This document shows positions 1 through 64,000 of a DNA stretch of 64,000 nt, in pieces. The DNA comes from Naegleria gruberi (taxonomy: Eukaryota). A program made the position numbers and the translations under genes. The notes beneath the pieces were generated by a model. The model was not told the DNA's origin. It did no database searches and saw nothing but the letters and a program-made list of their open reading frames with translations. How positions within the stretch are numbered: the first letter of the stretch is position 1; every line of letters starts with the position of its first letter. The stretch lies in assembly GCA_000004985.1 (NCBI GenBank), contig GG738846.1. One strand, written 5' to 3'.

Positions 1-1384
1 TTCTTCGTCATCAAATAGGAATCATCAATCCAGTAATCAGAGTCCTCTTCTTAGACTCACCCGATATGAACATATGAATGATTTGGCAAGAATGTTTTTT
101 GAGCAACATTCGGAATTACTTCCAACAACAAGCCTCCGATCATCAAATTCAACCCTCAACAATAATCCATCACCCATTTTTGCATCAAATAGTAATAATA
201 GTAATAGTAATAATAATAGTATTTTGAATAATGTTGCTCTATCACCTAATGTTACACCACCACGAAAAATCACATCACAAAAACAACAAAGGCTAAATGC
301 TGTTGAACATACATTAAAAACACCATCAGAATGGAAGGAAGGCTTGGGTGATATGCCGATTATTCTAGTTAATATGATAGAGGATAATAATTTGGTTAGA
401 CTTTCACCAGAATCAAGATTAGCCTTGTTGATCAGTGGAGATGGTGATAGTCAGGAATACTTATCTGTATTGCCCTCTCATAAACCAAAGACTTTGATTC
501 ATCAAGATAGAAAATTGAAACCCTATATCAAGTGTAAATTTAATGATAAATTAATGAATGGAGAGATAATTACTAGAGGATCTTCCAAGTTTATTGAAAT
601 TAATATTGATACATTATATTCAACCTTTTTCCCAGCTGATAATATTGCTAAATATGAAAATACTAAAATTATCGAACTCGAAATTTTTACTGGAAAACAA
701 ACAAAGAGCTTTTCATTCAATTGCTGTAAAACTAAATCAACTAGAAATTTGAAACGAACAACAATAATTTATGGAGCTTCAGAAGCAAGAATCAAAAATC
801 AAACATTACAAAACGAGGAAAAAGTAAGAAAAACAATAGATAGACTTTCTGATCAATCATCATCATGCTCCTCCTCAAATCATACCATTCCCAAACTAGT
901 TGACGTCAAACCTAGCCACCTTCCAACAATCCACAAAGATCCTCCAACTAGTGATCATGTACATATTCCTCAACATGTTGTTTCCAATCCTCAACAAGTA
1001 TTGCAACAACATTCAACACCAAGAAAAATAACTAGAGAAACTCTAGATCATAATGGAAGAGTTACAAATGTTATTACCGAGTACTACAATAATGACTCCC
1101 CAAAAAAAAAGATGGAACCTCTTGTTCCTTTGAAAAAAGCTAATACACCAACACCTAGAGAGGTCATTTCGCTTGATGATGAAGTGACTGTTACACCATC
1201 AAGAAAGAAACGTAAATCCAATATTAATACCAACAACTCTGTAATTTTGATTGAGGACGAAGAAAAACCACCTGTCAGATCCATTAAGCCAAAACAAGAG
1301 GAAACAGTTATTGCTCCAATAATTGAACCAACAACACCAAAAAAGACAATTTCATTCTCTAGTGTTATTAACCTAGATGATTAG
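1..1384 (+). CDS. N/S-rich, basic, low-complexity protein; 5' partial (reading frame is open back to nt 2, so the start codon is probably upstream of the window)
   Basis: ORF 74..1384 with no in-frame stop upstream to the window edge. Composition is poly-N/S with many K/R residues (nuclear-like). No recognisable catalytic motif. Confidence 0.5.
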   Translation, partial: SSSSNRNHQSSNQSPLLRLTRYEHMNDLARMFFEQHSELLPTTSLRSSNSTLNNNPSPIFASNSNNSNSNNNSILNNVALSPNVTPPRKITSQKQQRLNAVEHTLKTPSEWKEGLGDMPIILVNMIEDNNLVRLSPESRLALLISGDGDSQEYLSVLPSHKPKTLIHQDRKLKPYIKCKFNDKLMNGEIITRGSSKFIEINIDTLYSTFFPADNIAKYENTKIIELEIFTGKQTKSFSFNCCKTKSTRNLKRTTIIYGASEARIKNQTLQNEEKVRKTIDRLSDQSSSCSSSNHTIPKLVDVKPSHLPTIHKDPPTSDHVHIPQHVVSNPQQVLQQHSTPRKITRETLDHNGRVTNVITEYYNNDSPKKKMEPLVPLKKANTPTPREVISLDDEVTVTPSRKKRKSNINTNNSVILIEDEEKPPVRSIKPKQEETVIAPIIEPTTPKKTISFSSVINLDD

Positions 1385-3033
1385 GAGGATTTTAATTGAT
1401 CGCGAATCATTGTAAAATTAGGCTGCCTCTTCCTTTGACAAGGACATAATCTTCTTGTTCCTGAACCTGGTTCAGGCCTATTTTCACATTTAAACCTACT
1501 TGGTCTATAACCTATTATACATTCATTACTCAAAGCATCAATACTTGGAGAGATTGAGTCACCCTCTGTTGTTTCAACTTTACAAATACATGGTCTATTC
1601 ACTACTTTTGACAGCTCGTCACAATGATTAATGTAAGGGAAAAACTCAGGACTACACGTAGAATAAGTATGTCCGCAACAAGTTGTACAATCCTCATCTG
1701 CATCACACAATATGCTTTCAACATTTTTCAATGTGGCAAGATTATATTTGTGAGTAGGAGTTTTGATTGGCATTTCGTAAATATCATGCGTTATAGATCC
1801 TTCCTTTGATTCTTTAGACTTTTTACAAGGTGAGAATAATGAATCTGGACAATTATTCAAATCAAAATTGTGCAATAAACCAGCATGCACAATTGTCTCG
1901 TAACAATGAGGAAATCCAATATTATATTGATTCTCAGGTCTATTATTGCCTACAGCAGATATCAGCCCAATGTGTTGCATTAATTGGAATCGATAAGTGT
2001 ATAATTGCCTAGATTTGAAATGCACCTTTCCAAAATTATTCTTCCTATCAAGAAATTCCTCAATCAGAGCATCAATTGGAAAATCTCTAAATCCATACCT
2101 TTCACACATTTTAATTATTGAAGGAATGTCTCTCCTCTGTACAATAATTCCATTTAATCCAAATGAAAATCTAATACCAGAATATTCATCCCTATTCGAA
2201 GCCAAATTGAAAACATTCACCAAATGAGATGACAAGTCGTTACAGATCATAAAATCATCCTCCATCAATATTACATTCCTATCAATATCTGAAACTGCAA
2301 CAAACATTTTAAGCATATCATAGAAATTATTGGCATGATTTCTCTTTTTAGCATTCAACAAGTGAGATGTGAAAATTGAACTTGCTATTTGATTTTCCAG
2401 AATTCTAAATCTTCCAGAATTGAGAATATGTTCTGGTATGGCAATTTCCAATTCCTTCCTCATATCAGGTAAATTATTAAAAACTGTGATACATGGTTTG
2501 AAAATGGTTCCTTCCAATTCATTGTAAATACTCGAAACTGAAGACGAAAGATAAGAATATTTAATATCCGTTCTTGGATAGGTTAGTATCAAGATATCTA
2601 CTGCACAATCATGAGCTGTCCACTGTTTTAAAAGTTTCCTTTCGGAATTTGTTTCTTCAAATTCAGGTTCTTCGTAGAGTTCTGCTGTCTCTTCTTCCAT
2701 TTCTTCGTCTTCATATGAAGAAGATGATGATTTGGATAGGTTGTTAGTTTCTTCCGATATTTGATGTTTTATGTTACCTCTCTGGGAATGTGAATTTCCG
2801 AGTTTAGTGTGGTCGAATGTATTCGAAACTTCTAGATAGAGTGCCTTCATAGCAGCAAACTTTTCAACTTGTTTAATGTTGAATAGTAAATTAAACACAA
2901 ATAAACAACCCATTATCGTCAATAATACTAATACGAAACATTTCGTTCTATGACTCCACAGCATTTTTTTTGTTCCAAACCAAAACATTAAAACTCCGCA
3001 AATGTAAAGATGATGGAATCCAAGTAATCTCAT
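1381..3033 (-). CDS. Type II membrane protein with a Cys-rich C-terminal region; possible DxD-type glycosyltransferase (function uncertain)
   Basis: 550-aa ORF. N-terminal hydrophobic anchor (LLTIMGCLFVFNLLF). Acidic stretch, then a globular region containing 'LMEDDFMI' (DxD-like), then a C-terminal Cys-rich segment. Stop overlaps the convergent upstream gene by 4 nt. Confidence 0.5.
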   Translation of the reverse strand: MRLLGFHHLYICGVLMFWFGTKKMLWSHRTKCFVLVLLTIMGCLFVFNLLFNIKQVEKFAAMKALYLEVSNTFDHTKLGNSHSQRGNIKHQISEETNNLSKSSSSSYEDEEMEEETAELYEEPEFEETNSERKLLKQWTAHDCAVDILILTYPRTDIKYSYLSSSVSSIYNELEGTIFKPCITVFNNLPDMRKELEIAIPEHILNSGRFRILENQIASSIFTSHLLNAKKRNHANNFYDMLKMFVAVSDIDRNVILMEDDFMICNDLSSHLVNVFNLASNRDEYSGIRFSFGLNGIIVQRRDIPSIIKMCERYGFRDFPIDALIEEFLDRKNNFGKVHFKSRQLYTYRFQLMQHIGLISAVGNNRPENQYNIGFPHCYETIVHAGLLHNFDLNNCPDSLFSPCKKSKESKEGSITHDIYEMPIKTPTHKYNLATLKNVESILCDADEDCTTCCGHTYSTCSPEFFPYINHCDELSKVVNRPCICKVETTEGDSISPSIDALSNECIIGYRPSRFKCENRPEPGSGTRRLCPCQRKRQPNFTMIRDQLKSS

Positions 3034-3479
3034 TCTTGTTGTTTAGAAATCCATCAATTCCACTTGATAAGAGAAAGTATTAGTTTACTTCAAAATACAT
3101 GAAGAATTGTATAAGAAACAAGTAATATATTCAGCTTACCAAATTATTCTTCTTATTAATCTGTATTCTCAACATTGTAATTTTTGTATTAGTTCTATTC
3201 AGAATCACCTAGATGGATCCAAATGGAGTACTTCTCTTGCTTACAAAACCAATTCTCAAGAAATGCCACGTCTGGAGATTGGCTTCGCACATGATTTTAA
3301 GCAATTTGGCAAAACAACTTTTTTGTGTTTTAAAGTGCTTTATTTTGAAACAACACAAGAAATCAAACAACAATCTTTTGATAATTAGCTGAAGATTGAG
3401 CCAACTTTGAAATCTTTTCAAATAACATCAAGTCTTTATTCAATAATTGCCAAATCCTTAAAATTTTCATCTCACGATC

Positions 3480-4640
3480 TGGCATTTAATGATACACTTG
3501 TAAATAGAAACTTTCCTTTCCAATAAATTATAGATTCGATAAAAAAGGTAATCCAAATTCTCTTTGTTTACAATTTGTATAGCTCCCAACTAACAACTGT
3601 CATGATGGATTTCCATGATTCGATTGTTAATGTCCACTGTAATTCCACTAAAGTCAATCAACTCTTCCTTATTTGTATTCAATATCAAATTAAGACTCCC
3701 ATTCAACAATTACAAAATTACAATTGCAACAAAGTATCACAATGAGAATCCCTCATTTACATGTCCTTTAGCATAATCTTCCAATCTTACATTTCAGATC
3801 TGAGCAATAATTTTCTTACATTCCAATTGCATCTATTAAGGAAATGAATATTCTTTAAGAATCTCCGACACAACACCTCTAACGAAAAAAACCCTTAAAA
3901 CCCAACCGCTGATTAGTTGAACTAGACATTTGATACAAAAAAACAACACCAACAATATAAGAAGAACACACACATCAACAGTGTTTCTTTTATCCACCCT
4001 CTCTTACTCTATATTTTTACTTTAAAGAATATTCTTAATAGATAGACATGATGTTGAACAATAACAAGTTCAAGTATAACAAATTTTCAATTGTTGATTT
4101 TTCAACAGCAACCAATAATAATAATGATAATCATTCGACAAATCAAATACCAAAGAAGAGAGGAAGACCTTCAAAGAAGAAATGCACTACAACAACTGGT
4201 GGTGCTGCTCAAATGATTGTCAGATCGACAGAATTATTCAATACACAACAACACACATTTTCACCTTCCAAATTACAACCCTATGAAAATGAATTGAAAC
4301 AATTTTTCAATGAATTTTCACCAATTTTGAACAAGAAAAGAAAAATTGAAAAGAAGAAGAAACATTGTCAATCCATTACAAAATGTAATAGAGAAAATAA
4401 TAGAGAAACATTGAGTGAAGAAACTAGATCGAATCAATCCTTATCAAATTCATCCATTGATTCCATCACTCCACTTTTAACTTTCTCAACAATATCATCC
4501 TCAACTAATTCAATCAATAATTCTGTAATATCACCATTGCCACCATCTTTATCGTCCTCATCATTTGATTTGCCAATTAAGAGAAAAATAATAAGAACTT
4601 CAATATCAATAAAAGAATTATTAAATTAATAATCATGAAT
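3480..4640. repeat. Left arm of a large inverted duplication (carries AT-hook gene copy A plus about 570 bp of its 5' flank)
   Basis: Reverse complement of 17675..18720 aligns by eye with 3480..4640. Identity is about 90–95% over 3861..4629 (e.g. 'atctccgacacaacacctctaacgaaaaaaacccttaaaacccaaccgctgattagttgaactagacatt' on both arms). The outer ends are more diverged. Confidence 0.8.
4048..4629 (+). CDS. Small AT-hook protein (PKKRGRPSKKK) with conserved C-terminal 'IKRKIIRTSISIKELLN' tail; paralogue A
   Basis: 193-aa ORF with an AT-hook core (RGRP flanked by K/R), N/S-rich. About 95% identical in protein to the inverted copy at 17688..18257. Confidence 0.7.
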   Translation: MMLNNNKFKYNKFSIVDFSTATNNNNDNHSTNQIPKKRGRPSKKKCTTTTGGAAQMIVRSTELFNTQQHTFSPSKLQPYENELKQFFNEFSPILNKKRKIEKKKKHCQSITKCNRENNRETLSEETRSNQSLSNSSIDSITPLLTFSTISSSTNSINNSVISPLPPSLSSSSFDLPIKRKIIRTSISIKELLN

Positions 4641-5152
4641 GTGATGGTCAGCGGCATGTGTTGCAAACGAAATGGAATTTTAAATTGTGTGACATTTGAA
4701 TAATTTGGATAATTTGGCAATTATAAGGAATAGATTGAGAACCAAGGAATTTAATGATGTTGTTAATTGGATGAAAATTGGTAATTTTAAACTCTAAATA
4801 CGGATTCTATTTCTAATAAATAGAGAGAATATGAACAATGATAAATTTCATGATTTGTAACCAACCATGTTTGAACCATCTCTTTGTATTTTTGGAAAGT
4901 GTGGAACACCAAGTTGACCAATATTCGATTACAACATCCAATTTAAGATTTTGAAAGGACAAATTAGTAGAAGCATGATCTCCTTCTCAAGAATCCTATT
5001 TTTTTAAAGGTCGTTCCTTTCTAAGTTGGTGGTGAATATTCACACAATATTCCTTCGGCATCTGTCAACACGATAAATTCGACCTAATGAATGTGGTCTG
5101 CCTTTTAATTTTCAAAAAGAAACAAAACTAAACACTAGCAACCAACAAAACC

Positions 5153-5692
5153 ATGACAAATTATAACAAGTTTTCCATCATTGAATTTACATCAAATTCT
5201 AACTATCAACAACACTCCAACAATAACTCAACTACATGTCAGAATTCAACACAACAAAAAGAACAACCAAAGAAAAGAGGAAGACCTGTCAAAACATCCA
5301 CATCTACTACTAATAATAACAATACACACATGATGATTGTAAAATCCACTGAAATGTTATCTACACATGTGTTTTCACCTTCCAAATTACAACCTTATGA
5401 ACATGTATTGACTCAATTTGTTACATGTGATTTTTCGAAAGCTCAACAACAACAATCCATGATTTCAAAAAAGAAGAAACAAGTGAGAAGGAATCAAAAC
5501 AAGGTGAATTGTTCAATAGAAAATGAATACTCTTCAACTTCAAATCAATCGAATGCTGACTCAATTGTACCATTATGCAATTTTCTTGCAACAAGCTCTA
5601 TACTTGATAATTCTAGATCTGAATTATCAAATAGCACTACAATGAAGAGGATTATCAGAACATCCATTTCAATAAAAGAATTATTAAATTAA
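5153..5692 (+). CDS. Small AT-hook protein (PKKRGRPVKTS), diverged tandem paralogue B of 4048..4629
   Basis: 179 aa. Same N-terminal 'KFSI(V/I)(D/E)F(S/T)' start, AT-hook, 'FSPSKLQPYE' block and identical C-terminal 'RIIRTSISIKELLN'. Confidence 0.7.
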   Translation: MTNYNKFSIIEFTSNSNYQQHSNNNSTTCQNSTQQKEQPKKRGRPVKTSTSTTNNNNTHMMIVKSTEMLSTHVFSPSKLQPYEHVLTQFVTCDFSKAQQQQSMISKKKKQVRRNQNKVNCSIENEYSSTSNQSNADSIVPLCNFLATSSILDNSRSELSNSTTMKRIIRTSISIKELLN

Positions 5693-5889
5693 TTATAAAT
5701 ATATTAATGTAAGATTGTGTGTAATTCAGCTAATGAAAAACTCGATAAGCACGATTTTCAAGTTTAATAATTATTTGTACAAGATTTATTGGACTATCAA
5801 TTCGCTACAAACGAATTGATGTCTTTGAACTTAGTGTGTAGTGTTGTTGGTGTTGGTTTGTTGTGAGTGTTTGTGAAATTGACTGTTAT

Positions 5890-6879
5890 CTAGTACTTGG
5901 ATTTGTCGACATCATCAAAGAATGGATGTTTGAGGGCTTCCTTGGCAGAAATTCTCTTGTTTGGTTGGTATTCTAACATACGAGTGAGCAAATCAATACC
6001 ACAATCGTCCAATCTGCTACAGACAGCAGGTAAGTGATTCCCCTTCCACTTTGGGAATTTGTTATTGAAACTGGCGAAACCCTTCAAAGATGAAACACCA
6101 GGCCAAATTTCTTCATTAGGAGTACCAAGGTTTTGGAAGATCTTGAATAACATATCAATTTCAGAATCAGCTGGGAATAAGGCAGTACCATTAACCAATT
6201 CAGCAAAGATACAACCAATAGACCAGATATCAACAGGAGTAGAATACTTTTCACTTCCGAGTAAGATTTCAGGTGCTCTGTACCATAAAGTAACAACTTC
6301 GTGTGTAAGTTTACCACATGGCAATTGGAAAGCTCTGGCCAAACCAAAATCAGCCAATTTGAGCATCAAATCATTATCCTTAGTCTTTTGGACGAGAATG
6401 TTTTGTGGCTTTAAATCTCTGTGAATAATTCTAGCAGAGTGACAGAAAGCAATACCCTTAAGAGTTTGATAGAGGCAAGACTTGATCATGCTCATTGGAA
6501 TTGGTATTCTCTTCTTCTTTTCACCTTCAATTCTCTTAAATTCGTTCATGTACTTCTTCAAATCCAATTCAATAAATTCAAAGACTAAATGTAAATTATC
6601 ATCACCATGAATAACTTCGATCAAATTAACGACATTTGGATGATGCATCTCCTTCAACAAGGAAATTTCTCTGATGGAGGTACTTGGTACACCTTCATCT
6701 TCATGTTCTAAACGGATCTTCTTGATGGCTACAACATTCTTATTAGTAAGATCAATTGCTCTATATACAACACCATAGGTACCTTCACCTAATTTATCTT
6801 GTCTATCGTATCGGGCAAGACCCTTTGCTGCAGCAGAGAAGTGTTGTTGCTGTTGTTGTGGTAGGGACAAGGAAGTCAT
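5890..6879 (-). CDS. Cyclin-dependent kinase, CDK1/CDK2 (PSTAIRE-class) family; PSTAIRE variant 'PSTSIRE'
   Basis: Single exon, 329 aa. GEGTYGVVY glycine loop; '[29 protein letters not shown]' is near-identical to the CDK1 PSTAIRE helix; HRDLKPQN; DFGLAR; the segment from [10 protein letters not shown] onward. Q-rich N-terminal extension. Confidence 0.9.
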
Positions 6880-7193
6880 AATGATGGAGGATGGAAGGCT
6901 TGATTTGTTGTTGGATTTTTTTTTTGCTGTGATGTGTTTTGAAAATGTGTAACGGTTTGGGTTTTATATTGGCGCGAGTTACAATACGTAACGGTTTTTG
7001 AAAAGCAGTTCGTTGCAGACAGTATTTTGTTGTTTTGAAAATTTTGATGCTTTTTAATATGTAACGGTTGCTGTATGGATTAGTAGGCTCACAAAAGGTT
7101 CTTTCTCACTGGTCCGTATCTTCAAGGATATAATATTCGACTCTTGATCAAGACAGATAATTATTTACAAAGTTTAAGAGATGATGAATATAA

Positions 7194-7970
7194 TTACTCA
7201 TCATCTTCATTATTCTGACTCGTCATTTCAACACTTGTTCGTTCTCTTCTTGATGACGAATCAATTTCATCCTCGTTATAAGTATTTGCATTATTATTGA
7301 ATGGTTGATTCAACTTCTCCCTTCTTCTCTTAATAAGACAACAATAGACAGCCATTGCAGCACTTATCAAACAACAAATACACAACATGATGAGAATAAT
7401 CAAGGCAGCAATAGCATAATTTCTCAATCGGATTGAATTATCACCCGGATACTTGATTTCAACAATCATACCAACAACACTTCCCGAATCAAGACGACAC
7501 TTTGCTTGAAAATCAAAAGAAGTACAACTTTCAATATCAAAATTAATAGCCAAATCAAATTCATCATCATCTTGAATATCATCATCTAATTTAATACATA
7601 CAACAACACTGCTTGGTGTTAATGCTGATGAAAATTGACACAGATGATAATCATCCTTCACATGATAACAATGATTCAATACAATTTGATCAGAATTACT
7701 CCAATAGGAGGAAAGAGTAATCTGATTTGAAGAGGTAACAATCTGAACTAGTGAAACATTTCTTCCTGAACATTGTCCATCAAATCCATATAAATCTCCC
7801 AATAAAAGTGATCGGGAGGTGAAGGTGGAATTGTCTAGATTGTTGGTAGAGAAGGAAATTGCTTGATTGTGTGGTTGATAAATTTTAGATAACATAGAGG
7901 TTGGAAAACAGTGAATGGTTGATGCGATGAGCAAAATGCCAAACATCAAAGGTAAAGTGAATGATGACAT
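7194..7970 (-). CDS. Type I membrane protein of unknown function (signal peptide, Cys-containing ectodomain, one TM, acidic cytoplasmic tail)
   Basis: 258-aa ORF. N-terminal hydrophobic signal 'FGILLIASTIHC'. C-terminal TM 'AALIILIMLCICCLISAAMAVYCCLI' followed by 'KRRREK' stop-transfer. Confidence 0.55.
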   Translation of the reverse strand: MSSFTLPLMFGILLIASTIHCFPTSMLSKIYQPHNQAISFSTNNLDNSTFTSRSLLLGDLYGFDGQCSGRNVSLVQIVTSSNQITLSSYWSNSDQIVLNHCYHVKDDYHLCQFSSALTPSSVVVCIKLDDDIQDDDEFDLAINFDIESCTSFDFQAKCRLDSGSVVGMIVEIKYPGDNSIRLRNYAIAALIILIMLCICCLISAAMAVYCCLIKRRREKLNQPFNNNANTYNEDEIDSSSRRERTSVEMTSQNNEDDE

Positions 7971-8156
7971 TTTTTAGATGGCTGTTAATTGTCAGTTTGA
8001 TGTTTTTGAAGGGTTTTTTAATGTAATAAATGAAGATAACAATCTTAAACATTGCACAATAATGAATAAGTTTTCAACAAATTTTAACGCGCCAATTTTT
8101 ATCCAGTTGTGAGTGGAAATTTTCAAGGTATTTTTAGTTTAAAATTCTAGAAAAAA

Positions 8157-11100
8157 ATGTCACACACCACAACGAACGAAAATGTGATGACAGACGAAGA
8201 TCAAATTGTCAACATACACACTGTGGAAGTGGTTGATGAAGATGATAATTTATCTATAAATTCCGATACATTAAGAGCATTGGATGATGAACAAAATAAC
8301 GAAGAACAGCAGCAACAACAGCCTGCCGAATTAAATAATACACAAGAATTGTTGGATGATTTGGGAGGATTTAACGATGATGAAGATGTAAATATTGATA
8401 ATTATGAGGAAAAACCACATAGTAGAAAATACTCTCAAATTGAGGATGACGATGATGTATTGGAAAATTTGGATCTTACCGATCTTTCTCCGATTATTGA
8501 AAATCCTCTCAAGAAACAAAAATTCGATCAAATAGATGAAAATAATCGACCAGTAGAAACATTTGGATTTGTTTCTGCTAAATTAACTTCATCGAGTAAG
8601 GATGAAGAAAATATATCGAGTGAAAAACCACCTGCCACAGATGGTTTTGTGTCTGCTGCTTCAAATAGACCTTCAGAAACATTTGGATTTGTTTCAGCTT
8701 CCTCAAATAATAGACCTGCAGAGACTTTTGGATTCGTCTCTGCCAGACCACCTACAAAGTACACCTATCATCCAGAGGAGGACGATGAAAAACCAGCAGC
8801 AACTGAGGGTTTTGTTTCAGCAGCTCCATCAAAACGTCCACCAGAAACATTTGGATTTATGAAAGCAAATGGAGACAATTTTGAATCAGAAACTGAAGAA
8901 AATTATCAAATTAACAAACCAGCAGCAACAGATGGATTTGTTTCTGCCTCCACTGACAAGCCTTCAGAAACTTTTGGATTTATTTCAGCCTCTTCAAACA
9001 AACCACCTGCTACAGATGGATTTGTCACTGCAGGCAAAGATTCCAAAAAGTATACTTATAACCCTGAGGAAGACGAAAAACCACCTGCTACAGATGGTTT
9101 TGTGTCAGCTGCCTCAAATAATAGACCAGTAGAGACTTTTGGGTTTGTTTCTGCTAGACCACCAACAAAGTATACATATAACCCTGAGGAAGACGATGAA
9201 AAACCACCAGCAACTGAAGGTTTTGTTTCTGCTAAACCAAAAACTAAATTTGATTCACCAACTGAAATAAGGCCATCCGAAACATTTGGATTTGTTTCTG
9301 CCAGGCCGGCCTCCAAGTATACCTATCATCCAGAGGAGGACGATGAAAAACCAGCAGCAACTGAGGGTTTTGTTTCTGCCTCAAATAGACCTTCAGAAAC
9401 TTTTGGATTTGTTTCAGCCTCTTCAAACAAACCAGCACCAACAGATGGATTTGTATCCGCCTCGAATAGAACTAACGAAAATGAGATGGATATTTCAGAT
9501 GAAAGACCACCTGCCACAGATGGTTTTCAAAGCGCCCTAGATAGACCACCACCAACTGAAGGATTTTTGTCTGCATCTAATAGACCACCAGAGACATTTG
9601 GGTTTTTAAAGGCAAACACAAGCACTCCTGCCGAAACTGATGGATTTCAGGTTGCCAATAATCGTCCACCTGCAACAGATGGATTCGTATCGTCTAAATC
9701 GTCTAGTACTTTCAAAACTCCTTCAAAGAATAATGTAAATATTGAATTATCCACACCTAGTAATAATAGTGACATATTTAAAACACCAAGTAAGGTTGGT
9801 AGCTCACTTAATAAGAAAACACCTGCTACGAAGAGAAGTATAAAGAATCCATTTGCTTCTCTTACCACAGAGCAAGGTGACACTAAGAAGGAAACTCCTA
9901 CAAATAGAATCAATGAAACTGTAAAGAAAAAGCAAAAGAAATTTGTAACTCCAATCAAATCGAAGGAAAGTTTTGAAGAAGCTAAAAAACGTGAAAGTGA
10001 AAGGAGGTCAGCTTCCACTTCTTCTTCTTCGTCAATTAGTATCACAAAGAAAACTTCTGACACAACACCAATAACAGCACCAAGCTGGGTACCTGTAAAA
10101 CACCACAAATCTGATTCAAAGGAGGAAGTTCATGTAAAAAGAAGGATAAATACTTTGGGAATATGTGAACAGCTACCTATTGAGAAGATTAAGAGAGAGG
10201 GAGTATCCCAATATTCAATAACAATGACTAGCATTTCCGCCAAGACATTTAAATTTAATTTGAATGATTTCAAAGTATCAAATGAAATGATAGAAGCAAT
10301 AGTGAGCCTTAATGGAAACAAAAGAGTAGTGAATTTTGGAAGTGAAGAATATGAACGGTTATTAGTACATTTTGGTGCTAAAACAAGTGTTGTAAAAACT
10401 GATTGGGTTGAAAATCACTATAGGTGGATTGTTTGGAAATTGGCAAGTCTCGATAGGACATTCCCAAATGACAAGTCTTTTCCATTTTTGACTCCTGAAA
10501 AGGTTTTAGGACAACTAATTTATAGGTATAATGTTGAATTTTGTAAAGGAAAAAGATCATGTTTGAAAATGATTGCTGAAAAGGACATTCCTCCTGGTCA
10601 ATTCATGGTTCTGATGGTATCATCTTTATCAAATAACGATAACGATATGGAAGAATGTAAAACTATAGAACTTAGTGATGGTTGGTACAGTATGAAGGCA
10701 AAATTAGATGAACAACTATCCAGGTATTTGGAATGGTGCAAGATACGTATAGGTCAAAAATTGAGAATTGTAGGAGCATCTTTTGTTGAAAATTTTGAAC
10801 CTGCTCCTCCTTTGGAGTTGCCTGGAAATGCATGTTTAAAGCTGAGCATTAATGGTGTTAGAAAGGCTCACTGGGATACCACATTAGGATTCCAATACGG
10901 AAGAATGCCTTTCAAAGTTTCATTCAAATCCATTCAAAGCAATGGAGGAAATATTCCTTGTATCAGAGCCATTGTTAAAAGAGTGTATCCACAAAAGTTC
11001 TTGGAGAAAATCACTGACGAAAGTGGTACTGTCTCGACAATCATTAGAACTAAACAAGCTGAAGATTACATCTCTGCTATTAATGAGAAGGAAAGAGAAA

Positions 11101-12911
11101 AATTAATGGCTACACTTCAACCAACCTATTACGATGAAGAAAAGAAGAAAATTATTGGACCTAAGAAAAATATCACAACACCGATCAAGAGAATTTATGA
11201 GGGATCTGTTCTTTACAAGCTCTTATCAGAATGCAGAGATGAGTCATCATTTTATGCCCAATTGAATGAGACACAACACCAAAATTTAGAGAATTACCAA
11301 CGTAACATTGAGAGTGAGATTCAATCAAGAGTTTCTCAAAGATTAACAACCACTTTGGATCAACATCCAACTCTCAATAGAAATGTCTCTGCTATGGTAA
11401 CTGTTAGATTGGGTGATTGCTGTCCTTATTCGAAAAATCCTGGTGTAACGATGAACGATAAGGAAATGATTATTACGTTATGGATTGCAGATGAAGACAA
11501 TGAATCTTTTCAAGAGGGAAATATTATTGACATTTATAATAGTAGATCATCCAAGCAAAGTGGAAGTCAAGTTATGAAGTCAATTTCAGCAATTTCTCAT
11601 ACTAAAGTGGAGATTGTTAAAAATTGGAAGGACTTGACAGATGAAGAAATGAAGGTCTATAGCTATGTACCAAGAAGTTGTATCAATTTTACTCAGGTGA
11701 AAAATCCAGACTGCAGACAGCACAATAACGAATTCGATTTTGCAGGAATACTAGTTTATACAAAAGAAATCGAGCAGAGAGAAAAAGAAAGTACCCTAAA
11801 GTTACTCTACTTTGTAGATTCTACTTCTTTCAATATTTCAGAATCCTCATATTCTAAAAATCCAATAATTATGCAAGTTAGATATTATGAATCAAATAAG
11901 AAACAATTTAGATGGTTCCTAACTCCAGGAAAAGTTTATTATATGGCAAATGTTACCTATTCAGACTTTGATGAAACTAACAATAGAATCAAGTGCTTTG
12001 CCAATGAACAAACTTTCATTTCTGAAAGAGCAACCAAACAACATTTCAAGTCAGCATCCAGTGAAATTAATGCTTTCTTGAAAAACAATAGGGAAAAATG
12101 CCTTTCACTAGAAAGTGTTATCGACCAATTTTCATTTAGAGAGGAAGATTATACAACACCTCGAAAGTCAATATCAAGCAATAATGACATGGAGGATGAT
12201 TTCAGTCTTGACCAAGAAATTAATTGTAATCCAATTATTGATGGCGATCACCAAATTCAAATTACATTATTGGATGGAGGATACAATGTTATTGAGACGT
12301 ATGTATATCCAAAGGATAATAATATTAGCTACAAGAGAGCTGAGGATACATATTCTTTTTATGTAAAACTCTACATTGAAACAAAGGAAGAGTGTTATTC
12401 CATTAAATTTACAGAGGACATGTTTGACAAGCTTGCTAACTGTCTCTATTTTGAAGAGGCAAACAATGCAGGGTTTCATCAATTCAACTTGCAAGACATT
12501 TTACAGTCAGAAACCATACCAGAATGGATTAAAACTCTTGTAAGTGAGGGAAAGATCATACATGAAAATTATGAATCCAATGATTTCACTACAAGGGTTG
12601 AAGAAATTAGAATGAATTTATTCAATTCGAGGAATGTGGATACCATGACAAAATTAATCAGATCTATCATTGTTGGAACCAAATTTATTACCAATTTAGA
12701 GCAGTTAGAAAACTTTATCTATTTGGATTCAGTTCTTGTTTGCTCTCCTGAGGAATGGAATTATTTGATGCAACAATTCATCTCCACACTCAAGAATACC
12801 CTTTTCAAATTCAATATTCGTGGAAGTGATAAACAAGTTATGAACGTCACGTGTATGGTCAGAGATTTTGCATTGGACAATTTAGATCTAGAAGATATCT
12901 TATTAAATTAA
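8157..12911 (+). CDS. BRCA2: BRCA2 orthologue (homologous-recombination mediator): acidic N-terminus, about 21 tandem minimal FxxA (GFVSA) motifs, then BRCA2 helical domain and OB folds
   Basis: Single 1584-aa ORF. '[23 protein letters not shown]…[16 protein letters not shown]…' matches the human BRCA2 helical domain ([21 protein letters not shown]…PERVLLQLKYRYDTEI). '[16 protein letters not shown]…[12 protein letters not shown]' matches OB1 (LTDGWYAVKAQLD…VGQKIILHGAEL). Upstream repeated '[17 protein letters not shown]' motifs resemble the BRC core FxTASGK and the RAD51 'GFTTA' motif. Confidence 0.9.
   Translation: [1584 protein letters not shown]
8545..9715. repeat. In-frame tandem array (about 21 copies) of a 12–14-codon unit encoding '(E)TFGFVSAS…' and 'TDGFVSAS…' within BRCA2, plus four copies of 'KYTY(N/H)[11 protein letters not shown]'
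   Basis: Visible as repeated 'gaaacatttggatttgtttc(t/a)gc' and 'acagatgg(a/t)tttgt…gc' strings. It generates many spurious antisense ORFs (8528..9517). Confidence 0.85.
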
Positions 12912-13004
12912 TTAAGACCTTAAATCCAAACCTTTTTGCGTTTAACACATCCAGAAAATGATGGAATGAAATGGCGCCAAAACTAAAATAAAAAACACAA
13001 AAAA

Positions 13005-14021
13005 ATGCAAAGACTTTTTGTCCGTGTAGTTGCCGATGGTTTTCCTTCATCATCGTCATCTTATAATGATAACAATAATAATAACATTACTTTTCCATCC
13101 TCAACAACAAATCCTTCAACGATCAGTTCGTTACTTTTAGAGAGAAATCAATTTTATAGAAAGTTAGCCGGTGTAAATAGGTCCAACTCTACGTCTAAAT
13201 TGTTGGACAGAAACTTTTGCTGTATTCTTCCACATAATTTATCGCTTGGTGATGTCAAACAAACAATATGTAGACAATATCAATCGATATTTTATGATAA
13301 AGTTACGGAAGGTTTTGAATTTGACAATTCTGATGCCTTTACTCTTTCTCGTTTATATTCCGACTTGGGATTAGAGTTGGGCTTGTGGAATACACAACTT
13401 AAAGCTAGTGATATTTTCACTGATGAACAAGTAGTATTTGCCAAATTGGATTGTTCACGAAAACAAAAAATTAAACTGAAAGAAAAATATCAACAAACAG
13501 AACAATACCTCTCACCACCAGATAGTGATAAGGAACAGTCCAACACTGCTCTTTTTGAAACACCTAAAAAGAGAAAACCAACAAGTAATTTTTTAACACC
13601 TCAATCCAAGAAGAAAAAACCAATTACTCCACCAAGTATTACAAGTGGTGATGATAGTGATTCTTCTGTGAGTGATTCAGAAGATGAGGCAGGGGCTACT
13701 CGTCCAGTAACAAGTGCCACATTGAAACAAACAGCGGAGAATCCTATTGTAATTCAATCGGATGAAGAATCTGAAGAATCAGAAGAGGAAGAGGAAGAAG
13801 AAGAGACACCAGTCAAGAAACCACAACCAAAGAAGCAAGAATTAAAGCAGGAAACAAAGAAACCAGAAAAGAAACAACCAGAAAAAGAGGAATCTGAAGT
13901 TGAAGACTCTGAGGAAGAACTGAAATCAGATTCTGATAAAGATGTCATGACTCACAGATCAATACGCCAAATTCTTTGCAAATACCAAGCACTGGTTAAA
14001 GGCAAAGTTTGCTGGTGGTAA
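13005..14021 (+). CDS. Acidic Ser/Glu-rich (CK2-site-rich) then Lys-rich nuclear/nucleolar-like protein, unknown function; the C-terminus probably continues in the +1 frame to 14129
   Basis: 338-aa ORF. N-terminal globular region, long 'SDSEDE…EESEESEEEEEE' tract, K-rich tail. The +1 frame after 13944 is open to 14129 and encodes a non-low-complexity tail ('KHWLKAKFAGGKFKTESDLEDMKKAFSQLTKSHQTELLDLMATMKGQ'). Confidence 0.55.
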   Translation: MQRLFVRVVADGFPSSSSSYNDNNNNNITFPSSTTNPSTISSLLLERNQFYRKLAGVNRSNSTSKLLDRNFCCILPHNLSLGDVKQTICRQYQSIFYDKVTEGFEFDNSDAFTLSRLYSDLGLELGLWNTQLKASDIFTDEQVVFAKLDCSRKQKIKLKEKYQQTEQYLSPPDSDKEQSNTALFETPKKRKPTSNFLTPQSKKKKPITPPSITSGDDSDSSVSDSEDEAGATRPVTSATLKQTAENPIVIQSDEESEESEEEEEEEETPVKKPQPKKQELKQETKKPEKKQPEKEESEVEDSEEELKSDSDKDVMTHRSIRQILCKYQALVKGKVCWW

Positions 14022-14288
14022 ATTCAAAACTGAATCTGATTTGGAAGACATGAAAAAGGCATTTTCACAACTTACTAAATCTCACCAAACGGAATTATTG
14101 GACTTGATGGCAACCATGAAGGGCCAATAAACAAAATTTCTTTGGTTTTGTTGATTTGTGATGAAATTCGATTCAGTTTTAAATGGAAATTTACCAAATA
14201 TATCAAAACATCTATTCAATTCAAAACACTATTCAAAATATTAGAATAATTAGCTAAAGCAACTATTTAGATATTTTCCAAGAAGAAA

Positions 14289-15170
14289 ATGCATTCAAAC
14301 AACAATTATCAAACTTCTACAAACACCAATTCTATTCGAATTTGTATTCGATTGCTGTTTATAATTGCTCTCTTCTGTTTCTTTCAACTAACAACCGCAC
14401 TCTCCGAGCCTAACAATCACCATCCTAATCATAATCCTCATCACACCGGCGGAAGATCTGTGGACGAAAGGTTTTCCCTTCCTTCTCTAGCTGATTCGAA
14501 TATTTTCGAAAAACTCTTCAAAAAATTGGAACAAGCAATTGAAAATGTTGTAAACAATGTAACAACAAATATCAGATTTCAAGTTTCACAAGCCATTATC
14601 GACGTACTCAACAAGAATCAAATCACTGCAGTGACAAATAATGCCATGTCAGCAATCTCTCAAAATATTTCAACACTTCTCAATAATATTCCATTCAATC
14701 AATTATTCCAAAACTCATTACAATATTCCCAACCAATCATTAATCAAATGGCCCAACAATTCACTAATCAACAAGTTATTGAAACTGTCAAATCATCTCT
14801 CAAACAAAATGACATTGACTTTTCCACAATTGTTTCAGAAATTATCAATGCAACCATTACAAAACTATCTGAACCCCAAACCAAACAAGAAATCAATCAA
14901 ATTCTCAAATATTACGCAACACATGCAACAGATTCCATCCCAACTTGGTTATTAATTTTTTTTGGTTCAGTTTTAGTTTCCATTTTAATGATTCCTTCAT
15001 TGTTGATGGCAATTTTGTTGCAACAAGTTTTTCCAGTGAGGAAAATGAAATGGTATCAAAGAATTTTCATTAATAGATTTGGAAAGGCCAAAGTTTCTCA
15101 GCAGCAAACTATTAATGATGAGGAGGAAGAAAGGAGGCGGTTAGTTTACAATGAGAATATTCAACAATAA
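14289..15170 (+). CDS. Membrane protein of unknown function (N-terminal signal/anchor, Q/N-rich luminal region, C-terminal TM)
   Basis: 293-aa ORF. Hydrophobic 'LLFIIALFCFFQLTTALS' near the N-terminus and 'WLLIFFGSVLVSILMIPSLLMAILL' near the C-terminus. Confidence 0.5.
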   Translation: MHSNNNYQTSTNTNSIRICIRLLFIIALFCFFQLTTALSEPNNHHPNHNPHHTGGRSVDERFSLPSLADSNIFEKLFKKLEQAIENVVNNVTTNIRFQVSQAIIDVLNKNQITAVTNNAMSAISQNISTLLNNIPFNQLFQNSLQYSQPIINQMAQQFTNQQVIETVKSSLKQNDIDFSTIVSEIINATITKLSEPQTKQEINQILKYYATHATDSIPTWLLIFFGSVLVSILMIPSLLMAILLQQVFPVRKMKWYQRIFINRFGKAKVSQQQTINDEEEERRRLVYNENIQQ

Positions 15171-15643
15171 ATAAATGTATATAATATGTGAAACAATTAG
15201 AAGTATCCAATAGAAAAACAAGAATCGACTTGCTTCTATTTTACAGCAACAGAAAGAAAAAAAGACTACAGCACCACAGGTTCCCAAGTTGTCTCCAACC
15301 TCAGTACTGATGTGGCTCTACGATGCTTAACTTCTCAAATCGAGCGAGATGAGGTGCATTCATCGTGATATGGCCGTAGCCATTCAATACCTTAAAATCT
15401 TAATACTGAATAAGATTGCCTTTCGTGCTTTTTTTGACTCAACAATATTGTCAACAGAGTTAATTTATTAATTTTTTTATTGTTCTGAATCCTCTTCATT
15501 GAAGTGCTATTTGATAATTCAGATGTTAATGATGGAAAATTTGTTATAATTTGTCATGTTTTGTTTAATTATAATAAACAGTTCGAAATGATATTTAATC
15601 CAGCATGATAGGATTCTTGATAACGAATGTATATATATATATA

Positions 15644-16762
15644 TTACTTTCTAACACCAACTGGATGAGGTGCTTTGGCTGTGTAGGATTCATCCAAATA
15701 TTTGACTTCCTCAGTGGTGAGTTCAATATCCAAAGCAGCAATAGACGATTCAATATTCGATACTTTTGTGGCACCAACAATTGGACTGGTAACTCCTGGT
15801 TTCTTCAATAGCCAAGCAATAGCAATTTGAGCTGGTGAGACATTCTTCTTATTAGCCAATTCTGAAACTCTTCTCAAATTTTCCTTATCACCTTCAGTCA
15901 GGGTTTCTTGGAATTGTTTTTGAATGAAATCTGAATTTGCTCTCTTGGATTTCTGATCCTCATCATCATCATTGCTTGTTTTCTCAGAGTTGACAAATTC
16001 GTGAGCTCTTGCCAAAATTCCCTTAGCAAGTGGACTATATGGAGTTAAGGAAACTTTCTGATCCAAACACATTGGAATCATGTCTCTTTCCTCTTCTCTA
16101 TACATTAAATGATAGAGATTTTGCATGGAAACAAACTTGGTCAATCCCTTCTTATCAGCATAATGTTGAGCTTTAGCAAATTGCCAAGCAAACATTAAAG
16201 AGGCACCAATATATCTGATCTTTCCAGATTTTACCAAATCATGTAAAGTTTCCATGGTTTCTTCAATAGGAGTGTCTGGATCCCAACGATGAATAATATA
16301 TAAATCAATGTCTGTTTACAATATTCAGTCAACTGAACTTTGCAATTTTCAAAAATACTTACAATCAGTTCCCAATCTTTCCAATGATTCCTCAACAGCA
16401 TGCATAATATGCTTTCTCGACAATCCATGAGTATTCACCTTCTTATCATCACTCAACGGTAGGTACCTTTGTTCTCCACTCTTGTCAACCGGACCAAAAA
16501 CCTTAGTAGCAATAACAACTTCCTCTCTCGGAATGTTATTCTCCCTAATGAATTTACCCAAAATTCTCTCACTTTCACCATTCGAATAAAGGTTGGCAGT
16601 GTCGAAGAAGTTAATACCCAACTCCCAGGCCTTCTTGAGAATGATCATGGATTCTGGTTCTTCCAAAACCCAATCAAACCATTTTGGTGAGCCGAAACTC
16701 ATGCATCCGAGACAGATTTTGGAGACTTTCAAGCCAGTGTTACCCAAATTTTCATACTTCAT
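15644..16762 (-). CDS. Aldo-keto reductase (aryl-alcohol dehydrogenase / K+-channel-beta-like subfamily); two exons
   Basis: Exon 1 is 16762..16363 ('…GINFFDTANLYSNGESERILG…'). Intron is 16312..16362 (51 nt, gtaagt…aacag). Exon 2 is 16311..15644 and begins '(Y)IDLYIIHRWDPDTPIEETMETLHDLVKSGKIRYIGAS', the canonical AKR motif. Splicing restores one continuous AKR fold. Confidence 0.85.
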
Positions 16763-17674
16763 CTTACGTTTCTTCTAATTGTGTTGTTTGTTTGTTTTTT
16801 TATTGTTTTGTTAATTGTACTCTAGAGTTTCTTTTTAAAGGAAAGAGAATTTGTACGAAAGTGCGAGCGAGGTCTTTTTGAAAATGTACTCGTACTTTGT
16901 TAATAAGTTAGATCCATTTGTTCAATTGTTAGTTGGTTATACTGTTTGTACTTGCAACTAATCAATCCTTCTGTTGTAAACCAATTTAAACAAGTCGATT
17001 TCATTTTACAAACATTCGAAATTAGCAACTGATTGAGAGAGTAAGGAAAGAATGAAAAGTTTAAGTAATGGGAAGCTAGTGTCTAGAATCAATTCGCAAG
17101 TTATTGAAGAGTGATCACCATTTACAAAATCAAAGTTTCAATTGGATTTGCATCTAATTATTCGTTGCATGAAACAAAACAAAACTTGAGAAAAACAAGT
17201 CATAACTGATAACTAGCTGTCATGTCACACTTTTAATTTCACCTTATCAAGTGGACTGCAATCTTGTTGAGTGGAGGAACTTTGGGTGCCTTATTCTTCT
17301 TGTGGCCAACTATTAGATGATAAATTAGAAGGAGTGTAATAAATTGTAAAGTTTATCCACTGGAAACAATGTTTTGAATTATCATAACAGCAGGTTGTCT
17401 TGGATGGTGCAATATCGAATATTCATCCAATTAGTTTGCAATAGTTTCCAAAAATAAAAAGAGATTGTTCAAACACGACTGACATTGTTATGTAAATTGG
17501 ATGGAAAGAGGCAATTTTGAAATCTAAATGTGGATTACACATCTATTATTTATATGAACAATGAAAAATTTCATCACATGTCCAAAGCACCTCAGTTTCA
17601 CACATGAACCGTGGCTCTTCTTGTTGTTGTGGCAAAAACTTGAACGAAAAGGAGAGGGAAAATGGACCAAAGAT

Positions 17675-18720
17675 GATTATGATGACATTAATTTAATAAT
17701 TCTTTTATTGATATTGAAGTTCTTATTATTTTTCTCTTAATTGGCAAATCAAATGATGAGGACACAGAACAAATTGTATTCGAATTATTGATTGAATTAG
17801 TTGAGGATGATATTGTTGAGAAAGTTAAAAGTGGAGTGATGGAATCAATGGATGAATTTGATGAGGATTGATTCGATCTTGTTTCTTCACTCAATGTTTC
17901 TCTATTATTTTCTCTATTACATTTTGTAATGAATTGACAATGTTTCTTCTTCTTTTCAATTTTGCTTTTCTTTTTCATAATTGGTGAAAATTCATTGAAA
18001 AATTGTTTCAATTCATTTTCATAGGGTTGTAATTTGGAAGGTGAAAATGTGTGTTGTTGTGTATTGAATAATTCTGTCGATCTGACAATCATTTGAGCAG
18101 CACCACCAGTTGTTGTAGTGCATTTCTTCTTTGAAGGTCTTCCTCTCTTCTTTGGTATTTGATTTGTCGAATGATTATCATTATTATTATTGGTTGCTGA
18201 AGAAAAATCAACAATTGAAAATTTGTTATACTTGAACTTGTTATTGTTCAACATCATGTCTATCTATTAAGAATATGTTCTTTGAAAAAGTTTAAATATA
18301 GAGAGAGTGAGAGAGGGTGGATATTTAAAAAAAAAACACTGTTGATGTGTGTGTTCTTCTTATATTGTTGGTGTTATAATTTGTTTTTTTTGAATAATGT
18401 CTAGTCCAACTAATCAGCGGTTGGGTTTCTAAGGGTTTTTTCGTTAGAGGTGTTGTGTCGGAGATTCTTAAATACAATTATTGCTTCTATCTGATATTTA
18501 AGATTTGGTAATTTGAAGGTGTGATGTCGGAGATTCTTAAAGAATATTCATTTCCTTAATGGTTGCAAATAGAATGGATAAGAATCTTAATCATGATATA
18601 GAATATCAGATAAGGAAGAGTTGATTAACTTTTGTGGAACTATGGACATCCATGATGACAGTTATTAGTTGGAGCTATTATAAATAGAGAATTTGGATTG
18701 CCTTTTTTATCGAATCTCTA
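17675..18720. repeat. Right arm of the inverted duplication (AT-hook gene copy A' plus 5' flank); contains an internal local tandem duplication of about 60 bp around 18400..18560
   Basis: Reverse-complement match to 3480..4640. 'tgtcggagattcttaaa…' occurs twice within the arm. Confidence 0.8.
17688..18257 (-). CDS. Small AT-hook protein, inverted near-identical copy (A') of 4048..4629
   Basis: 189 aa. Differs from copy A by a few substitutions and one short indel near the C-terminus. Confidence 0.7.
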   Translation of the reverse strand: MMLNNNKFKYNKFSIVDFSSATNNNNDNHSTNQIPKKRGRPSKKKCTTTTGGAAQMIVRSTELFNTQQHTFSPSKLQPYENELKQFFNEFSPIMKKKSKIEKKKKHCQFITKCNRENNRETLSEETRSNQSSSNSSIDSITPLLTFSTISSSTNSINNSNTICSVSSSFDLPIKRKIIRTSISIKELLN

Positions 18721-19121
18721 TTGTTTATTGGGAGGTAATAATATACAAACTCAATTTTATATCAAGTACAACTTATCAATTTGGAAGAGAGGACAATTAG
18801 GAAAAATTAATTGAATTTATTACTTTTTAAACTTATTACCATGGTAACCTCTTTGATAGCTAATAGTGACACAATTTCTCAAGTACTTTGCAATGGACGA
18901 TTCATCTTTGAGTATCATACAACCTTCCAAACTCTTCCAATGATAGATTACTATATTGTTCTACAATATTTCTCAAAAAGAAAACATGAAACATGATTAA
19001 TTTACACGAAACTTGGTTGGCTTCCCATGATTTTTCACATCTTTCAGAGTCTGATTCGTTCAATCTGGATAATTGAGGATACATCTTGATTACCCATAGA
19101 GCATTTCTGATAGAAGTTTCC

Positions 19122-20840
19122 TCAACGATGGATTTCTTTACAGCTCCAGGTTAGTTTGCTTTCGCCTAAAATTGAAAGTTTTGGAAGAAATTCACCAAGG
19201 TTTGGACAAGAAGATTTCAATCTCTCCTTTTCTGTGTTGTTAAATTGATTAACTTGATGCTCGAAACGTTTAACAATTCTAGGAAACTTTTCACTTAAAT
19301 AAATTAACCATCTATGGAAATACATATAACCATACAATGCCTTAATTGAGGCATGAGTATTACCCTTCATGATTTCAACGACCATAGAATTCATCAGCTT
19401 ACACATGAGATCTGCATAAACGACCCAATTATCAAAATTTGGTTTCTCACAATGATTGTAAACTGTTGGATGAGAATTGTAAATTTCTTGAATTGACTTT
19501 TTCAATCTCTCAAAATTTCCATGTTTTCTATTAATGTAAATTGGAATCCAATGTGTGAATGTTGATCCCCAAACACTCTTTCTGACTCTCTCTTCATAAA
19601 ATGACTTTCTGGAGAGGAGATCGAGTGGTGAGGAGATGGAGGCAACTGTGCCATCTTTCTTCGTTTCGAATGAGAGACCAATACCAAGTATATCCTCCTT
19701 GAAACTTTCTTTCGAATGGTAACAAATTAATTCTCGTGCAGTGGAGAGAAGTTTGTACTCACACAATTCGAGGAGATGTTTGCTTGATTTTTCGACTTTC
19801 TTCAAATCAGAGTGAGTTAAATAGGTGAGAATGTGCAGGAGAATTTCATTTGGAATGTCATTGAATGAAGTGTTTGGAGCTTGAACTCCCTTTTCAACTG
19901 TGCCAACGTTGGTAGTTACATCAACACCAGTATCTTCTGTGAAGATAGAATTGACTAGCTCAGGTGCTGTAGAAGTGGAAGTAGTTACTGGAAGAGGTGT
20001 TGTTGCAGATTCATTTGTAAATTTAACGAAACCCATTTGATTTAGAATTTTGAGGAGGTAATTTTGAATATGTGAAATAATGGATACACTGTATGATAAC
20101 GGAGGTTCAACAGGAGTAGCTAATTCTTCCTTGATTTCTTCCTTTGGTTTAGTTTTCTTTCCAATATCTTCTTGTTCCATTGTTTCAACCTTGACAACTG
20201 ATTTCTTTTTCTTATTCTTCTTTGGCTTGCTAACTAGAGTACTAACTAATTCTTTCTCCTTCTTTGGAACAATAGCTTTCTTAACCACAATTGGTTTTGG
20301 CTCATATTTGGAAGTCAATATTTCATTAACATTCCAATGAGGAGCACACGGATAAACAACGCCATTGGAAGGATCGTGTCCAGTTTCATCAAACTTGAAT
20401 GCTCTGGAAAGCTCAATATCAGCTTGAATGAATCCAGCTTGTCTTTCTTCTTCCTCCAAGAGAAAAGATTGCAATTGAAGCAACACAGACAAACATGAAT
20501 AGCTTGTACTCCATCCCATGTAAGGAACTTGAGAAAAGTGATTACTCTCCAAAATATCCAAACAAATCCAACTTCCAAATACATGTGAGTGATGCAATCT
20601 GGTGAGACAATTAATAGTTGGTGGCTTATTTGGATAATCGAGTGGAAAATCAATTTCCAACAAGAGAATAATTCCACGATACTTGGAAGTTTTTGGAGCT
20701 AGCACAGTTGCGTACCACTTGAATAAATCTCCCTTGAATGGTTCTGCATAGACAGTTTCTAATGGATTCATTTGAATTTCTTTCAAATCTTTCATTAATC
20801 TTTTAAGAACTCGATCTTGCTTGTTGTTGTTTGATAACAT
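19122..20840 (-). CDS. Fusion protein: N-terminal ubiquitin-conjugating (UBC/E2) fold with non-canonical HPN motif, central F-box, C-terminal domain of unknown function
   Basis: 572 aa, single exon. 'PPTINCLTRLHHSHVFGSWICLDILE' aligns to the E2 active-site region (…YHPNINSNGSICLDIL…); Cys is retained and HPN is replaced by HHS. 'IPNEILLHILTYLTHSDLKKV' is F-box-like. Confidence 0.7.
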   Translation of the reverse strand: MLSNNNKQDRVLKRLMKDLKEIQMNPLETVYAEPFKGDLFKWYATVLAPKTSKYRGIILLLEIDFPLDYPNKPPTINCLTRLHHSHVFGSWICLDILESNHFSQVPYMGWSTSYSCLSVLLQLQSFLLEEEERQAGFIQADIELSRAFKFDETGHDPSNGVVYPCAPHWNVNEILTSKYEPKPIVVKKAIVPKKEKELVSTLVSKPKKNKKKKSVVKVETMEQEDIGKKTKPKEEIKEELATPVEPPLSYSVSIISHIQNYLLKILNQMGFVKFTNESATTPLPVTTSTSTAPELVNSIFTEDTGVDVTTNVGTVEKGVQAPNTSFNDIPNEILLHILTYLTHSDLKKVEKSSKHLLELCEYKLLSTARELICYHSKESFKEDILGIGLSFETKKDGTVASISSPLDLLSRKSFYEERVRKSVWGSTFTHWIPIYINRKHGNFERLKKSIQEIYNSHPTVYNHCEKPNFDNWVVYADLMCKLMNSMVVEIMKGNTHASIKALYGYMYFHRWLIYLSEKFPRIVKRFEHQVNQFNNTEKERLKSSCPNLGEFLPKLSILGESKLTWSCKEIHR

Positions 20841-21619
20841 TTTTTATGGCTTGCTTTTTGAATTTCTCTTTCAAGTTTCTGTATTTAAATGGATTTTAAA
20901 TATTTCAAATGCTTGATGAAGATTGGTATTTTCGAATTGAGGTTTCAAATAAATGGTGAACGTTGCAGATACAGTGACCCGTGTCATTACGGTGATCAAG
21001 GTGATAGGTATTTTCTAATGACACTCCCTCCATTTGAAAAATACTACTCTAAATGTTAAGAAATTAACTAAGGTTAAAAATTGAAATACAATAAATCCCT
21101 CCATCTAACCTTTAATTATTTCACTGGTCCATTCTTCCAAACTTCTACTGTATAATGCTACTTAATATCAAGTGATTTTAATTGTTTCATTTCACAAATT
21201 GATTTGGCTCCTTCATCATTTCACCAATATATGTGGAAATGTTTTTCCCGCTTTTTTCTAGTGCTCCCTCTTTAAAAGGACATATTTAGTTTAATACATG
21301 GTATAACATCTTGAATTTTACACGGGTTATTTCATATCATGTATACTATATCCTATTCATTTTTGAATATTTAATCTTTTGTTTTCATTGAGATAATTAG
21401 TGAGTTATGACATCATATACCTTTTTGGGAAAAGTGATTTTTCGCTCAACTACTTAATATCGAATATTGAATTTTGTGGTGGTAAGAGATAAGATCAGAT
21501 ACTAATACCATTTGTAATTTTTTTTACGAATTGTTGTGTATTAAGGAGGATATGCTTGGTTAAAGTTGGTGAATTTTTTTGTGAAATTAAAATAAAATGG
21601 AAGTTTATTAGAAGGAGAG

Positions 21620-22712
21620 TTATTTTTTGGCGCGAAGTTTCTTTCCCATAGAGAGAAAGGTTTCGGCCAGCAGTTTTCTAAAGTCTGAATACTTGATTCG
21701 AACAGTTTCATTCATAATAGCGAACAAGTTATAAAAAAAATCATTCAATAAACTGATCATCAATTTGGTTCTCCACTCAGTGATGATATAGGCATATCTA
21801 GCCTTATAATGGTACTTATCTTGAATGTCGACAAGAGTAAAAGTACGTCTATAATGGTCATGATGGATAGCAGAGGTAGCATTAAATTGATTCTGATCAA
21901 ACGAATGCAAAGCATGTAGTTGAAGTGATTTGACATTTGTGGAGTTGCAAATAAATTGAATCTTCTGGATGATTTCATCCTTAGTGAGCTTACTTAATTT
22001 GATATGTTCCTTCTTTCCAATTTCTTTCAATTTTTCCACTGTATTTTTCTGCAAAAAGGAGGTGGAATATTTGCAAGAGTTTGCTGAGATGGTTGGTAGT
22101 GAAATTAGTGAGGTTTCAAAATCAAATGCATTCGAAACAAGATGGTGATATTTCTTGTCTCTGTCTGATTGGTATTGAGGATTTCTTTGCATAGAAGCAA
22201 TCACAGACTTTGAAATAAATTCAGCAGCCTTCCAATTACCATGAGTGAGCGTTCTTTTCAACAAATCCCAGATCCATAATTTTTCAGTACCTGAAATAGA
22301 GAAAGTGCCAACAACATTCAATTTGATTAGACGGAGCAAAACATTTCATCAAAGAAAAGTATCTTCTATAACCAGGAATCATGCTATCCAACTTTTCTGT
22401 CCGAAGCTGTTGTAAATTGGTTTTGGCATTAGCATTCAACTTTGAATGGTTGTTTTCTAAGCTAATTACAGTTCCCAAAAAAGAGAAAAGCTGAGAGATA
22501 TCAATATCATTGTAATACTTTGTGTGTGAAGATGCTTTTCCAGTTGTACTCTCTCTGGTCAAGTTAGTGTTTAATACGTCCAATAGTATTTGCCAAAAGT
22601 GGTTTGGAATCATGTTTGAAATTAGAAGTTCAAGGCTAACCTCAGTGCAAATTACATTTCTGTTCAGAATGGTTTTAGGAGTGGTAGGAGTTTCGGTAAC
22701 TTTAGGATGCAC
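21620..22712 (-). CDS. Hypothetical protein, probably two exons (exon 1 22712..about 22344; intron about 22291..22343; exon 2 22290..21620)
   Basis: Two overlapping minus-strand ORFs in different frames are joined in phase by a 53-nt GT…(Y)nCAG interval (weak GTTTTG donor, good 'ctctatttcag' acceptor). No recognisable domain. Confidence 0.4.
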
Positions 22713-23503
22713 AATGTTGGAAGAAACCTTTTCAAATCCTTCTTTGTTAAAATTGAATAAAGATGCTATCCAATCAGTTTCTTAATCCAACTGCTTAGCA
22801 GAGTATTTAGGTGTAAGGTTTTGGCCGTTGGATGGACTGAGTTGGCTTGATTGCTGATCTTGGCTATTTTGTTGGTCCTGTTGTGTACCTCCTTGGCTAT
22901 TTTGTTGATTGGAGGTAACAAAGCCATCGAGTGTAGCTTGTTTTTTGTTAGACGCCTCCAATTCTAACCGTTCATCCATACGAATATTTGGATTTTTTCA
23001 AGAATGCGTTCAAACACGCTTCAATAAACTTTTTTTTATTAAAGATTCTTGGCGTGAAACTTTCTTACCGGTTTCACATACATTTACAGGTTTGCGAGTT
23101 TGTTAATGTTGTGGACGAAGGATTTCAAACTTTTTTATCCTTCCAATTACTTGTTCAACTATTACTCTAACCTCCCAACCTCTTATTCCAATCTTCTTCA
23201 ACTTGATCCAACTTTTATTTATTCAATCAAACTCGAAGTTGTGAAGTTTTTTGTCCCAAATTTTCTTGTCATGAACGTTTCCAGAAACATTCTGTTGAGC
23301 AACTTGAAAGAGGCAACCATTAGAATTCATAATCAAAGAAGTTTTTCAAGAAACAGCGATTCCGGACCGGTCTCAATAATAGAAGTTACACGTTCACAGT
23401 GAACAGAATTTTATCATTTTTACAATCCAAACGGTTTTTATTGGCGGGAAGAGGGAGCATTCTATTGTTTGAGGGAGCATTGCAAAAAAGCGGCGTGAAC
23501 TTT

Positions 23504-25225
23504 TCAACAGATATCAAGTGATGTCAATTGTTTCATTTCAATTATTGATTTGGCTCCTTCATCACCGATTTGATTTCCACTAATATCAAGTGATGTTAAT
23601 TGTTTCATTTCACTTATGAATTTGGCTCCTTCATCACCAATTCGATTGATATAAATACTAAGTGATGTCAATTGTTTCATTTCACAAATTGATTTGGCTC
23701 CTTCATCACCAATTAGATTGTTATAAACACTAAGTGATGTTAATTGTTTCATTTCACTTATGAATTTAGCTCCTTCATCACCAATTTCATTTTCACCAAT
23801 ATTAAGTGATGTCAATTGTTTCATTTCACTTATTGATTTGGCTCCTTCATCACCAATTAGATTGCTATAAACACTAAGTGATGTTAATTGTTTCATTCCA
23901 CTTATGAATTTAGCTCCTTCATTACCAATTTCATTTTGACCAATATTAAGTGATGTCAATTGTTTCATTTCACTTATTGATTTGGCTCCTTCATCACCAA
24001 TTTCATTTTCACCAATATTAAGTGATGTTAACTGTTTCATTTCACTTATTGATTTGGCTCCTTCATCACCAATTTGATTGAAATAAATATCAAGTGATGT
24101 CAATTGTTTCATTTCACTTATTGATTTGGCTCCTTCATCACCAATTAGATTGTTATAAACACTAAGTGATGTTAATTGTTTCATTCCACTTATGAATTTA
24201 GCTCCTTCATCACCAATTTCATTTTGACCAATATTAAGTGATGTCAATTGTTTCATTTCACTTATTGATTTGGCTCCTTCATCACCAATTTCATTTTCAC
24301 CAATATTAAGTGATGTTAACTGTTTCATTTCACTTATTGATTTGGCTCCTTCATCACCAATTTGATTGAAATAAATATCAAGTGATGTCAATTGTTTCAT
24401 TTCAATTATTGATTTGGCTCCTTCATCACCAATTTGATTTTCACCAATATCAAGTGATGTCAATTGTTTCATTTCAATTATTGATTTGGCTCCTTCATCA
24501 CCAATTTGATTGCAAAAAACACTAAGTGATGTTAATTGATTCATTCCACTTATGAATTTAGCTCCTTCATCACCAATTCGATTGTTATAAATACTAAGTG
24601 ATGTTAACTGTTTCATTTCAATTATTGATTTGGCTCCTTCTACACCAATTAGATTTTCACCAATATCAAGTGATGTTAATTGATTCATTCCACTTATGAA
24701 TTTGGCTCCTTCATCACCAATTCGATTGTTATAAACACTAAGTGATTTTAATTGTTTCATTCCACTTATGAATTTAGCTCCTTCATCACCAATTTGATTT
24801 TCACCAATATCAAGTGATGTTAATTGATTCATTTCACTTATTGATTTGGCTTGTTCAAGAGAGTCAAGCAACCTTCTCGAAAATTTAACATTGACAATAC
24901 TATTCATAAATTGACTTTTCATGAATAATTTAATTCGTTTCTCTGTAAATTTTTTGTTAAATTCAATAACGAGTTTTGAACGTTCCTTGATCACATGAAA
25001 GAATTGTTTTGAAATCAAAGAACAATTATTCAAAATAAACCACGAATCATCAATCATGGAAATTATTTCAAAACAAACATCATCCGAAAATATTTCTTGG
25101 AGCACAAGTTTTTTCTTTTTTGTTTTCTCTTCCATGTTATTTTTGATCCGAAATTGCTTTTCAAAATCTTGAATGCTTCGTTTACTCATTTTTTTGTGTT
25201 TGCGAAAATGCCTCAACATTACCAC
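23504..25225 (-). CDS. F-box-like plus RNI-type leucine-rich-repeat protein (about 19 × 24-aa 'LTSLxIxxNxIGDEGAKxISEMKQ' repeats)
   Basis: 573 aa. N-terminal 'VCFEIISMIDDSWFILNNCSLISKQFF' is F-box-like. The long run of near-identical 24-aa LRRs contains the GDEGA motif typical of RNI/NLR-type LRRs. Confidence 0.8.
   Translation of the reverse strand: MVMLRHFRKHKKMSKRSIQDFEKQFRIKNNMEEKTKKKKLVLQEIFSDDVCFEIISMIDDSWFILNNCSLISKQFFHVIKERSKLVIEFNKKFTEKRIKLFMKSQFMNSIVNVKFSRRLLDSLEQAKSISEMNQLTSLDIGENQIGDEGAKFISGMKQLKSLSVYNNRIGDEGAKFISGMNQLTSLDIGENLIGVEGAKSIIEMKQLTSLSIYNNRIGDEGAKFISGMNQLTSLSVFCNQIGDEGAKSIIEMKQLTSLDIGENQIGDEGAKSIIEMKQLTSLDIYFNQIGDEGAKSISEMKQLTSLNIGENEIGDEGAKSISEMKQLTSLNIGQNEIGDEGAKFISGMKQLTSLSVYNNLIGDEGAKSISEMKQLTSLDIYFNQIGDEGAKSISEMKQLTSLNIGENEIGDEGAKSISEMKQLTSLNIGQNEIGNEGAKFISGMKQLTSLSVYSNLIGDEGAKSISEMKQLTSLNIGENEIGDEGAKFISEMKQLTSLSVYNNLIGDEGAKSICEMKQLTSLSIYINRIGDEGAKFISEMKQLTSLDISGNQIGDEGAKSIIEMKQLTSLDIC
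23520..24870. repeat. Tandem 72-bp DNA repeat (about 19 units, very high unit-to-unit identity) encoding the LRR array
   Basis: 'caattgtttcatttca(c/a)ttattgatttggctccttcatcaccaat…' recurs with a 72-nt period. Confidence 0.85.
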
Positions 25226-25507
25226 CCTCCGGATACGGAAGGGAGTACTCTGCTCGCTAACAGAATCTTTGTGTTGGAGAGAGCATTAGAAACCTCCCAA
25301 AAGGAAAACACATGTCTCCGGGAATCTATTCAAAATTTTGTAAATATCTAAAATGACTCTGACTATAAGCAATATTTTAATATTTTTAATGAATGTGTTG
25401 TTGATAGGAAATTTGTATTAGAATGTTTCCCATCTCCAGCAATCTTTACTCCAAAACCTCTTGCTTTATGTCATTCTACTAGTTCCAAAAATATTCATTA
25501 CAGACTA

Positions 25508-26056
25508 TTGGAAAAAATTATTGAATATTATATTATTGAAAAGGGAATTAATGTTGAAGGATTATATACCAACTATTCCCATAAACAATATATTACTAGA
25601 ATATCATTTGATAATGAGAAAACGTGCTCTGAACTTGCTTCAGCTCTTGATTTACAACACTATAAAACAGTAGAGCAAATCAGAAGTGAAACAAAAGAGA
25701 CAACATCTCAATGTACATTCCCTATTCAATTTACTGATAACGAGATTACAAACGGAATTGCTCGTGTTTACTCTAGAATGGATATTCAACTTGTATTGAA
25801 CAATTTAAAAATATCAGATGCAACTAATCACTCTGGTACTTCAAAATATAAATTAGTTAAATTATCACACACAGATAAGGATGAAATGGATGAATTCTGT
25901 AAGAAAAATATTTCTCTTATTGATAAGCACAAAAACCATTTCAATTTCTATTTCAAACCTTCTATTGAGATTTTAGATCTTAAAATAGAACAGAAAAATA
26001 GATTATTTCCTTATTTACCTACTATTAATTCTACTAATAATATTGCAACAACTTAA
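25508..26056 (+). CDS. Hypothetical 182-aa ORF immediately upstream of the LINE ORF2; possibly the element's ORF1
   Basis: ORF ends about 20 nt before the (AAT)n tract that precedes the APE domain. No recognisable motif. The assignment rests on position only. Confidence 0.3.
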   Translation: MEKIIEYYIIEKGINVEGLYTNYSHKQYITRISFDNEKTCSELASALDLQHYKTVEQIRSETKETTSQCTFPIQFTDNEITNGIARVYSRMDIQLVLNNLKISDATNHSGTSKYKLVKLSHTDKDEMDEFCKKNISLIDKHKNHFNFYFKPSIEILDLKIEQKNRLFPYLPTINSTNNIATT

Positions 26057-26075
26057 TCAGTTGCTAAAACAACAA

Positions 26076-26076
26076 A

Positions 26077-26119
<43 letters not shown>

Positions 26120-26153
26120 ATTAATAATAATAATATTAATAATAATAATAATA
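26076..26153. repeat. (AAT)n trinucleotide microsatellite (about 26 units with a few ACT/ATT variants)
   Basis: Directly visible 'aataataataataataataatactaataataat…'. It produces a spurious poly-Leu ORF on the minus strand (26053..26262). Confidence 0.95.
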
Positions 26154-26355
26154 ATGAAAATAATCTGTTAATATTACTCACCAAAGCTTTTTTTGGCCTT
26201 GTTGTAGGATTGGCAAATAATAATGTAATTCCATTAGATAATAACTTAATGGAAATTGTCAATATTACTAATAATATAAATAATGTAAATAATACTAACT
26301 CTGTAATGATAGATGATGATTTGATTTCAACATCATCTAATGAATCTACTCAACC

Positions 26356-29300
26356 TTGAGTGGAACTACCACTAGTTTAAGACTTGCATGCTACAATGTT
26401 AACGGTCTATACAAGCATGCAGTCCATAAATCTGTAACTCAAGAATTGAAATCTATGTGTTTAACACATGGAGTTCATATGATGAGTATTACAGAAACAC
26501 ACGTTAACACTACTGAATTAGAAATTAAAGTTAGAAATTCTGGTTCAGGTTATTTATTAATTAACTCCCTTATGGGTCGATCTAAAGGCTGTAGTTATGC
26601 ACTTTTTAAATAATCATAGAAAGCGTAACATTACCAATAATAATTTAGTACCTGGAATCTTACAATGGACAAGATTTGAAAGCAGGGGAATTCCAATTAA
26701 TTTATTTACTATTTATTTAAGTGGCAGATCAGATGATTATGAAAATGATCAAGAAGCCATTAACAGTTTTATCAATGCTGTTTTAACATGTAAAGATGAA
26801 CATATTATTTTAAGTGGGGATCTTAATATTGATACTCAAAACCCCACTACTACAAGAGAAAAGGATTGGATTTGGATTCTTGAAATGTTAAAATTGACAG
26901 AATTCAAAACACCAAATTATACATGGATTAGACGAAGTCAGGGAACTTTAAATAGATCTAGACCTGACCATATCTTTGTCTCAAAGAATATTAGAGTGGT
27001 AAAGGAAGTAATTATGACACCTTTGACCACTAATGATCATGTCCCTTTTTATTTAGATTTAGAATCTAATCTTACTTGGAGAACTTACTTTAGTAAGAAT
27101 AAGAGGAAAAGAATGTACGAAGCAATTAATAAGTGTAAAATTGACAATTTTCAAGAGCTGAATCAAGCAATTGAGGCTCAAATAATTAAATATGGATCCA
27201 AAGTAGATAGATTAGGAGTTGGAAGAATTTCTACAGCATTTAAAGAAGAAATTCAAGATTTAGAGGATGAAATATTATCTAAAATTAATAACCCTAATAT
27301 TCCTCAATCAGAAATACAAGAACTACAAACACTCCTAAAAGAAACACATATTAATAATGCAAAAGAAATTAAGGAAAAACTTATAACTCTTCATCGAGAA
27401 TGTATCAATTTGATAAAATGATACACTCTAACCAAATTATGTGGAAAGACCTTAACTTTGAAGAAGAAGAAATAGTGGATTACTTTACAAACAAATTTAC
27501 CTCCACTAATCAACAACCAACATTCACACCAAGTAATTCAACTATCAAAGAAGGTCCAGATTGGAGCAATTCGATTCATATTAAAGAGCTACAAGATGCT
27601 CTCAAACGAATGAAATCAAACACTTCTGGGCCTGATCTAATCTCACTCGATTTAATTAAACATCTTACAGAAGCCAATCAAGGAATCCTCTTAGAAGAAT
27701 ATAATAGATGTTTAAGAGATGGTGATATTCCACAAAATTGGAAACAAGGATGGGTAAAACTCATTCCTAAAAGAGAAATTAATACCTTAAGTGATATTCG
27801 CCCAATTACTATTTTACCAATATTTTACAGAATATTATTTAATATTATAGCATTTAGATTGAGATCTTGGGCATCAACTCATATTAATGTTAGACAACAA
27901 GCATTTATTACAGACAGAAATACTTTGAATCATGGTGTATTACTCTCTGCCTTAGCAATGAAAACAAGGAAAAGGACTTTTATTTTAGTGAATTTAGATA
28001 TAGAAGGGGCGTATGATGCAGTCGAATTACCTGTCATCAAAATGGCCCTAGACCACTGTAAATACCCTTCAGAACTTACTCAATTCATTTTAAATGCTTA
28101 TGCTAACCATGAACTTCAATTAGAAATTGATAATCATCTCTCTGATAAATTTAAGAAAACAAGAGGAATACCACAAGGCTGTCCACTGGCCCCTCTTATA
28201 TACGATTGTATTACCCAATTAATAATTGACAAAGCAATTGATAAGTGGAAGATACCAATCAAACCAGGCAAACTATGTGCAAATGATATTGCACTCTGCT
28301 GTTTTGCTGATGATATGAATGTTGTATGTGACAGATATTCCAAGTATAATGACTAGACAATATTCATGATTGGTTACATCAATTATTATTTAAATTGAAT
28401 GCTAAGAAATCAGTAGCAACTCTATTACCTAAAAAGAGCACAGTCTCACCTAAAATCAAAGGTACTCCAGTACCTAAACAGAAAAACCTTAGAGTACTTG
28501 GCCATTACCCTTGGGATGATACTTTGGTAATACAAGACATCCAATCCAAGATAGACAAATTCTCAAAATCATTAAGATTTTTACCATTATTCAAATTACA
28601 GCCAACAAACCTTAAAATAATTATGCATGCTAAAGCAATCAGCCTATTCACTCACCTCTCAAAAATCAATATAATCCCTTTAAAGAAAGCTCAGGAAATA
28701 GATCGTGCAATTAGAGGTGCAATCAGACGTAAATTATTAATGGACAGAGCAACTCCAACAAGTTTCTTTCACCTGCCATTAGAAGAAGGTGGATTAGGAT
28801 TACCATCAATTGAGGAATTCTCTGAAAGAATGAATTTAAGAACTATGAATTTAATCGCCAATAATAAGAATAAGTTAATAAGAAAAGCTTTCAAATATGG
28901 TATCAAACATTGTGAGGAAACTAAAGATAATATTTATGCTAAATGGTTATCTGTACTTAAAGAATATAATCTCACATTTGTGCAGAATGATACGAAATTT
29001 AGAATAGCCAAAATCAAAACAGGGAATAGTTTCGATATCCATACAGATGGATCTAGAATTAATCAAAAGACAGGAATGGGTATTAATATTTATGATACCT
29101 CAAATAGATCAGTTCCTTGTAAAACTTTATCCCTCAGAATCAATAATCATTATTCAAATAATATAGCCGAAATATGCTCCATAATAACTTCTATTAATGT
29201 AATCCCACGAAACTCTAAAGTTACCATTCATACAGATAGTGAAGTTGCAATAGAAGTTCTCAAAGATAGATACAAAGGAGATTTTCTAACATTAAAAGAA

Positions 29301-29924
29301 GCCTTCTTTAGAACAACCAAAAATAGAAAAATAGAATATGAAATTAAGAAAGTTGAAGCACACAAAGATAGCGAGAATATCAAGGTTGATTTAATAGCAA
29401 AGAATGCTACAACCAGAGAGGATATTTTTGATATTCGTAATTTACTCAAGAATCAACACCTCCTTGTTAAGGATGGTGTTGTCGTCTTCAATCATAAGAA
29501 GATGACCATAACAAGACATTTAAGTGTAAGACATAATAAGATGAATGAAAACCCTAACTTTATTCTAAACCAAAGTTGGGATTCTCTTAATGTGCAATAC
29601 CTTAAAACTCGTCTTACTCCTAAAACTAAATACTTTATATGGAGAAATTCCATCAATGCCCATATCAATTTTGGTAAGGGTAAAAGTTTCTGTTACGATT
29701 GTGGTACAGAATCTGATTTATTCCATTACATTCATGAGTGCCCTGGCTTGGATAGTGCCAGGTATTTTTGTAAATCAAAGATATCTGATATTCTTGAAGG
29801 GAGAGAGTGCTTACTTTCTCATTTTCAATTCAAACCAGAAAAGCACCACCATGCATTACATTTCCATCATAACGGAATCACCTCTTTGGAAGATGGATAC
29901 ATGCAATTCCATAAAGATACATAA
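26356..29924 (+). mobile_element. Non-LTR (LINE) retrotransposon ORF2, degenerate: APE endonuclease, reverse transcriptase, RNase H, C-terminal CCHC zinc knuckle; broken into 4 ORFs by at least 3 frameshifts
   Basis: 'LACYNVNGL…' and 'TNDHVPFYLDLE' are APE N- and C-terminal motifs. 'SDIRPITILPIFYRIL…IPQGCPLAPLIYD…CFADDMNVVC' are RT motifs including YxDD→FADD. 'FDIHTDGSRIN…EICSII…KVEAHKD' is RNase H. 'CYDCGTESDLFHYIHECPG' is the zinc knuckle. Frames change at about 26600, about 27410 and about 28360. Confidence 0.85.
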
Positions 29925-30151
29925 AGACATCGCTAAGAAGTGGCCAGAGATCCAAGGTGCCATTTCTAACTTTGTCGGCCGTTCCTATTCTAATTATTAT
30001 ATTGACTCCAAATAATTTATATAACCTATGAGAATCTGAATAGATTCGTTATTGTCGTAATAAAAGATTTTTTTGTGTTGGCAAAGACATCTGTCACCAC
30101 TGTTTTACTAAAATTATTTTTATTGAAAATCCATGGTTTATTTTGAATTAT

Positions 30152-32880
30152 TTACAATTGCTCTAGTTTTTCTCTTTCTTGTAATTTCTTTAGCTTTTCT
30201 AATAGATTAATGGTTGGTAAATCTGCCTTTCCATTTTGAATTGTTCTATCCAAGAATTCATTCAACAATCCACATGCTTCTTCATATTTCTTGTCAAAGA
30301 ATAAATTACAAGCAGCTCCATAGGATTGCCAAAGATTTCTCTTCTTCTTTTCCTCCAATTCATACATCCATTCTAATATTTGATTAATTTCGAGTGAATT
30401 TTAAAATATACTTACCATCTTCTTTAACTTCCATAAAATCTCCAAATTCATAAACATTCACTTCAGTAATTTGCTTTGAGGACAAAGGAGTATAACTTTC
30501 TGGAATGTTGTTACCATACTCTGGTGACTTTAAGAATGCCCAATTCTTGTTAAGCGACTTGTCTAGCTCAGGAATTCCATATTGTTGTTCCGTTAAGAAA
30601 TTAAGTGTATCGATAAATCTGTGTTGATAGAAATTATGAGTTTTTGCCTTAATTTCTTCAGAGACTACAATTTCAATGTTCAAATTAACAGCAAGATCCA
30701 ACATGGAAAGTATATTTCTTTGGAAGCTACCAACAATTGTAAAATTCTTAAAATCATTAGTACCCAAGTTACCACAACAAACAGCTTGGGAGAGAACTGC
30801 AACTCTAAAAGTTTGTGCCTTATCGGTCGCTTCTGGATTAATGGCCTTCTTTAATGGTAATAAACCATTAAGCTTTCTAACAATAGCATAAGCAAATGTT
30901 ATAGATTTCTTTTCTGGGGCTGCTGTGTCAATATTAGAATTGAATGAAATAGTGATAGTCTCATTATCAAAATTACCAACAGAACCTCCATGTATCTTAC
31001 TCATATCATATACATATTTGAAAATTTCACTTAAAACAGTTACAGTTTCAGAGTAAGAATTGTTGGCAATACATGCGCTCATTCCTTCAATATGTAAACA
31101 AGCAAAACCAACTTTTCTTTTATCCAAATGAAGGGCAAATCTTGCTAAAATATCAATTGGTTGTTGAGTTTGAGATTGTTTTTTCGTAGTACTTCCAATG
31201 CTTGAAAAACTGCTAGAAGCGTCTTCCTTAACTAGTTTTGCAATAGAGTAAGCACTTTTAGATTGAGGTTGGGAATCTTTTGATCTTCTACTTTTATCAA
31301 CTTCTTCACCTCCATCAATCTTTGAAATCAAGTGACTTGGAATAAAGCTATTTCAAAAATTGTTTAGTCATGTTGACACTTAGTGATAACTTACCATCTA
31401 TAAAGCTTAATCCTGTCAACCATCCCCTTAAAGTGTCCTTGAAGAATGACAACTTCTCTGAACAATGAATTTCTAAATTCTAATCCTTCCAATTTCATTT
31501 CAGAAACTTCACTAAAATTGAAAATCAACTCATAGAATGGTTGAATAATTTTAAATGAAATATAAACACCGAAGATTATACTAATAATGATAATCAAAAG
31601 ACTTATACCAAGAGCAATTCCTACAGCCATGAAAATTGTTGTTAAATAGTTTGATGTTGGTTCAGCAAAGACAAGCAGCCAATCCACATTTTCTTCGGTA
31701 CATAGCCGATACATTGAGAGGTAGTAACCCTCAACTTCTAACATAATCATTTTGTTTCTTTCAATTACTTGCAAGTCTGGATATAAAGAGTATAAACTCT
31801 TTCCAATAAGATTAGTTCCCTTATCACGGACTGTGATTGCTGTAAGTCTGGTTTCTTGTTGTTGTTCATCCCAAACAGCTACAGAAACTTCTGGATCATA
31901 ATCTATATAGAGAGTAAGTAGATCAAATGCCTCAATAAATACTTACTAGATATCAAGTAATTAGTGCTCACTTCAATAGTAAAGGCAATAGCTCCATCAA
32001 TCTCTCGTGTTGCTAGGGATAGGTATTTTGAAAATGATTCTACTGAAACATCATACCCAATCCAAAAGGCGTAATCAGAAGGGTCAGATGTATTTTTCAC
32101 CATTGACAAGAGAGTGATAAAAGTAATGCTAGGTAATGTGATGTCAGCATAACTCATTGTAAATCTAGTTCCGTTTGGAGCTGCTCTAGCAGTGTCCCAT
32201 ATATCATTCATATCAATAGGATCCAGCACTACATCAAATGGAGCTGAATGATTTCTCTCACAATGATCGTAAAGCTCATAATCGGAACAGTACCAATAGG
32301 AGTCTTCGAGGAAAGAGACAATCATGGTTTCATTAAGCTGAAACACACCAAAATTATATCTAGTGTGATCACCAATAAAAAGTGTGAGAGGAAGAGAGGG
32401 ATGTCGCTTAATTTCATTCTTAAAAAGTTTGAACATGTGCTTCTCTACGAGAGCGGTATCATAAGGATCGAACCCATCTGATAATATTTCCTTCTCCGTT
32501 TCGACAACAAGCATGAGTTCTTTAAGTGTGGAATGTGTAAATTGCACAATATTATCAAAACCCTTCTCTCTCACTGATGAACCCCACTTGAGCATGTATG
32601 GAAGAAAACAAGATATCCACACACTTGACAATACCAGCACTGTTAATATTTCTAAGAAAGCAACCAACAATATCAAACATGTCTTGATAGAAATTTTGGA
32701 ACGAGATGGAGGTTCTTGATGATGAGTACCAAATTCATCATTCGTATTGTAGACAATATCTGGCAATGCCCTTGAACGTTGCTTTTTAAGATTGCTTTTA
32801 GGAGTATCAGCCATCGACTGCTGAGAAGAGGAAAAGTGTTGCTCTGATAATTGATGTGCAAGTGGATGAACTTTTGGCAT
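30152..32880 (-). CDS. Receptor-type class III nucleotidyl-cyclase-like membrane protein, 4 exons; metal-binding motif degenerate (possible pseudo-cyclase)
   Basis: Exons 32880..31947, 31902..31395, 31347..30416 and 30372..30152. Introns of 44, 47 and 43 nt all begin gtaagt and end (t/c)ag. Topology is TM (31..), extracellular domain, TM ('LTTIFMAVGIALGISLLIIIISIIFGVYI'), then a cyclase-homology domain. 'RKVGFACLHIEGMSAC' sits where the canonical 'VTxLFxDIVGFT' lies, and 'FRVAVLSQAVCCGNLG…FTIVGSFQRNILSMLDLA' sits where 'RIGIHTGPVVAGVVG…FGDTVNxASRMES' lies. Confidence 0.55.
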
Positions 32881-34022
32881 TGCGAAGAAGAATGTAGTAG
32901 TTATCCAATAATGGTGCTGAAAAAGTTTTTTTTTCTTCCGTGTTGGTTTGTGATTCGAGACTCAATACAATGATTCGATTCCAGTAAGATATTGAGGTGT
33001 ATTTCAATTTTTTTAAATTGTGAGAGTGTGTTTATGGTTGTGTTTGCTAGCTAGTGCAAAGACTCCCTGACCTTTATGTGCAACCTACTTCCCGCTGATG
33101 ATGATCATTATTAACAACAGTGGAAGGTGAAATGTATTAAATAAGGGGTCGAATCGACATAAACGGTCAAACAGCAAGCCTTATTAATAAGTAAAAACAA
33201 AATTATTGTACCAAAAGAAGAAGCGCATAATATTTCTAGTTGGATCTCGATAGGGATTTCCCTGCTTAATTTTTACCTTAATGAAAATATTGATAAGATT
33301 TAGAGGAAATTTAAGTAACTCTATGCAAAACCTCCAGATATTAGAAAAATCATGAAGATGCAATATCGATTGCAACAAGCAAGTAATGGAAATATTTTGC
33401 AGTAACTATTCTCTTAACTTGAGGAGACAGAGGAGGAGTAAGTGTAGAGTTCACCCTCATGAACCTCTCTGGAAAGTTCATCATAGTCCCGTATGCTTTC
33501 TTAGTGTGGCCACATACAATATCACAATTGGAAGCGATAAATCAGCAATGATAACTGCTCCTTAAATTGTCAAATGATTATTTTGGAAAATCTTGCAATC
33601 AAAAATTGTAAATTAAACTTTAATAAATTGAGTTGAACTATACATTACATATCCGTATTATACCAATAGAATGCTTTGCTATGATACACATTGTGGATTA
33701 CATTTCAAATAATTTCTTGGAAAATGGAAAATTGGAGCAGTAAGGATGTTTGGACTCTGAGTCGCTTTACATGAAGTAAAATGTCCTCATCACAAATTTG
33801 GCTGTCAAATTAAACTTAAACGGCAAAATAAAATCATTCCAAAGTATTAATATCATTGATTCATGTATTAAATTGACCGATAGTATCGGAGCAACCAATA
33901 TTATCTATTACAAGCTGAACATTTTTATTATCATCAATTTAATGATAAATATTATTATTTAAAAATGTCATCATCGACCACCCATCACGATGATGACTTG
34001 AATTCTGCACATCATTCGGAAC

Positions 34023-35420
34023 ATGAAAATAATTCTCATCACTATGTACATTCACTTAGTAACAACAACAACAGATGGTAGTGGCAATGAACAAAAGCTG
34101 AGGATATGTATGATTTCCGATTTCTTTTATCCAGGCTTTGGAGGAGTAGAATCACACATCTATTGTATATCAACAGGATTAATTAAAAGAGGGCACAAGG
34201 TTATTGTCATTACAACATCCTATGATGATCGGAAAGGTGTAAGATATTTAACGAATGGAATTAAAGTTTATTACATTCCTGTATTTAAAATTAATACATC
34301 TGCTGGCAGTGCAACATTACCGTTCATCTTTACTTCTTTACCACTGTTGAGAAATATTCTGATCAGGGAGAGAATTGAAATTGTGCATGGACATCAATGT
34401 ACATCCAATGTTTGTAATGAAGGACTCTTACATGCAAGAACCATGGGACTGAAATGTTTTTTCACTGATCATTCATTGTTTGGATTTGGAGATGAAGGAG
34501 GAGTACACATCAATAAGGTTTCTAGGTTTGTATTGAGTGAAGTGGATCATGTAATTTGCGTTTCACATACGCTGAAGGAAAATCTGACCCTTCGAGCATC
34601 TTTGAATCCATTCAAAACTACTGTCATACCACATGCTGTAGATACGAACGTATTCAAACCACTTAGAACGCACCCACCAAGAAGGGATGAAAGACTTAAA
34701 ATTGTATCAACATCAAGATTAGTTTACAGGAAGGGAGCGGATTTGCTGATTTCTATCATTCCTGTAATTTGTACAAAGTACCCACATGTGGATTTTATCA
34801 TTGCTGGAGATGGACCAAATTTAATTGAAATGACTGAAATGATTGAAAGATATGAACTATTTGACAGAGTGGAATTATTGGGAGCAAAACCTTATCATGA
34901 GATTCCTAGCGTTCTTCAAAGAGGTCACCTCTTCTTGAATACAAGTCTAACTGAGGCATTTTGCATGGCAATTTTGGAAGCAGCTAGTTGTGGACTTTTT
35001 GCTGTCAGTACAAATGTTGGTGGAGTAAGGGAAGTATTGCCAGACAATGACATGGTTTTATTGGCAAATCCAGATCCACTCTCTTTATGCGAAGCTATGG
35101 AAAAAGCCATTGAATGTCATGTTTATAATACTGACCCAATTCAAACGCATGAACGTGTATGCGAAATGTATAATTGGGATAAGGTAGTTGCATGTACAGA
35201 AGCTCTATACGTAGAATCCATGCATACATGTAAGGAGAGAGGCCTATTGGAAACCATCACATCTTACAACTCTGTTGGTTTCTTCCATGGAAAAATTATT
35301 GGACTTCTTACAACTCTGGACTATCTATTTTATCAAGCTCTTGAATACATGTATCCCAGAGAGGAAATAGATGTATGCCCAGAATTTGGTCCTTTCTACC
35401 TTAAAGATGTTAACGATTAA
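34023..35420 (+). CDS. PIGA: Phosphatidylinositol N-acetylglucosaminyltransferase catalytic subunit (PIG-A/GPI3, GT4 family), first step of GPI-anchor synthesis
   Basis: '[60 protein letters not shown]' matches the PIG-A N-terminus (…[34 protein letters not shown]…). The GT4 '[14 protein letters not shown]' E-x7-E region is present. Confidence 0.9.
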   Translation: [465 protein letters not shown]

Positions 35421-35580
35421 TTATTTATGCTTTACGGTGTAATTTTGACCACGTTGAGGTATTAATTTGGCTTGGCGGATTGTTTGCGAGAGTAGTGTTG
35501 GTGCTTTAATACTCAGATTCGTGTTGTGTTGTGGCAAAGCTGTGTGTTGAGATACAAAGAGTCTTAATTCCTTTGAGAAA

Positions 35581-37874
35581 ATGTCTTTAACGCCCAACAA
35601 CAATAATTCCTCATTCACAACTGACAGTAACAATAACAATTGGTTCTTTCCCAATTCTGCTGCTGCCAGAAGCACTGATAACTTGGTCTTTGGACACTTT
35701 CTTAATCATCATCAGAGTCACATCACGATGGATGAGCAACAACAACAACAACAACAACAGCCCTTGACCTTCACACCCATCGACATCAACTCCTCCACTC
35801 ATCACATCACCACCACATCTAAGAACAACAAGACTGATACATCTCCTCCAACCCAAAAGTCCAAGAAGAAACAAAAGGTGGCCTGTGTGTATTGCAATAA
35901 GCTACACAGTACGTATTTAGAAATTGCTTAATATCTAAATTTTCCCTCAAATCTCAGAAAAATGTGACGGTGAGCCACCAAATACCTGCTCACGATGCTC
36001 AAAGAAATCCATTCCGTGTGTTGTAAGTAGTAGTACTGTCATGAAATTTACAATTTCTCAAGTATTTACCACCTCAAAAAAGAGGTCCCAAGTCAAAGAA
36101 GAGAAAGACCACCGATGGAGAGGATGATGACTATTACTCTACAGAACTAACTACAGAGGCTCAGTTATCAACTACTGCCAACCAGAATGAACAAATTCAA
36201 CAACTCCAGCTCCAACAAGCTCAACAACAATTCAATACTCCAGTGTACTTTAATCATGGTACATCCCAACAACGTTCACAACAACTGGAACATGTAACAA
36301 CAGCTCATCAATCTCAAATTGTAGGCTCAATAGATTTGGATACCTACATATCTGAATCTCTTTTCTCACCAATATCTAATAGGGATTCCAACCAGATCCA
36401 ACCTACTTATCAATCTAGTCCATTGACTGGTCTTCAGTTTGCTGTAAATGTACATACACGAACCCTAGTTGATCAATTTTTAGAGTAAGTATTCAACAAT
36501 CGTATGCATGTGCTTACCCAAAAAAGCTCTGTAACATGTCATTCCCTTGTTGAAAAGAACATGTTAGAAAATGCACTCACTAAGGCAGTAACTTATTCAT
36601 CTGAACCAACCGGGTATCAACTCTTGACAAATATTGTATGTGCGATGGGAGCCCAAAGATTAGAGGATAGAAAGAATTGCATTGATTTTTTCAACAGAGC
36701 AAGAAATCAAGCTAGTTATCTATTTGACATGCCTTCGAGAGAAACATCATGCGCCTTAAGCTTGATGGGCATTTATGCATGTTCAGAGGGTGAAAGAATC
36801 AAAGGTCACATATACAATAGAATTGCTCTCGACATGTCCACCAATATGTGTCGATATCAGGTTGAAAATGACAAGTATTTTCACTCGCTTTCAGCTCTTT
36901 CTTTGGCAACCAATTTTTCAAAATGGTTGTTCGAGTTGAACATTCTAAAGGTGGAAGAAAATTCCATCGATATTCTACTCAAACATGGAAATAATCCTAA
37001 TCATCCCCAAGTGCCACAGATTCGTGATCTTGTGAAATCAGTTAAATCATTTATCAACTCTCAGTATTGTATGAGGAAAATTGAAGATTTGGAAAATAGA
37101 ATTAATGATATGACTCTTGTAAAGGGAAGTGAGGAAATTTCATTTACAGCCATATTGGTTTATTACTTGCTGGACTCTAGAATTGCCTCACTATCAAACA
37201 ATAATCAAGTTGAGTACATTAAACTTTTGAGAAAATTGGAAACGATTGAAAAGTATGTTGAATCAGACAAGTTCAACAGGGATGATATTCAAAAGAATGT
37301 ACACAGATTCTGCCTCTACTCTCTAAGATCAGACATTCTAGTCAAGTGTGGACTCGACAAGATGGGATTACATTGTGCTACCAAAGCAACTGGATTGGCA
37401 GCAAAGCCAACATTCTGGAAATCAGCGCCAGACATTATTCTCTTCTTCCCTGTACTAATCAATGTTAACCTCAATGTCAATGATAGTAGCATGTCAATTG
37501 AAAATTATAAGTCACTCAAAATTATAAGTTCCAAGTTTGTGGTATTGAAGTATACACTTTTTGATATGATTAGTGCAATGAATAAGAGATCAGAATTTTC
37601 AGATCTTTTGGCAACTGAGAAACAACATGTTACCTCCAGTAGTGTTTCAAATGCTACAGGTACTTTACAATTTCCAAACGATATTCCAATGTGTGAGTCT
37701 TGTATTGTTGGTCAGGATGGTTGGGATGCCTCAGCACTGTTCGAAGATGCCAATAATGAATCCTGCTTCCAGACTACTGACATTACTGAAATGTTGCAAC
37801 AATTAGGCACAGCTCATGATCATGAATCATATCAAAACAAATTGGAATCCATTTGGCAATCCATTGCACAATAA
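35581..37874 (+). CDS. Zn(II)2Cys6 binuclear-cluster transcription factor with fungal-type middle-homology-like domain; about 4 exons
   Basis: Exon 1 is 35581..35908. Intron 1 is 35909..35957 (49 nt, gtacgt…ctcag). Exon 2 is 35958..36021. Spliced, these give 'ACVYCNKLHKKCDGEPPNTCSRCSKKSIPCV' (CX2CX6CX7CX2CX6C). Intron 2 is 36022..36061 (40 nt, gtaagt…caag), followed by a basic KRGPKSKKRK region. A third intron lies near 36486..36560 (donor gtaagt at 36486). The last exon (to 37874) carries 'SRETSCALSLMGIYACSEGERIKGHIYNRIALDM', which resembles the fungal_trans middle-homology domain. Exon-3 coordinates are ±1 nt because the ORF-track frame and my manual translation disagree near 36420. Confidence 0.7.
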
Positions 37875-38141
37875 ATTATCTAATGTATTTTATCAACTAA
37901 AGTAATGTAAGACTTTTATGTAGTGCAAATAGTTTGGGAGCAAATCCAAAAAAAGAAAAGAAGAAATATTCAATGCACCAGAAAGAGGTATACTAGCCAA
38001 ACTTGCTTTTTGAAGATTTTACGGATTTTCTATGAAGATCCAACACAAAGGACAGTTCTACCATTGATTTTCTTAAGTACATAATTTTACAAAATAGTGA
38101 TCATCTAAGCTTGTTGTCTGAATGTGAAAATCAAAAGGAAA

Positions 38142-38214
38142 CGCCCACCGTGGGGGTCGAACCCACGACCACAAGGTTAAGAGCCTTGCGCTCTACCGAC
38201 TGAGCTAGACGGGC
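38142..38214 (-). tRNA. tRNA-Lys (anticodon CTT), 73 nt, no intron
   Basis: Minus strand reads GCCCGTCTAGCTCAGTCGGTAGAGCGCAAGGCTCTTAACCTTGTGGTCGTGGGTTCGACCCCCACGGTGGGCG. 7-bp acceptor stem with two G·U pairs. A box TAGCTCAGTCGG. B box GGTTCGACC. Anticodon loop CTCTTAA gives CTT. T-rich tract (TTTCCTTTTGATTTT) directly downstream is a Pol III terminator. Confidence 0.93.
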
Positions 38215-38435
38215 TACATCTCAAAACATAAATTTCCCTTACTAAAGTGTCTGACCATTGTTGTCGTCCTTAACAATAAATCCCTATTTAGTTTTTTTAT
38301 CCATAAACTCAATTCTAATTGACCTATTCTTGAATTTTACTAATTAAATCAAGAGATCTCTGACACACAAGATTTGAAAAAATTAATAAAATTGTTATTT
38401 ACATTTGATGATAATTATTAATTATATTATTATTA

Positions 38436-38945
38436 TTAATTAGCACAACAATCCTCTGGTACAATATTACTAGTCATTGAGAATACAGTCCATCCAACAG
38501 TATTTCCAGCAATAACAGCCAAGAAAAGGCCCACATTATAAGTCATTGTTACCAACATTAAAAGATATCCTAATCCATTTTGAAACAAGTAAATAATTGG
38601 TTTGGCAATATACCAAGCATAGGCCATATATCTTTTTCTTGCCTTTCTTTTGTGATCATCAACATCTCTAAATTCATCATCATCCTTCTTCTTCGGAATG
38701 GTTACCTTTCTCTTTACCAAAAACACTAAAAATTGATTAAAAACAGACAAGATAAAACAAATAATAATTGCCAAAGCATATTGCCATCCCTCAGTAATTT
38801 GAACAGTTTCAAATAATAAATGTGGTACCGTTGCAGTGGCAACAAAATACATTTGCATTCCTCCCATGGTATGATTTGAGTGATCCGGCATTGTATGATT
38901 AGAGTGATCCATCATGGTCTTCATCAGTGAAATTGGTGAATTCAT
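38436..38945 (-). CDS. CTR-family high-affinity copper transporter
   Basis: 169 aa. Met/His-rich N-terminus with duplicated 'DHSNHTM' and 'MQMYF'. Three TMs. 'MLVTM' (MxxxM) and 'VIAGNTVG' (GxxxG) sit in the last TMs, as in Ctr1. Confidence 0.8.
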   Translation of the reverse strand: MNSPISLMKTMMDHSNHTMPDHSNHTMGGMQMYFVATATVPHLLFETVQITEGWQYALAIIICFILSVFNQFLVFLVKRKVTIPKKKDDDEFRDVDDHKRKARKRYMAYAWYIAKPIIYLFQNGLGYLLMLVTMTYNVGLFLAVIAGNTVGWTVFSMTSNIVPEDCCAN

Positions 38946-39346
38946 GGTGTGATGCTGTAGTATGTATAATTATTCGTTAGAGGGGAAGGAGCAAAAAATC
39001 AAAATTGTGAATTTTTTTTTTCATCAAACTTTTGATTTTTTGCTGACAAAATATTTGTTGTTACCCGAGCGAACCCTCAAATTATTCACAAATCTTGGAA
39101 AATTGAAGTCTTGGTTGGAATTTTGCTGGCCATTCGCACATTTGGAAGATCTATTCAATCAATTTGTATCAATTTGTTGGGAATTGATTCAAAGTTTCAT
39201 TGAAAAAACTCTTTTATGGTAATAGTGGAAAAGAATTGATTGAGAGTGGTGAACCGCCTAAAGATACTTGATAGATATTTATGAAATTGGAGGAAAATAA
39301 CAATGTTATTGTAGGATTTGATGGTTTTAAGAGAGAAATACTAGCA

Positions 39347-40384
39347 TCATCTGACTGGAGCATTAGGATTGAGTGGATAGTCAGTGAATAGAGGGTATAA
39401 GGTTACTGTTTTCTTTGGACACAGAGCAATTATTGGATTATAGATAATGTTTGGGTCAAGAGCTGATTTAAAAGTCATGAAATGCAAACCATTCTTGAAA
39501 AAGTTAATGGACAAGTTGTTAAAATCAAGTGTGAGTGCATATCTATCACCTACGTTGATTGGTCCTAGATCCATTAATTGTGCAGTATCGGATTTTAGTG
39601 AGCCTTTTGATTTTACATATTGATGTTCTATTACTAGTCCAACTCCATGATTATCTGACAAAAATTGAGTGGAGCTTGTGTCACTATTGAAATTCTCAAA
39701 ATCTGTTCCAACCCCATAAACTAATCTCCAAGTATTTGCGCACAGATAATATTCCTGAATGATAATTTCATATCCCTTCAATGTAATTGGAATGTTTGAC
39801 TTGTCGTCAATCGTTTTTGTCAAGTAATAATTTTTACAAAGAAAGCAATTCCATTCCTTCACATTATTATTCCTAACAGTTCGTTTGTTGATCATAACAC
39901 CTGTATCTGATTTAATTCTTTTTGCATCATTCTGAGTTTTGTATTTAATAGATTTTAAATATGAAAGCAAATGTCTATATCCAAAACGCTCCTTCATTAT
40001 AAAATTTCTCTTAATATACGAATCTAAAGAATTTGTTGTCAATTTTTCCAATTCAATTGAATCAATTCCATTACTAAAAGTACTTGAATTAATTTCATCA
40101 ATCCAACGATTAAACAAATGTAACAATATTTCCTTCCAAATCGTATTTCTATATCCAGCAAACTCATCCTCATTATCGTTTCCCAAAATTAAAGAATGAT
40201 AAAACTTGCTAACGGTTCCAAACTTTGACAAGACTCTATCAGATAAATACATTAAAATGTGAACTCTTATTTCGAATGGAAGATCTTCAAAATTAAAATA
40301 CCAAATATTCGTGTTTCTTGTTTCCTCTTGATCCGAGGAAGAACTTTTTTCGTCTTCCGTAGTGGCTGAAGTGTTTGTGGACAT
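39347..40384 (-). CDS. F-box plus SPRY(B30.2)-domain protein (FBXO45/FSN-1-like substrate adaptor)
   Basis: 'LPFEIRVHILMYLSDRVLSKFGTVSKFYHSLIL' is an F-box. The C-terminal 200 aa, with 'WRLVYGVGTDFENF…GVGLVIEHQY…NVGDRYALTLDFNNLSINFFKNG', has the SPRY β-sandwich pattern. Confidence 0.65.
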   Translation of the reverse strand: MSTNTSATTEDEKSSSSDQEETRNTNIWYFNFEDLPFEIRVHILMYLSDRVLSKFGTVSKFYHSLILGNDNEDEFAGYRNTIWKEILLHLFNRWIDEINSSTFSNGIDSIELEKLTTNSLDSYIKRNFIMKERFGYRHLLSYLKSIKYKTQNDAKRIKSDTGVMINKRTVRNNNVKEWNCFLCKNYYLTKTIDDKSNIPITLKGYEIIIQEYYLCANTWRLVYGVGTDFENFNSDTSSTQFLSDNHGVGLVIEHQYVKSKGSLKSDTAQLMDLGPINVGDRYALTLDFNNLSINFFKNGLHFMTFKSALDPNIIYNPIIALCPKKTVTLYPLFTDYPLNPNAPVR

Positions 40385-40476
40385 TTTTTACATTCTATTT
40401 TTAAACATTGAACTCCAAACCTAGTTTACAAAAAGTGATAATTTCTCTGATAATTTTCTTGGTGAGCTCAACCAAA

Positions 40477-41697
40477 CTAGAAACCTTCTCTTCTAAATAT
40501 CTTTATAAGTAATGCATCCACATCCAGTGCCATCTCCTCGAAAAGATTAATAGCATCCTGTTTGATATTGATAGAAGGATATGAAAATGGTGTTTGCTTT
40601 TGAAACAAACGATCCAAACAAAAATTGAACAGTATGAAATGCTTAAAGACCAATCTTACTATGGTTGCATTGGCAGCTGATAATTTAGAAACATGTTGAA
40701 CAAATGATGGAGGGAGTACCAGTTTGAAAATTCTTGAGAGGTATCGATCCAATATGGAATAAAATTGTTGCTTGATTGGCGAATTTTCATATGGGAAGTA
40801 GTCGAATGCATTCGGACCCAAATCAAAGAATATCTTAAACTGGACTTTGAAATAGGAGGAAACTGGATCAATAATAAAGTTAGTCAAAATTCCATTACTG
40901 TCAACTCCATCACAAATCCAGCCACCACTTTTCTCTACAGAACTACAAATGAATAACTTGTCATATTGTACTTCACTCCCAATATATTCCATTATTTCTA
41001 CAGTGTTTGAATAGCAACACTCAAAAATAAACAAATAGTCCACAGATTTATCCTTTGTGGTGTTTGGCTTTAAAAAGTAGGAAAGAAAATTCCTAAACGA
41101 CAAGTATTGGTGTTTCTGAAAAGATAGTCCATAGTGTTCATCTCCATGCCCACTCCAAAATATAATATTCAATGGATTTAACCCACTTTCCAATACTTTA
41201 CGGCTCGATTTGTAGTATTCCCTCGAAAAATGGTTCAATAATTCACTAGTCTTTTTAAAATCATAATTACAAATCAAATTATAATTCATTCTACTCTTAC
41301 TACGACCCAATGATGTAATCTTATATTTTTCACAAATATTCTGAACAAAATAGAGAAAGTGAAACAAATCATTATGTACATTAATAATACATCGTGAAAC
41401 AGCATCAAAATTGGATGAATAATCTTTGATAGCATTACAAATAGACAAATCACCACAATCACGTGTATCTCCTAAATTTCCAACTAGCAATAAAAAAACA
41501 TTAGATAATTGATCCGAATGATGACAATTTTTCCAATGCAAACTCTCCTCCAAGAATATATCATTTTCTCTCATTAATTGTTTCGGAAATATTTGTCTCG
41601 CCAAATTCAAAATTCTCTCCACGCTTTTTGAAGGTAAAATGAATAAATTATTATTGGTTCCTTTATCGGATGATGATAATTGTTTCCTTTTCGTCAT
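40477..41697 (-). CDS. Hypothetical 406-aa protein; possible caspase/CHAT-like His-Gly…Cys peptidase fold (very tentative)
   Basis: 'IIFWSGHGDEHYGLSF' (SGHG) followed about 45 aa later by 'YLFIFECCYSNT'. The spacing and context are reminiscent of the C14 catalytic dyad. Nothing else is recognisable. Confidence 0.3.
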   Translation of the reverse strand: MTKRKQLSSSDKGTNNNLFILPSKSVERILNLARQIFPKQLMRENDIFLEESLHWKNCHHSDQLSNVFLLLVGNLGDTRDCGDLSICNAIKDYSSNFDAVSRCIINVHNDLFHFLYFVQNICEKYKITSLGRSKSRMNYNLICNYDFKKTSELLNHFSREYYKSSRKVLESGLNPLNIIFWSGHGDEHYGLSFQKHQYLSFRNFLSYFLKPNTTKDKSVDYLFIFECCYSNTVEIMEYIGSEVQYDKLFICSSVEKSGGWICDGVDSNGILTNFIIDPVSSYFKVQFKIFFDLGPNAFDYFPYENSPIKQQFYSILDRYLSRIFKLVLPPSFVQHVSKLSAANATIVRLVFKHFILFNFCLDRLFQKQTPFSYPSINIKQDAINLFEEMALDVDALLIKIFRREGF

Positions 41698-41757
41698 CTT
41701 TTCATTTTTTTAATTTTAAATTTAAAACTCTAAAATGTCTTTTATGTGATTCAACTT

Positions 41758-43522
41758 TTATTCTCCATCTAAACTTAAAGAATCTTGTGAATCACACCTA
41801 AACATCATGTTACTAGCCCTAATAGAAAGAACTGGTGGAGGCACACCATGATTAATCTTTTTCACAATGTTTGGGTCTGTATAGTCCAAATCTAGAGCTA
41901 CATTGTCCTGCATTCGTTGCTGTCTTGCATTCCGCAGCAGTTTTTCTCTTAGCGACTCTGTCTTGGTTTCATCCTCTTCATCATTGACATCCTCTTGCTC
42001 TTCCTCCTCTTCTCCGTCATCAGAATGAATGGATTTTCTACTGTTGGATCTCTGTAAATTGTTCTGCCTTGAAGAGGGAGAAATATCCTCCTCAATATCT
42101 TCCGACTTTTCCTCTTTCTTTTCAGGTTTCTCATCTTTTTCTCTTTCCAAGTTAATTAGTGAAATTTCTCTAGTAAGTTCTCTTTCCTTTAAAATGGTCT
42201 TGGTCAACTCGCTCTCCAACTCGAACAATCTATCTCTATCCCTTAGATCTTTTGATGCAGCTTCCATTCTGTAAATTATTCAAAATAAACAGTCAACCAA
42301 CTTCAACAATACTTACTCTGAATGATTAAATAACCTAGATTTTGCGCTCTCATTTCTAAATGACCTTGGAGATGTGTTGGATCGTTTAGAGCCTATTACA
42401 TTATTCAATGATGCTCTAGACTGGACAGATGCCTTGTCCTTCTTATTTAATAAATTTCTTAGTTCTGGTTTTACACTCGATGTTATTTCTGATTGTAATT
42501 GAGTCAATCTCTCAATTTCACTCTTATATCTTTGACTATCGCTCTTCTGTCTCTTCAATTCATTTTTCAGTTGATTGTTTTCTTTTACTATTTGCTTATA
42601 TTCTCTATCTAACTTGTTCAAATTATTTTGAGCATTCGTGTATAAGATCACTAATTCATCGTAGTGTTTCTTCTCACTGAGAGAATATTTAATAAATTAA
42701 ATGGTCAGATTCAAATTTAACTTACTCTATATTATTCGCAATCAGAACATCCTTCTCATAGGAATCTTTAATCATTCTCAATATTTTCCCAAATGGACAA
42801 ACCTTGATAATCTCCTCAAAAGTCTCCGAATATATCTGAAGGAATCTATTCCTAAGAACGTGTTCATTTTCTTCCACTCCTTTCAATCTCTCAATATTTT
42901 CCAACATGTGTATCTCCATCTCAACTGACAATGCTTTCATTTTGCCACTACTTATTGGTACAGAAGATGATGAGCATGAAGGATTAGCTTGATTTTGAGA
43001 GACACTAACATTAGATGAAGTGGCTGTCTTGTCCAAATAGGCATAGGGTTTTACAAATCTTTTGTAATCAACAAACCCAGGAGTCAGAGGCGGTGTTTTT
43101 GGTTTTAATGTTTTCTGAGAGGAGCCACTTTGTTTCCTATCTGCCTCTGCTGCTTCAGAGAATGACACTCTCTTATTCATTAGATTGGTTGATAATTGTT
43201 GTATAGGAGCAGTGTTGGGACGTTTGGATGCATCTTTAAATCTTGGTATTCTATTGCCGATCGTTGGAGTACTATTTCTTGAAGGATAGTTGGCTACTTT
43301 TAATGTAATTCCAAAAGATGATTCGGATCTATTAGTTAGAGTGGTAATTGGTTTAATTTCTTCATTTACATCGGGTGTCTTCCTAATCTTCTCCTTTCTT
43401 ATTGGCAATATATCGCTATTTAATTTTGTTGACAGGTTGTATTTGGTACCTGCTGGAAGAAGGTCAGAAAAGCTGTCATTATGTTGCATTGTGATGATGT
43501 TGTTATTGTTTTTATTGGACAA
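41758..43522 (-). CDS. Coiled-coil protein of unknown function, 3 exons (43522..42726, 42676..42317, 42268..41758)
   Basis: Introns 42677..42725 (49 nt) and 42269..42316 (48 nt) both start gtaagt and end cag. They are phase-compatible and join three ORFs into one protein of about 650 aa with a long heptad-rich middle and an acidic Glu-rich C-terminus. Confidence 0.65.
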
Positions 43523-44105
43523 CTAATACTATTGATGCTTAATAAATTAATGGCTGTTTGAAGATGATGAGGATTTTTAAAGGTTCATTTAATGCCTTTG
43601 TTTTTAAAAAAGATTATCTTCCGTAACTGATTTTGGCGGTTTTTTCTGTTTGCTTTTTGGCGCCAACATCATGTGTTGATAGGTTTGATAGTTTCCTTAA
43701 TTGTCCAATGTTAAATATTGGTCAAATACAACATAATAGTCTCCAATTTCTTTCAAATTTTTATCCATTAATTTAGAATGATTTTGTTGTGTCTTTGCTT
43801 GTGTTTCAGACCATCAATTTCAATTCTATTACAATCAACCAATCAATCCATTCAACAAACGTGTCTTCTTTACAAAATTGTTAGGTGAATTATGCCAATT
43901 ATTTCAAAGATGAAAACACTTGGAATCTACCTTGAACAAAAAATCCCTCAATCAAATTCCTTTCAATCCTCAATAAATTGTCCTTTTCTCTTAAAACATT
44001 CTTATTGTAACTTTTAATTGGAATTTGAATTGATTCTAAAGCGCACTCAAATTTGGATAGAAAGATGGTGATTAGAAGCGTTTACTGTGTTCGCTTGTTC
44101 TTTAA

Positions 44106-45047
44106 ATGCGCTTATTGTTGCTGCATTCTAAAAAAAACATGTCTACTCAACAACCACCATTTGTATTCTATCCAACTGCATCAAATAATAATAATATGCA
44201 ACAACCAACATTTAATCAACCTCCACAACAACAACAACCAAATGTTGTCTCCGGAGGTGTTCCACAACATCCATTCGTATACTATCCACAAGTTGTGATG
44301 GGACAAAACGGCCAACAACAATACATTCTTTCTCCTCCACCAAGATTTACCCAACCAACTATTTATACTACTCCTGTTGTGATGGATCAACAAGCTAGTA
44401 GTAGTATTCCTTTGGAAAATAATTTGCAACAAGTTGATAATCAAAATACAACAAGATCATGTTCATGGTCATCATGTAGATCTAGCAAATTCTGTAAATA
44501 CGTAAAGGAAAATAGATGGTTCACTGGTCAAATTGTAGTGACAATCCTCATGGCTATCCTTTGTATCGCTGCCATTGCAATGTATCCAATGGTTGGAGGT
44601 GTTATGGCTTTCAAGATTTTATTGTCTGTTGTCTGTTGTGTTGCTGCTTATAAGAAGAAGTATTTGGCATTGAGCTTCTTCAGTGGTTCTATTCTTGTTG
44701 ATTTACTCTTGTCCTCCTTCATTATTGGTTTGGTTGGTTCTTCCAGCCATTCTGACTATAACTATGTCAATCCTGCTCTTACTCTTCCATTCCAAATTTC
44801 ATTCCACATTCTTGAATTGACTTTCTTGGTTATCTGCCTTGTTTTAACTGCAAAGATTCACAGAGAAGTCCACTCAACAAGCGTCCCAGCTCAAGAAAAT
44901 GTTGTTCCAGTTTTGTCTACTGAAACTCCAGTTGTTGCCAATACTTCCTCCCAAGAAAACTACTCTCGTCTCCAAGATGAACAAGAATCTCAACAAGAAG
45001 CTGTTCAAAGATATTACCCAAGCTTGAACAATAACAACAACCATTAA
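44106..45047 (+). CDS. Q/P-rich N-terminus plus 3–4 TM small membrane protein, unknown function
   Basis: 313-aa ORF (alternative start at 44139 'MSTQQPPF'). Hydrophobic segments 'IVVTILMAILCIAAIAMYPMV', 'FKILLSVVCCVAAY', 'ILVDLLLSSFIIGLVG' and 'FHILELTFLVICLVLTA'. Confidence 0.55.
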   Translation: MRLLLLHSKKNMSTQQPPFVFYPTASNNNNMQQPTFNQPPQQQQPNVVSGGVPQHPFVYYPQVVMGQNGQQQYILSPPPRFTQPTIYTTPVVMDQQASSSIPLENNLQQVDNQNTTRSCSWSSCRSSKFCKYVKENRWFTGQIVVTILMAILCIAAIAMYPMVGGVMAFKILLSVVCCVAAYKKKYLALSFFSGSILVDLLLSSFIIGLVGSSSHSDYNYVNPALTLPFQISFHILELTFLVICLVLTAKIHREVHSTSVPAQENVVPVLSTETPVVANTSSQENYSRLQDEQESQQEAVQRYYPSLNNNNNH

Positions 45048-45315
45048 GTTATTGTAAAAATCGAACAAAACACTACCTTATAAAATAATTTCTGTACAAA
45101 ATGTTTTAAAGTAAGAAAATAAAAACCTCGATTCCTTCTTATTGAAATTACTGCAAAAGGTTGCAAATAGTCCTTGATGGCTCAGTAACTAAACATGTGG
45201 AATTAATTTTCTTCCAAATATCTGTTCTTGTTTAATCAAAACAAATAACGGCTGTGCATGTTGTTACCAATTAATCCGACACTTTTAACCTATGAAAGAG
45301 AATAAATTAGTTTTA

Positions 45316-46074
45316 TTAGTTGGTGGCAGCAGCTGCTGGAGCTTGTTGACCTTGTGGAGCAAGATTTCTAGTCAACAATCTACTTCCAATAAAGAAAACT
45401 GAAATCATGATAGTAGATCCGTACTTTTGGAAGAAGGACAATTCATTATTAACACTCTTAACACCAACAATTCTTTCCATCTTATTTTCACCATCATAAA
45501 TCAAAGTCAAAATGAATTGTTCACGAGTAGTGAAGAGGAATTGATAAGTTCCCTTTCTAGTGGCACCAGCAGTGAAACGTCCTTGAGAAGAAGCATGGAC
45601 GACTGGAGTTTGTTGATTTGGTTGTGGCTTGTGAGTGACAAAATTGAATGGAATTTCAAAGACAACTTGGTCACCTTCTCTAGTTTCAGCAACTTCTTCT
45701 TCTTCCTCAGATTCTTCCTTCTTTCTCTTGATCATCTTCAAAGATCCAGCTTGTTCAGCTTCAGTTTGAGCAAAGAGTTTGTATTCAATATCGGAAGCAT
45801 CTTCTTCAGATCCTTGTTGAGTATATGTTCCGACCAAAATTCCATCATGAAGAGCAGAATGAGTAAAATTATACAAGCCAACAACTGGGAATAATTCTTC
45901 TTCAGTACTAGCTTCACCAATGTTAATCTCCGACACTTCAACAGACCATGCTCCTTGCATGATATTATTAAAATTAAAATCGGATGCTGACTTGGTTTCC
46001 TCTTCGGCAACACAAACAACAGCCAAACAGAGAACAAAAACGAGAGCGAGGGAGTATTTGATGAATTGGTTCAT
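45316..46074 (-). CDS. Secreted/type I membrane protein with signal peptide; possible p24/GOLD-family cargo receptor (tentative)
   Basis: N-terminal 'MNQFIKYSLALVFVLCLAVVCVA'. C-terminal 'ERIVGVKSVNNELSFFQKYGSTIMISVFFIGSRLL' resembles the emp24 coiled-coil/TM end. Acidic insert present. Confidence 0.4.
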   Translation of the reverse strand: MNQFIKYSLALVFVLCLAVVCVAEEETKSASDFNFNNIMQGAWSVEVSEINIGEASTEEELFPVVGLYNFTHSALHDGILVGTYTQQGSEEDASDIEYKLFAQTEAEQAGSLKMIKRKKEESEEEEEVAETREGDQVVFEIPFNFVTHKPQPNQQTPVVHASSQGRFTAGATRKGTYQFLFTTREQFILTLIYDGENKMERIVGVKSVNNELSFFQKYGSTIMISVFFIGSRLLTRNLAPQGQQAPAAAATN

Positions 46075-46556
46075 TTTTTTCAGAGTTTCAATATTTTTTA
46101 ATTTTTTAAAGCGGATTAAAAATATTTTGTCATCAGCAACTTATCGGACATGTTTATTAACATGATGAATATTCATTGAGGATATTTGTGGAGGAATAAT
46201 GTTGAATAAACTATCGGATTGTACACGTGTGAATTCCGAAAGAATTTTACAATTAAATATTATTTTAAAGAATTTGTGGTCAAGGTAAGAAAGGGCAATA
46301 AGATTCAGTTATCTAAAGCAATTTAAATTGTTTATCACATGACAACAATTTTGAAACAAAGTAAATCTTTAAGCTCCAAAACTTCAACTGTGTATCCAAT
46401 AAACCCTTTTGAAAATCAAGAATTTTTACTCTGGTCAATTACATTATTAAACCAATTGACCACAAATTCAACTCATTGTAAATTTCTGTTTGTTGAAAAA
46501 TAATTATCTTAGATAAAAACTCATATCCCACTGCTTTATCTTATCAAAATACTGAA

Positions 46557-47645
46557 TTATTTATTGAAAATAGCACCAAGAGAATATTGGTAAACACTTC
46601 CCTTATAAAAACCTAACCAACCTTCCTTATCATAAATTTCCTTAGCACACTTGACAATATTGACACGTTCAACACTTTGTTCATCTTCTGACAAGACACC
46701 ATACTGCAATCTACGTCTCAAAATCTTTAATGGTTGAACAGTGAACCTAGAAACCAATTCAGCCATAATAAACATGATTGAATCAAGAATTTCTTCAGCT
46801 TGATCAGATCCATCAGCAACAGAATCATCTCCCAATCCAAATAATCCAAAGAAGAGTTGAAGACAACGATATGAACCAGCCAATGAAGCAAAACGAACAA
46901 CTCTTTGAATTAACTTCAAATACCAACCACGATATAAAGCTCTAAAACCTTCCTTTCTAATAATCTTATTCATACAATCAATTGAACCAGTTGGATCTCT
47001 TAAAGTTGGATGAGCAATACGATGAGAACGAGAAGCTTGCATTCTCACAAACACAGTATCCCAAGGATAAGAAAATATATCTCCTAAAAGTGAAGTTCCT
47101 TGATAAATCAATTGATAGGAAGGAATTGTTCGTTGTGTAATTAAATCTCCTCTCTTGGCCAACAAGAATTCTCTTCTCAAATCTACAGAAACTAAAACAT
47201 TACGAACAACATAGGAATGGAAGAATTTCTTCAACATTCTTGCTGGAAATCCACGGAAGAAACCAGAAATTCCTTCATTAGAGAAGAGTTTTCTAAATCC
47301 TTGAAGATGATTAGTTATTGTTGGTTCCTCCTTTTCATTTGTTGCTTCTGTTGGTTCAAGAACAACTTGGAAAGTAACAGCACGGTAGAGGAAATTAAAA
47401 ACTCTATACAAGGAGAAGGAGGCTACCAGAGATGTGCCCAAAATAATATCATATGTATTGGAAAATTCTTGTTCGGCCGATTGGAAGGAATCTGGTGGTG
47501 CACCTGTTGAACTAAGTTGTGGTGGAGGAGTTGAGAATTTTGGAACAATATCAACAACATTCATTGATGAAGTAGTAGTAGTGGAGGAAGAATCACCACC
47601 GACTGGTAATTGAATCGTCACTGATGATGAAGAATTATTGGTCAT
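46557..47645 (-). CDS. Mitochondrial carrier family (SLC25) protein with a long N-terminal S/T-rich extension
   Basis: Carrier signatures 'YPWDTVFVRMQ' and 'QPLKILRRRLQ' (Px[DE]xx[KR]x[RK]). 'GFRALYRGW' and 'GWLGFYKGS' are G…Y(K/R)G motifs. Confidence 0.8.
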   Translation of the reverse strand: MTNNSSSSVTIQLPVGGDSSSTTTTSSMNVVDIVPKFSTPPPQLSSTGAPPDSFQSAEQEFSNTYDIILGTSLVASFSLYRVFNFLYRAVTFQVVLEPTEATNEKEEPTITNHLQGFRKLFSNEGISGFFRGFPARMLKKFFHSYVVRNVLVSVDLRREFLLAKRGDLITQRTIPSYQLIYQGTSLLGDIFSYPWDTVFVRMQASRSHRIAHPTLRDPTGSIDCMNKIIRKEGFRALYRGWYLKLIQRVVRFASLAGSYRCLQLFFGLFGLGDDSVADGSDQAEEILDSIMFIMAELVSRFTVQPLKILRRRLQYGVLSEDEQSVERVNIVKCAKEIYDKEGWLGFYKGSVYQYSLGAIFNK

Positions 47646-47847
47646 ATTTTTTATATTAAAATTTTTATTGTTAATTGCAAAATGAAATAATTTGAATTTT
47701 TATTGAAGCGATAAAACGGACCATTTAGATTTTGATTGAACAAGTTGGAGTTGAATCGAGTTATTGTTGAATTAATCCTCCAATCATTTCGAGATTGATA
47801 ATTGAAAGTCAAAGTTTGAAGATGTACAAAAAGAGTGAAAAAATTTA

Positions 47848-49379
47848 TTAAGCAAAGAGTGAGGCAAATGATTGTAAACTGGTTCCTCCAAGAAGAGACG
47901 AAGCTCCATTAGTGTTTTCTCTAGTGAGGGACTTTTCTTTTGGTCCTAGGAATGAAGAACCATTACTCTCGCTTTGTAAAAGGTTCAAGTGGCTATTGTC
48001 AAGGAAGATGCCATTAGATTGTTCCTTGCATGAAGTAGTTGTTGCTGTGGCTGAGTTTGGTCCAAATAGTTCGGTAAAGTTTGACAATTCCAAGTTAGAG
48101 TAGGCTGAAGAGTCTCTCTTCTTTTCTGCATTAGTTGATTGAGAGAGTGGAAGAGACATGGAAAAATCAGCATGGAACAGTTGACTCAAACCAGAGTTTT
48201 CAGTTGGTTGAAGAGAAGTTTGAGGAATGGTTTGTTCCTTCTCCAATTTGATAAATGAATCAATGGTTTGTTGAGCTAGGTGATGATGTTCCTCTCCTTC
48301 TTTGGAAGTCTTTTTTTTCTTAGTGGATTGGGTTGTCTTTTTCTTTTTGGAAGGACTGGATTGATTCTTTCTCTTCTTTGAATCCTTTGCAGTTGTTGCT
48401 TGACTTTTTTGTGAAGTGGTAGCGCCAACACTTAGAGTAGAACTTAGGGAAGGTATTAACATTTGAGAGGTATTTGGTAAGGTGGTTGGTGTTGCATTCT
48501 GTACATTTCTCATCGAGTCCAATACATGACTCACTTGAGCAAAGGATGTTATAAAGGAATTGGTTGGTCTATTGTTTGAATTGTGGTTGTTGGCAGTAGT
48601 GAGATTGGCTTGAAGATTAGGAGCAGTTACCTTATTATTGGAAACAATGGTCAATGGTTGTGGAACGGCAACAACAACACCTAGATTTTGATGATTGGAC
48701 TGCCTTTTTGATTGGAGGAGGAATCATACTACTGCTTCTACCAGAACTTGGAGCATTAATCTTTGGAGGAGGTGGAGCAAATTCAAACAATGATGTTGGA
48801 GTGAGTTGACTAACTACAAAAGGTAAGGCAGGTTTATCATCACAAAACACAAAATCATATTCCATATGGAATGTATCATCATCTTGATGAACACCGGTCG
48901 ATCCTTGCTCGATCTGATAAGACAATACTTCCCTTCTAACACTAGCCATCTGTACATTGATATCGCAAAGTCCCCATCCTCTATGAGCAATACATGCAAA
49001 GGAAACCTTCTTGGGAAAGATTCTTACTTCTCTCACATTAAATTGTTTAATAATAGGTTGCCATCGTTGTTTGAGATAATCGACAACAAAGGCTGCTGTT
49101 TTAGTTTCCTTGAATTTTACTCTGGAGTTTAATGTTGTTGATGATGAATTGAAGAGACACTTACTGGATGCCTGGATTAAAGCCTAGTTGGCATATACTC
49201 TGATAGAGCGCATCGGTCCTAGGCAAGAGTTGCAGAGTAAGCTTTTTGGGCTTAAATTGCAAAGGAGCTTGCTTTTTCATTTTTTTTTGAAATTGTTTTA
49301 AATTTTCGTAACGGCTAGGACGCCTATTTTTATTTTTAGGAGGGTTAATGTTTTTCAAAGTTAAATTACGATCTAACAA
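47848..49379 (-). CDS. Hypothetical S/T/Q-rich protein. Model: exon 1 49379..49165, 43-nt intron 49122..49164, then exon 2 to 47848. Exon 2 needs a frameshift near 48640..48700 to join two ORFs (possible pseudogene or sequence error)
   Basis: Canonical gtaagt donor at 49164 and 'ctccag' acceptor at 49122 link the basic N-terminal ORF (MLDRNL…) in phase to the ORF containing '…VKFKETKTAAFVVDYLKQRWQPIIKQFNVREVRIF…'. That ORF otherwise lacks an ATG. ORF 48635..49036 and ORF 47848..48654 overlap in different frames, and no intron fits. Confidence 0.4.
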
Positions 49380-49593
49380 GGTATTACGTTTTAGATTGGA
49401 ATTTGATAATGATATTACTAAGATATTTGAATAATTATTTGAAATTTATTTACGTCGTTTGGATAAAGAATGTTGATGAATATAATATATAATTGTTGTT
49501 ATTTCATTGTGCAATACAGCAAAATATCAAATACGAAATTATAATAAGAATGTATTAATTATTTATATTTTTTAATCAATCACCAATAAATAT

Positions 49594-49944
49594 TTAAAAG
49601 AAAATATAGACCATATCATAAGAAATTGTCCAAAACAAAATATATGTTAATAATCCTTGTGTAAATCCTCCAAAGATAATATTTGACCAACTTGTAAATA
49701 CTCCATCAATCGAAAATGGTTTTGGAAGTACCAATCCTATCAGCACCGATGAAATCACAACAGAAACTAAAATATAAAACAAAAATCCAGACAATCCAGA
49801 GAGTCCGAAAATTCCTGCAACAATTCCAAAAACAAGAGAGATGAAAATTTTGCACTTATATACTACATTATCATTGTGTGCGATTTTATCAAGTCCAATC
49901 TTGTCGGAAGTTGATGGTGATGGTATTGCAGCTGATGGATCCAT
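49594..49944 (-). CDS. EMC6: EMC6 / Rab5-interacting-protein-family small ER membrane protein (ER membrane complex subunit 6)
   Basis: 116 aa, two TMs with Gly-zipper 'GIVAGIFGLSGLSGFLFYIL'. Typical size and topology for EMC6/TMEM93. Confidence 0.65.
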   Translation of the reverse strand: MDPSAAIPSPSTSDKIGLDKIAHNDNVVYKCKIFISLVFGIVAGIFGLSGLSGFLFYILVSVVISSVLIGLVLPKPFSIDGVFTSWSNIIFGGFTQGLLTYILFWTISYDMVYIFF

Positions 49945-50196
49945 TTTTTAATTTTGAAAATTTAAAATTTATTTGAAAAATTCCAACAACAATTAATTCA
50001 TTATTACTTGATGGATTATCTGATAGGATCTACTTGGGATTTGTTCATATCGTTTGTGGACATAAGATCATCTTCATTGCCATTAATTGTGGAATAGTAT
50101 GAGAAAGAGGTTTAGCCAAACTTACTCAATCCTTAACTTGTTAGAAAGAACGATTGCGATTATTGAGCTTACTTCAATATTACCAAGTAAATAAAA

Positions 50197-51093
50197 TTAG
50201 TCAAACCAAATGTGTTGTGCCTTTCTGTTAAATACTTCTTCTAAATGTTTTAACTGTTCTTTAGCTTGGAGAATTCTTGTTCTGGTTTGGGCAACATCTG
50301 GAGGCAAATTGTGATATCTTTCAATGAGCTTTAGCTTTGGTTCGATTTCTGTTTTGAGTTCTTGAATTCGGTCATATATTTCTATGAGTGTTGTTTGTTG
50401 CACATCCAAATTATTTGAAAGAGCGAATGCTTCATTCAATTGTTGTTGCATTCCAGAAACTTGTACTTGATATTCGTGTGATTTTCTCTTTAAATATTCA
50501 ATAGTTTCTAACCTATTTTGAAGACTATCTGTTTGTTCTCTCTCAGATATTTCCTGATCGAATTGTTGATGAATTTCATTCAAATATTGTGACTTCTTAA
50601 TTAAATCAATAGTCTTGTCTGAAATGTCAATTATTGACTTTTTCAACTGATTAGATTCATCCATTACTTTATCATAATCACTCGATAAATCATACAATGA
50701 ATCCATAAATTCCCCCTGTGAAGAATTGTTCAATTTCATCATGGCAGCAACTTTGGCCAATTCATTCACATGAAAATTATTTTCTATTTTTTCATCCTTT
50801 TTTAGTGTTGAATTAATTATATGCTCCATCCTCCTACTTTCCGATTGATACTCCAAAATCTTTTGTTTATAATTATTCTTGATGGTATTGGAGACTAAAT
50901 TTTGTTTCCGATTATGTAAAGCCAATTGGTAGAGTAAATTGATGGTTACTTCATTCTTTTCAAAAGGTGGAATATCACCATCATTAATCACTTCAAATAA
51001 CCAATCATTGATGACTTTTAATTTATTATTCAGTGAGAGGGAATTGCTTGTTGTTGAAACCTCCGAAATATTGGAGAGTGATGATTCATTCAT
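50197..51093 (-). CDS. HAUS1: HAUS augmin-like complex subunit 1 (HAUS1)
   Basis: N-terminal 'INDWLFEVINDGDIPPFEKNEVTINLLYQLALHNRKQN' parallels human 'VAAWLKKIFGDHPIPQYEVNPRTTEILHHLSERNR'. C-terminal 'ERYHNLPPDVAQTRTRILQAKEQLKHLEE' parallels 'YLDLMPNPSLAQVKIEEAKRELDSIE'. Coiled-coil rich, 298 aa. Confidence 0.7.
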   Translation of the reverse strand: MNESSLSNISEVSTTSNSLSLNNKLKVINDWLFEVINDGDIPPFEKNEVTINLLYQLALHNRKQNLVSNTIKNNYKQKILEYQSESRRMEHIINSTLKKDEKIENNFHVNELAKVAAMMKLNNSSQGEFMDSLYDLSSDYDKVMDESNQLKKSIIDISDKTIDLIKKSQYLNEIHQQFDQEISEREQTDSLQNRLETIEYLKRKSHEYQVQVSGMQQQLNEAFALSNNLDVQQTTLIEIYDRIQELKTEIEPKLKLIERYHNLPPDVAQTRTRILQAKEQLKHLEEVFNRKAQHIWFD

Positions 51094-51174
51094 TTTTTTC
51101 TTTTAAAAACGAAAATAAAAGGCGGCAAAATATTTCACAAACTCAAAGATCATTTATCATTGTCCATTACAATA

Positions 51175-52967
51175 CTATCGTTGTCGTCTTCCACTAGAAG
51201 CTACGTGAGCCATTATCATTGGTTTGTTATTGAAAACGATCATGTACTTGCAATCTTGGAAAACCTTGACATAAATTCTCCACAATTTGTTGTGTGTGGA
51301 AAGATCCTTCTCTGTGTAGTTTGGTGGCACTTTGAGAACAATGCAACAAGCTCCAAAGTAGAGCATGTGTTCTATCATTTGATTGGCACTATTCTTTACA
51401 ACATCGGTATCAATGACTAGATTGTTCAAAACTGTGGAAGAATCCTTCTTGTTGGACTCGGTCAAATCAAGCATGATAACAGAGGAGTGTACATTGTTTT
51501 TGGTATCACACAACCAGTCAAAGAAATCTCTTTGTTCCACTGTTGAATTGAAAGAGCTTGCAGTAAAGATATTCCTCTTTAAGAGATGCTTGGTGAATAC
51601 AGAAACATTGTGCCTAGTTAATTCATATTCTTCCTTATTAGATTCAAATATTAAAACTTCAAAATTTGTTCTAGAAATGGATTGGGCATAATAGTGCAAA
51701 ATACCAACCAAATAAGTTCCCAAAGATTTTGTGTTATCCAAAAATCTGGTTGGAAAAACTCCACTATGCATCTTGATAACTCCTCCAATAAAATTCACAA
51801 TCTCAATCGATTTATCAAATGATAGAATTTGTGATTTCAATACAGTTGAGTAGTGAGCAAGATTGGTACCAAGACGAAGTTCCTTGAGGATTGATTCTGG
51901 AAAGGTTGGTCCTGATAGAGCAGTATTGTTTCCAGTTGTGTTTGAACCTTGTATTGGTAGAGAAGGATCGTCAGATTCTAAATCTTCATCGGAAAGTTTT
52001 TTAATGGCTGAATCCAACACTTTTTGCATGTTGTTTCTAATAATTGTCAATTCATTGATTTTTTGAAGATGCAATGTTCCAATGGTAGAATTATTAGTAT
52101 TGTTATTATTATAATTATTACTAGAGGTGGAGGTATTACTAGGAAGAGAGGGTGATGAAGATGAATTTACAAATTGTGCTTCGATATCTTCCAATCGGAA
52201 TTCAGAAAACTGATCAACTAGGGAATGTTCCGCATTAGATGAACCAAAATAATTGAAAAAGGAATTTACATTATTTGTACAATTATCATTACTTAGCAAA
52301 CTGTTTAGAATATTTGATTGTGGATTATTTCCACTATTTGCCAATAATGCTTGATTATTACTAGAGGTATTAGTTGATGATGATGATGAAATATTCGAAA
52401 TATCTAGAATTTGTTTACATTTTTCAATGGAGAGAATACAATCCAAGAGACCTAAATTATGAGAGTTGGTAATTTTAGAAGAGAAGGAATGATTAATCTT
52501 CTCAACAAGTGTATCAACGGCCTCCCTATCGTCATCACTTTCATCATCACTGTAGGGATCTTGTTGAGGGCGATGAGGATGATGATTAGGTTCTTGTTGA
52601 AGTTCAACTAGTTGCTCCTCCTTTGTTCTTTCTGGTCAGGAATATCTTCAAATTGTCCACCTGATTCGTCTTCATTCCAAGCATCCTCAGATCCATAGAG
52701 AAAATCTACATCAGCATGTTGTCCAGGAGGAAGAGAAATAAAGTCATCATCAAACTCTCCGGATTGACCTCCCATCATTAAATTATTATTTGTATTATTT
52801 GATGATCCAAGAAAGAAACTATTCATCATCATACTACTGCCACCATTGGGGTTGTTGTTGGTTGTATTGAAATGGTTGTTAAACATTTTTTTATTTAGAG
52901 AAAAATTATCAATTTTTTGTAACGTTTTTTTGTCTTTTGAAGTGAAAATACAAAATGATCTAATCAA
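51175..52967 (-). CDS. N-rich low-complexity protein with C-terminal globular domain of unknown function. The upstream ORF (52608..52967) and downstream ORF (51175..about 52600) are in different frames with no plausible intron, so a frameshift is needed near 52590..52620
   Basis: The downstream frame is open upstream of its first ATG through an acidic 'EEQLVELQQEPNHHPHRPQQDPYSDDESDDDREAVDTLVEK…' stretch. Both ORFs share N-rich composition. Confidence 0.45.
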
Positions 52968-53009
52968 GACAATTCACCACAAGTTTTTGTTTTTACAGAA
53001 AGAATCTGT

Positions 53010-55081
53010 TTATTTCTTTTGATTTCTTAACTGTTCATTTTCTCGTCTGAGTCTTTGATTTTCTTCCATTAAATCCTGAACTTTTTGTTCTAATTTTGAG
53101 ATTAAATCTAAAGGAGACATATTGTCATTGGTTTTTGCTTTTTCATTCAAAAGATTAAATATGAGTTGCTGTTGGGATTGAAGACTGGCCAATTGATTTG
53201 AAAGAGATGATATAGAAACTTCTTTGGTAACACTGGATATGGATACCTTCTTCTTTGGAGCTGTGCTGCTTGGTGTTACAGCTTCTTCAGGTATCTCATC
53301 TACTTCTTTTACTTCAAAGTTTCTCTTTTTAACTTTTTTAGATTCCACAATTTGCTCATTGCTTGGTGATTCATTGGTAATTTTCTCTACAGAATCTTCA
53401 TCAGTTTCAGTAACTTCAAAACGACCTTTCTTTTCAACCTTCTTCGTAGTATTGCTGCTGGCTGTTTCCTCTTCCTTCTTGAGCTCATCTATGAAATTCC
53501 AACGACTAACAGCCTTCTTTTCTTGGTGGACTTCTTCTACGACTGAAGGTGAGTTAACTTCATCAGTTGAAAATCTGCTTGCAATTTCATTTTCTTCCAT
53601 TGGAACAGTTGTGCTCATAGTTGTTGACATGGTATCTTGCATGGAAACAAAGGTTGGAGATTCTTGTTGTGTCATGGTGAATGTAATCTTGGTTTGACTG
53701 TTTGATTTCTTAATGCCTGCCAAGAGTTTGGCTCTCTCAGCCAAAGCAGGAAGTCCATTTAGAATCACTTTCTTAATAAGATCTTTTTGTTTGACAGCCT
53801 TTGCAAAGAACTTGTGTTTTAAGAGTTGTGAGGCAAGTGGTCTCTTGGTAGGGTCCTTTTGCAAACACAATGATATCATATCTCTAAATATTTTAGAGAA
53901 TTTTCTTGTTTCTGTATCTACGAGTTGTGGTGGTTCTTGTTCCATCACAATGTACATAACTTTAACTGGAGGTAAACCTTCATAGGGAGCTTTTCCATGG
54001 GCTAGCTCAATGGCAGTAATACCAAATGACCAAATATCAGCTTTGCAATCATAACCATGAAATTGTTCCATCACTGAAAAATGTTAAATCCAATATAATA
54101 ACATATATAACACTTACCTTCAGGAGCCATCCAACATGGAGATCCAACAAAGGTTTGTCTCTTACTCCTTCTATCTCCAGACATTTCAATGATATTGGCA
54201 CTAACTCCAAAATCACCAATTCTCACAAGACCATCTTCATTAATGAGAATATTTGATGCCTTGATATCTCTGTGAATTTGGCCATTCTCATGGAAATAAG
54301 CCAAACCTTCCAAAACTTGATATAAAACGACTGATATCAATTCTTCGGATGGTAAACCCTCGTTATATTTGTATCTCATAATATCATAAAGTGATCCGGC
54401 TTCCATAAGTTCCATAACGAGATATAATTCTGTTTCATGTGTAAATGAAGTCAAATAATTTACAATATGTTCATGAAAACTTGTAACCATAGTATGAATT
54501 TCCTTTGTGATTGTTTGAAGTACATTATCTTCCAATCTTTCCAGATCCAATTTTTTAATAGCCACACGTTCATTGAAAGGAATACAAATCGCTTCATAGA
54601 CAGGTCCACTTGCTCCAAAACCAATTGGTTCCAATAATTTATATTGATCAGCAACAGTAGGATATTCTCTTCTCAGACTAGGTGAAAGAGCAGCTGCTGC
54701 ACCAACAGAAAAACCTGTTCCAATTGTTGGAGTATCTTTTGATATAGATAATGATGATGAAGCTCGAGTAAGTTGTGCAGATGGAGGTCTCATCTCCTGT
54801 TGTGGAGAAGTAATATTTGCTCCAATATTGTTTGTATTCACACCGACTGGAGTACTTGTTGATTGATTTGAAGATGTTTGTGTCAGTGTTTTCATTCCGT
54901 TGGCATTATTTGATGATGTTACAATTGAAGGAGGAGATGAAATATTTGGTGTTTGAGATGAAGGTGTACTCGAAGAGCTAGAATTTGGCAATGGAGTACT
55001 GGTACCGGATGATGATAGGGAATTAGTTTGTGGTTTGCTGTTATTCTGTAGCATTGGAGTTGATGAAAGTAAATCATTCAC
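53010..55081 (-). CDS. OXSR1: STE20-family Ser/Thr kinase, OSR1/SPAK (OXSR1/STK39, 'fray') orthologue; 2 exons with a 44-nt intron in the kinase domain
   Basis: Exon 1 is 55081..54118. Intron is 54074..54117 (gtaagtg…ttttcag). Exon 2 is 54073..53010. Spliced sequence is '…[42 protein letters not shown]…MISLCLQKDPTKRP', nearly identical to human OSR1 '…[42 protein letters not shown]…MISLCLQKDPEKRP'. S/T-rich N-terminus and C-terminal coiled coil. Confidence 0.9.
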
Positions 55082-56077
55082 ATTTATATTATCAAACAGG
55101 AGAGAGGAATTGGATAGAGAGTTGAAGTCCTTTGATCGTTCATTGTATTGGTATTTAAGTCAGGAAAACTTGCTGATCTGAAGGTTGATGTTGTTTGTGT
55201 ATTTAAAAAGGCTTTTGTAGTTTGTTGTTCAATTTTGCTAGCACTTCCTGTGGTATGCAATAATGGAGGCTTCAAAAAGGTTTGTTTAGAATTGTTTGGT
55301 GTTGTTGGTGTCGTTGCAGATTGTAGCATTGAAAGAATTTTGGATTGTTGCTTGTTTTCGTCTTGTAAAAATCCAAAACAACACTCTCCAAATTAAATTA
55401 TTTAAAAAAGATCAAGTTTAAAAGAAAGCGACAAAAAATCCTCTCTATATTGATGATGCTAATTCAAACAACACATAAAAAGATCCAAGATGAGGAAGTG
55501 TGTGTTTGTGTGGCTCTTAATTTGCCGTCTTCGGTTGAGTTTTGTATTTTTTTAGAATAAAAATTTCAAAGTCGTCTCAAAAAAATCACACAACATCAAA
55601 CTTGTCTTCAATAAGGAGGTGTTTTATGGTGTTTGACTTTCCTTATTGTTTTTTGAATGTTAAGTTAGTTGTCCATCACTTGGAATTGATTGAGGGATGA
55701 TTGTTATTCATTTAAAACAATTTGGTTTGGCTGAAGATCTGTGAACTTGATGATTTTATTGAATCTTCTTATTATTAAGGTACAATTTTGGATGTTATAA
55801 AAGAGCTCTACGGACATTGATTTTACAAAAATTAGAACGGATGATAATATTGTAGAGTATTTAATCAAAGAATTGATTGTTCTTTTTGGCCCAGAATAAA
55901 TACAAACAAATAAGCGTTTAAAGCTTTGTAAAATTAAATTGTTGCAAATCATTATTGAACACATCATGTAAATATCTTCAAAAAGTGGTTTTATTAAGAA
56001 ATACTGTACAGATATTTACATTTAATTTTCTATTTAAATTTTAAACCTAAATTTTCAAATTTATTTGAAACTAAAAA

Positions 56078-56614
56078 ATGTCATCAACAATAGAATCAAC
56101 CTCATCGCCATCAACAACCTCGGAAACATTTATTCAAAGTGCGGAAGATAAATCAATTGCTGAATTTATGATTAAACAAGCAACACTCGAACAACAAAGA
56201 CTGAAGCAAAATGGAGTAGACGTTAAATTATTAAAAGTTAAGAATGTTGCCATCATTAGAGATGAAACTCCAACAACAACACCAAATACTCAACAACAAC
56301 CTTCACAAAATAAGAATAAGAATAAGAAAAAACCAACCCGAAATGTGATTAATAGAGTTGAAGTGAATACTGATTTGGATTTTGATATATTTCCTCAAAT
56401 TTTACTCTCTGCACCAGTCAAATGTATTCCAAAGCCTTCACTCAATTATGTTAATGTTATTCTCATTGGTCATGGTGATTTGACAGATCCTGCCTATTTG
56501 TGCCCATACACCTATCCAGCAGATGATAAAGAAAATAAATTACAACACTGGGCATTCATCAATAACAGTCTAAAGAGAACAGACCTTGATATTGATGCTT
56601 TCCAAGATGTTTAA
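56078..56614 (+). CDS. Hypothetical 178-aa protein (acidic/T-rich N-terminal half, conserved-looking C-terminal half)
   Basis: ORF with non-low-complexity C-terminus 'NYVNVILIGHGDLTDPAYLCPYTYPADDKENKLQHWAFINNSLKRTDLDIDAFQDV'. No match recognised. Confidence 0.45.
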   Translation: MSSTIESTSSPSTTSETFIQSAEDKSIAEFMIKQATLEQQRLKQNGVDVKLLKVKNVAIIRDETPTTTPNTQQQPSQNKNKNKKKPTRNVINRVEVNTDLDFDIFPQILLSAPVKCIPKPSLNYVNVILIGHGDLTDPAYLCPYTYPADDKENKLQHWAFINNSLKRTDLDIDAFQDV

Positions 56615-56923
56615 TATGATAATTGACTGAAAATAATCACACCTCTTCACTTTCTGTTCACACTGTTATGCTTTTTGAATTCAATAATTAATAGTGAGCA
56701 TTCATTATTGATCTTTCACATTTTCCGGAGAGTTGCACGCTAATGTTTCAAAAAAAAATTCTTCACAACTGTCTTGGTGTTTTGTTGCAATAATACAAAC
56801 CATCATCATTTACTCCTTAGCAAATTAAAAAATTTCTCTGCACGAGATTAGTTGTTTGAGTAATAACGAGAAAGAATTTTCACATTAGGCGAAGAGTCCA
56901 AAAGAGGAGAATAAAGAATCATC

Positions 56924-59206
56924 ATGTCCGATAGAGTGGTACTTGGTTTCATGTCCGATTCTTGTGTGAATCATCAACAAGATGAAGAAGAATTAATGAA
57001 TGATGAGGAGGAAGAGGATTTTGAATTGATGGAATGTATCAAGTGTTTTAATAAGAATGACAGTAGGAAGTTAAATGGCAATAACAATAGAAATTCAATA
57101 ATTGAAAATAATTTGACAAGTGGAGAGAGTTTTAATGGGTTTAATAATGTGAATAGGCCTTCAACAAGACCATTTGAGGATTTTTTCAATATCTTTTTTA
57201 ATTATGGAGCCAAGGATACATTTGATAATATTCAGACAAATACTGAACAGGAAAAGGTTCATCGATCATCAATTTCAAATAAGGAATATAGAAGAATAAG
57301 AAAGAAGGTGCTTGAAAGAGTGCTAAAACAATTGAAAACCAATGGGGAAACTAGTATGGTCATTCCAAAGAGGAGAGAAATTAAGGATATTATGGATACC
57401 ATGTTTGCAAGATCGAATGGGTACAGTTTAAAGGTTGTTGCCTACTCGTTTAGAAAAGTTTGGACAAAAATATTTAGAGATATTGTTGAATCTGGAATGG
57501 ATTCAAAATTGAAGACCATTAAGAAACTCTATCCAAATGATACAGTTGTATATGTTCCAAATCATAGAAGTTATATGGATTTTCTCTTGTTGAGCTATGT
57601 TTGTTTCCTTTGTAAAGTTTATCCAATTCCAAATATTATTGCTGGAGAAGATTTCCTTCAAATGATGCTTGTGAGTGATGTAATGAAACATTGTGGTGCT
57701 TTATTTATGAAGAGACAGTTCAATGATCAACCAGTTTACAAGACTGTTTTTAAGGAATATATTTGTACCTTGTTGGAGGAAGGAAGCTTTTTGGAATTCT
57801 TTGTGGAGGGAACCCGTTCAAGAAATGGCAAAACCTACCATCCCAAGTTTGGTATACTTAATCTTGTGATTGATGCTTATATGCAAAAGAGAGTGAGTAA
57901 TATTGTGTTTGTTCCAGTCTATGTCAGTTATGAATCCATGATGGAATCTCAATCACACGTACGAGAAATGCTTGGTGAATCAAAAAAGAAGGAAACCACA
58001 GCAAATATGATTACTGGACTATTGGATTCAATTACAACCAATTTTGGAGATATTGCTCTCAAGATTGGAGATCCAATTTCCTTATCATCCTTCCTTGCAG
58101 ATCCTAACAATGAAGGTTTAAGAAAGAATAGAAGAGAATTGTCATCTCAATTGGGGTTCTCCATTACCAAATCATTGAATGATAATTATACATGTCTTTC
58201 CTCTCATATTATTTCTTCATTATTATTACAATATTTGGGAGATGTTAGATTGGCAGATAAGAGATGTACAATTCCATTTTCCACGCTCATTGAGAAGGTA
58301 TCATGGCTGAAGGACGAAATCCAAAGACGAAACGTTCCTCTTTATTTAAATGAAGCTGAAAGAATGCCAAATCAAATGATTGAAAGAACATTACAAGTTT
58401 TTAAAGGGCACGTTGAAATGAAAGGATTATCCATTAGAGTGAAAAGTCCAAGAGATTTCCTCTTACTTAGCATTTACAAAAATTCTCTGGCTCCAGTTTT
58501 TACAAAAGAGTCCCTTTTATTGTGTGCTCTTCATTCGCTGAGATTGAAGGATGTTAACTTTGAGGAAATTGTCGAGTTGGAAACTCAACCATTTGATATT
58601 GAGGAATGGAAGGAGAGATGTTCAGTGTTGGGAGAATTATTAAGCTTGGAAATTCATCCTCAAGACATGTTAGATTCGAGTGAGAGATTTAATTCGACAT
58701 TATCAGATATGGAGGAAAGAGGAATTTTAACTTGTCAAAAAGTGGAAGGAGGCAAAATTTCTGTCAAGATTAATAATTTGGGATATTTTGAATTTGTCTG
58801 TTCATTGCTCTGGCCATCTATTGATACATATTCGATAATTATTGGGTATTGTTGTTTGATTGCCAACAGAGGAACTATCCATTCATTTGCTTTGGATAAG
58901 TTTGTTAAGAGTTGTCATGAATTTCTTGAAAAACTCTATCACGAAACAAGTGTGCCTTTCTATGAATCTGTCTCTGTATTGACTATTAGAAATGTTATTT
59001 CAAGATATTCCACATGGAATATTTTACATCGAGTGAGTGTGAATAATGTAAATACCATTCAAATTTCTGAATATTATGCCAATCAACCTTCAGAAATTAG
59101 AGAATGGTGGGATATTATTTCACTCTATGCCAAGTACAAGCAAAAGGAGAACTTTTTTGATTTGTATATTGACTTTGTTCCAGTGAATAGAATTTCAAAA
59201 TTGTAA
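56924..59206 (+). CDS. GNPAT: Dihydroxyacetone-phosphate acyltransferase (GNPAT/DHAPAT; GPAT/PlsB-type acyltransferase) with C-terminal PTS1 tripeptide SKL, so peroxisomal
   Basis: 760 aa, single exon. Acyltransferase motif I is 'VPNHRSYMDFLLLSY' (HxxxxD). Motif III is 'FFVEGTRSRNGK'. Motif IV is 'IVFVPVYVSYE'. The protein ends '…PVNRISKL*', a PTS1. Confidence 0.85.
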   Translation: MSDRVVLGFMSDSCVNHQQDEEELMNDEEEEDFELMECIKCFNKNDSRKLNGNNNRNSIIENNLTSGESFNGFNNVNRPSTRPFEDFFNIFFNYGAKDTFDNIQTNTEQEKVHRSSISNKEYRRIRKKVLERVLKQLKTNGETSMVIPKRREIKDIMDTMFARSNGYSLKVVAYSFRKVWTKIFRDIVESGMDSKLKTIKKLYPNDTVVYVPNHRSYMDFLLLSYVCFLCKVYPIPNIIAGEDFLQMMLVSDVMKHCGALFMKRQFNDQPVYKTVFKEYICTLLEEGSFLEFFVEGTRSRNGKTYHPKFGILNLVIDAYMQKRVSNIVFVPVYVSYESMMESQSHVREMLGESKKKETTANMITGLLDSITTNFGDIALKIGDPISLSSFLADPNNEGLRKNRRELSSQLGFSITKSLNDNYTCLSSHIISSLLLQYLGDVRLADKRCTIPFSTLIEKVSWLKDEIQRRNVPLYLNEAERMPNQMIERTLQVFKGHVEMKGLSIRVKSPRDFLLLSIYKNSLAPVFTKESLLLCALHSLRLKDVNFEEIVELETQPFDIEEWKERCSVLGELLSLEIHPQDMLDSSERFNSTLSDMEERGILTCQKVEGGKISVKINNLGYFEFVCSLLWPSIDTYSIIIGYCCLIANRGTIHSFALDKFVKSCHEFLEKLYHETSVPFYESVSVLTIRNVISRYSTWNILHRVSVNNVNTIQISEYYANQPSEIREWWDIISLYAKYKQKENFFDLYIDFVPVNRISKL

Positions 59207-59248
59207 TAAAACAAGTCTGTGAACTAGCTAATCGATCTTGATTGGTAA

Positions 59249-60262
59249 TTAATGATTTTGTTGTTGTTTATTCTTCAAGGCAGTGTAAATGCAATATTCT
59301 GTCTGGTCAAGCATGTCAATACATAAATCTTCATTGTTAGCCAATCGGCTTGGTAATCTCACATTCATTCTGGTAAAGTACTCTCCTGTGGTATCTTCAT
59401 AATCAGGATTTGCAAGAATATTGAGAGCATAATAAGCAGCCTTATCTGGTGATGTTATTTGTTTGAATCGTCTTAGGAAGGACATTAAATTTTGTTTAGC
59501 ATCTTCTTCACTATACCTGTGGAAATTAGTATTCAATGATAAACTTCCCACTGGATCCAATGCATTTACCATAATATTACTCGATTCTAATCTTTCAGCC
59601 ATTTCAAGCATTACCAAAATTGATGCTAATTTCGAATAGGCATATTGCTTATTAGGTTGATATTCTTTTGGTTCATTCCAGAGTTTTTCTAAAAGAAAGT
59701 TTTCATCTCTTGGATAATGATGAATTTTAGATGAAATAAATAATATTTTAGAAGCTTGATTATAATCTCTGACTCCTCTTTTCAATAATGGTACAAGCTG
59801 AGCTGTCAGATAGTATGGACTTAATAAATTAACTTGATATGTTTCCTCAAATCCATCTTGTGTTTTCTTAAATTCTGGAAGAAGTCCAATTCCAGCATTA
59901 TTAACCAGAGCATGTAAATTAGAGTGTTTTGCAGTGTATTCTTGTGAAAAATTCCGCACACTATCCAAACTTGTCAATTCCAATTCCATAGTTTCAAATA
60001 ATCCAGGTTTCTTTGGTTGTGTTTTTTCCAAATGTTCATAAACAGTATCAAATGTTAATTTCCCCTTTTCCATTGTTCTAACCGTACCAATAACATGTCC
60101 ATTCAGAGAGGTTAATAACTTTGTTAATGCCAATCCGTATCCACTCGAACATCCTGTAACAATATACTTTCTCCTCTCCAAATCAATTTCCTTGCTCATC
60201 AGCTGACGAAGCGAAATAGATTGGGGTGGATTTTTACCAATCCTACGTAATGTATTGCCCAT
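59249..60262 (-). CDS. Short-chain dehydrogenase/reductase (SDR, retinol-DH/WWOX-like)
   Basis: 'YIVTGCSSGYGLALTKLL' is a TGxxxGxG-type NAD(P) site. 'NNAG' is present. 'YAYSKLASIL' is the catalytic YxxxK. 337 aa. Confidence 0.8.
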   Translation of the reverse strand: MGNTLRRIGKNPPQSISLRQLMSKEIDLERRKYIVTGCSSGYGLALTKLLTSLNGHVIGTVRTMEKGKLTFDTVYEHLEKTQPKKPGLFETMELELTSLDSVRNFSQEYTAKHSNLHALVNNAGIGLLPEFKKTQDGFEETYQVNLLSPYYLTAQLVPLLKRGVRDYNQASKILFISSKIHHYPRDENFLLEKLWNEPKEYQPNKQYAYSKLASILVMLEMAERLESSNIMVNALDPVGSLSLNTNFHRYSEEDAKQNLMSFLRRFKQITSPDKAAYYALNILANPDYEDTTGEYFTRMNVRLPSRLANNEDLCIDMLDQTEYCIYTALKNKQQQNH

Positions 60263-60597
60263 ACTAGTTGGTGTGGTAGTAGAATAATTTCAAATTCCGA
60301 AAAAGCTTTAAAAAAACAGCTTGAAAGTGTCTTTGGTTTTCTGCTATTTTTTTTATTGTTTTTTTTATTTGAGCGCCAATCACGGAGATTTAAGAACAAA
60401 TAAGAGATTGAGTAATTTATTTCCGAATTCGTTTTCAAGCCAATCAATTTATTAAATTGAATTATTGTTTCACATTCATTCGAATTCAACTCTGTAACCT
60501 CAAACTAATTAACAACTCCTTTAAGGGATTGAGATTTCTTCATCAACCCATTATGAATTTAAATTTCAGATAAATTAGATTATTTTATTTACATCAT

Positions 60598-63306
60598 TTA
60601 ACTCAAATCCATATTGTACAAGTAAATATTATTATTCAATCCATGAGAAGCAGCAATCCAATTAAGGTATTGATAAGTATTTCCAGAAGCTCCTCCAAAT
60701 GCGGCATTGAACCAATCAACATTGGTCATTGGTGAAAAATCTCCAGCAGTAATAGTGGCATTATTATTTTGAGTTGAGCTGTACAAATCTTTTGTCATGA
60801 GACAATGTGTTGGGCTATTGTGCAGGAGAGAAAATATGACACCTGGATAGTTGAGAACGAACATTCTTTCACTCGTGGAACAGAGTCCAATTCTAGTATC
60901 AATCCAATTGGCATGCTGTTTTTCAGACCCAAATGCTACTGGATTTTGTAATTGAATTTGATTCAAAACCTTGCCAGTATTGTGAATTGACCATTCAATG
61001 AGTTTACCATCAGACCCACAAGTTAGTACAGAGGTTTCATTTTCACTGAAATGAACATTTGTAACTTCACCATCGTGAGCCTTCCAAGTCCAAAATGGTT
61101 GCTGTTGTTTTGAGGCAGTGTCGAAAATTCTCACAAACCCATCACTACCAGCAGTAGCTATCATTGTTCCGTTATGATTAAATTTGATGTCGAGTATTGG
61201 TACAGATTTTGGTTGAATGACAAACTTGTTTTCCAGCTTCATTTGGTTCAAATTGTAGCCTAAAAGCATTCCTGAAACTGATGAACTTGGTGAGCTATTT
61301 CCCCCAGCTGATGATGGTAATATTGGTACAGGTGTGTTGCTTCCAGAGTCTGACTTTTGATAGCTTGAGCAACTGACAACACAATAATCACTATTTCTGA
61401 TTGTAGATCCGCAACATGCAATAGCATTGACCTTTGGGAAGAATATTTCAGTGCAAAACTCTCCTGTACATTTTCTCTTATCCAAATCCAAAATTTTAAC
61501 CTTTCTATTGTTCAATCCACAAACTACCATATTATTGGATGATCCTTTCTTTCCATTTGATGCGCTCCACCAATCAAGACACATGGCCTTGGTTCCACAT
61601 TCATAGGTTTGAATTGAAGTAACAGAATTTGAATTATTATTTCCAGAAAGTGACCAAATTCTGACTGTATTATCCTTTGAACTGGATGCTAAATATTTTC
61701 CATCTTGTGAAAATTTCAGTGATGTGATATAATCCTTATGACCTGTAAAAACCTTGACAGGATAAACAGGTTTCAAATTAAATAATTGAATATTGTCAAA
61801 TACACTGGTTGTACTTTGTTCAGTCGGAGTTGTACTATTATTGGTTGTATTTGGTGAGCTTGGTGAGAGGGTAGGCTTTTGTGGAGTCACCAATGAGCTA
61901 TTACTGCTATTATTACTCTGCCTCACTGAGGAAATATTGAGAGAGGAGAAGGATTGATGGAAGGACTTGTTTCTAGGAGTCTTATTGCCCATTGCAACTG
62001 TCGAATCAGTATTTACGCTTTCCTGTGGTAAATCAGAAATGTCCAAAGTACTACCATTTGAAGGGATACTTGTTTCTCTTCTATTAATTCCAACTTCTTG
62101 TTCCAATTTGGAAATGTACGCCTCTGCAGCTAACAATTTGCTTTTCAGAGTTTCATTTTCACTAATTAAAACATCCAATTTCTTCTTGAGGACATTCATT
62201 CTATCTCTCTTCTCTGATTCCATCAAGAGTAGAGTTGGTTTCTCAACAGACATGATGGCAGTGGCTATGAAATTTTGTACACAAACATATAACATTTCTG
62301 CCCATTTGTGATTAAAGAATGGTTCAAGCTCTGGTACAAATTGTTCAATAATTGTCAAGACATTGGAATGTGATTGTAAGAGTGGTGCATTAGATTCTCT
62401 TCTTTCTCTTTCGGTCATACTGCCAGATGTTGAACTATCCATTCCATCCAAATTGCCAGATGATCTAGAAGCTGAATGAGTAGAAGTAGCCACGGTCTGA
62501 GCTAGCAAGTACGGCAAGGCAAACCATGGTCTCCATTCTTGTTCCTGTATTAATTCATGACCGAATCGTTCGAAAAATTCTCTACATTCTTTAATTCTTC
62601 TATTTTGTGCACAATTCACAACATAGTACTTTTTCAATGATTGTTCTAATTTTCTAATAGTTTCATAGTAGGATGATGTTGATGATGAGGCATGTCTTCC
62701 GAGGAGTGAACCAATCGGAGCCACATTACTGCTCACATTATTAGATGATGCAGAGGAAGAAGAGGAAGGCATCATCATGGATTGTGTTGAATTTCCACCT
62801 CCTGTTGATGAATTTGATGTCGTATTGCTATTCAAATCATTCACCGATGAAGAAACATTGAGTGATGAAGATGATATAACATTTCCACTCATCAAATCAA
62901 GTTGAGAACTCGAGGAAGAAAGACCACCTATTGTTGATGATGATGATGATGAAGTAGCATCAATATTAGAGGAGGATCCACCAATAGTATTACCACTACC
63001 TTGTTGTTCATATTGATCAGATGATTGTGAAGAAGCCTTTTGAAATCCACTCGATTCATATAATTTAGGAAAGAAATTCTTCTCCAAATACTTCCAATAA
63101 TCCATGAATGATTGAATATCATAGCTTTTTAAAAAGGTAAATAATTGGTCTGCAATCCTATCCGTTTGGAAAGCCTTGTTTTTATCTAATTTACGATCCG
63201 TTTCAAAATTGGTGAGAGTTCTCGTAAAACCTCTCCATGATAAATATTCCTTGATGAGTAAATCACAATGAATGATGGAATTGTCATCATCTAATTGTGA
63301 AGGCAT
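60598..63306 (-). CDS. WDR91: WDR91 orthologue (endosomal Rab7/PI3K-regulating WD40 protein): N-terminal WDR91 domain, coiled coil, long S/N-rich insert, C-terminal WD40 propeller
   Basis: 'IKEYLSWRGFTRTLTNFETDRKLDKNKAFQTDRIADQLFTFLKSYDIQSFMDYWKYLEKNFFPKL' parallels human WDR91 '[65 protein letters not shown]'. C-terminal 'DGFVRIFD…WKAHDGEVTNVHFSENETSVLTCGSDGKLIEWSIHNTGKV' parallels 'DGVIRLFDM…[41 protein letters not shown]'. Confidence 0.85.
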   Translation of the reverse strand: MPSQLDDDNSIIHCDLLIKEYLSWRGFTRTLTNFETDRKLDKNKAFQTDRIADQLFTFLKSYDIQSFMDYWKYLEKNFFPKLYESSGFQKASSQSSDQYEQQGSGNTIGGSSSNIDATSSSSSSTIGGLSSSSSQLDLMSGNVISSSSLNVSSSVNDLNSNTTSNSSTGGGNSTQSMMMPSSSSSASSNNVSSNVAPIGSLLGRHASSSTSSYYETIRKLEQSLKKYYVVNCAQNRRIKECREFFERFGHELIQEQEWRPWFALPYLLAQTVATSTHSASRSSGNLDGMDSSTSGSMTERERRESNAPLLQSHSNVLTIIEQFVPELEPFFNHKWAEMLYVCVQNFIATAIMSVEKPTLLLMESEKRDRMNVLKKKLDVLISENETLKSKLLAAEAYISKLEQEVGINRRETSIPSNGSTLDISDLPQESVNTDSTVAMGNKTPRNKSFHQSFSSLNISSVRQSNNSSNSSLVTPQKPTLSPSSPNTTNNSTTPTEQSTTSVFDNIQLFNLKPVYPVKVFTGHKDYITSLKFSQDGKYLASSSKDNTVRIWSLSGNNNSNSVTSIQTYECGTKAMCLDWWSASNGKKGSSNNMVVCGLNNRKVKILDLDKRKCTGEFCTEIFFPKVNAIACCGSTIRNSDYCVVSCSSYQKSDSGSNTPVPILPSSAGGNSSPSSSVSGMLLGYNLNQMKLENKFVIQPKSVPILDIKFNHNGTMIATAGSDGFVRIFDTASKQQQPFWTWKAHDGEVTNVHFSENETSVLTCGSDGKLIEWSIHNTGKVLNQIQLQNPVAFGSEKQHANWIDTRIGLCSTSERMFVLNYPGVIFSLLHNSPTHCLMTKDLYSSTQNNNATITAGDFSPMTNVDWFNAAFGGASGNTYQYLNWIAASHGLNNNIYLYNMDLS

Positions 63307-63830
63307 TATGTTGTGATCTATATTCCCGTAAAATTCTTTATATTTGTGTAATAATTTGTGTGTTGTGATGATGGAAGGAAATTAAATGAATTTTTTTAAA
63401 GATGAAAAAGTTATTAAATAAATTTAATCCAAATTACAATTGATTGTAAAAGGTAGAGTATTAATACTGCAGCAGTATTTCTAAATTATCGATTCGGCTT
63501 TGGGTTCTCTAACATCTATTATTACAAAATTATCAACAGTTGAATATTCTTTTCAATACTTTATCAGTCAAAAAACCCTTTTAGATACTTCAATGTTCTT
63601 CCTTAAAACATTGTAAAAACTCCATTTCAACTCTTCCAATGGATTGAGTTTTATATTGAGTTTTTTAAAAAAGAATCCGATAATCTACATTATCCTCCTC
63701 TTCATTTATCATTGTGTATTGTTGGCCAATAATTATTTGAGACAATACCAAACGTTAGAATTACTCTAATTCCCTCTACTGTAAATTCCAGTCCTCATTG
63801 ATTTTTTCCAAAAGCTTAAAAAACAAAACA

Positions 63831-64000
63831 ATGCTCGTTGACGATCACTCTTCTCCATCCGATCAAGAGAAGAATACCACCACAGATCAAGAAGAACAAC
63901 CACAACAACCACTGGTTATTAAAAAGATAGCCTGTATTGGTGCTGGTTATGTTGGTGGTCCTACAATGAGCGTTATTGCTACCAAGTGCCACGATATTCA
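63831..64000 (+). CDS. UGDH: UDP-glucose 6-dehydrogenase (UGDH), 5' end only (continues past the window)
   Basis: '[25 protein letters not shown]' matches the UGDH N-terminal NAD-binding Rossmann motif ([19 protein letters not shown]…). Confidence 0.8.

Follow-up and report, generated by a model that had tools for sequence, protein, structure and literature searches.

Inverted repeats that exchange sequence by gene conversion while bracketing other genes are documented in yeast. In the flip/flop region of Saccharomyces chromosome XIV, homogenised inverted repeats carry the Centroid genes YNL018C/YNL034W (Salzberg et al. 2022, PMC9731477), and conversion between the repeats is occasionally accompanied by a crossover that results in inversion (PMC9731477). 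Short protein motifs also bear on the locus described here. The AT-hook has the consensus TPKRPRGRPKK (PMC11354804). The EH1 consensus is FS[VI]xx[IL][LM] and the Tup1 motif of MATalpha2 is IxIxxLL (Copley 2016, PMC4943189). Naegleria gruberi encodes Tup-like and Groucho-like WD40 proteins, for which motif-bearing partners were not found (PMC4943189).

We analysed a 64,000-nucleotide stretch of contig GG738846.1 from N. gruberi strain NEG-M (henceforth the window), in which two inverted arms, each carrying a gene for a putative AT-hook protein (A and A'), bracket a 13-kb block. The closest analogue of this locus is the yeast flip/flop region. In both cases inverted repeats bracket ordinary genes (15 genes over 24 kb in yeast, about seven over 13 kb in Naegleria), and each Naegleria repeat, like those of yeast, would originally have held two genes. 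In both, the genes in the repeats come from a family that evolves fast, is confined to one lineage, duplicates often and has no known biochemical function, and the copies appear to be kept alike by non-allelic gene conversion, a mechanism that also yields inversions. The yeast repeats are 4.2 kb long and near-identical over their full length, with sharp conserved boundaries, whereas only about 0.6 kb is homogenised in Naegleria, corresponding to the coding sequence of one gene, and the remainder of the arms is decayed. Of the second gene pair, yeast has both members intact, whereas in Naegleria one (B') is a dead relic. Both orientations are documented in yeast, whereas the Naegleria locus is known in the assembled orientation alone; centromere linkage is not known for the Naegleria locus, and the protein families are unrelated. 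The architecture is real but familiar in kind, and it holds nothing unexpected in kind.

The arms and the block between them

Self-BLASTN of the window recovered an inverted match (E = 0) between positions 3520-4633 (+) and 18731-17687 (-). A single alignment (3520-4630 against 18731-17687) spans 1140 columns, including 124 gap columns, with 82.7% identity; with gap columns left out, the identity is ~93%. A repeat search of the window recovered the same two arms as blocks I1-I5 and I9, and the similarity is well above chance. Both searches thus bear out the inverted pair around a 13-kb block that the earlier note on this DNA had described. The identity of 90-95% given there for the arms holds for ungapped columns only, since the gapped value is lower and the identity is stepped, not uniform. 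Similarity is not limited to the coding sequence. The whole transcription unit was said to have been duplicated up to the stop codons, and about 530 bp upstream, the coding sequence and at least 310 bp downstream do recur in inverted orientation, but the homology passes the stop codons.

Beyond the stop codons of A and A', an island at 4868-4941 matches 17475-17400 with 79% identity (E 4e-11). The neighbouring ~150 bp (4701-4858) align to 17432-17581 as +/+, so that, compared with the arms, this segment is micro-inverted. At the outer ends, similarity between the arms fades little by little, with no sharp boundary. The unique surroundings of the left arm are a GT18-like gene and gene B, and those of the right arm are a UBC/F-box gene and an aldo-keto reductase (AKR) gene.

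Table 1. Features of the inverted duplication and the bracketed block (positions in the window)
Feature	Position	Strand	Remarks
Left arm: shared upstream region, gene A and stop codon	3520..4633	+	BLASTN E = 0; repeat blocks I1-I5, I9
Homogenised tract, probably by gene conversion	4029..4630	+	8 differences/572 nt outside patch
Gene A, 193 aa	4048..4629	+	ORF; AT-hook PKKRGRPSKKK, N-terminal YNKFSIVDF, C-terminal RTSISIKELLN
Divergent in-frame indel patch within tract	4523..4553	+	A = 30 nt, A' = 18 nt
Left arm, decayed downstream part	4701..4941	+	Sequence alignment
Gene B, 179 aa, tandem paralogue	5153..5692	+	NAEGRDRAFT_61743, XP_002682599, D2UYY1
Bracketed single-copy block	5890..16762		Genes listed singly
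CDK1/2-like kinase	5890-6879	-	Matches CDK2, E 3e-111
ORF	7194-7970	-	ORF list
BRCA2 homologue	8157-12911	+	Matches BRCA-2_OB1, 1e-34
ORF	13005-14021	+	ORF list
ORF	14289-15170	+	ORF list
5S rRNA	15263-15381	-	Within block
B' relic, B-type gene	15458..15565	-	First ~31 nt and last ~75 nt kept; ~434 bp internal deletion; premature stop
AKR, two exons	15644-16762	-	Intron 16312-16362
Right arm, decayed downstream part	17400..17686	-	Sequence alignment
Right arm	17687..18731	-	BLASTN; repeat blocks
Gene A', 189 aa	17688..18257	-	ORF; ~92% identical to A (tblastn), 95% (MAFFT alignment)

The block had been read as containing CDK, BRCA2 and AKR genes, and all three assignments were confirmed (Table 1). 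An exact look-up of the CDK returned only the contig already known. The comparison with an independent assembly relies on two short contigs of one other strain (L001 and L005), neither of which crosses an arm. They reproduce the inner DNA adjoining the arms at 96-97% identity, and the B-CDK synteny is kept in another strain. The homology of L005 ends at ~17402, precisely where the right arm starts on its inner side. When a placement in the window was sought for the unmatched 37-nt end of this contig, as a check for a deletion or another junction, only a non-significant 15-nt match was obtained.

Gene B, noted earlier as a more diverged tandem copy, is 42% identical to A by BLASTP and 46-49% identical in multiple alignments. 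Its ORF is identical to a 'predicted protein [Naegleria gruberi]'. The comparison of A with B gives a dS of 1.77 and a dN of 0.48 (dN/dS 0.27), and this long-term purifying selection indicates that the family members are real genes. A and A' are intact and maintained by selection, and the protein collections that were searched list neither of them among the N. gruberi proteins. Looking up the exact protein sequences of A, A', B and the AKR paralogue returned no record.

A fourth family copy, B', was absent from the earlier reading. It matches B over 30/31, 35/36 and 22/25 nt, the middle being deleted. Because B' mirrors B, the gene order is palindromic (A B ... B' A'), and what was first duplicated was probably the A-B tandem pair with its intergenic DNA. 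An ancestral pair of this kind would have been duplicated in inverted orientation, and the AKR and 5S rRNA genes would have come to adjoin B'. The flanks have since gained 11-15% substitutions, many indels and the micro-inversion, and B' has lost its internal ~434 bp and is now dead. The spacing is asymmetric: A and B are 524 bp apart, whereas the AKR gene sits between A' and B'. We looked for an AKR or 5S relic between A and B that would account for this asymmetry and found none, so that duplication of an A-B unit needs an additional insertion or deletion. B' might instead be an independent event.

Stepped identity between A and A'

The proteins of the two arms had been described as about 190 aa long and a few residues apart, and they are indeed 193 and 189 aa long with 6 substitutions and an indel patch. 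At the nucleotide level the arms are 98% identical over 4029-4522 and 100% identical over 4554-4630, and the two copies agree without a break over at most 221 nt (4106-4326). Sites that tell A from A' lie at 4104/4105, 4327-4341, 4373, 4425 and 4442 and in the patch at 4523-4553. The patch between the 98% and 100% segments falls in a Ser-rich, low-complexity part of the protein. The tract coincides with the coding sequence, extending from -19 to +1. In the upstream region (3520-4028), blocks that can be aligned have a p-distance of 0.11-0.15; there are 11 gap events over ~530 bp and, over the whole upstream alignment, 90 mismatches in 430 aligned columns. Downstream, identity collapses within a few bases after the stop codon and only islands of 66-79% identity are left. 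Homogenisation relative to the age of the duplication is thus seen only in the coding tract (1.4% differences), whereas the flanks are 11-15% diverged. Within the coding sequence dS is 0.019 and dN 0.014, with 2-3 synonymous changes, whereas the flanks diverge by 0.12-0.17 (over the whole upstream alignment, Fisher p = 9e-27). This difference directly supports the homogenisation by gene conversion that the earlier note had raised.

Because identity is stepped and synonymous divergence is far below flank divergence, we consider it likely that the locus arose long ago by inverted segmental duplication in the N. gruberi nuclear genome and that the coding part of A and A' was recently homogenised by gene conversion. 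Judging from the stepped identity and the low dS, the two coding sequences would have kept exchanging sequence by non-allelic conversion, with the diverged, indel-rich flanks and the one internal indel patch acting as barriers that confined the tract. The very close match between the tract boundaries and the coding sequence could also mean cDNA-mediated replacement instead of ordinary conversion. No A-type orthologue from other strains was found in the other assemblies or protein collections searched.

The age of the duplication is the point on which one alternative turns. A recent (~2%) inverted duplication of the whole segment, without conversion, would fit the few coding differences if the flanks merely evolved faster by slippage and indels, and the flanks are indeed AT-rich and rich in gaps. 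We nevertheless regard it as decidedly unlikely, given that flank blocks that align cleanly differ by 11-15%, 6-8 times as much as the synonymous sites of the coding sequence do (1.9%), and that identity drops so abruptly at the stop codon. Between two strains, moreover, the B-CDK intergenic region (181 of 198 columns match, 11 being gap columns) and synonymous sites (coding dS 0.03-0.07) differ by similar small amounts, so that the intergenic DNA of this region does not have an inherently ~7-fold higher rate.

Other explanations question the arms themselves. That they are an assembly artefact, whether from the collapse or duplication of a contig end or from a head-to-head joining of two haplotypes, is extremely improbable: the arms are 17% different including indels, each is placed among different unique genes, the window contains 0 Ns, and the inner DNA adjoining the arms is reproduced by independent contigs. 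Their divergence is also far above the ~3% level seen between strains, so the arms are not alleles. What speaks for an artefact is that none of the independent assemblies found covers the arms and that L005 loses homology at the right arm's inner edge. The same boundary difference between strains hints at structural polymorphism, which would suit arms that are the terminal inverted repeats of a large mobile element or that flank a programmed invertible (flip-flop) switch cassette, as would the geometry of 1.1-kb inverted arms around 13 kb with a putative DNA-binding protein encoded in each. This reading is very improbable, however, since Pfam detected no transposase, integrase or recombinase domain in the block and arm ORFs (15 ORFs scanned), the genes carried are housekeeping genes present in single copy (CDK1/2, BRCA2), the arms are diverged at their outer ends and have diffuse limits there, the other family members are dispersed with no evidence of such arms, and the B-CDK synteny persists in another strain. 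A DNA transposon with terminal inverted repeats was rejected on the absence of transposase and recombinase from those 15 ORFs, the fading ends and the cargo of CDK, BRCA2 and AKR genes.

A family of disordered AT-hook proteins

At least 5 further family members are encoded on other N. gruberi scaffolds, so the description of the family as local does not hold. Members also occur in two other samples, all with the invariant motifs. The members are ~140-250 aa long with a basic cluster, and have in common an N-terminal KFS[IV]xxF, one AT-hook, MxIxSTE and a C-terminal SISI[KR]ELLN. With these four invariant motifs, they define a previously undescribed family of intrinsically disordered proteins that is apparently restricted to Naegleria. 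Its rapid evolution, proposed earlier, is supported by a comparison of two strains in which B has a dN/dS of 0.39 and in-frame indels, as against a dN of 0 in the adjacent CDK.

No family match was found in the proteomes of N. fowleri, N. lovaniensis, Willaertia and Acrasis, which are present in the database as judged from AKR matches. Small ORFs may be unannotated in other heteroloboseans, as A and A' are here. A scan of JGI metagenomes with the family profile gave 424 pattern matches with no relative among them. An exact 24-mer from the tail had one match, on a contig of 42% GC (L004), which we judged to be due to chance. A literature search for Naegleria and AT-hook returned nothing relevant.

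AlphaFold2, run on a 9-sequence alignment, predicted disorder (pLDDT 51.6, pTM 0.14), with only the C-terminal tail reaching ~77 and predicted as a short helix. The AT-hook core P[KR]KRGRPxK is invariant in 10/10 family members. Pfam assigned no family to A, A' or B at E ≤ 0.01, and at E ≤ 10 gave only sub-threshold matches to AT_hook (PF02178); for gene A the score is 7.8 bits, the cut-off being 17.4, and 5/9 members match, with a best E of 0.01. A single motif of 13 residues rarely reaches this cut-off. The putative chromatin- or DNA-binding role given earlier to the family would depend on this one AT-hook. Like the HMGA-type AT-hook proteins, the family proteins are small, intrinsically disordered and basic, with a PKKRGRPxK core that fits the consensus (PMC11354804). 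HMGA proteins differ in having three AT-hooks, whereas this family has one, lacks the acidic C-terminal tail and carries terminal motifs of its own (KFS[IV]xxF and SISI[KR]ELLN); sequence homology is undetectable outside the hook, which is itself sub-threshold in Pfam here. Going by these short motifs, the proteins most likely act as nuclear adaptors, in which the AT-hook would tether the protein to AT-rich DNA and the terminal motifs would recruit a partner.

Terminal motifs, possible inversion and implications

The C-terminal ISI[KR]ELL fits the Tup1 motif IxIxxLL exactly and 4/5 of the defined EH1 positions, but is without the initial Phe. The N-terminal FS[IV]xxF[STA] fits the first three of the five EH1 positions and has F and S/T/A where EH1 has [IL][LM], so neither motif fits the full EH1 consensus. 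As with EH1 and Tup1 motifs, the family motifs occur in a disordered protein in which a DNA-binding motif is present too. Short hydrophobic motifs fit by chance fairly often. We offer the resemblance as a speculative lead.

By analogy with the yeast region, inversion of the 13-kb block between the A and A' arms is plausible: conversion intermediates, if resolved as crossovers, would invert it. A bolder proposal is that the proteins of this family, encoded by A, A' and B with at least 5 dispersed paralogues, represent the missing DNA-tethered partners of the Tup-/Groucho-like corepressors of Naegleria, acting through EH1/MATalpha2-type WD40-binding termini, and that, separately, A and A' make the 13-kb CDK-BRCA2 block a recurrently inverting flip/flop of the yeast chromosome XIV type. 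We regard this proposal as unlikely. If it were true, motif-mediated Groucho/Tup recruitment would extend to an excavate, and binding of the terminal motifs to Tup/Groucho-like WD40 proteins would have consequences for how ancient that mode of repression is.

To our knowledge, a sexual cycle has never been observed in N. gruberi. On the favoured reading of an old inverted duplication with recent conversion, the locus offers a clear case in which interlocus gene conversion is limited to a coding sequence, and conversion between A and A' would be indirect evidence for active homologous recombination in this organism. The locus also provides a PCR-testable candidate for an inversion polymorphism.

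Inverted arms and the genes between them

Comparison of the window (G+C ~33%) with itself gave one strong inverted alignment, 3520-4630 against 18731-17687 (1140 columns, 82.7% identity, 124 gap columns, E = 0), and a separate repeat search of the window recovered the same arms. The inverted duplication described in the earlier note is therefore real and lies where it was placed. Both arms contain an intact ORF, here called A (left) and A' (right), and the tandem paralogue of A that had been proposed, B, is also present (42% identity to A by BLASTP, 46-49% in multiple alignments). We rejected an assembly artefact, because the arms are diverged, their flanks are unique and the window has no Ns, and a transposon, because no transposase is present, the cargo is made up of housekeeping genes and the arms have diffuse ends. 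CDK, BRCA2 and AKR had been correctly named between the arms: the first matches human CDK2 and CDK1 (E ~1e-111), the second has BRCA2 helical, OB1 and OB3 domains, and the third is an aldo-keto reductase gene with two exons. B is identical to NAEGRDRAFT_61743, an N. gruberi protein on a 1.0-Mb scaffold, and the AKR is NAEGRDRAFT_29714 on the same scaffold, which identifies the window as nuclear DNA of N. gruberi NEG-M.

Features of the window
Feature	Position	Strand	Description
GnT-V-like	1381-3033	-	divergently transcribed from A
A	4048-4629	+	ORF, 193 aa
B	5153-5692		tandem paralogue of A
CDK	5890-6879	-	ORF
BRCA2	8157-12911	+	ORF
5S rRNA	15263-15381	-	complete gene
B'	15458-15565	-	relic of B
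AKR	15644-16762	-	exons 15644-16255 and 16349-16762
AKR intron	16312-16362	-	51 nt, GT..AG
A'	17688-18257	-	ORF, 189 aa
UQ_con/F-box	19122-20840	-	ORF, 572 aa
LRR_6	23444-25225	-	leucine-rich-repeat protein, 573 aa
tRNA-Lys(CTT)	38142-38214	-	sole tRNA of the window

Other features of the region were recorded. An AKR paralogue, NAEGRDRAFT_73544, shares a 290,827-bp scaffold with the AT-hook family member NAEGRDRAFT_73527, and the annotated AKR model (341 aa) lacks 14 residues found in the continuous ORF and in paralogues. Downstream of B', at a distance of 78 bp, is the 5S gene (Rfam RF00001, 99.5 bits, E 6e-21), which has no counterpart, whether gene or relic, in the corresponding position beside B. 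Residues 135-513 of the BRCA2 ORF (8540-9700) hold 21 short repeats, T[FDE]GF[VILMQ]x[AS] (e.g. PSETFGFVSA, PPATDGFVSA), an unusually high copy number. Twenty of them contain GFxxA, an FxxA-type core that resembles the one by which BRC repeats bind RAD51. Immediately beyond the right arm, one ORF combines a UQ_con ubiquitin-conjugating domain with an F-box, an unusual fusion. The LRR_6 protein (11 stretches) is specified by tandem repeats of 72 nt, 70-91% identical to one another, with a related unit at 21156-21220. The gene facing away from A gives a weak C-terminal match to glycosyltransferase family 18 (E 6e-8).

Probably homogenised coding sequence in a decayed duplication

Similarity between the arms changes in steps. 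Over 4029-4630, which runs from 19 bp ahead of the ATG as far as the stop codon, they differ at 8 of 572 nt, with a further difference in an in-frame patch (4523-4553; 30 nt vs 18 nt), and the longest perfect run is 221 nt (4106-4326). In the upstream region (3520-4028), alignable blocks are 11-15% diverged and interrupted by 11 indel events; 3' of the stop codon, identity is lost within a few bases. Downstream similarity returns solely as a 79% island (4868-4941 vs 17475-17400) and an adjoining ~150-bp block (4701-4858 vs 17432-17581; 65.8%, E 8.5e-15). This block aligns +/+ and is thus inverted relative to the arms, which means that a micro-inversion occurred in one arm after duplication.

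With the patch excluded, A and A' have a dS of 0.019 and a dN of 0.014 (Nei-Gojobori), so that divergence at synonymous sites is 6-8 times lower than in the adjacent non-coding DNA. Purifying selection on the protein cannot explain this low dS. Nor is intergenic DNA here inherently much faster-evolving than synonymous sites: between NEG-M (the strain of the window) and L001, a contig of a second N. gruberi-like strain, the B-CDK spacer matches in 181 of 198 columns, with 11 gap columns, and synonymous divergence there is 0.03-0.07. We favour an old duplication in which non-allelic gene conversion would recently have homogenised the coding part, in a tract limited by the indel-rich flanks and the internal patch. 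Gene conversion, raised in the earlier note, is supported for the coding tract; given the diverged flanks, the arms are not uniformly alike.

A and B (dS ~1.8) use the same codon at just 55% of conserved residues overall. The codon is shared at 13/14 in the stretch FSPSKLQPYE..L.QF.F (4258-4305 vs 5372-5419) and at 7/7 in SIKELLN (4606-4629 vs 5669-5692), which suggests micro-conversion or nucleotide-level constraint.

In the relic B', identified by BLAST and motif scans, the first 31 nt of B (30/31 identical, read as MTNYNKFSII then stop) and the last ~75 nt (35/36 and 22/25 identical) survive; the ~434 bp between them are deleted. The gene order, A, B, [CDK ... 5S], B', AKR, A', is palindromic, which suggests that A and B were both part of the unit first duplicated. 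This scenario does not fit perfectly: AKR separates B' from A', and no relic of AKR or 5S was found in the interval between A and B. Because AKR paralogues at least 96% identical occur on two other scaffolds, a later AKR insertion is plausible.

A Naegleria AT-hook family and its predicted function

We searched 1.84 billion representatives with a profile HMM and a 5.8-billion-cluster collection with a profile. The family, previously described as local, has four further annotated N. gruberi members, all on other scaffolds (NAEGRDRAFT_82132, _73527, _76067 and _75105), and relatives in an ENA metagenome (P0001, P0005) and a Logan assembly (P0007). N. fowleri, N. lovaniensis, Willaertia and Acrasis, whose proteomes the database covers (the AKR search confirms this), yielded no members. 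A and A' were absent from every protein collection searched and appear to be unannotated. P0005 and the contigs that match the window at 96-97% derive from one ENA sample; even so, P0005 shares just 69% identity with NAEGRDRAFT_73527, the NEG-M relative nearest to it. P0007 (SRR25266754) is 47% identical to NAEGRDRAFT_76067. Either the family turns over quickly or the samples hold several Naegleria lineages.

All members share four invariant motifs, N-terminal KFS[IV]xxF, P[KR]KRGRPxK, MxIxSTE and, at the protein end, RxSISI[KR]ELLN, outside which the sequence is low-complexity and variable in length. The A-B comparison (dS 1.77, dN 0.48, ratio 0.27) indicates long-term purifying selection on the ORFs. 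Between strains, B shows a dN/dS of 0.39 and two in-frame indels whereas its neighbour CDK has a dN of 0; on these sequences, B changes faster. AlphaFold2 predicts disorder throughout (pLDDT 51.6, pTM 0.14) except in the C-terminal tail (pLDDT ~77), with a short helix at residues 188-192.

The basic motif fits the AT-hook consensus, TPKRPRGRPKK (PMC11354804), and scores below the Pfam cut-off, being a single 13-residue motif. The C-terminal ISI[KR]ELL fits exactly the Tup1-binding motif of yeast MATalpha2, IxIxxLL, and the N-terminal FS[IV]xxF fits the first half of the Groucho-binding EH1 motif, FS[VI]xx[IL][LM] (PMC4943189). According to the same study, proteins of both the Tup-like and the Groucho-like kind are encoded by N. 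gruberi, and the transcription-factor domains of Naegleria were found to carry no EH1 or WRPW motifs (PMC4943189). This resemblance is a lead to a candidate partner. In our working model, the proteins would be nuclear adaptors whose hook would bind AT-rich DNA and whose terminal motifs would recruit the partner.

Potential for inversion and a related yeast system

The homogenised tract is a 0.6-kb substrate in inverted orientation, including the perfectly identical run, and a crossover within it would flip the 4.6-17.7 kb segment. The sole other-strain contigs, L001 and L005, both lie inside this segment. L005 follows the window from AKR to ~17402, a point that coincides exactly with the inner limit of the downstream island of the right arm; beyond it, the final 37 nt of the contig share no similarity with the window. 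The strains could differ in structure here, or the end of the contig could be broken. L005 also contains 290 bp (205-495) missing from the window at ~17256 (L005 1-495 vs 17256-17440). These appear to be the 5' half of a small hydrophobic ORF; only its 3' part survives in NEG-M.

Among described systems, the nearest parallel is a 24-kb stretch of Saccharomyces chromosome XIV, the flip/flop region, with 4.2-kb inverted repeats that carry two genes each, including the fast-evolving Centroid family; its repeats are continually homogenised by gene conversion and the region re-inverts recurrently (PMC9731477). The Naegleria locus follows the same logic, with inversion as a possibility, in a more decayed form: one CDS alone is homogenised and the second gene pair is half dead. 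The analysis also brought to light two genes that appear to lack annotation, newly defined an AT-hook family specific to Naegleria and produced a motif hypothesis that can be tested.

Follow-up and report, generated by a model that had tools for sequence, protein, structure and literature searches.

The motif through which human RAD51 oligomerises with itself is 85-GFTTA-89. The A-motif and P-motif classes have been defined together with their binding sites: an A-motif has phenylalanine at position 1 and alanine, never proline, at position 4, FIGNL1 carries an A-motif with an FxxP P-motif nearby, and the human PhePP motif reads RPTKVFVPPFKTKSHF (PMC11229353). In the human system FxxA alone is insufficient for high-affinity binding (PMC9162458; PMC2800230). 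In RAD51, the LFDE pocket involves Tyr205 and Met251 in human, positions that are Leu and Ser in Leishmania. Leishmania BRC1 binds RAD51 at 0.17-0.65 uM with its LFDE-equivalent unused, and FxxA has been proposed as the ancestral core (Pantelejevs and Hyvonen, 2022; PMC9162458). The BRCA2 of Trypanosoma brucei has 15 predicted repeats in tandem 44-aa units (Hartley and McCulloch, 2008; PMC2408642). Those repeats are virtually identical in nucleotide sequence, and they stem from a recent expansion that is confined to this species and polymorphic in copy number (PMC2408642).

The window analysed here, a stretch of 64,000 nucleotides of Naegleria gruberi DNA, contains a single-exon open reading frame on the plus strand (8157-12911, 1584 aa) that is the BRCA2 orthologue of this organism; its product matches the predicted protein P0001 of N. 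gruberi at 100% identity over 92% of its length. The orthology, which an earlier sequence-only reading had claimed, holds: Pfam recognises the helical and OB1 domains and, barely above its threshold, OB3 (Table 1), and the rat and mouse BRCA2 DNA-binding-domain structures (1iyj_B, 1miu_A) match aa 681-1201 with E ~3e-57 in a PDB search. A Pfam scan of the protein gave no match to OB2 or Tower; the PDB alignment passes through the OB2 region. An acidic N-terminus is followed by the repeat array and then by the DNA-binding domain, which is the layout of other BRCA2s. The surrounding open reading frames, when scanned, included no RAD51 or other recombination gene, and the genomic context of BRCA2 in this eukaryote is uninformative. 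Antisense and off-frame open reading frames inside the array (e.g. 9056-9316, minus strand) were rejected as genes, being by-products of the repeated codon pattern.

Table 1. Features of the N. gruberi BRCA2 gene discussed in the text (positions in the window).
Feature	Positions	Strand	Evidence or remark
Array of 21 putative half-BRC (A-motif, FxxA) units, ~aa 131-514, predicted disordered	8547..9695	+	unit positions; charge/hydropathy; profile alignment
Unit 1, type A, RPVETFGFVSA	8547..8579	+	
Unit 2, type B, KPPATDGFVSA	8625..8657	+	
Unit 3, type A, RPSETFGFVSA	8667..8699	+	
Super-unit (unit + unit + linker + unit), copy 1	8679..8821	+	repeat family D5
Unit 4, type A, RPAETFGFVSA	8712..8744	+	
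Acidic linker 1, KYTYHPEEDDEKP	8757..8795	+	
Unit 5, type B, KPAATEGFVSA	8790..8822	+	
Unit 6, type A, RPPETFGFMKA	8835..8867	+	
Unit 7, type B, KPAATDGFVSA	8916..8948	+	
Unit 8, type A, KPSETFGFISA	8958..8990	+	
Unit 9, type B, KPPATDGFVTA	9000..9032	+	
Acidic linker 2, KYTYNPEEDEKP	9048..9083	+	
Unit 10, type B, KPPATDGFVSA	9078..9110	+	
Super-unit, copies 2 and 3	9090-9232, 9237-9379	+	repeat family D5, 85% and 72% identity
Unit 11, type A, RPVETFGFVSA	9123..9155	+	
Acidic linker 3, KYTYNPEEDDEKP	9168..9206	+	
Unit 12, type B, KPPATEGFVSA	9201..9233	+	
Unit 13, type A, RPSETFGFVSA	9270..9302	+	
Acidic linker 4, KYTYHPEEDDEKP	9315..9353	+	
Unit 14, type B, KPAATEGFVSA	9348..9380	+	
Unit 15, type A, RPSETFGFVSA	9387..9419	+	
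Unit 16, type B, KPAPTDGFVSA	9429..9461	+	
Unit 17, type B, RPPATDGFQSA	9504..9536	+	
Unit 18, type B, RPPPTEGFLSA	9543..9575	+	
Unit 19, type A, RPPETFGFLKA	9582..9614	+	
Unit 20, type B, TPAETDGFQVA	9624..9656	+	
Unit 21, type B, RPPATDGFVSS	9663..9695	+	Ser in the Ala position
FxxP-type motif TFKTPSK, directly after unit 21	9708..9728	+	PFKTPSK in N. fowleri, FKTP in Willaertia
Second FxxP-type motif IFKTPSK	9774..9794	+	
PhePP-like P-motif KKQKKFVTPIKSKESF (F596)	9927..9974	+	kept in 3/3 heterolobosean proteins
BRCA2 helical domain, aa 657-795	10125..10541	+	PF09169, E 2.6e-23, 83 bits (cut-off 25)
BRCA2 OB1, aa 801-913	10557..10895	+	PF09103, E 1.3e-34
BRCA2 OB3, aa 1173-1319	11673..12113	+	PF09104, 24.5 bits vs cut-off 24, barely above

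The array had been described as about 21 tandem copies, and exactly 21 G-F-x-x-A/S modules were counted, at aa 137-514. The pattern P-x-x-T-x-G-F-x-x-[AS] fits all of them and was not found outside the array in a six-frame translation of the whole window, while 5000 shuffles of the array's own residues gave a mean of 0.43 copies of GFxx[AS] and a maximum of 4. The units come in two sharply distinct flavours that differ at positions -4 and -2: nine are type A ('ETFGF') and twelve type B ('T[D/E]GF'), and they mostly alternate, as had been noticed, in the order ABAABABABBABABABBBABB. The spacing between units is 13-27 aa, and in 11 of 20 cases a unit starts 13-15 aa after the start of the one before; to our knowledge this latter spacing is tighter than in any characterised BRC array. 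Three positions, T(-3), G(-1) and F(0), never vary over the 42 units collected from N. gruberi, N. fowleri and Willaertia, and P(-6) and A(+3) are each kept in at least 90% of them. The motif is thus longer than the proposed 'GFVSA', reaching back to P(-6) and T(-3). Position +2 is occupied by Ser in 17 units, Thr in one, Lys in two and Val in one. The FxxA position reads F..A in 20 units, which places them in the A-motif class, and F..S in unit 21; the latter parallels human BRC5, an FxxS repeat of low affinity (PMC9162458). Also the four acidic linkers were found as described (KYTY[NH]PEED(D)EKP); their amino-acid sequence is kept and the differences between them are synonymous.

Judging from the protein sequence, we consider it likely that this array is what Naegleria has as a BRC-repeat region, pared down to 21 short linear motifs strung along a predicted disordered segment, with each motif matching BRC module 1, the FxxA A-motif that binds the RAD51 pocket. 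The Pfam BRC model (PF00634, curated threshold 20.3 bits) gave no match to the whole protein, to isolated units or to super-units even at E<=10; the same model found 8 and 10 repeats in the BRCA2 proteins P0004 and P0007, which served as positive controls. Contrastingly, profile-profile alignment (hhalign) placed columns 2-16 of the unit profile in register on columns 2-16 of 20 canonical BRC repeats with Prob 88.6 and P 2.7e-6, a P-value that is inflated because an F..A regular expression served as the anchor of every alignment in the comparison. The score was 21.3, against 13.6 +/- 1.7 (max 19.1) for decoys sharing GFxxA only and 15.5 +/- 1.3 (max 18.5) for decoys with column-permuted BRC flanks; the similarity spans ~15 columns and its excess over the decoys is moderate. 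Genuine firefly BRC repeats contain the string 'FGFVSASGK'. A PDB sequence search with an 18-column unit profile returned chance matches only (choline phosphotransferase, E 0.095; another at E 2.2). A word-indexed search of 5.8 billion proteins with aa 128-520 alone yielded no match, the query protein included, which probably reflects filtering of low-complexity or biased sequence and carries no information on relatives.

The correspondence is confined to the FxxA half of the BRC repeat, as the sequence-only reading had suggested, and the alignment reaches no further than column 13-18 of 39. The hairpin return strand (S-G-K-x-V-x-[VI]) is absent from the units: the next unit begins 5-9 residues past the Ala, with a Pro at about +9. 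The array has no segment corresponding to module 2 (an alpha-helix and LFDE-like tetrad ~21 residues after the Phe), for which a spacing of 13-27 aa leaves no space; neither Pfam nor profile-profile alignment revealed an LFDE-type module, in agreement with the earlier observation. The five 'FLxxFIxD' motifs of Willaertia and the KYTY linkers of N. gruberi were considered as module 2, an idea that found no support, hhalign never passing the FxxA half. One would argue that the units are ordinary full-length BRC repeats of ~35 aa that were wrongly delimited, since the GF[V/I]SAS core falls within canonical BRC variation. However, the prevailing 13-15 aa distances, which leave no space for a 35-aa unit, refute this reading, and the silence of PF00634 where the controls yield repeats and the early end of the profile alignment also speak against it; we regard it as practically untenable.

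The motif recurs in related proteins. The BRCA2 of N. fowleri has 13 units, all of type A, and that of Willaertia magna has 11-12 units of both flavours with spacers of 31-105 aa; the sequence between units is free in both, and the KYTY linker is absent from both. The array therefore goes back to the ancestor of this clade. PF00634 gave no match at E<=10 to either orthologue. Since the N. fowleri homologue is only ~27% identical to the human protein, a recent review urges restraint in ascribing BRCA2 function to it where experiments have not backed this; the RAD51 of Naegleria is ~62% identical to human RAD51 (PMC13315211). Our literature search on BRC repeats of Naegleria or other heteroloboseans, and on the GEM-RC1 protein discussed below, found no description.

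These relatives bear on how the functional unit should be delimited. A bipartite unit, in which a type-B unit and the following type-A unit (~28 aa), or a type-A unit and a KYTYxPEEDDE linker, together wrap one RAD51, would put ETFGF or YxYxPEEDDE in the LFDE role at the second site and would lower the effective copy number from 21 to ~9-12. Such a unit would fit the alternation of flavours, the duplication of unit + unit + linker + unit super-units as blocks and the protein-level conservation of the linkers, and the aromatics followed by acidic residues loosely recall the hydrophobic-hydrophobic-acidic order of LFDE. However, the pairing is not conserved, as follows from the type-A-only array of N. 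fowleri and the long spacers of Willaertia, and hhalign of B-A or A-linker segments never passes the FxxA half. We therefore find the bipartite unit improbable. The flavours could instead be specialised, for example ETFGF preferring RAD51 and T[D/E]GF the meiotic DMC1, so that the array would load both recombinases together. The existence of both classes also in Willaertia is in line with this, as is the fact that vertebrate BRC A-motifs bind both recombinases, though not equally tightly (PMC11229353); yet N. fowleri retains type A only, and we hold this division of labour, a speculation on our part, to be very unlikely.

A more radical possibility is that the region does not serve a recombinase and that its likeness to FxxA is coincidental: it could be cohesive in the manner of FG-nucleoporins or be another protein-binding low-complexity segment, with a role in nuclear import, in condensate formation or with another partner. 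The F-G-F inside type-A units, the silence of the Pfam BRC model and the composition of the region, which lies on the disordered side of a charge/hydropathy plot and is rich in S, P, T and E, could all be read in this way. Against it, the units hold strictly to the pattern of BRC module 1 (Gly -1, Ser/Thr +2, Ala +3, preceded by a Pro-rich stretch), and the spacers are highly charged, unlike those of FG domains. We give a non-recombinase role very little credence and return to the module-1 interpretation.

The age of the array was assessed from its DNA. Neighbouring DNA units had been called nearly identical, which is not the case: the 33-nt cores have a mean identity of 68% and a maximum of 94%, no two are identical, and adjacent units (66%) resemble each other less than alternate ones (72%). 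Where two units share a residue, the same codon is used in only 52% of pairs. Tandem Repeats Finder (TRF) reported a sole array of 2.1 copies with 78% matches. The super-unit copies show dS of 0.68-1.15 and dN/dS of 0.09-0.24, the best pair having dS 0.68 and dN/dS 0.09. The array units are thus old duplicates under strong purifying selection; the recent expansion or concerted evolution proposed earlier is contradicted by these synonymously near-saturated duplicates and by the motif array common to N. fowleri and Willaertia magna. Copy-number polymorphism is accordingly less likely than had been supposed: the divergence between DNA units is too great for slippage to be favoured.

Between the array and the DNA-binding domain lie candidate P-motifs. 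The PhePP-like motif KKFVTPIKSKESF stands 157 aa upstream of NHYRWIVWK in N. gruberi and matches in position and pattern a P-motif, an FxxP flanked by basic residues ahead of the helical domain; a positional equivalent, F[VI][PT]PFK at 120-220 aa upstream of NHYRWIVWK, was found in 43 of 122 BRCA2 homologues. The downstream FxxP motifs (FKTPSK twice and KKFVTPIKSK) may bind the P-site, apart from the FxxA pocket, and lend stability to the filament as it forms; we take this role from what has been proposed for PhePP and TR2 in vertebrates.

Taken at the level of sequence, the array probably still recruits RAD51. Each P-x-x-T-x-G-F-x-[S/T]-A motif would mimic the oligomerisation motif of RAD51 and plug the FxxA pocket of the RAD51 ATPase core, and the ATPase core of DMC1 is probably bound as well. 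Lacking both the hairpin return strand and the helix/LFDE module, a single unit is expected to be a weak binder of RAD51, and the array would therefore work by multivalency. It may keep monomeric RAD51 at high local concentration, tethered beside the ssDNA-binding OB folds, from where RAD51 would be passed to ssDNA for filament nucleation. At 13-15 aa spacing, simultaneous occupancy of all sites is unlikely. The high-copy, low-affinity loading of RAD51 by FxxA alone is plausible for the Naegleria array. A bolder proposal, which we advance tentatively and think rather unlikely, is that heterolobosean BRCA2 is a distinct solution to RAD51 delivery, in which dense half-BRC A-motifs make up a 'conveyor' or template of low affinity and high valency and not a set of independent high-affinity clamps. 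The N. gruberi spacing of 13-15 aa would be closer than independent occupancy by one RAD51 core allows, the flavours could partition RAD51 and DMC1, and the acidic linkers could provide a second contact or a DNA mimic. If this were true, nature would have provided a minimal system in which FxxA multivalency alone replaces the LFDE module.

Three heterolobosean BRCA2s that keep the FxxA half only, in 11-21 copies and under purifying selection, amount to a natural experiment on the minimal needs of a BRC repeat. They support FxxA as the ancestral RAD51-binding core, with hairpin, helix and LFDE as lineage-specific affinity add-ons (PMC9162458). Counts of BRC repeats based on HMMs miss such arrays: PF00634 overlooks the repeats of Naegleria, Willaertia and GEM-RC1, and protist BRCA2s regarded as 'BRC-less' therefore need re-inspection with a half-BRC profile. 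The Naegleria array is also a compact, intron-free construct for separating avidity from affinity in RAD51 loading, and through it homologous recombination in Naegleria can be approached in a concrete way.

Compared with the canonical BRC repeat, as in human BRC4-RAD51, the Naegleria units lie in the same region of the protein and have the same G-F-x-[S/T]-A-(S) core and Pro-rich prefix, but they are without the SGKxVxV return strand, the alpha-helix and the LFDE-like module, and they are spaced at 13-27 aa instead of ~35 or more. Leishmania infantum BRC1, which like the Naegleria array belongs to a discoban BRCA2, likewise supports an ancestral FxxA core with lineage-specific additions: its repeat, ~30 aa long and in 2 copies, has a TASGK turn, an extended beta-hairpin (Thr -2, Val -4) and a short helix with an Arg salt bridge, whereas the Naegleria array has no return strand, Thr at -3 and 21 units. 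The likeness to T. brucei drawn by the sequence-only reading stands in so far as both are discoban BRCA2s with unusually many tandem RAD51-binding units, putative in Naegleria, and the Naegleria units are indeed shorter, at half the length. It is only superficial because the recent expansion is contradicted: the Naegleria array is old (68% mean nucleotide identity, dS 0.7-1.1) and common to three heterolobosean species.

A closer parallel is the BRCA2 of 'Eukaryota sp. GEM-RC1' (KAL0230948.1, P0104), an unpublished hypothetical protein with 22 tandem 21-aa units, TKPPETTGFLTARGSTVANVD, whose near-identity indicates a recent expansion. It shares with Naegleria the KPPET-x-GF-x-x-A prefix and core, lacks the helix/LFDE module and is missed by the Pfam BRC model, but its units retain a TARGSTV hairpin return strand. 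In profile comparison its unit KPPETTGFLTARGSTV bridges both forms, aligning with canonical BRC at Prob 93.6 and with the Naegleria units at 93.2. GEM-RC1 is an unclassified organism, and the DNA-binding domain of its BRCA2 shows no special closeness to the Naegleria one (rank ~100). Finally, the RAD51 oligomerisation motif and the FIGNL1 A-motif have the same G-F-x-[S/T]-A as Naegleria, as single motifs against a 21-copy array, and the pairing of A- and P-motif in FIGNL1 resembles both the succession of unit 21 and FKTPSK in Naegleria and GFVSAKSSSFKKP in Willaertia.

Our analysis suggests that the array of 21 short FxxA units in Naegleria gruberi BRCA2 is likely the region by which this protein binds the A-site of RAD51 or DMC1. 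By its domain content, the open reading frame (ORF) carrying the array is solidly a BRCA2 orthologue, as the sequence-only reading had claimed, because the Pfam matches to the helical, OB1 and OB3 domains agree with an alignment of residues 681-1201 to BRCA2 DNA-binding domains of known structure from rat and mouse (E about 3e-57). The predicted protein at NCBI, P0001 (1792 aa), matches the ORF at 100% identity, lacks its final ~120 residues and is spliced onto the next ORF (13005-14021), which encodes an acidic, Ser/Glu/Lys-rich protein (region 12700-14021). This public gene model is probably a mis-fusion, since the C-termini of N. fowleri and Willaertia BRCA2 align with the unbroken ORF ending at 12911. 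The acidic N-terminus (window 8157-8540, aa 1-128) holds a short block, NNTQELLDDLGG, conserved as NNTQELLDGL in N. fowleri and as NETQSLLDNI in Willaertia; by analogy with the PALB2-binding N-terminus of vertebrate BRCA2, it could be a partner-binding motif. The strand opposite BRCA2 carries, upstream of it, an ORF for a CDK-like protein kinase with a poly-Q N-terminus (5890-6879, -; 329 aa, Pkinase E 3e-72). Elsewhere in the window, a single 572-aa ORF (19122-20840, -) joins UQ_con (ubiquitin-conjugating) and F-box-like domains, an uncommon architecture, and three consecutive ORFs with endonuclease-reverse transcriptase, RVT_1 and RNase H domains (26597-29924, +) look like a non-LTR retrotransposon, possibly frameshifted.

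Features of the N. gruberi BRCA2 gene and the FxxA arrays of three heterolobosean species
Feature	Window (nt)	Residues	Remarks
BRCA2 ORF	8157-12911 (+)		1584 aa, ATG to TAA, intron not required
N. gruberi array	8547-9695	131-514	21 units; 9 A, 12 B; spacing 13-27 aa
N. fowleri array			13 units; all A; spacing 14-34 aa
Willaertia magna array			11 strict units (plus 1 degenerate); 8 A, 3 B; spacing 31-105 aa
TFKTPSK	9708-9728		FxxP-type, directly after unit 21
IFKTPSK	9774-9794		FxxP-type, between array and DNA-binding domain
PhePP-like motif KKQKKFVTPIKSKESF; FxxP-type motif KKFVTPIKSKESF	9927-9974	591-606	common to all three species
BRCA2 helical domain		657-795	Pfam, E 2.6e-23
BRCA2 OB1		801-913	Pfam, E 1.3e-34
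BRCA2 OB3		1173-1319	Pfam, 24.5 bits against a cut-off of 24

The earlier description of the protein (about 21 copies, two flavours, four linkers) was accurate. There are exactly 21 G-F-x-x-A/S modules, and the longer pattern P-x-x-T-x-G-F-x-x-[AS] fits all of them and occurs nowhere outside the array in the six reading frames of the whole 64-kb window; shuffling the array residues 5000 times gave a mean of 0.43 GFxx[AS] copies and a maximum of 4. The units, (R/K)PxETFGF... (type A) or (K/R)PxxT[D/E]GF... (type B), follow the order ABAABABABBABABABBBABB. Their starts fall into two spacing classes, 13-15 aa apart in 11 intervals and 23-27 aa apart in the other 9, four of the long intervals being filled by KYTY[NH]PEED(D)EKP linkers. 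By charge and hydropathy, the S/P/A/E/T-rich array plots as disordered and the DNA-binding domain as folded. Several ORFs of 84-87 aa run off-frame and antisense to the array (window 8602-9540, both strands), one of which (9056-9316, -) encodes 'KPSVAGGFSSSS' repeats; we rejected them as genes, for they arise from the repeated codon pattern.

At the DNA level, neither the claimed near-identity of neighbouring units nor the claimed recent expansion or concerted evolution held. Tandem Repeats Finder reported only one array, of 2.1 copies with 78% matches, and a repeat-family search found families of 60-90% identity. The 33-nt cores of the 21 units are on average 68% identical (maximum 94%, minimum 48%), neighbouring cores (66%) being less alike than alternate ones (72%), and pairs of identical residues between units share a codon in only 52%. 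The closest duplicated block, a 47-codon super-unit of two units, a KYTY linker and another unit (8679-8819 against 9090-9230), has a dS of 0.68, a dN of 0.058 and a dN/dS of 0.09; the remaining super-unit pairs have a dS of 0.98-1.15 and a dN/dS of 0.24, and the linker copies carry synonymous differences only. Low DNA identity, high dS, low dN/dS and synonymous-only linker changes therefore identify the units as old duplicates, each kept by purifying selection.

A search with the BRC profile PF00634 (E<=10), the check proposed with the sequence-only reading, found no match in the N. gruberi protein, in isolated units or super-units, or in the orthologues from N. fowleri and Willaertia, and the same runs recovered 8 repeats in firefly and 10 in frog BRCA2. 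With hhalign, we aligned a 21-unit profile to a set of 20 canonical BRC repeats drawn from the BRCA2s of firefly, fish and frog. Columns 2-16 of the one paired with columns 2-16 of the other (Prob 88.6, P 2.7e-6), a register that covers the Pro-rich prefix, the G-F-x-[S/T]-A core and the next one or two residues, and nothing aligned past these columns. Because both alignments had been anchored beforehand on the F..A pattern, we ran decoys: random sequences with only G-F-x-x-A fixed scored 13.6 +/- 1.7 (maximum 19.1, n=40), and BRC repeats with permuted flanking columns 15.5 +/- 1.3 (maximum 18.5). Since the actual score of 21.3 exceeds both maxima, the similarity, judged by profile, is moderate but real and extends past the tetrad; 'FGFVSASGK' is found inside genuine firefly BRC repeats. 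Set beside this similarity, an FG-like function of the disordered array, unrelated to recombinases, is very improbable. Longer segments (B-A pairs, type A with the KYTY linker, or Willaertia units with 'FLxxFIxD') never aligned to the helix/LFDE half, which bears out the claimed absence of an LFDE-type second module; a variant of A-site binding in which B-A or A-linker stretches form bipartite units is unlikely. That the units are full BRC repeats wrongly delimited is next to inconceivable: they stand as little as 13-15 aa apart, so a 35-aa repeat is physically impossible, and ordinary full-length repeats are refuted. By these profiles, the units are best described as module 1 of the BRC repeat, its FxxA half, alone.

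When 1.84 billion representative proteins were scanned exhaustively with HMMER, 1736 relatives emerged, only two of them close, namely P0002 (which shares one 90% cluster with N. fowleri XP_044562562) and P0003 of Willaertia magna. The N. gruberi array is the densest of the three. In 42 units from the three species, three positions never vary (T(-3), G(-1), F(0)) and two are at least 90% conserved (P(-6), A(+3)), and the spacers are unrelated; judged from these alignments, the units behave as short linear motifs within disordered sequence classically do, and the array is older than the Naegleria/Willaertia split. Type B was probably ancestral and then lost in N. fowleri. A specialisation of the two unit types, one for RAD51 and the other for DMC1, is improbable. 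In Willaertia P0003 an amphipathic motif, 'FLxxF[IM]x[DE]', occurs five times (aa 297, 390, 544, 820, 917), at varying distances behind some of the FxxA units, and is absent from both Naegleria proteins; it could be a lineage-specific second RAD51 contact, and profile alignment gave no support for kinship with BRC module 2. Several Willaertia type-A units have FKKP, an FxxP motif, at about +9.

FxxA motifs imitate the oligomerisation motif of RAD51 itself and fill the pocket of its ATPase core. A single Naegleria unit is probably a weak RAD51 binder, and the array probably acts through avidity: it would keep a cloud of monomeric RAD51, and possibly of DMC1, beside the OB folds, ready to nucleate on ssDNA. 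Adjacent sites at 13-15 aa spacing are probably not all filled at once. Downstream, the PhePP-like motif KKQKKFVTPIKSKESF precedes the NHYRWIVWK signature by 157 aa and resembles the human PhePP motif RPTKVFVPPFKTKSHF; F-x-[PT]-P-[FILMV]-[KR], including FVTPFK variants, occurs at the corresponding position in 43 of 122 BRCA2 homologues. In position and sequence, KKFVTPIKSKESF is a match to this vertebrate motif for the DMC1/RAD51 P-site. Miron et al. defined such FxxP 'P-motifs' by their binding to a site separate from the FxxA site and their stabilisation of filaments (PMC11229353). Heterolobosean BRCA2 thus appears to have the full BRCA2 logic of A-motifs, P-motifs and an ssDNA-binding domain, with only the A-motif part miniaturised.

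For Naegleria, or for any other heterolobosean, we found no published description of BRC-type motifs; a 2026 review lists the N. fowleri BRCA2 homologue and advises caution (PMC13315211). BRCA2 A-motif repeats are well known as a kind, and LFDE-independent binding has precedent. Among 154 BRCA2 homologues retrieved, expanded arrays are not unique to Naegleria, and almost all retain the helical second half. Near-perfect 33-aa tandem arrays of canonical BRC repeats are seen in Owenia fusiformis (P0029; 37 repeats) and Macrosteles quadrilineatus (P0102; about 22), exceeding the T. brucei array usually quoted as extreme. The one other short-unit array without LFDE in this set belongs to 'Eukaryota sp. 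GEM-RC1' (KAL0230948.1, P0104), in which residues 250-720 hold 22 nearly identical 21-aa units, TKPPETTGFLTARGSTVANVD, apparently a recent expansion. Its unit combines the prefix of the Naegleria unit with the TARGSTV hairpin of canonical BRC (hhalign Prob 93.6 against canonical BRC, 93.2 against the heterolobosean profile); Pfam BRC gave no match in this protein, and no literature on its array was found. The comparison with T. brucei, drawn in the sequence-only reading, stands for high copy number and fails on every other listed point: there, a tandem array of 44-aa units with 15 predicted BRC repeats is missing from sister species and varies from 5 to 12 copies between strains (PMC2408642). 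In the human system FxxA alone is essential, yet insufficient for high affinity (PMC9162458; PMC2800230). BRC1 of Leishmania, a discoban as Naegleria is, binds RAD51 at 0.17-0.65 uM with the LFDE equivalent unused, owing to an extended hairpin, and the authors of that study proposed that FxxA was the ancestral core, to which different lineages made their own additions (PMC9162458). The Naegleria units, in contrast to Leishmania BRC1, are without even the return strand of the hairpin.

What the first reader, a model, noticed from the sequence alone, without database searches (positions are those of the whole stretch)
19122..20840. Single polypeptide fusing a UBC (E2) fold with altered HPN motif to an F-box
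Residues 1 to about 160 have the E2 fold, with the active-site Cys retained in 'GSWICLDIL'. The invariant HPN triad is replaced by 'HHS'; the Asn is needed to stabilise the oxyanion during Ub transfer. About 170 residues later there is a clear F-box ('IPNEILLHILTYLTHSDLKKV'), then a domain of about 200 aa with no recognisable family. An E2-like domain covalently attached to an SKP1-binding F-box is an unusual architecture. It could deliver a (pseudo-)E2 or a UEV-like ubiquitin-binding module into an SCF complex, or act as a dominant regulator of CUL1 ligases.
Basis: partly seen in the sequence, partly recalled or inferred. Interest (0 to 1): 0.62.

Follow-up and report, generated by a model that had tools for sequence, protein, structure and literature searches.

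The report
E2 fused to F-box and UBR4-like ligase module
This Naegleria gruberi gene joins a ubiquitin-conjugating enzyme, an F-box and a domain predicted to fold like the catalytic E3 module of human UBR4, an arrangement shared by a large, apparently undescribed protist family, but the copy in this window is cut short by a frameshift and a deletion.

Summary
The 572-aa ORF (19122..20840, minus strand) exists. It has a significant UBC domain (Pfam E=1.7e-21) with the catalytic Cys retained (C93), and a genuine F-box (aa 326-366). Three corrections follow.

1. HPN aligns to H84-S85-H86, not 'HHS'.
3. The ORF is not the whole gene. Homology continues to 18820 in two other frames, after a frameshift at about 19144 and a deletion of about 42 codons. 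A 233-aa N. gruberi protein from another small contig is identical up to the frameshift and is intact across both lesions. The window therefore carries a disrupted allele or an assembly error.

The window is N. gruberi NEG-M. The C-domain family has about 2,800 cluster representatives. Of members with more than 300 residues upstream, 68 of 71 carry the UBC. About half have the F-box, which ends about 4 residues before the C-domain.

Best reading: a single-chain E2-E3 ligase that can also bind SKP1. I found no description of this architecture in the searchable literature.

The parts
18820..20840 (-). Whole homologous gene region: the 572-aa ORF plus the out-of-frame 3' continuation, down to the stop codon at 18820-18822.
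   Evidence: tblastn of paralogue P0001 gives three collinear HSPs in frames -3, -1 and -2.
19122..20840 (-). The open reading frame as flagged (572 aa). Its last 6 codons and its stop are frameshifted read-through.
20313..20810 (-). UBC (E2) core, aa 11-176.
   Evidence: Pfam UQ_con E=1.7e-21. The AF2 model of paralogue P0001 superposes on UBE2D/Rad6 with TM (target-normalised) 0.72-0.78 over about 155 columns.
20583..20591 (-). H84-S85-H86, the position of the canonical HPN triad.
   Evidence: HMMER alignment to UBE2D1. Family distribution of this triad: HPN 48, N->H 39 of 104.
20562..20564 (-). Catalytic Cys93 (WICLD).
   Evidence: Aligned to UBE2D C85. Cys in 100/104 family members.
19866..20312 (-). 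Lys/Pro/Glu/Thr-rich linker, aa 177-325. Poorly conserved and predicted disordered in the paralogue.
   Evidence: Alignment A1. pLDDT below 50 for the equivalent stretch of P0001. Median UBC-to-C-domain spacing in the family is 147 aa.
19743..19865 (-). F-box, aa 326-366 (IPNEILLHILTYLTHSDLKKVEKSSKHLLEL...).
   Evidence: Pfam F-box-like is above its gathering score. The family F-box profile hits FBXL5, FBXW7 and SKP2. Helices are predicted at the equivalent positions of P0001.
19443..19736 (-). Beta-rich subdomain resembling the hemiRING, aa 369-466. It holds the family-invariant Cys373 (CYH) and His440 (INRKH).
19143..19442 (-). First part of the helical subdomain resembling UZI, aa 467-566 (helices 1-4 and the start of 5), still in frame.
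19143..19146 (-). Frameshift site: after TGG (Trp565), one codon has lost 2 nt or gained 1.
   Evidence: HSP1 ends at 19143 and HSP2 starts at 19144 in another frame. The intact copy P0129 reads TWSSVKK here.
18911..19144 (-). Continuation of the UZI-like subdomain in frame -1 (AVKKSIVEETS...GRLYDT). It includes the 60-aa ORF 18902..19084.
   Evidence: 85% identical to P0001 and 97% identical to P0129.
18908..18924 (-). Deletion junction. About 42 codons plus 2 nt are missing (NYGCPP...YVGVRN in P0129), and the frame changes again.
18820..18907 (-). Last conserved segment in frame -2 (LKDESSIAKYLRNCVTISYQRGYHGNKFKK*).

Best explanation
The locus is one copy of a Naegleria gruberi gene from a large, unnamed protist family. 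The family's proteins are built, from N to C terminus, of:
- a catalytically competent UBC (E2) core;
- a long flexible linker;
- in about half of members, a canonical F-box;
- immediately after it, a domain of about 340 aa whose predicted fold is that of the UBR4 hemiRING-UZI E3 module, the module that docks and modestly activates UBE2A~Ub in human UBR4.

Shown here: the domain identities, their fixed order, their near-obligatory co-occurrence, and the truncation of this copy.

Inferred mechanism: the protein is a single-chain E2-E3 ligase.
1. E1 charges the tethered UBC domain on Cys93 while it is undocked.
2. The linker lets the UBC domain swing onto the hemiRING-like face of its own C-terminal module, or that of a partner.
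3. That module positions or activates E2~Ub for discharge.
4. The F-box binds SKP1. This either plugs the E2-E3 cassette into a CUL1 scaffold or places the protein under SCF control.
In other family members the same UBC plus E3-module cassette is joined to LRR, VWA, S1, RRM, CCCH or CLU domains, which would be the substrate-binding parts.

The H-S-H triad is a clade-specific variant of HPN (Asn->His). It most likely keeps a hydrogen-bonding side chain at the active site.

The copy in this window has a frameshift at about 19144 and an out-of-frame deletion of about 128 nt near 18911. As written, it would encode a protein lacking helices 5-11 of the helical subdomain. A near-identical intact version of the 3' end lies on another small contig of the same assembly. 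The window copy is therefore a disabled allele or duplicate, or carries assembly errors.
For: Source and copies:
- Three window ORFs are exact matches to N. gruberi NEG-M proteins.
- Paralogues P0001, P0002 and P0055, and orthologues in N. lovaniensis, N. fowleri, Willaertia and Acrasis, share the architecture.

Domains:
- UBC and F-box are significant.
- The C-domain model is confident (pLDDT 88, pTM 0.89, no templates).
- Foldseek finds one significant hit, 8b5w 'E3 module from UBR4': E=1.6e-5, probability 1.0, TM 0.62.
- The model has a beta-rich part followed by about 11-12 helices, as described for hemiRING plus UZI.

Family:
- 2,831 cluster representatives at E<=1e-3 and 1,020 at <=1e-30.
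- 68 of 71 members with more than 300 aa upstream carry the UBC. It is N-terminal in 116 of 117. The F-box ends a median of 4 aa before the C-domain.
- Accessory domains vary.
- Cys is kept in 100/104, and the Asn position is N or H in 97/104.
- pTM of 0.76 for the full-length paralogue, despite about 130 disordered residues, hints at a predicted UBC/C-domain contact (indirect).

Known biology:
- UBR4 holds its E2 through the hemiRING and additional sites (PMC10873205; 10.1101/2024.12.18.629163).

Truncation:
-.
- Intact counterpart P0129 (NAEGRDRAFT_76881): 88/88 identical up to the frameshift, 76/78 after it, and it contains the missing 42 aa.
Against: - No sequence-level link to UBR4. Pfam and PDB profile searches of the C-domain find nothing, even at E<=10. 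The link rests on predicted structures only.
- The C2HC zinc ligand set of the UBR4 hemiRING is not conserved. Only one Cys and one His are family-invariant. A second His is present in 75% of members, with Tyr or Phe in the rest. This subdomain may not be a zinc finger and may not bind an E2 as a RING does.
- I could not inspect coordinates or PAE, so the cis docking of the UBC on the C-domain is not shown.
- SKP1 binding, E1 charging and any ligase activity are untested.
- About half the family lacks a detectable F-box, so SCF coupling cannot be central to the cassette.
- The window copy itself may never make a functional protein.
Confidence: 0.55

Rival explanations
1. First reader's view. 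The UBC domain is a pseudo-E2/UEV-like ubiquitin binder (HPN lost) that the F-box delivers into SCF complexes, or the protein acts as a dominant regulator of CUL1 ligases.
For: The Asn of HPN is replaced in this protein. The F-box is genuine.
Against: - The catalytic Cys is kept here and in 100/104 family UBC domains.
- 48/104 members have a canonical HPN.
- The Asn position is restricted to N or H.
- Human E2s without HPN (UBE2J, UBE2Q) are active (10.1101/2023.03.05.531151).
- This view does not explain the obligatory pairing with a domain that has an E3-module fold.
Confidence: 0.1
2. Ordinary SCF substrate receptor. The F-box recruits SKP1-CUL1-RBX1, the C-terminal domain is simply a substrate-binding domain, and the N-terminal UBC is an accessory that raises the local E2 concentration for RBX1.
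For: F-box followed by a C-terminal interaction domain is the standard layout of F-box proteins. The F-box profile matches SKP2, FBXW7 and FBXL5.
Against: - About half of the family has UBC plus C-domain without any detectable F-box, and uses other accessory domains (LRR, VWA, S1, CCCH) as likely binders.
- The conserved unit is UBC plus C-domain, not F-box plus C-domain.
- The only structural relatives of the C-domain are E2-recruiting modules of UBR ligases.
Confidence: 0.15
3. The feature at these coordinates is a dead gene copy (pseudogene or null allele). The 572-aa ORF is a remnant and is not a functional truncated protein.
For: - There are two independent lesions: a frameshift at about 19144 and an out-of-frame deletion of about 128 nt near 18911.
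- No protein model for this ORF is present in the protein collection, although neighbouring genes are.
- The truncation removes 7 of about 11 helices and the invariant E, R and W residues of the helical subdomain.
Against: - The first 566 codons are intact with every family-invariant residue.
- The displaced 78-codon segment has no stop and is 97% identical to the intact copy, so the damage is very recent or is an artefact.
- An intact near-identical 3' end exists in the same genome.
Confidence: 0.4
4. The frameshift and deletion are assembly or sequencing artefacts. The real locus is intact, and the 3.7-kb contig encoding P0129 is the correct sequence of the same place.
For: P0129 is 100% identical over the 88 aa before the frameshift and lies on a tiny unplaced contig.
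Against: - The two sequences also differ by substitutions (Q/K, A/S, Q/E), as expected for two real haplotypes or duplicates.
- A 128-nt deletion is not a typical base-calling error.
- Naegleria is described as mainly a heterozygous diploid (PMC9928731).
Confidence: 0.25

Closest known systems
Human UBR4 C-terminal E3 module (hemiRING + UZI; PDB 8B5W, and 8BTL with UBE2A), and more distantly the RING/cap-helical region of yeast Ubr1 (7MEY)
   Same: - It has a beta-rich N-terminal part packed on about 11 helices.
- A Cys lies near the start of the subdomain, where UBR4 has its first zinc ligands.
- The module works with one particular E2.
   Different: - There is no detectable sequence similarity (12% identity; no Pfam or PDB profile hit).
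- The C2HC zinc ligand set is not conserved.
- The E2 is fused in cis at the N terminus rather than recruited in trans.
- There is no UBR box, armadillo scaffold or UBL domain.
- An F-box sits where UBR4 has an unresolved region of about 100 aa that raises E2 affinity.
E2/E3 hybrid enzymes UBE2O and BIRC6
   Same: One polypeptide combines a UBC core with the elements needed to select targets and transfer ubiquitin without a separate E3.
   Different: Those enzymes carry no RING-like or hemiRING-like module and no F-box. Their UBC domain is C-terminal or internal, within very large proteins. No homology outside the UBC core was seen here.
SCF F-box proteins (SKP2, FBXW7, FBXL5, KDM2A/B)
   Same: The 40-aa motif LPxEILxxIFxxLxxx(D/E)LxxVxxVC is present, and the family profile matches these proteins at E=1e-10 to 1e-6.
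   Different: The partner domains are an E2 and an E3-module fold instead of WD40, LRR or another substrate binder. About half of the family has no F-box.
Non-canonical E2s without an HPN triad (UBE2J1/2, UBE2Q1/2)
   Same: The UBC fold and catalytic Cys are retained while the HPN triad is altered.
   Different: Here the change is specifically Asn->His (H-x-H), and about half the family keeps HPN. No evidence on hydroxyl or other non-lysine reactivity is available.

Membership tests
UBC / E2 ubiquitin-conjugating enzymes (Pfam PF00179) | Sequence match to the UBC core above the curated threshold | tested here: met
   76.7 bits against a cut-off of 27, E=1.7e-21, aa 14-134. UBE2D1-3 score about 1e-18 in the PDB.
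UBC / E2 ubiquitin-conjugating enzymes (Pfam PF00179) | Active-site cysteine in the (I/V)C(L)xxL context | tested here: met
   C93 in WICLDIL aligns to UBE2D C85. Cys is present in 100/104 family members.
UBC / E2 ubiquitin-conjugating enzymes (Pfam PF00179) | HPN triad upstream of the Cys | tested here: not met
   H84-S85-H86 in this protein. The family has HPN in 48/104 and Asn->His in 39/104. Several active human E2s also lack HPN.
UBC / E2 ubiquitin-conjugating enzymes (Pfam PF00179) | Complete alpha/beta UBC fold | tested here: met
   Shown for paralogue P0001, not the window protein itself. TM (target-normalised) is 0.72-0.78 to UBE2D and Rad6 over about 155 columns.
UBC / E2 ubiquitin-conjugating enzymes (Pfam PF00179) | E1-dependent ubiquitin (or UBL) thioester formation | not testable with these tools
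   Needs biochemistry.
F-box proteins (PF12937 / PF00646) | Sequence match to an F-box model above the curated threshold | tested here: met
   PF12937 scores 26.6 bits against 24.3 (met). PF00646 scores 17.3 against 20.5 (below). The family profile hits FBXL5 1e-10, FBXW7 5e-10 and SKP2 6e-9.
F-box proteins (PF12937 / PF00646) | Three-helix F-box fold | tested here: met
   In the P0001 model, helices 343-350, 355-364 and 366-372 (plus 375-382) have pLDDT of about 85. The window protein was not modelled separately.
F-box proteins (PF12937 / PF00646) | Binding to SKP1 | not testable with these tools
   Needs a pull-down or a complex prediction.
UBR4-type hemiRING-UZI E3 module | Overall fold of both subdomains | tested here: met
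   [not shown]
UBR4-type hemiRING-UZI E3 module | C2HC zinc site (UBR4 C4838, C4841, H4887, C4890) | tested here: not met
   Only Cys5 (153/153) and His72 (159/162) of the domain are invariant. Position 7 is His in 116/154 and Tyr or Phe in the rest. Position 69 is N, S, T, D or C. Residues were matched to UBR4 by position in the sequence, not by superposition.
UBR4-type hemiRING-UZI E3 module | Sequence homology to UBR4 orthologues | tested here: not met
   No Pfam family at E<=1 for any of 10 members, and no PDB sequence hit at E<=10 with the family profile.
UBR4-type hemiRING-UZI E3 module | Glycine-containing UZI loop acting as a non-RING element (UBR4 G4979/G4980) | tested here: inconclusive
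   The loop between helices 1 and 2 carries the conserved motif M-K-G-x-x-H-A-S (Gly in 98/164, Ser invariant). Its equivalence to the UBR4 diGly was not checked by superposition.
UBR4-type hemiRING-UZI E3 module | Binds and activates a cognate E2~Ub | not testable with these tools
   Contextual support only: the UBC is fused upstream in 68/71 sufficiently long members.

The most novel reading that the evidence does not exclude
These proteins are a widespread, so far undescribed class of natural single-chain E2-E3 ligases in protists. A dedicated UBC domain is tethered to a zinc-poor relative of the UBR4 hemiRING-UZI module. In the F-box subfamily, which includes Naegleria, the whole cassette is plugged through SKP1 into a cullin, giving an SCF that carries its own E2 and a second E3 module (a hard-wired E3-E3 assembly). 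A further possibility is that the invariant Cys/His pair of the hemiRING-like subdomain is a second catalytic centre rather than a metal site.
Probability: 0.3. Interest if true: 0.85.

Novelty: new variant of a known kind. Interest (0 to 1): 0.66.

Why it matters
The hemiRING-UZI module was defined only in 2024, within the UBR4 giant ligase. There it depends on elaborate non-covalent capture of UBE2A.

This work points to a large protist family (about 2,800 clusters at 50% identity) in which a module of the same predicted fold is permanently fused to its own E2. That cassette is then combined with F-box, LRR, VWA, S1, RRM or CCCH domains. If confirmed, it would:
- give a compact, tractable model for how this module activates an E2;
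- extend the module's evolutionary range well beyond UBR proteins;
- add a new type to the very short list of E2/E3 hybrids;
- show a natural case of an E2-E3 unit wired to an SCF adaptor.

It would also give a test case for what an Asn->His change in the HPN triad does to E2 chemistry.

For genome annotation, it shows that this N. gruberi locus is a disrupted copy whose intact 3' end sits on a separate small contig.

Tried and rejected
- **Introns as the cause of the frame changes:** rejected. Every residue of the homologues is accounted for across the first junction, where only 1-2 nt are off. The second junction lacks conserved coding sequence rather than containing extra sequence.
- **Programmed frameshifting:** nothing supports it, and the intact copy P0129 reads straight through.
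- **Bacterial or viral origin of the window:** rejected. Three ORFs are exact N. gruberi proteins.
- **Sequence-based identification of the C-domain:** Pfam on 10 members and a profile search of the PDB at E<=10 both found nothing.
- **AlphaFold-database fold search:** the library was not available.
- **Recovering genomic context or DNA** for the neighbouring ORFs, P0001 and P0129 with the look-up of encoding contigs: no records. No nucleotide-level comparison of the two copies was possible.
- **Literature:** eight searches and targeted reading found no description of a UBC+F-box or UBC+hemiRING/UZI fusion. Burroughs et al. 2008 on E2 fold diversity is not held, so an earlier mention there cannot be excluded.
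- **Direct residue mapping onto UBR4:** not possible, because no UBR4 sequence or model coordinates could be retrieved.
- **Link between the Asn->His variant and the F-box:** only a mild association (28/39 against 23/58), probably phylogenetic.
Full report
**What is at the coordinates.** The ORF 19122..20840 on the minus strand is real: 572 aa with an ATG start.
- Pfam gives UQ_con at aa 14-134 (E=1.7e-21, 76.7 bits, cut-off 27).
- Pfam gives F-box-like at aa 326-361 (E=5.2e-6, 26.6 bits, cut-off 24.3). The older F-box model PF00646 scores 17.3 bits, below its cut-off of 20.5.
- Against PDB sequences the N-terminal 100-130 residues match UBE2D1-3 at about 1e-18.
- In those alignments Y74-H75-P76-N77 of UBE2D1 pairs with H83-H84-S85-H86, and C85 pairs with C93 in 'WICLDIL'.

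It is H-S-H (Pro->Ser, Asn->His), not 'HHS'.

**Source organism.** Three complete ORFs elsewhere in the window are exact matches to annotated Naegleria gruberi NEG-M proteins on a 1.0-Mb scaffold (XP_002682812, XP_002682608, XP_002682604). The window has 33% G+C. The 572-aa ORF itself is not in the protein collection.

**The ORF is not the whole gene.**
- All homologues extend about 160 aa beyond the ORF's stop (alignment A1).
- tblastn with the N. gruberi paralogue P0001 (734 aa) gives three collinear pieces: aa 13-575 on 20810..19143 (frame -3, 55%), aa 576-653 on 19144..18911 (frame -1, 85%), and aa 692-721 on 18924..18835 (frame -2).
- Reading the DNA, one codon directly after Trp565 has lost two bases or gained one. 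About 42 codons plus 2 nt are then missing between 'GRLYDT' and 'LKDESSIAKYL'.
- The remnant ends at a stop codon at 18820-18822.
- Neither junction can be an intron. Nothing extra is present at the first, and conserved coding sequence is absent at the second.
- The last residues of the flagged ORF (CKEIHR*) are read-through in the wrong frame.

**An intact counterpart exists in the same genome.** A profile search with the C-terminal domain returned P0129 (NAEGRDRAFT_76881), 233 aa, encoded on a 3.7-kb contig. Compared with the window:
- it is 88/88 identical up to the frameshift;
- it reads 'TWSSVKK' straight through it;
- it is 76/78 identical over the next segment;
- it contains the 42 residues missing from the window;
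- it ends with the same 'RGYHG'.

A few substitutions (Q/K, A/S, Q/E) separate the two copies. Naegleria is described as mainly a heterozygous diploid (PMC9928731). The simplest readings are a disrupted allele or very recent duplicate beside an intact one, or an error in the scaffold. I could not obtain the contig's DNA, so I cannot choose between them. As written, the window copy would lack helices 5-11 of the helical subdomain described below.

**The architecture is conserved, so it is not a gene-calling accident.**
- The first search found 28 relatives. They include N. gruberi P0001 and P0002, N. lovaniensis, N. fowleri, Willaertia magna, Acrasis kona, a diatom (Seminavis robusta), and MMETSP and EukProt transcripts. 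Many carry precomputed PF00179 plus PF12937/PF00646.
- Further named members come from Percolomonas, the amoebozoan Soliformovum, and Symbiodinium pilosum. A fourth N. gruberi paralogue is P0055.

**The third domain.**
- The region after the F-box (about 340 aa in intact members) has no Pfam match in any of 10 diverse members. Its profile has no PDB sequence match even at E<=10.
- It is nevertheless a large family. An exhaustive HMMER search of 1.84 billion cluster representatives gave 2,831 hits at E<=1e-3 and 1,020 at E<=1e-30.
- An AlphaFold2 model built without templates from a 10-sequence alignment is confident (pLDDT 88, pTM 0.89). It shows a beta-rich N-terminal part followed by about 11-12 helices.
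- Foldseek gives a single significant hit, 8b5w 'Crystal structure of the E3 module from UBR4': E=1.6e-5, probability 1.0, TM 0.62/0.61.
- 8BTL is the complex of that module with UBE2A.

The module is described in PMC10873205 as follows:
- a single-zinc 'hemiRING' (ligands C4838, C4841, H4887, C4890) that binds UBE2A as a RING does;
- it is packed on an 11-helix 'UZI' subdomain, whose diGly loop helps close E2~Ub;
- an upstream stretch of about 100 aa raises E2 affinity 75-fold;
- UBR1-3 were noted there as the nearest relatives of the UZI.

**How tightly the parts go together.** I built family HMMs for the three regions and scanned the 166 retrieved proteins that contain the C-domain.
- 117 have a UBC domain. 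It is N-terminal to the C-domain in 116.
- Among proteins with more than 300 residues upstream of the C-domain, which excludes fragments, 68 of 71 have the UBC.
- The median spacing from the end of the UBC to the start of the C-domain is 147 aa.
- 75 have a detectable F-box (58 with the UBC, 17 without). In the 74 where the spacing was measured, it ends a median of 4 residues before the C-domain.
- Longer members add LRR, VWA, S1, RRM, CCCH zinc fingers, CLU or peroxiredoxin domains.

The conserved unit is therefore UBC plus C-domain. The F-box is one of several add-ons, though a frequent one that is rigidly placed. It is present in all the heterolobosean members seen.

**Is the E2 alive?**
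- Across 104 family UBC domains the Cys is present in 100.
- The triad is canonical HPN in 48.
- The Asn position is N in 58 and H in 39, and rarely anything else.
- A full-length model of P0001 (pLDDT 80, pTM 0.76) has a complete UBC core. It superposes on UBE2D and Rad6 with target-normalised TM 0.72-0.78.
- Human E2s lacking HPN (UBE2J, UBE2Q) are active, some on hydroxyl groups (10.1101/2023.03.05.531151).

I therefore read H-S-H as a clade-specific active-site variant, not as a sign of a pseudo-enzyme.

**Is the F-box real?** A 43-position profile of the family's F-box region matches FBXL5 (1e-10), FBXW7 (5e-10), SKP2 (6e-9), FBXW8, KDM2A/B, Legionella AnkB and cyclin F. Nearly all 45 hits are F-box proteins. 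SKP1 binding itself is untested.

**Limits of the UBR4 comparison.**
- The similarity is structural and rests on predictions.
- Over about 160 representatives the invariant residues of the C-domain are Cys5, Gly18, Pro65, His72, Ser127, Lys171, Gly178, Trp194, Glu204, Arg208 and Trp212.
- The candidate second ligand, His7, is Tyr or Phe in a quarter of members. No fourth ligand is conserved.
- The C2HC zinc site is therefore not a family feature. The subdomain may be zinc-poor or zinc-free, as U-boxes are relative to RINGs.
- The conserved M-K-G-x-x-H-A-S loop between helices 1 and 2 lies where the UBR4 diGly loop is expected. I could not superpose structures to confirm this.
- The pTM of 0.76 for a protein with about 130 disordered residues suggests that the model places the UBC against the C-domain. 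I had no access to coordinates or PAE.

**Most likely mechanism (inferred).** The protein is a single-chain E2-E3.
1. The UBC domain is charged by E1 when free.
2. It then docks through the flexible linker on the hemiRING-like face of the C-domain.
3. The C-domain orients or activates E2~Ub.
4. Accessory domains choose targets.
5. In the F-box subfamily, SKP1 either couples the cassette to CUL1 or subjects it to SCF control.

I put about 0.55 on this overall. Confidence is much higher on the anatomy and lower on the cis-docking and SCF steps.

Rivals:
- pseudo-E2 delivered to SCF (0.1);
- ordinary substrate receptor with an accessory E2 (0.15);
- for this particular copy, a dead allele (0.4) or an assembly artefact (0.25).

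**Novelty.** The individual modules are known, and E2/E3 hybrids exist (UBE2O, BIRC6). I found no description of a UBC fused to a hemiRING-UZI-like module, with or without an F-box. A survey of ubiquitin-system architectures notes that E2s have little interconnection with other domains (PMC4327156). One relevant older paper is not held. I rate the finding as a new variant of a known kind. The specific locus in the window is a damaged copy.

Noticed in passing
not in the window: N. gruberi protein P0129 (NAEGRDRAFT_76881) on a 3.7-kb contig; compare window 18835-19406: A 233-aa annotated protein on a tiny separate contig is a near-identical, intact version of the 3' end of the window gene. It is either the other haplotype or a redundant contig. 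Its gene model starts at an internal Met and is probably truncated.
   Followed up: partly
related proteins P0036, P0040, P0063, P0085, P0093, P0123: The UBC plus C-domain cassette is combined in other protists with LRR, VWA, S1, RRM, CCCH zinc-finger, CLU and peroxiredoxin domains. This is the pattern expected of a ligase core with interchangeable targeting domains.
   Followed up: partly
alignments A1/A2, just after UBC helix 3 (window aa ~150-165, 20346-20393): Many non-Naegleria members have a C-x2-C-x-H motif here (for example FSCTCGHS, YSCRRCPHN, FHCANCGHK). It may be a small metal-binding knuckle at the end of the UBC core. The Naegleria paralogues have lost the cysteines (FKFDETGHD).
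   Followed up: no
window 8157-12911 (+): A 1,584-aa ORF has BRCA2 helical, OB1 and OB3 domains (E=1e-34 for OB1). It is the N. gruberi BRCA2 homologue.
   Followed up: no
window 26597-29924 (+): Three consecutive ORFs lie in different frames (26597-27421, 27400-28356, 28395-29924). The last has an RNase H domain (E=5e-11). The region has the lowest G+C of the window (about 28-29%). It may be a retroelement remnant or a gene split by introns or frameshifts.
   Followed up: no
window 23504-25225 (-): A 573-aa leucine-rich-repeat protein (LRR_6 E=2e-94) lies about 2.7 kb from the start of the E2/F-box gene. LRR domains are also fused to the same cassette in other species, but no link was examined.
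   Followed up: no
window 38142-38214 (-): A single tRNA-Lys (CTT) gene.
   Followed up: no
family UBC domains: The Asn->His variant of the HPN triad is somewhat more frequent in members that have the F-box (28/39) than the Asn form is (23/58). This is probably a phylogenetic effect.
   Followed up: partly

What the first reader, a model, noticed from the sequence alone, without database searches (positions are those of the whole stretch)
30152..32880. Receptor-type class III cyclase-like gene (4 exons) whose catalytic metal-binding Asp motif appears to be missing
Spliced via three 43–47-nt introns, the gene gives a protein of about 880 aa with TM, ectodomain, TM, then a cyclase-homology domain. 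This architecture resembles the receptor adenylyl/guanylyl cyclases of protists. 'KVGFACLHIEGMSAC' occupies the position of the 'FxDIxGFT' first metal-binding Asp, and no Asp is present there. A second region 'FRVAVLSQAVCCGNLG…FTIVGSFQRNILSMLDLA' loosely follows the 'IGIHxGxVVAGVVG…GDTVNxASRME' motifs. The protein could be a pseudo-cyclase or regulatory receptor, or an obligate heterodimer partner.
Basis: partly seen in the sequence, partly recalled or inferred. Interest (0 to 1): 0.5.

Follow-up and report, generated by a model that had tools for sequence, protein, structure and literature searches.

The report
Catalytically dead receptor cyclase, Naegleria
This is an intact, apparently unannotated Naegleria gruberi gene for a membrane receptor whose intracellular domain has the adenylyl/guanylyl cyclase fold but lacks most residues needed to make cAMP or cGMP; it belongs to a large amoeba family of such "pseudo-cyclases".

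Summary
A minus-strand gene (32880→30152) has four exons and three GTAAGT…TAG introns of 44, 47 and 43 nt, and encodes 864 aa. The order is TM1, a 305-aa ectodomain, TM2, a HAMP-like segment, a YRCFIPSHLI motif, a low-complexity linker, a cyclase-homology domain (CHD) and a helical tail.

Pfam misses the CHD, but four other lines support it:
- Exon 3 alone reaches bona fide PF00211 proteins (E 1e-4 to 3.5e-4 across 1.8 billion proteins).
- The family profile hits solved class III cyclases (CyaB, E 8.7e-12).
- hhalign against true CHDs gives 99.6% probability, E 1.8e-23.

Catalytic positions: metal Asp1→His566, Asp2→Glu610, substrate Lys→Asn606, transition-state Arg→Met696. Thr684 is kept, and probably Asn692.

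About 60 relatives in Naegleria, Willaertia and metagenome contigs share the pattern: never an acidic residue at Asp1, never Arg in the HMMER register.

Because both half-sites are defective, complementation with a partner to give one active site is not supported. The best reading is a non-catalytic receptor pseudo-cyclase. A dominant-negative partner role and residual activity remain rivals.

The window is N. gruberi, since the neighbouring PIG-A is 100% identical. No database protein exceeds 38% identity to this gene.

The parts
30152..32880 (-). Whole gene, ATG 32880 to stop 30154-30152; 864-aa product after splicing
31947..32880 (-). Exon 1 (934 nt): N-terminal cytosolic tail, TM1 and most of the ectodomain
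31903..31946 (-). Intron 1, 44 nt, GTAAGT...TAG, phase 1 in codon 312. Same position and phase as the annotated intron of N. lovaniensis homolog P0007
31395..31902 (-). Exon 2 (508 nt): end of ectodomain, TM2, HAMP-like segment
31348..31394 (-). Intron 2, 47 nt, GTAAGT...TAG. Splicing rebuilds the family motif YR|CFIP
30416..31347 (-). Exon 3 (932 nt): FIPSHLI motif, low-complexity linker and the whole pseudo-cyclase domain
30373..30415 (-). Intron 3, 43 nt, GTAAGT...TAG. Splicing rebuilds the family motif D|EWMYEL
30152..30372 (-). Exon 4 (221 nt including stop): EWMYEL motif and helical, TPR-like C-terminal tail (residues 792-864)
32605..32685 (-). TM1 (about residues 66-92)
   Evidence: hydropathy
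31646..32604 (-). Ectodomain (about residues 93-397; interrupted by intron 1). Four N-x-S/T sequons. Conserved Cys198, Cys207 and Cys379. No recognisable Pfam or PDB family
31553..31645 (-). TM2 (about residues 398-428)
31326..31552 (-). HAMP-like segment plus conserved YRCFIPSHLI motif (residues 429-488; interrupted by intron 2). It aligns with the TM2-proximal segment and 'FMKYIPKEIV' of true cyclase P0002
   Evidence: HAMP match only E 0.07
31161..31325 (-). Ser/Lys/Gln-rich low-complexity linker (residues 489-543) between the FIP motif and strand beta1. A variable low-complexity stretch sits here in the aligned family members that cover the region; true cyclase P0002 has only about 25 aa between the IP motif and beta1
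30417..31160 (-). Degenerate class III cyclase-homology domain (residues 544-791), with a roughly 45-aa low-confidence insert before the last strand
31092..31094 (-). His566 codon, at the position of metal-binding Asp 1 (FSDIxGFT)
30972..30974 (-). Asn606 codon, at the position of the substrate-specifying Lys
30960..30962 (-). Glu610 codon, at the position of metal-binding Asp 2 (IGD)
30738..30740 (-). Thr684 codon: class IIIb-type substrate Thr, retained
30702..30716 (-). Asn692...Met696. Asn aligns with the catalytic Asn if one residue is inserted (HMMER); hhalign's gapless register puts Arg691 there. The catalytic Arg position is Met696 (HMMER) or Ser695 (hhalign)

Best explanation
SHOWN. 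The gene encodes a type-III-topology membrane receptor of Naegleria gruberi. The order is a cytosolic N-tail, TM1, a 305-aa extracellular domain, TM2, a HAMP-like segment, a conserved YRxFIPxHLL motif, a disordered linker, a class III (IIIb-like) cyclase-homology domain and a helical tail. The CHD keeps the fold and the structural motifs (GG, GNxG(T/S), K/R-x-(F/Y)-T, the Asn). It has lost the first metal-binding Asp (His566), the substrate Lys (Asn606) and the transition-state Arg (Met696), and has Glu for the second Asp. The same losses characterise the roughly 60 relatives examined here (of 69 hits, a handful being true cyclases), from Naegleria, Willaertia and unnamed metagenome contigs. 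These relatives share their own conserved motifs: G-x-F-E-N, F-N, C-G-N-x-G-T and DEWMYEL.

INFERRED. The protein cannot make cAMP or cGMP by the canonical two-metal mechanism. It most likely works as a non-catalytic receptor (a pseudoenzyme). On this reading, ligand binding to the ectodomain is passed through TM2 and the HAMP-like segment to a dimer of pseudo-CHDs. That dimer and its C-terminal helical tail then serve as a conformational or binding output, possibly holding a nucleotide in the remodelled former active-site pocket, rather than synthesising a second messenger. Conservation across many paralogs and two genera argues for a selected function and against decay.
For: Gene model.

Homology to CHD:
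- Exon 3 alone hits P0062, P0065, P0066 and P0068 at library-wide E 1e-4 to 3.5e-4. These are bona fide PF00211 proteins (Pfam E 8.5e-24 to 1e-27; three carry Pfam HAMP matches, two above threshold).
- tblastn of P0065 and P0066 against the window hits 31124-30627 at E 1.6e-9 and 1.2e-7.
- The family profile against PDB gives CyaB 8.7e-12, Cya2 1.3e-10 and CyaC 4e-8.
- hhalign against true CHDs gives probability 99.55%, E 1.8e-23.

Catalytic positions. Asp1 is acidic in 0 of 59 members. The Arg position is L/M/I/V in all 58. Lys is rare.

Family breadth and taxa. The shared ectodomain/TM/HAMP-like architecture within the family is shown, and with a true Naegleria cyclase (pairwise E 1e-10).

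Against: - No activity, binding or expression data exist for this gene or any relative.
- Glu610, together with the conserved acidic residue two positions upstream (Asp608; acidic in 52 of 60 members), could in principle still bind metal.
- The Asn and Thr are retained, so some nucleotide chemistry is not excluded.
- The query departs from its own family at two near-invariant positions: His of 'HEEKA' is Pro625, and one conserved ectodomain Cys is Arg360.
- It is absent from the public protein sets and abuts a retrotransposon. This particular copy could therefore be drifting.
- The output mechanism (scaffold or nucleotide pocket) is inference only.
- Dimerisation was not modelled.
Confidence: 0.6

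Rival explanations
1. Dominant-negative or modulatory heterodimer partner. The pseudo-CHD subunit pairs with a canonical Naegleria receptor cyclase through the TM/HAMP-like/FIP-motif region and the CHD interface. Each class III active site needs the two Asp from one chain and Lys/Thr/Asn/Arg from the other. Such a heterodimer would therefore have both sites crippled, which would tune cAMP output down or reshape it.
For: - The family shares the ectodomain/TM/HAMP-like scaffold and the 'IP' motif with a true cyclase, P0002.
- Naegleria carries many membrane cyclases: at least 81 in the pangenome study PMC9928731.
- The CHD fold, and hence a potential dimer interface, is well preserved.
Against: - Ectodomain identity to the true cyclase is only 22%.
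- The family is a large expansion with its own co-conserved ectodomain type, which suggests self-standing receptors.
- No cyclase gene lies nearby.
- There is no evidence for heterodimers.
- A 55-aa disordered linker separates the transducer motif from the CHD.
Confidence: 0.17
2. Still an active nucleotidyl cyclase, or another nucleotidyl-transferase, with a rebuilt metal site. The conserved acidic pair on the beta2-beta3 hairpin (Asp608 and Glu610 here; 'FEND' in relatives) would replace the lost beta1 Asp. The retained Thr684 and Asn692 would hold the substrate.
For: - The residue two positions before Asp2 is acidic in 52 of 60 members. Both positions are acidic in 31 of 59.
- 'FEN', 'FN', Asn692 and Thr/Ser684 are conserved rather than drifting.
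Against: - The first Asp is never acidic.
- The transition-state Arg is always hydrophobic in the HMMER register.
- The substrate Lys is nearly always lost.
- Asp2 itself is Asn, Gly or Gln in about a third of members.
- To my knowledge no class III cyclase is active without both Asp.
Confidence: 0.08
3. This copy is a young pseudogene or a non-functional paralog. It would be an intact-looking but unexpressed duplicate beside a retrotransposon, slowly losing family-invariant residues.
For: - It is not present in the public N. gruberi protein set, although the neighbouring PIG-A is 100% identical to the N. gruberi protein.
- Pro625 replaces a His found in 56 of 59 members, and Arg360 replaces a conserved Cys.
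- A non-LTR element sits about 140-230 bp from its 3' end.
Against: - A 2595-nt frame in 32% GC DNA is uninterrupted across four exons.
- There are three canonical splice-site pairs.
- Nearly all other family motifs are intact.
Confidence: 0.1

Closest known systems
Class IIIb nucleotidyl cyclase catalytic domains (P. aeruginosa CyaB 3r5g; Synechocystis Cya2 2w01; Spirulina CyaC 1wc0/1wc1)
   Same: - Profile E 8.7e-12 to 1e-7.
- Shared GG, GN(F/I)G(S/T), (F/Y)-T and Asn motifs, including the IIIb-type substrate Thr.
   Different: - Metal Asp1 is His, Asp2 is Glu, substrate Lys is Asn, and transition-state Arg is Met.
- There is a one-residue insertion before the Asn.
- There is a roughly 45-aa insert before the last strand, and no 'KGK' motif.
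- It falls below every Pfam PF00211 threshold.
Canonical Naegleria receptor-type adenylate/guanylate cyclases (e.g. N. lovaniensis C9374_014075, P0002)
   Same: The architecture is the same: N-tail, TM, ectodomain, TM, HAMP-like segment, (Y/F)IP motif, CHD and a helical TPR-like tail. The ectodomain-to-FIP region aligns at pairwise E 1e-10.
   Different: P0002 has FSDIKNFT, DKYIGD and GDHVNLASRLE intact, and is listed with a precomputed PF00211 domain. The focal protein lacks these residues and carries a 55-aa low-complexity insert between the FIP motif and the CHD.
Pseudo-heterodimeric cyclases (mammalian tmAC C1/C2; soluble guanylyl cyclase alpha/beta)
   Same: They contain CHDs that have individually lost catalytic residues, and they have a degenerate second pocket used for regulation (the forskolin site). 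This rests on established knowledge; the fold match is.
   Different: In those enzymes each chain keeps one complete half-site, so one active site forms. Here both half-sites are defective in the same chain, and this holds across the family.
Inactive CHD / degenerate cyclase-fold receptors (P. aeruginosa 'class III adenylyl cyclase-like ATP-binding protein' 6yii; LapD/PelD-type degenerate GGDEF receptors)
   Different: There is no detectable sequence relationship (neither appears among the hits). They are bacterial and have different domain contexts. Nucleotide binding by the Naegleria domain is untested.

Membership tests
Class III cyclase-homology domain (PF00211 superfamily) | Statistically significant sequence or profile similarity to bona fide CHDs | tested here: met
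   - Exon 3 to P0062/65/66/68: E 1e-4 to 3.5e-4 library-wide. These are PF00211 proteins at E 8.5e-24 to 1e-27.
- Family profile against PDB cyclases: down to 8.7e-12.
- hhalign: 99.55% probability, E 1.8e-23.
- Note: direct Pfam hmmscan of the protein gives no PF00211 hit even at E<=10.
Class III cyclase-homology domain (PF00211 superfamily) | The CHD fold | tested here: met
   - AF2 with a 40-sequence alignment: pLDDT 84.8.
- The 50 Foldseek hits listed are all class III cyclases.
Catalytically competent class III cyclase | Two metal-binding Asp (beta1 'F-x-D-I-x-G-F-T' and 'I-G-D') | tested here: not met
   His566 and Glu610 occupy these positions. In the family the first position is acidic in 0 of 59 members.
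Catalytically competent class III cyclase | Substrate-specifying Lys (AC) or Glu (GC), and Asp/Thr (AC) or Cys (GC) | tested here: not met
   The Lys position is Asn606. It is mostly S or N in the family and K in only two members. Thr684 is retained (IIIb type).
Catalytically competent class III cyclase | Transition-state Asn and Arg ('V-N-x-A-S-R') | tested here: not met
   The Arg position is Met696 in the HMMER register or Ser695 in the hhalign register. The family has L/M/I/V in all 58 members in the HMMER register. The Asn is inconclusive: Asn692 aligns only with a one-residue insertion. It is N in 49 of 59 members.
Catalytically competent class III cyclase | Measured cAMP or cGMP synthesis | not testable with these tools
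   This needs an enzyme assay.
Naegleria receptor-type cyclase architecture | TM, ectodomain, TM, juxtamembrane transducer, CHD, helical tail | tested here: met
   Hydropathy gives two TM segments. The ectodomain-to-FIP region aligns with P0002 at E 1e-10. The architecture is shared by the family.
Naegleria receptor-type cyclase architecture | Recognisable HAMP domain (PF00672) | tested here: inconclusive
   There is no Pfam hit. hhalign of the family N-terminal profile against the HAMP of P0068 gives E 0.07 at the expected place. The PDB profile gives NarQ at E 0.15.
Complementing half-site subunit (tmAC C1/C2, sGC alpha/beta type) | At least one complete half-site: either both Asp, or Lys + Asp/Thr + Asn + Arg | tested here: not met
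   Both halves are incomplete.
Naegleria/Willaertia pseudo-CHD receptor family (delimited here) | Motif set YRxFIPxHLL, FxLxLE, G-x-F-E-N, F-N, HEEK, C-G-N-x-G-T, K-x-F-T, N, R and DEWMYEL, with the shared ectodomain | tested here: met
   All are present except that His of HEEK is Pro625 and FEN is FDN. The ectodomain matches family members at E down to 7e-75.

The most novel reading that the evidence does not exclude
The Naegleria/Willaertia family would be a eukaryotic class of receptor pseudo-cyclases. Its former active-site pocket has been rebuilt (conserved F-E-N, F-N, GNxGT, Thr, Asn). On this reading the pocket binds, rather than makes, a nucleotide or cyclic nucleotide. That would couple an extracellular ligand domain to intracellular second-messenger sensing, an amoeba counterpart of LapD/PelD-type degenerate-cyclase receptors. 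A further possibility is that the pocket carries out a different nucleotidyl-transfer reaction.
Probability: 0.15. Interest if true: 0.7.

Novelty: new variant of a known kind. Interest (0 to 1): 0.42.

Why it matters
Naegleria genomes are noted for very large numbers of membrane adenylate/guanylate cyclases: at least 81 in the pangenome study PMC9928731, and I recall about 108 from the genome paper. These counts are taken as a measure of environmental-sensing capacity.

If a sizeable clade of these 'cyclases' cannot cyclise, then counts of cAMP-generating receptors are inflated. This clade comprises dozens of 50%-identity clusters, variously labelled 'predicted protein', 'adenylate/guanylate cyclase' or 'guanylate cyclase domain-containing protein'. 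A second, non-catalytic signalling mode would then exist in these amoebae, including the pathogen N. fowleri.

The finding also flags an apparently unannotated, intact 4-exon gene in the reference N. gruberi genome.

It is not a new fold or a new principle. Pseudoenzymes and degenerate cyclase domains are well known.

Tried and rejected
- Pfam hmmscan of the whole protein at E<=10 gave no cyclase, HAMP or TPR hit.
- phmmer against PDB gave nothing.
- A word-indexed homolog search with the C-terminal 322 aa gave nothing.
- The spliced protein could not be submitted to the exhaustive search, so the exon 3 translation was used instead.
- Single-sequence AlphaFold gave pLDDT 34 and was useless. 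It was redone with the family alignment.
- The ectodomain family profile against PDB gave no significant match, so the sensor fold is unidentified. A Cache-like fold is only a guess.
- The HAMP test was inconclusive.
- Look-ups of N. gruberi genomic loci for paralogs (P0001, P0017) and for the window's PIG-A failed. A N. lovaniensis locus was used instead.
- The AFDB fold library was unavailable.
- Literature searches for pseudo-cyclase, inactive CHD or Naegleria cyclase catalytic residues found nothing relevant.
- The idea of a nearby partner cyclase was rejected: tblastn with true CHDs finds only this gene in the window.
- The idea that conserved HEEK, K-x-F-T and R are a new active site was rejected: they correspond to ancestral CHD structural motifs (dHa..Av, R-x-x-Y-T, F..R) seen in true cyclases.
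Full report
OBSERVATION

The feature is a minus-strand gene. Reading the reverse strand and splicing at three GTAAGT...TAG introns gives an uninterrupted 2595-nt CDS and an 864-aa protein. The introns are 31946-31903 (44 nt), 31394-31348 (47 nt) and 30415-30373 (43 nt).

Each intron would truncate the protein if retained: the ORFs listed end inside or at the introns. Three independent checks support the junctions.
- Junction 2 rebuilds 'YR|CFIP', which is the family consensus YRxFIPxHLL.
- Junction 3 rebuilds 'D|EWMYEL', the family consensus DEWxYEL.
- Junction 1 aligns without a gap to N. gruberi relative P0001. It lies at the same aligned residue and in the same phase (phase 1, codon 312) as the only annotated intron of N. 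lovaniensis homolog P0007 (phase 1, codon 307, 58 nt).

Hydropathy gives two membrane segments, residues 61-97 and 397-434. The TM-ectodomain-TM layout is therefore real.

ORIGIN

The neighbouring single-exon ORF at 34023-35417 is 100% identical to the Naegleria gruberi PIG-A protein, so the window is N. gruberi. Two searches found no protein more than 38% identical to the focal gene: a word-indexed search with the spliced protein and an exhaustive HMMER scan with exon 3. The gene therefore appears to be missing from the public N. gruberi protein set. This is an inference from absence.

IS THE C-TERMINAL DOMAIN A CYCLASE-HOMOLOGY DOMAIN?

Single-sequence tools say no. Pfam finds nothing even at E<=10, and PDB phmmer finds nothing. 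Deeper evidence says yes.

(a) The exhaustive scan with exon 3 found 69 representatives. Most are relatives of the same kind. The list also includes P0062, P0065, P0066 and P0068 at library-wide E 1e-4 to 3.5e-4. These are bona fide PF00211 proteins (Pfam E 8.5e-24 to 1e-27; three carry Pfam HAMP matches, two above threshold) with canonical motifs. tblastn of P0065 and P0066 hits window 31124-30627 at E 1.6e-9 and 1.2e-7.

(b) A 40-sequence domain alignment (A2) searched as a profile against PDB gives class III cyclases only at the top: CyaB 3r5g 8.7e-12, Cya2 2w01 1.3e-10, CyaC 4e-8, then PACs and mammalian AC5 C1.

(c) hhalign of A2 against an alignment of six true CHDs (A3) gives 99.55% probability and E 1.8e-23 over 183 columns.

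A few close relatives have sub-threshold PF00211 matches: P0037 at 20.9 bits and P0010 at 16.5 bits, against a cut-off of 21.9.

CATALYTIC POSITIONS

HMMER, MAFFT and hhalign agree on the register through beta1 and the beta2-beta3 hairpin.
- 'ACLHIEGMS' lies opposite 'FFSDIRGFT', so metal Asp1 is His566.
- 'GGSVGNFDNETITISFN' lies opposite 'GGTIDKFVGDCVMVFFG', so the substrate Lys is Asn606 and metal Asp2 is Glu610.
- In the third motif, 'NFTIVGSFQRNILSMLD' lies opposite 'DYTIIGREVNLASRLE'. The class IIIb-type substrate Thr is kept (Thr684).

The family has one extra residue before the Asn. HMMER absorbs this with a gap, so Asn692 equals the catalytic Asn and Met696 takes the Arg position. hhalign's gapless register instead puts Arg691 and Ser695 there. 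The Arg is lost in either register. The Asn is probably kept, because that column is N in 49 of 59 relatives.

Across the family the pattern is as follows.
- Asp1 is never acidic (Y17, H13, K8, L7, F5 and others).
- Lys is almost never K.
- Asp2 is D in 25, E in 10, N in 10 and G in 9.
- The Arg column in the HMMER register is L/M/I/V in all 58.

Family-specific conserved features are an acidic residue two positions before Asp2 (52 of 60), Asn before Asp2 (45 of 59), 'FN' in place of 'FG' (57 of 59) and Cys before GNxG. Other conserved residues (HEEK, K-x-F-T, R724) correspond to ancestral structural motifs of true CHDs. They are not evidence of a new active site.

THE REST OF THE PROTEIN

The ectodomain, TM2 and juxtamembrane region align with a true N. 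lovaniensis cyclase, P0002, at pairwise E 1e-10. The alignment ends at 'LYRCFIPSHLI' opposite 'FMKYIPKEIV'. They align with family members at E down to 7e-75.

The ectodomain has conserved cysteines and four sequons but no recognisable Pfam or PDB family. The juxtamembrane segment is HAMP-like in position and pattern, but this is not statistically supported (E 0.07).

Between the FIP motif and beta1, the aligned family members that cover this region carry a variable Ser/Lys/Gln-rich insert, about 55 aa here. P0002 has only about 25 aa between the IP motif and beta1. If the FIP motif corresponds to the cyclase-transducer element of canonical enzymes (my recollection, not tested), this insert would loosen the mechanical coupling into the CHD.

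The tail after DEWMYEL is helical. Relatives give only weak TPR hits.

FAMILY

Named members come from N. gruberi (at least nine paralogs seen), N. fowleri, N. lovaniensis and Willaertia magna. Unnamed members come from metagenome contigs. Source labels range from 'predicted protein' to 'adenylate/guanylate cyclase' and 'Guanylate cyclase domain-containing protein'. I found no paper in the searchable library that discusses their catalytic state. PMC9928731 simply counts at least 81 Naegleria cyclases.

MECHANISM

It is established that class III active sites form at the dimer interface. The two Asp come from one chain, and the Lys, Asp/Thr, Asn and Arg come from the other. The focal protein lacks essential residues of both half-sites.

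From this I infer two things.
- A homodimer cannot catalyse by the canonical two-metal route.
- A heterodimer with a canonical subunit would have both sites impaired. The mammalian C1/C2-type 'complementing partner' idea therefore fails, and only an inhibitory or modulatory partnership remains possible.

Several observations favour a self-standing non-catalytic receptor. The family is a large expansion with its own co-conserved ectodomain. The fold is preserved. Some pocket residues are selectively retained while others drift. On this reading the pseudo-CHD dimer and tail are the output, perhaps with a bound nucleotide. PDB 6yii, a class III cyclase-like ATP-binding protein, is a precedent. 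These steps are inferences.

RIVALS

- Dominant-negative partner, about 0.17.
- Residual or altered catalysis through the Asp608/Glu610 acidic pair, about 0.08.
- This copy is a drifting paralog, about 0.10. Support for this: Pro625 replaces a near-invariant His, Arg360 replaces a conserved Cys, the gene is unannotated, and a non-LTR element is adjacent.

VERDICT

The heterodimer-complementation alternative is not supported.

It is a new variant of a known kind: a lineage-specific clade of catalytically degenerate class III cyclase receptors. Interest is moderate.

Noticed in passing
window 26597-29924 (+): A non-LTR retrotransposon is present. Three consecutive ORFs in different frames carry an endonuclease (Exo_endo_phos_2, E 6.7e-6), a reverse transcriptase (RVT_1, E 2.8e-22) and RNase H (E 5e-11). 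It ends about 140-230 bp from the focal gene's stop codon, tail to tail. The frame changes suggest a decayed copy or programmed frameshifts.
   Followed up: partly
window 30152-32880 (-): The focal gene seems to be absent from public N. gruberi protein sets. The best database identity is 38%, although the adjacent PIG-A ORF (34023-35417) is 100% identical to the N. gruberi protein. It is probably an unannotated gene.
   Followed up: partly
window 30915-30917 (codon Pro625) and codon Arg360 in exon 2: The focal protein departs from its own family at two near-invariant positions. The His of 'HEEKA' (H in 56 of 59) is Pro625. One of four conserved ectodomain cysteines is Arg360, which leaves an odd number of conserved ectodomain Cys.
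   Followed up: partly
P0001 (N. gruberi predicted protein, 567 aa): The public model of this N. gruberi relative jumps from TM2 straight into the middle of the pseudo-CHD. It lacks the HAMP-like segment, the linker and beta1, and it ends at 'DEWM'. It looks like a mis-predicted gene model with skipped exon sequence and a missing last exon.
   Followed up: no
window 31161-31325 (-) and the equivalent region in relatives: A variable Ser/Lys/Gln-rich low-complexity insert lies between the conserved YRxFIPxHLL motif and the first strand of the pseudo-CHD in the aligned family members that cover the region. True cyclase P0002 has about 25 aa between the IP motif and beta1. It may be a phospho-regulatory or decoupling linker.
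   Followed up: no
A1 members: Three of the 70 proteins in the alignment of hits (69 hits plus true cyclase P0002) carry a NIT (nitrate/nitrite sensing) domain, best E 1.1e-30. One carries a BTB domain. Which proteins these are, and whether their CHDs are active or degenerate, was not determined.
   Followed up: no
window 60598-63306 (-), 56924-59206 (+), 23504-25225 (-), 19122-20840 (-): The surrounding genes are ordinary eukaryotic genes: a WD40/CTLH protein, a GPAT-type acyltransferase, an LRR protein and a UBC + F-box fusion ORF. There is no other cyclase-domain gene in the 64-kb window.
   Followed up: partly
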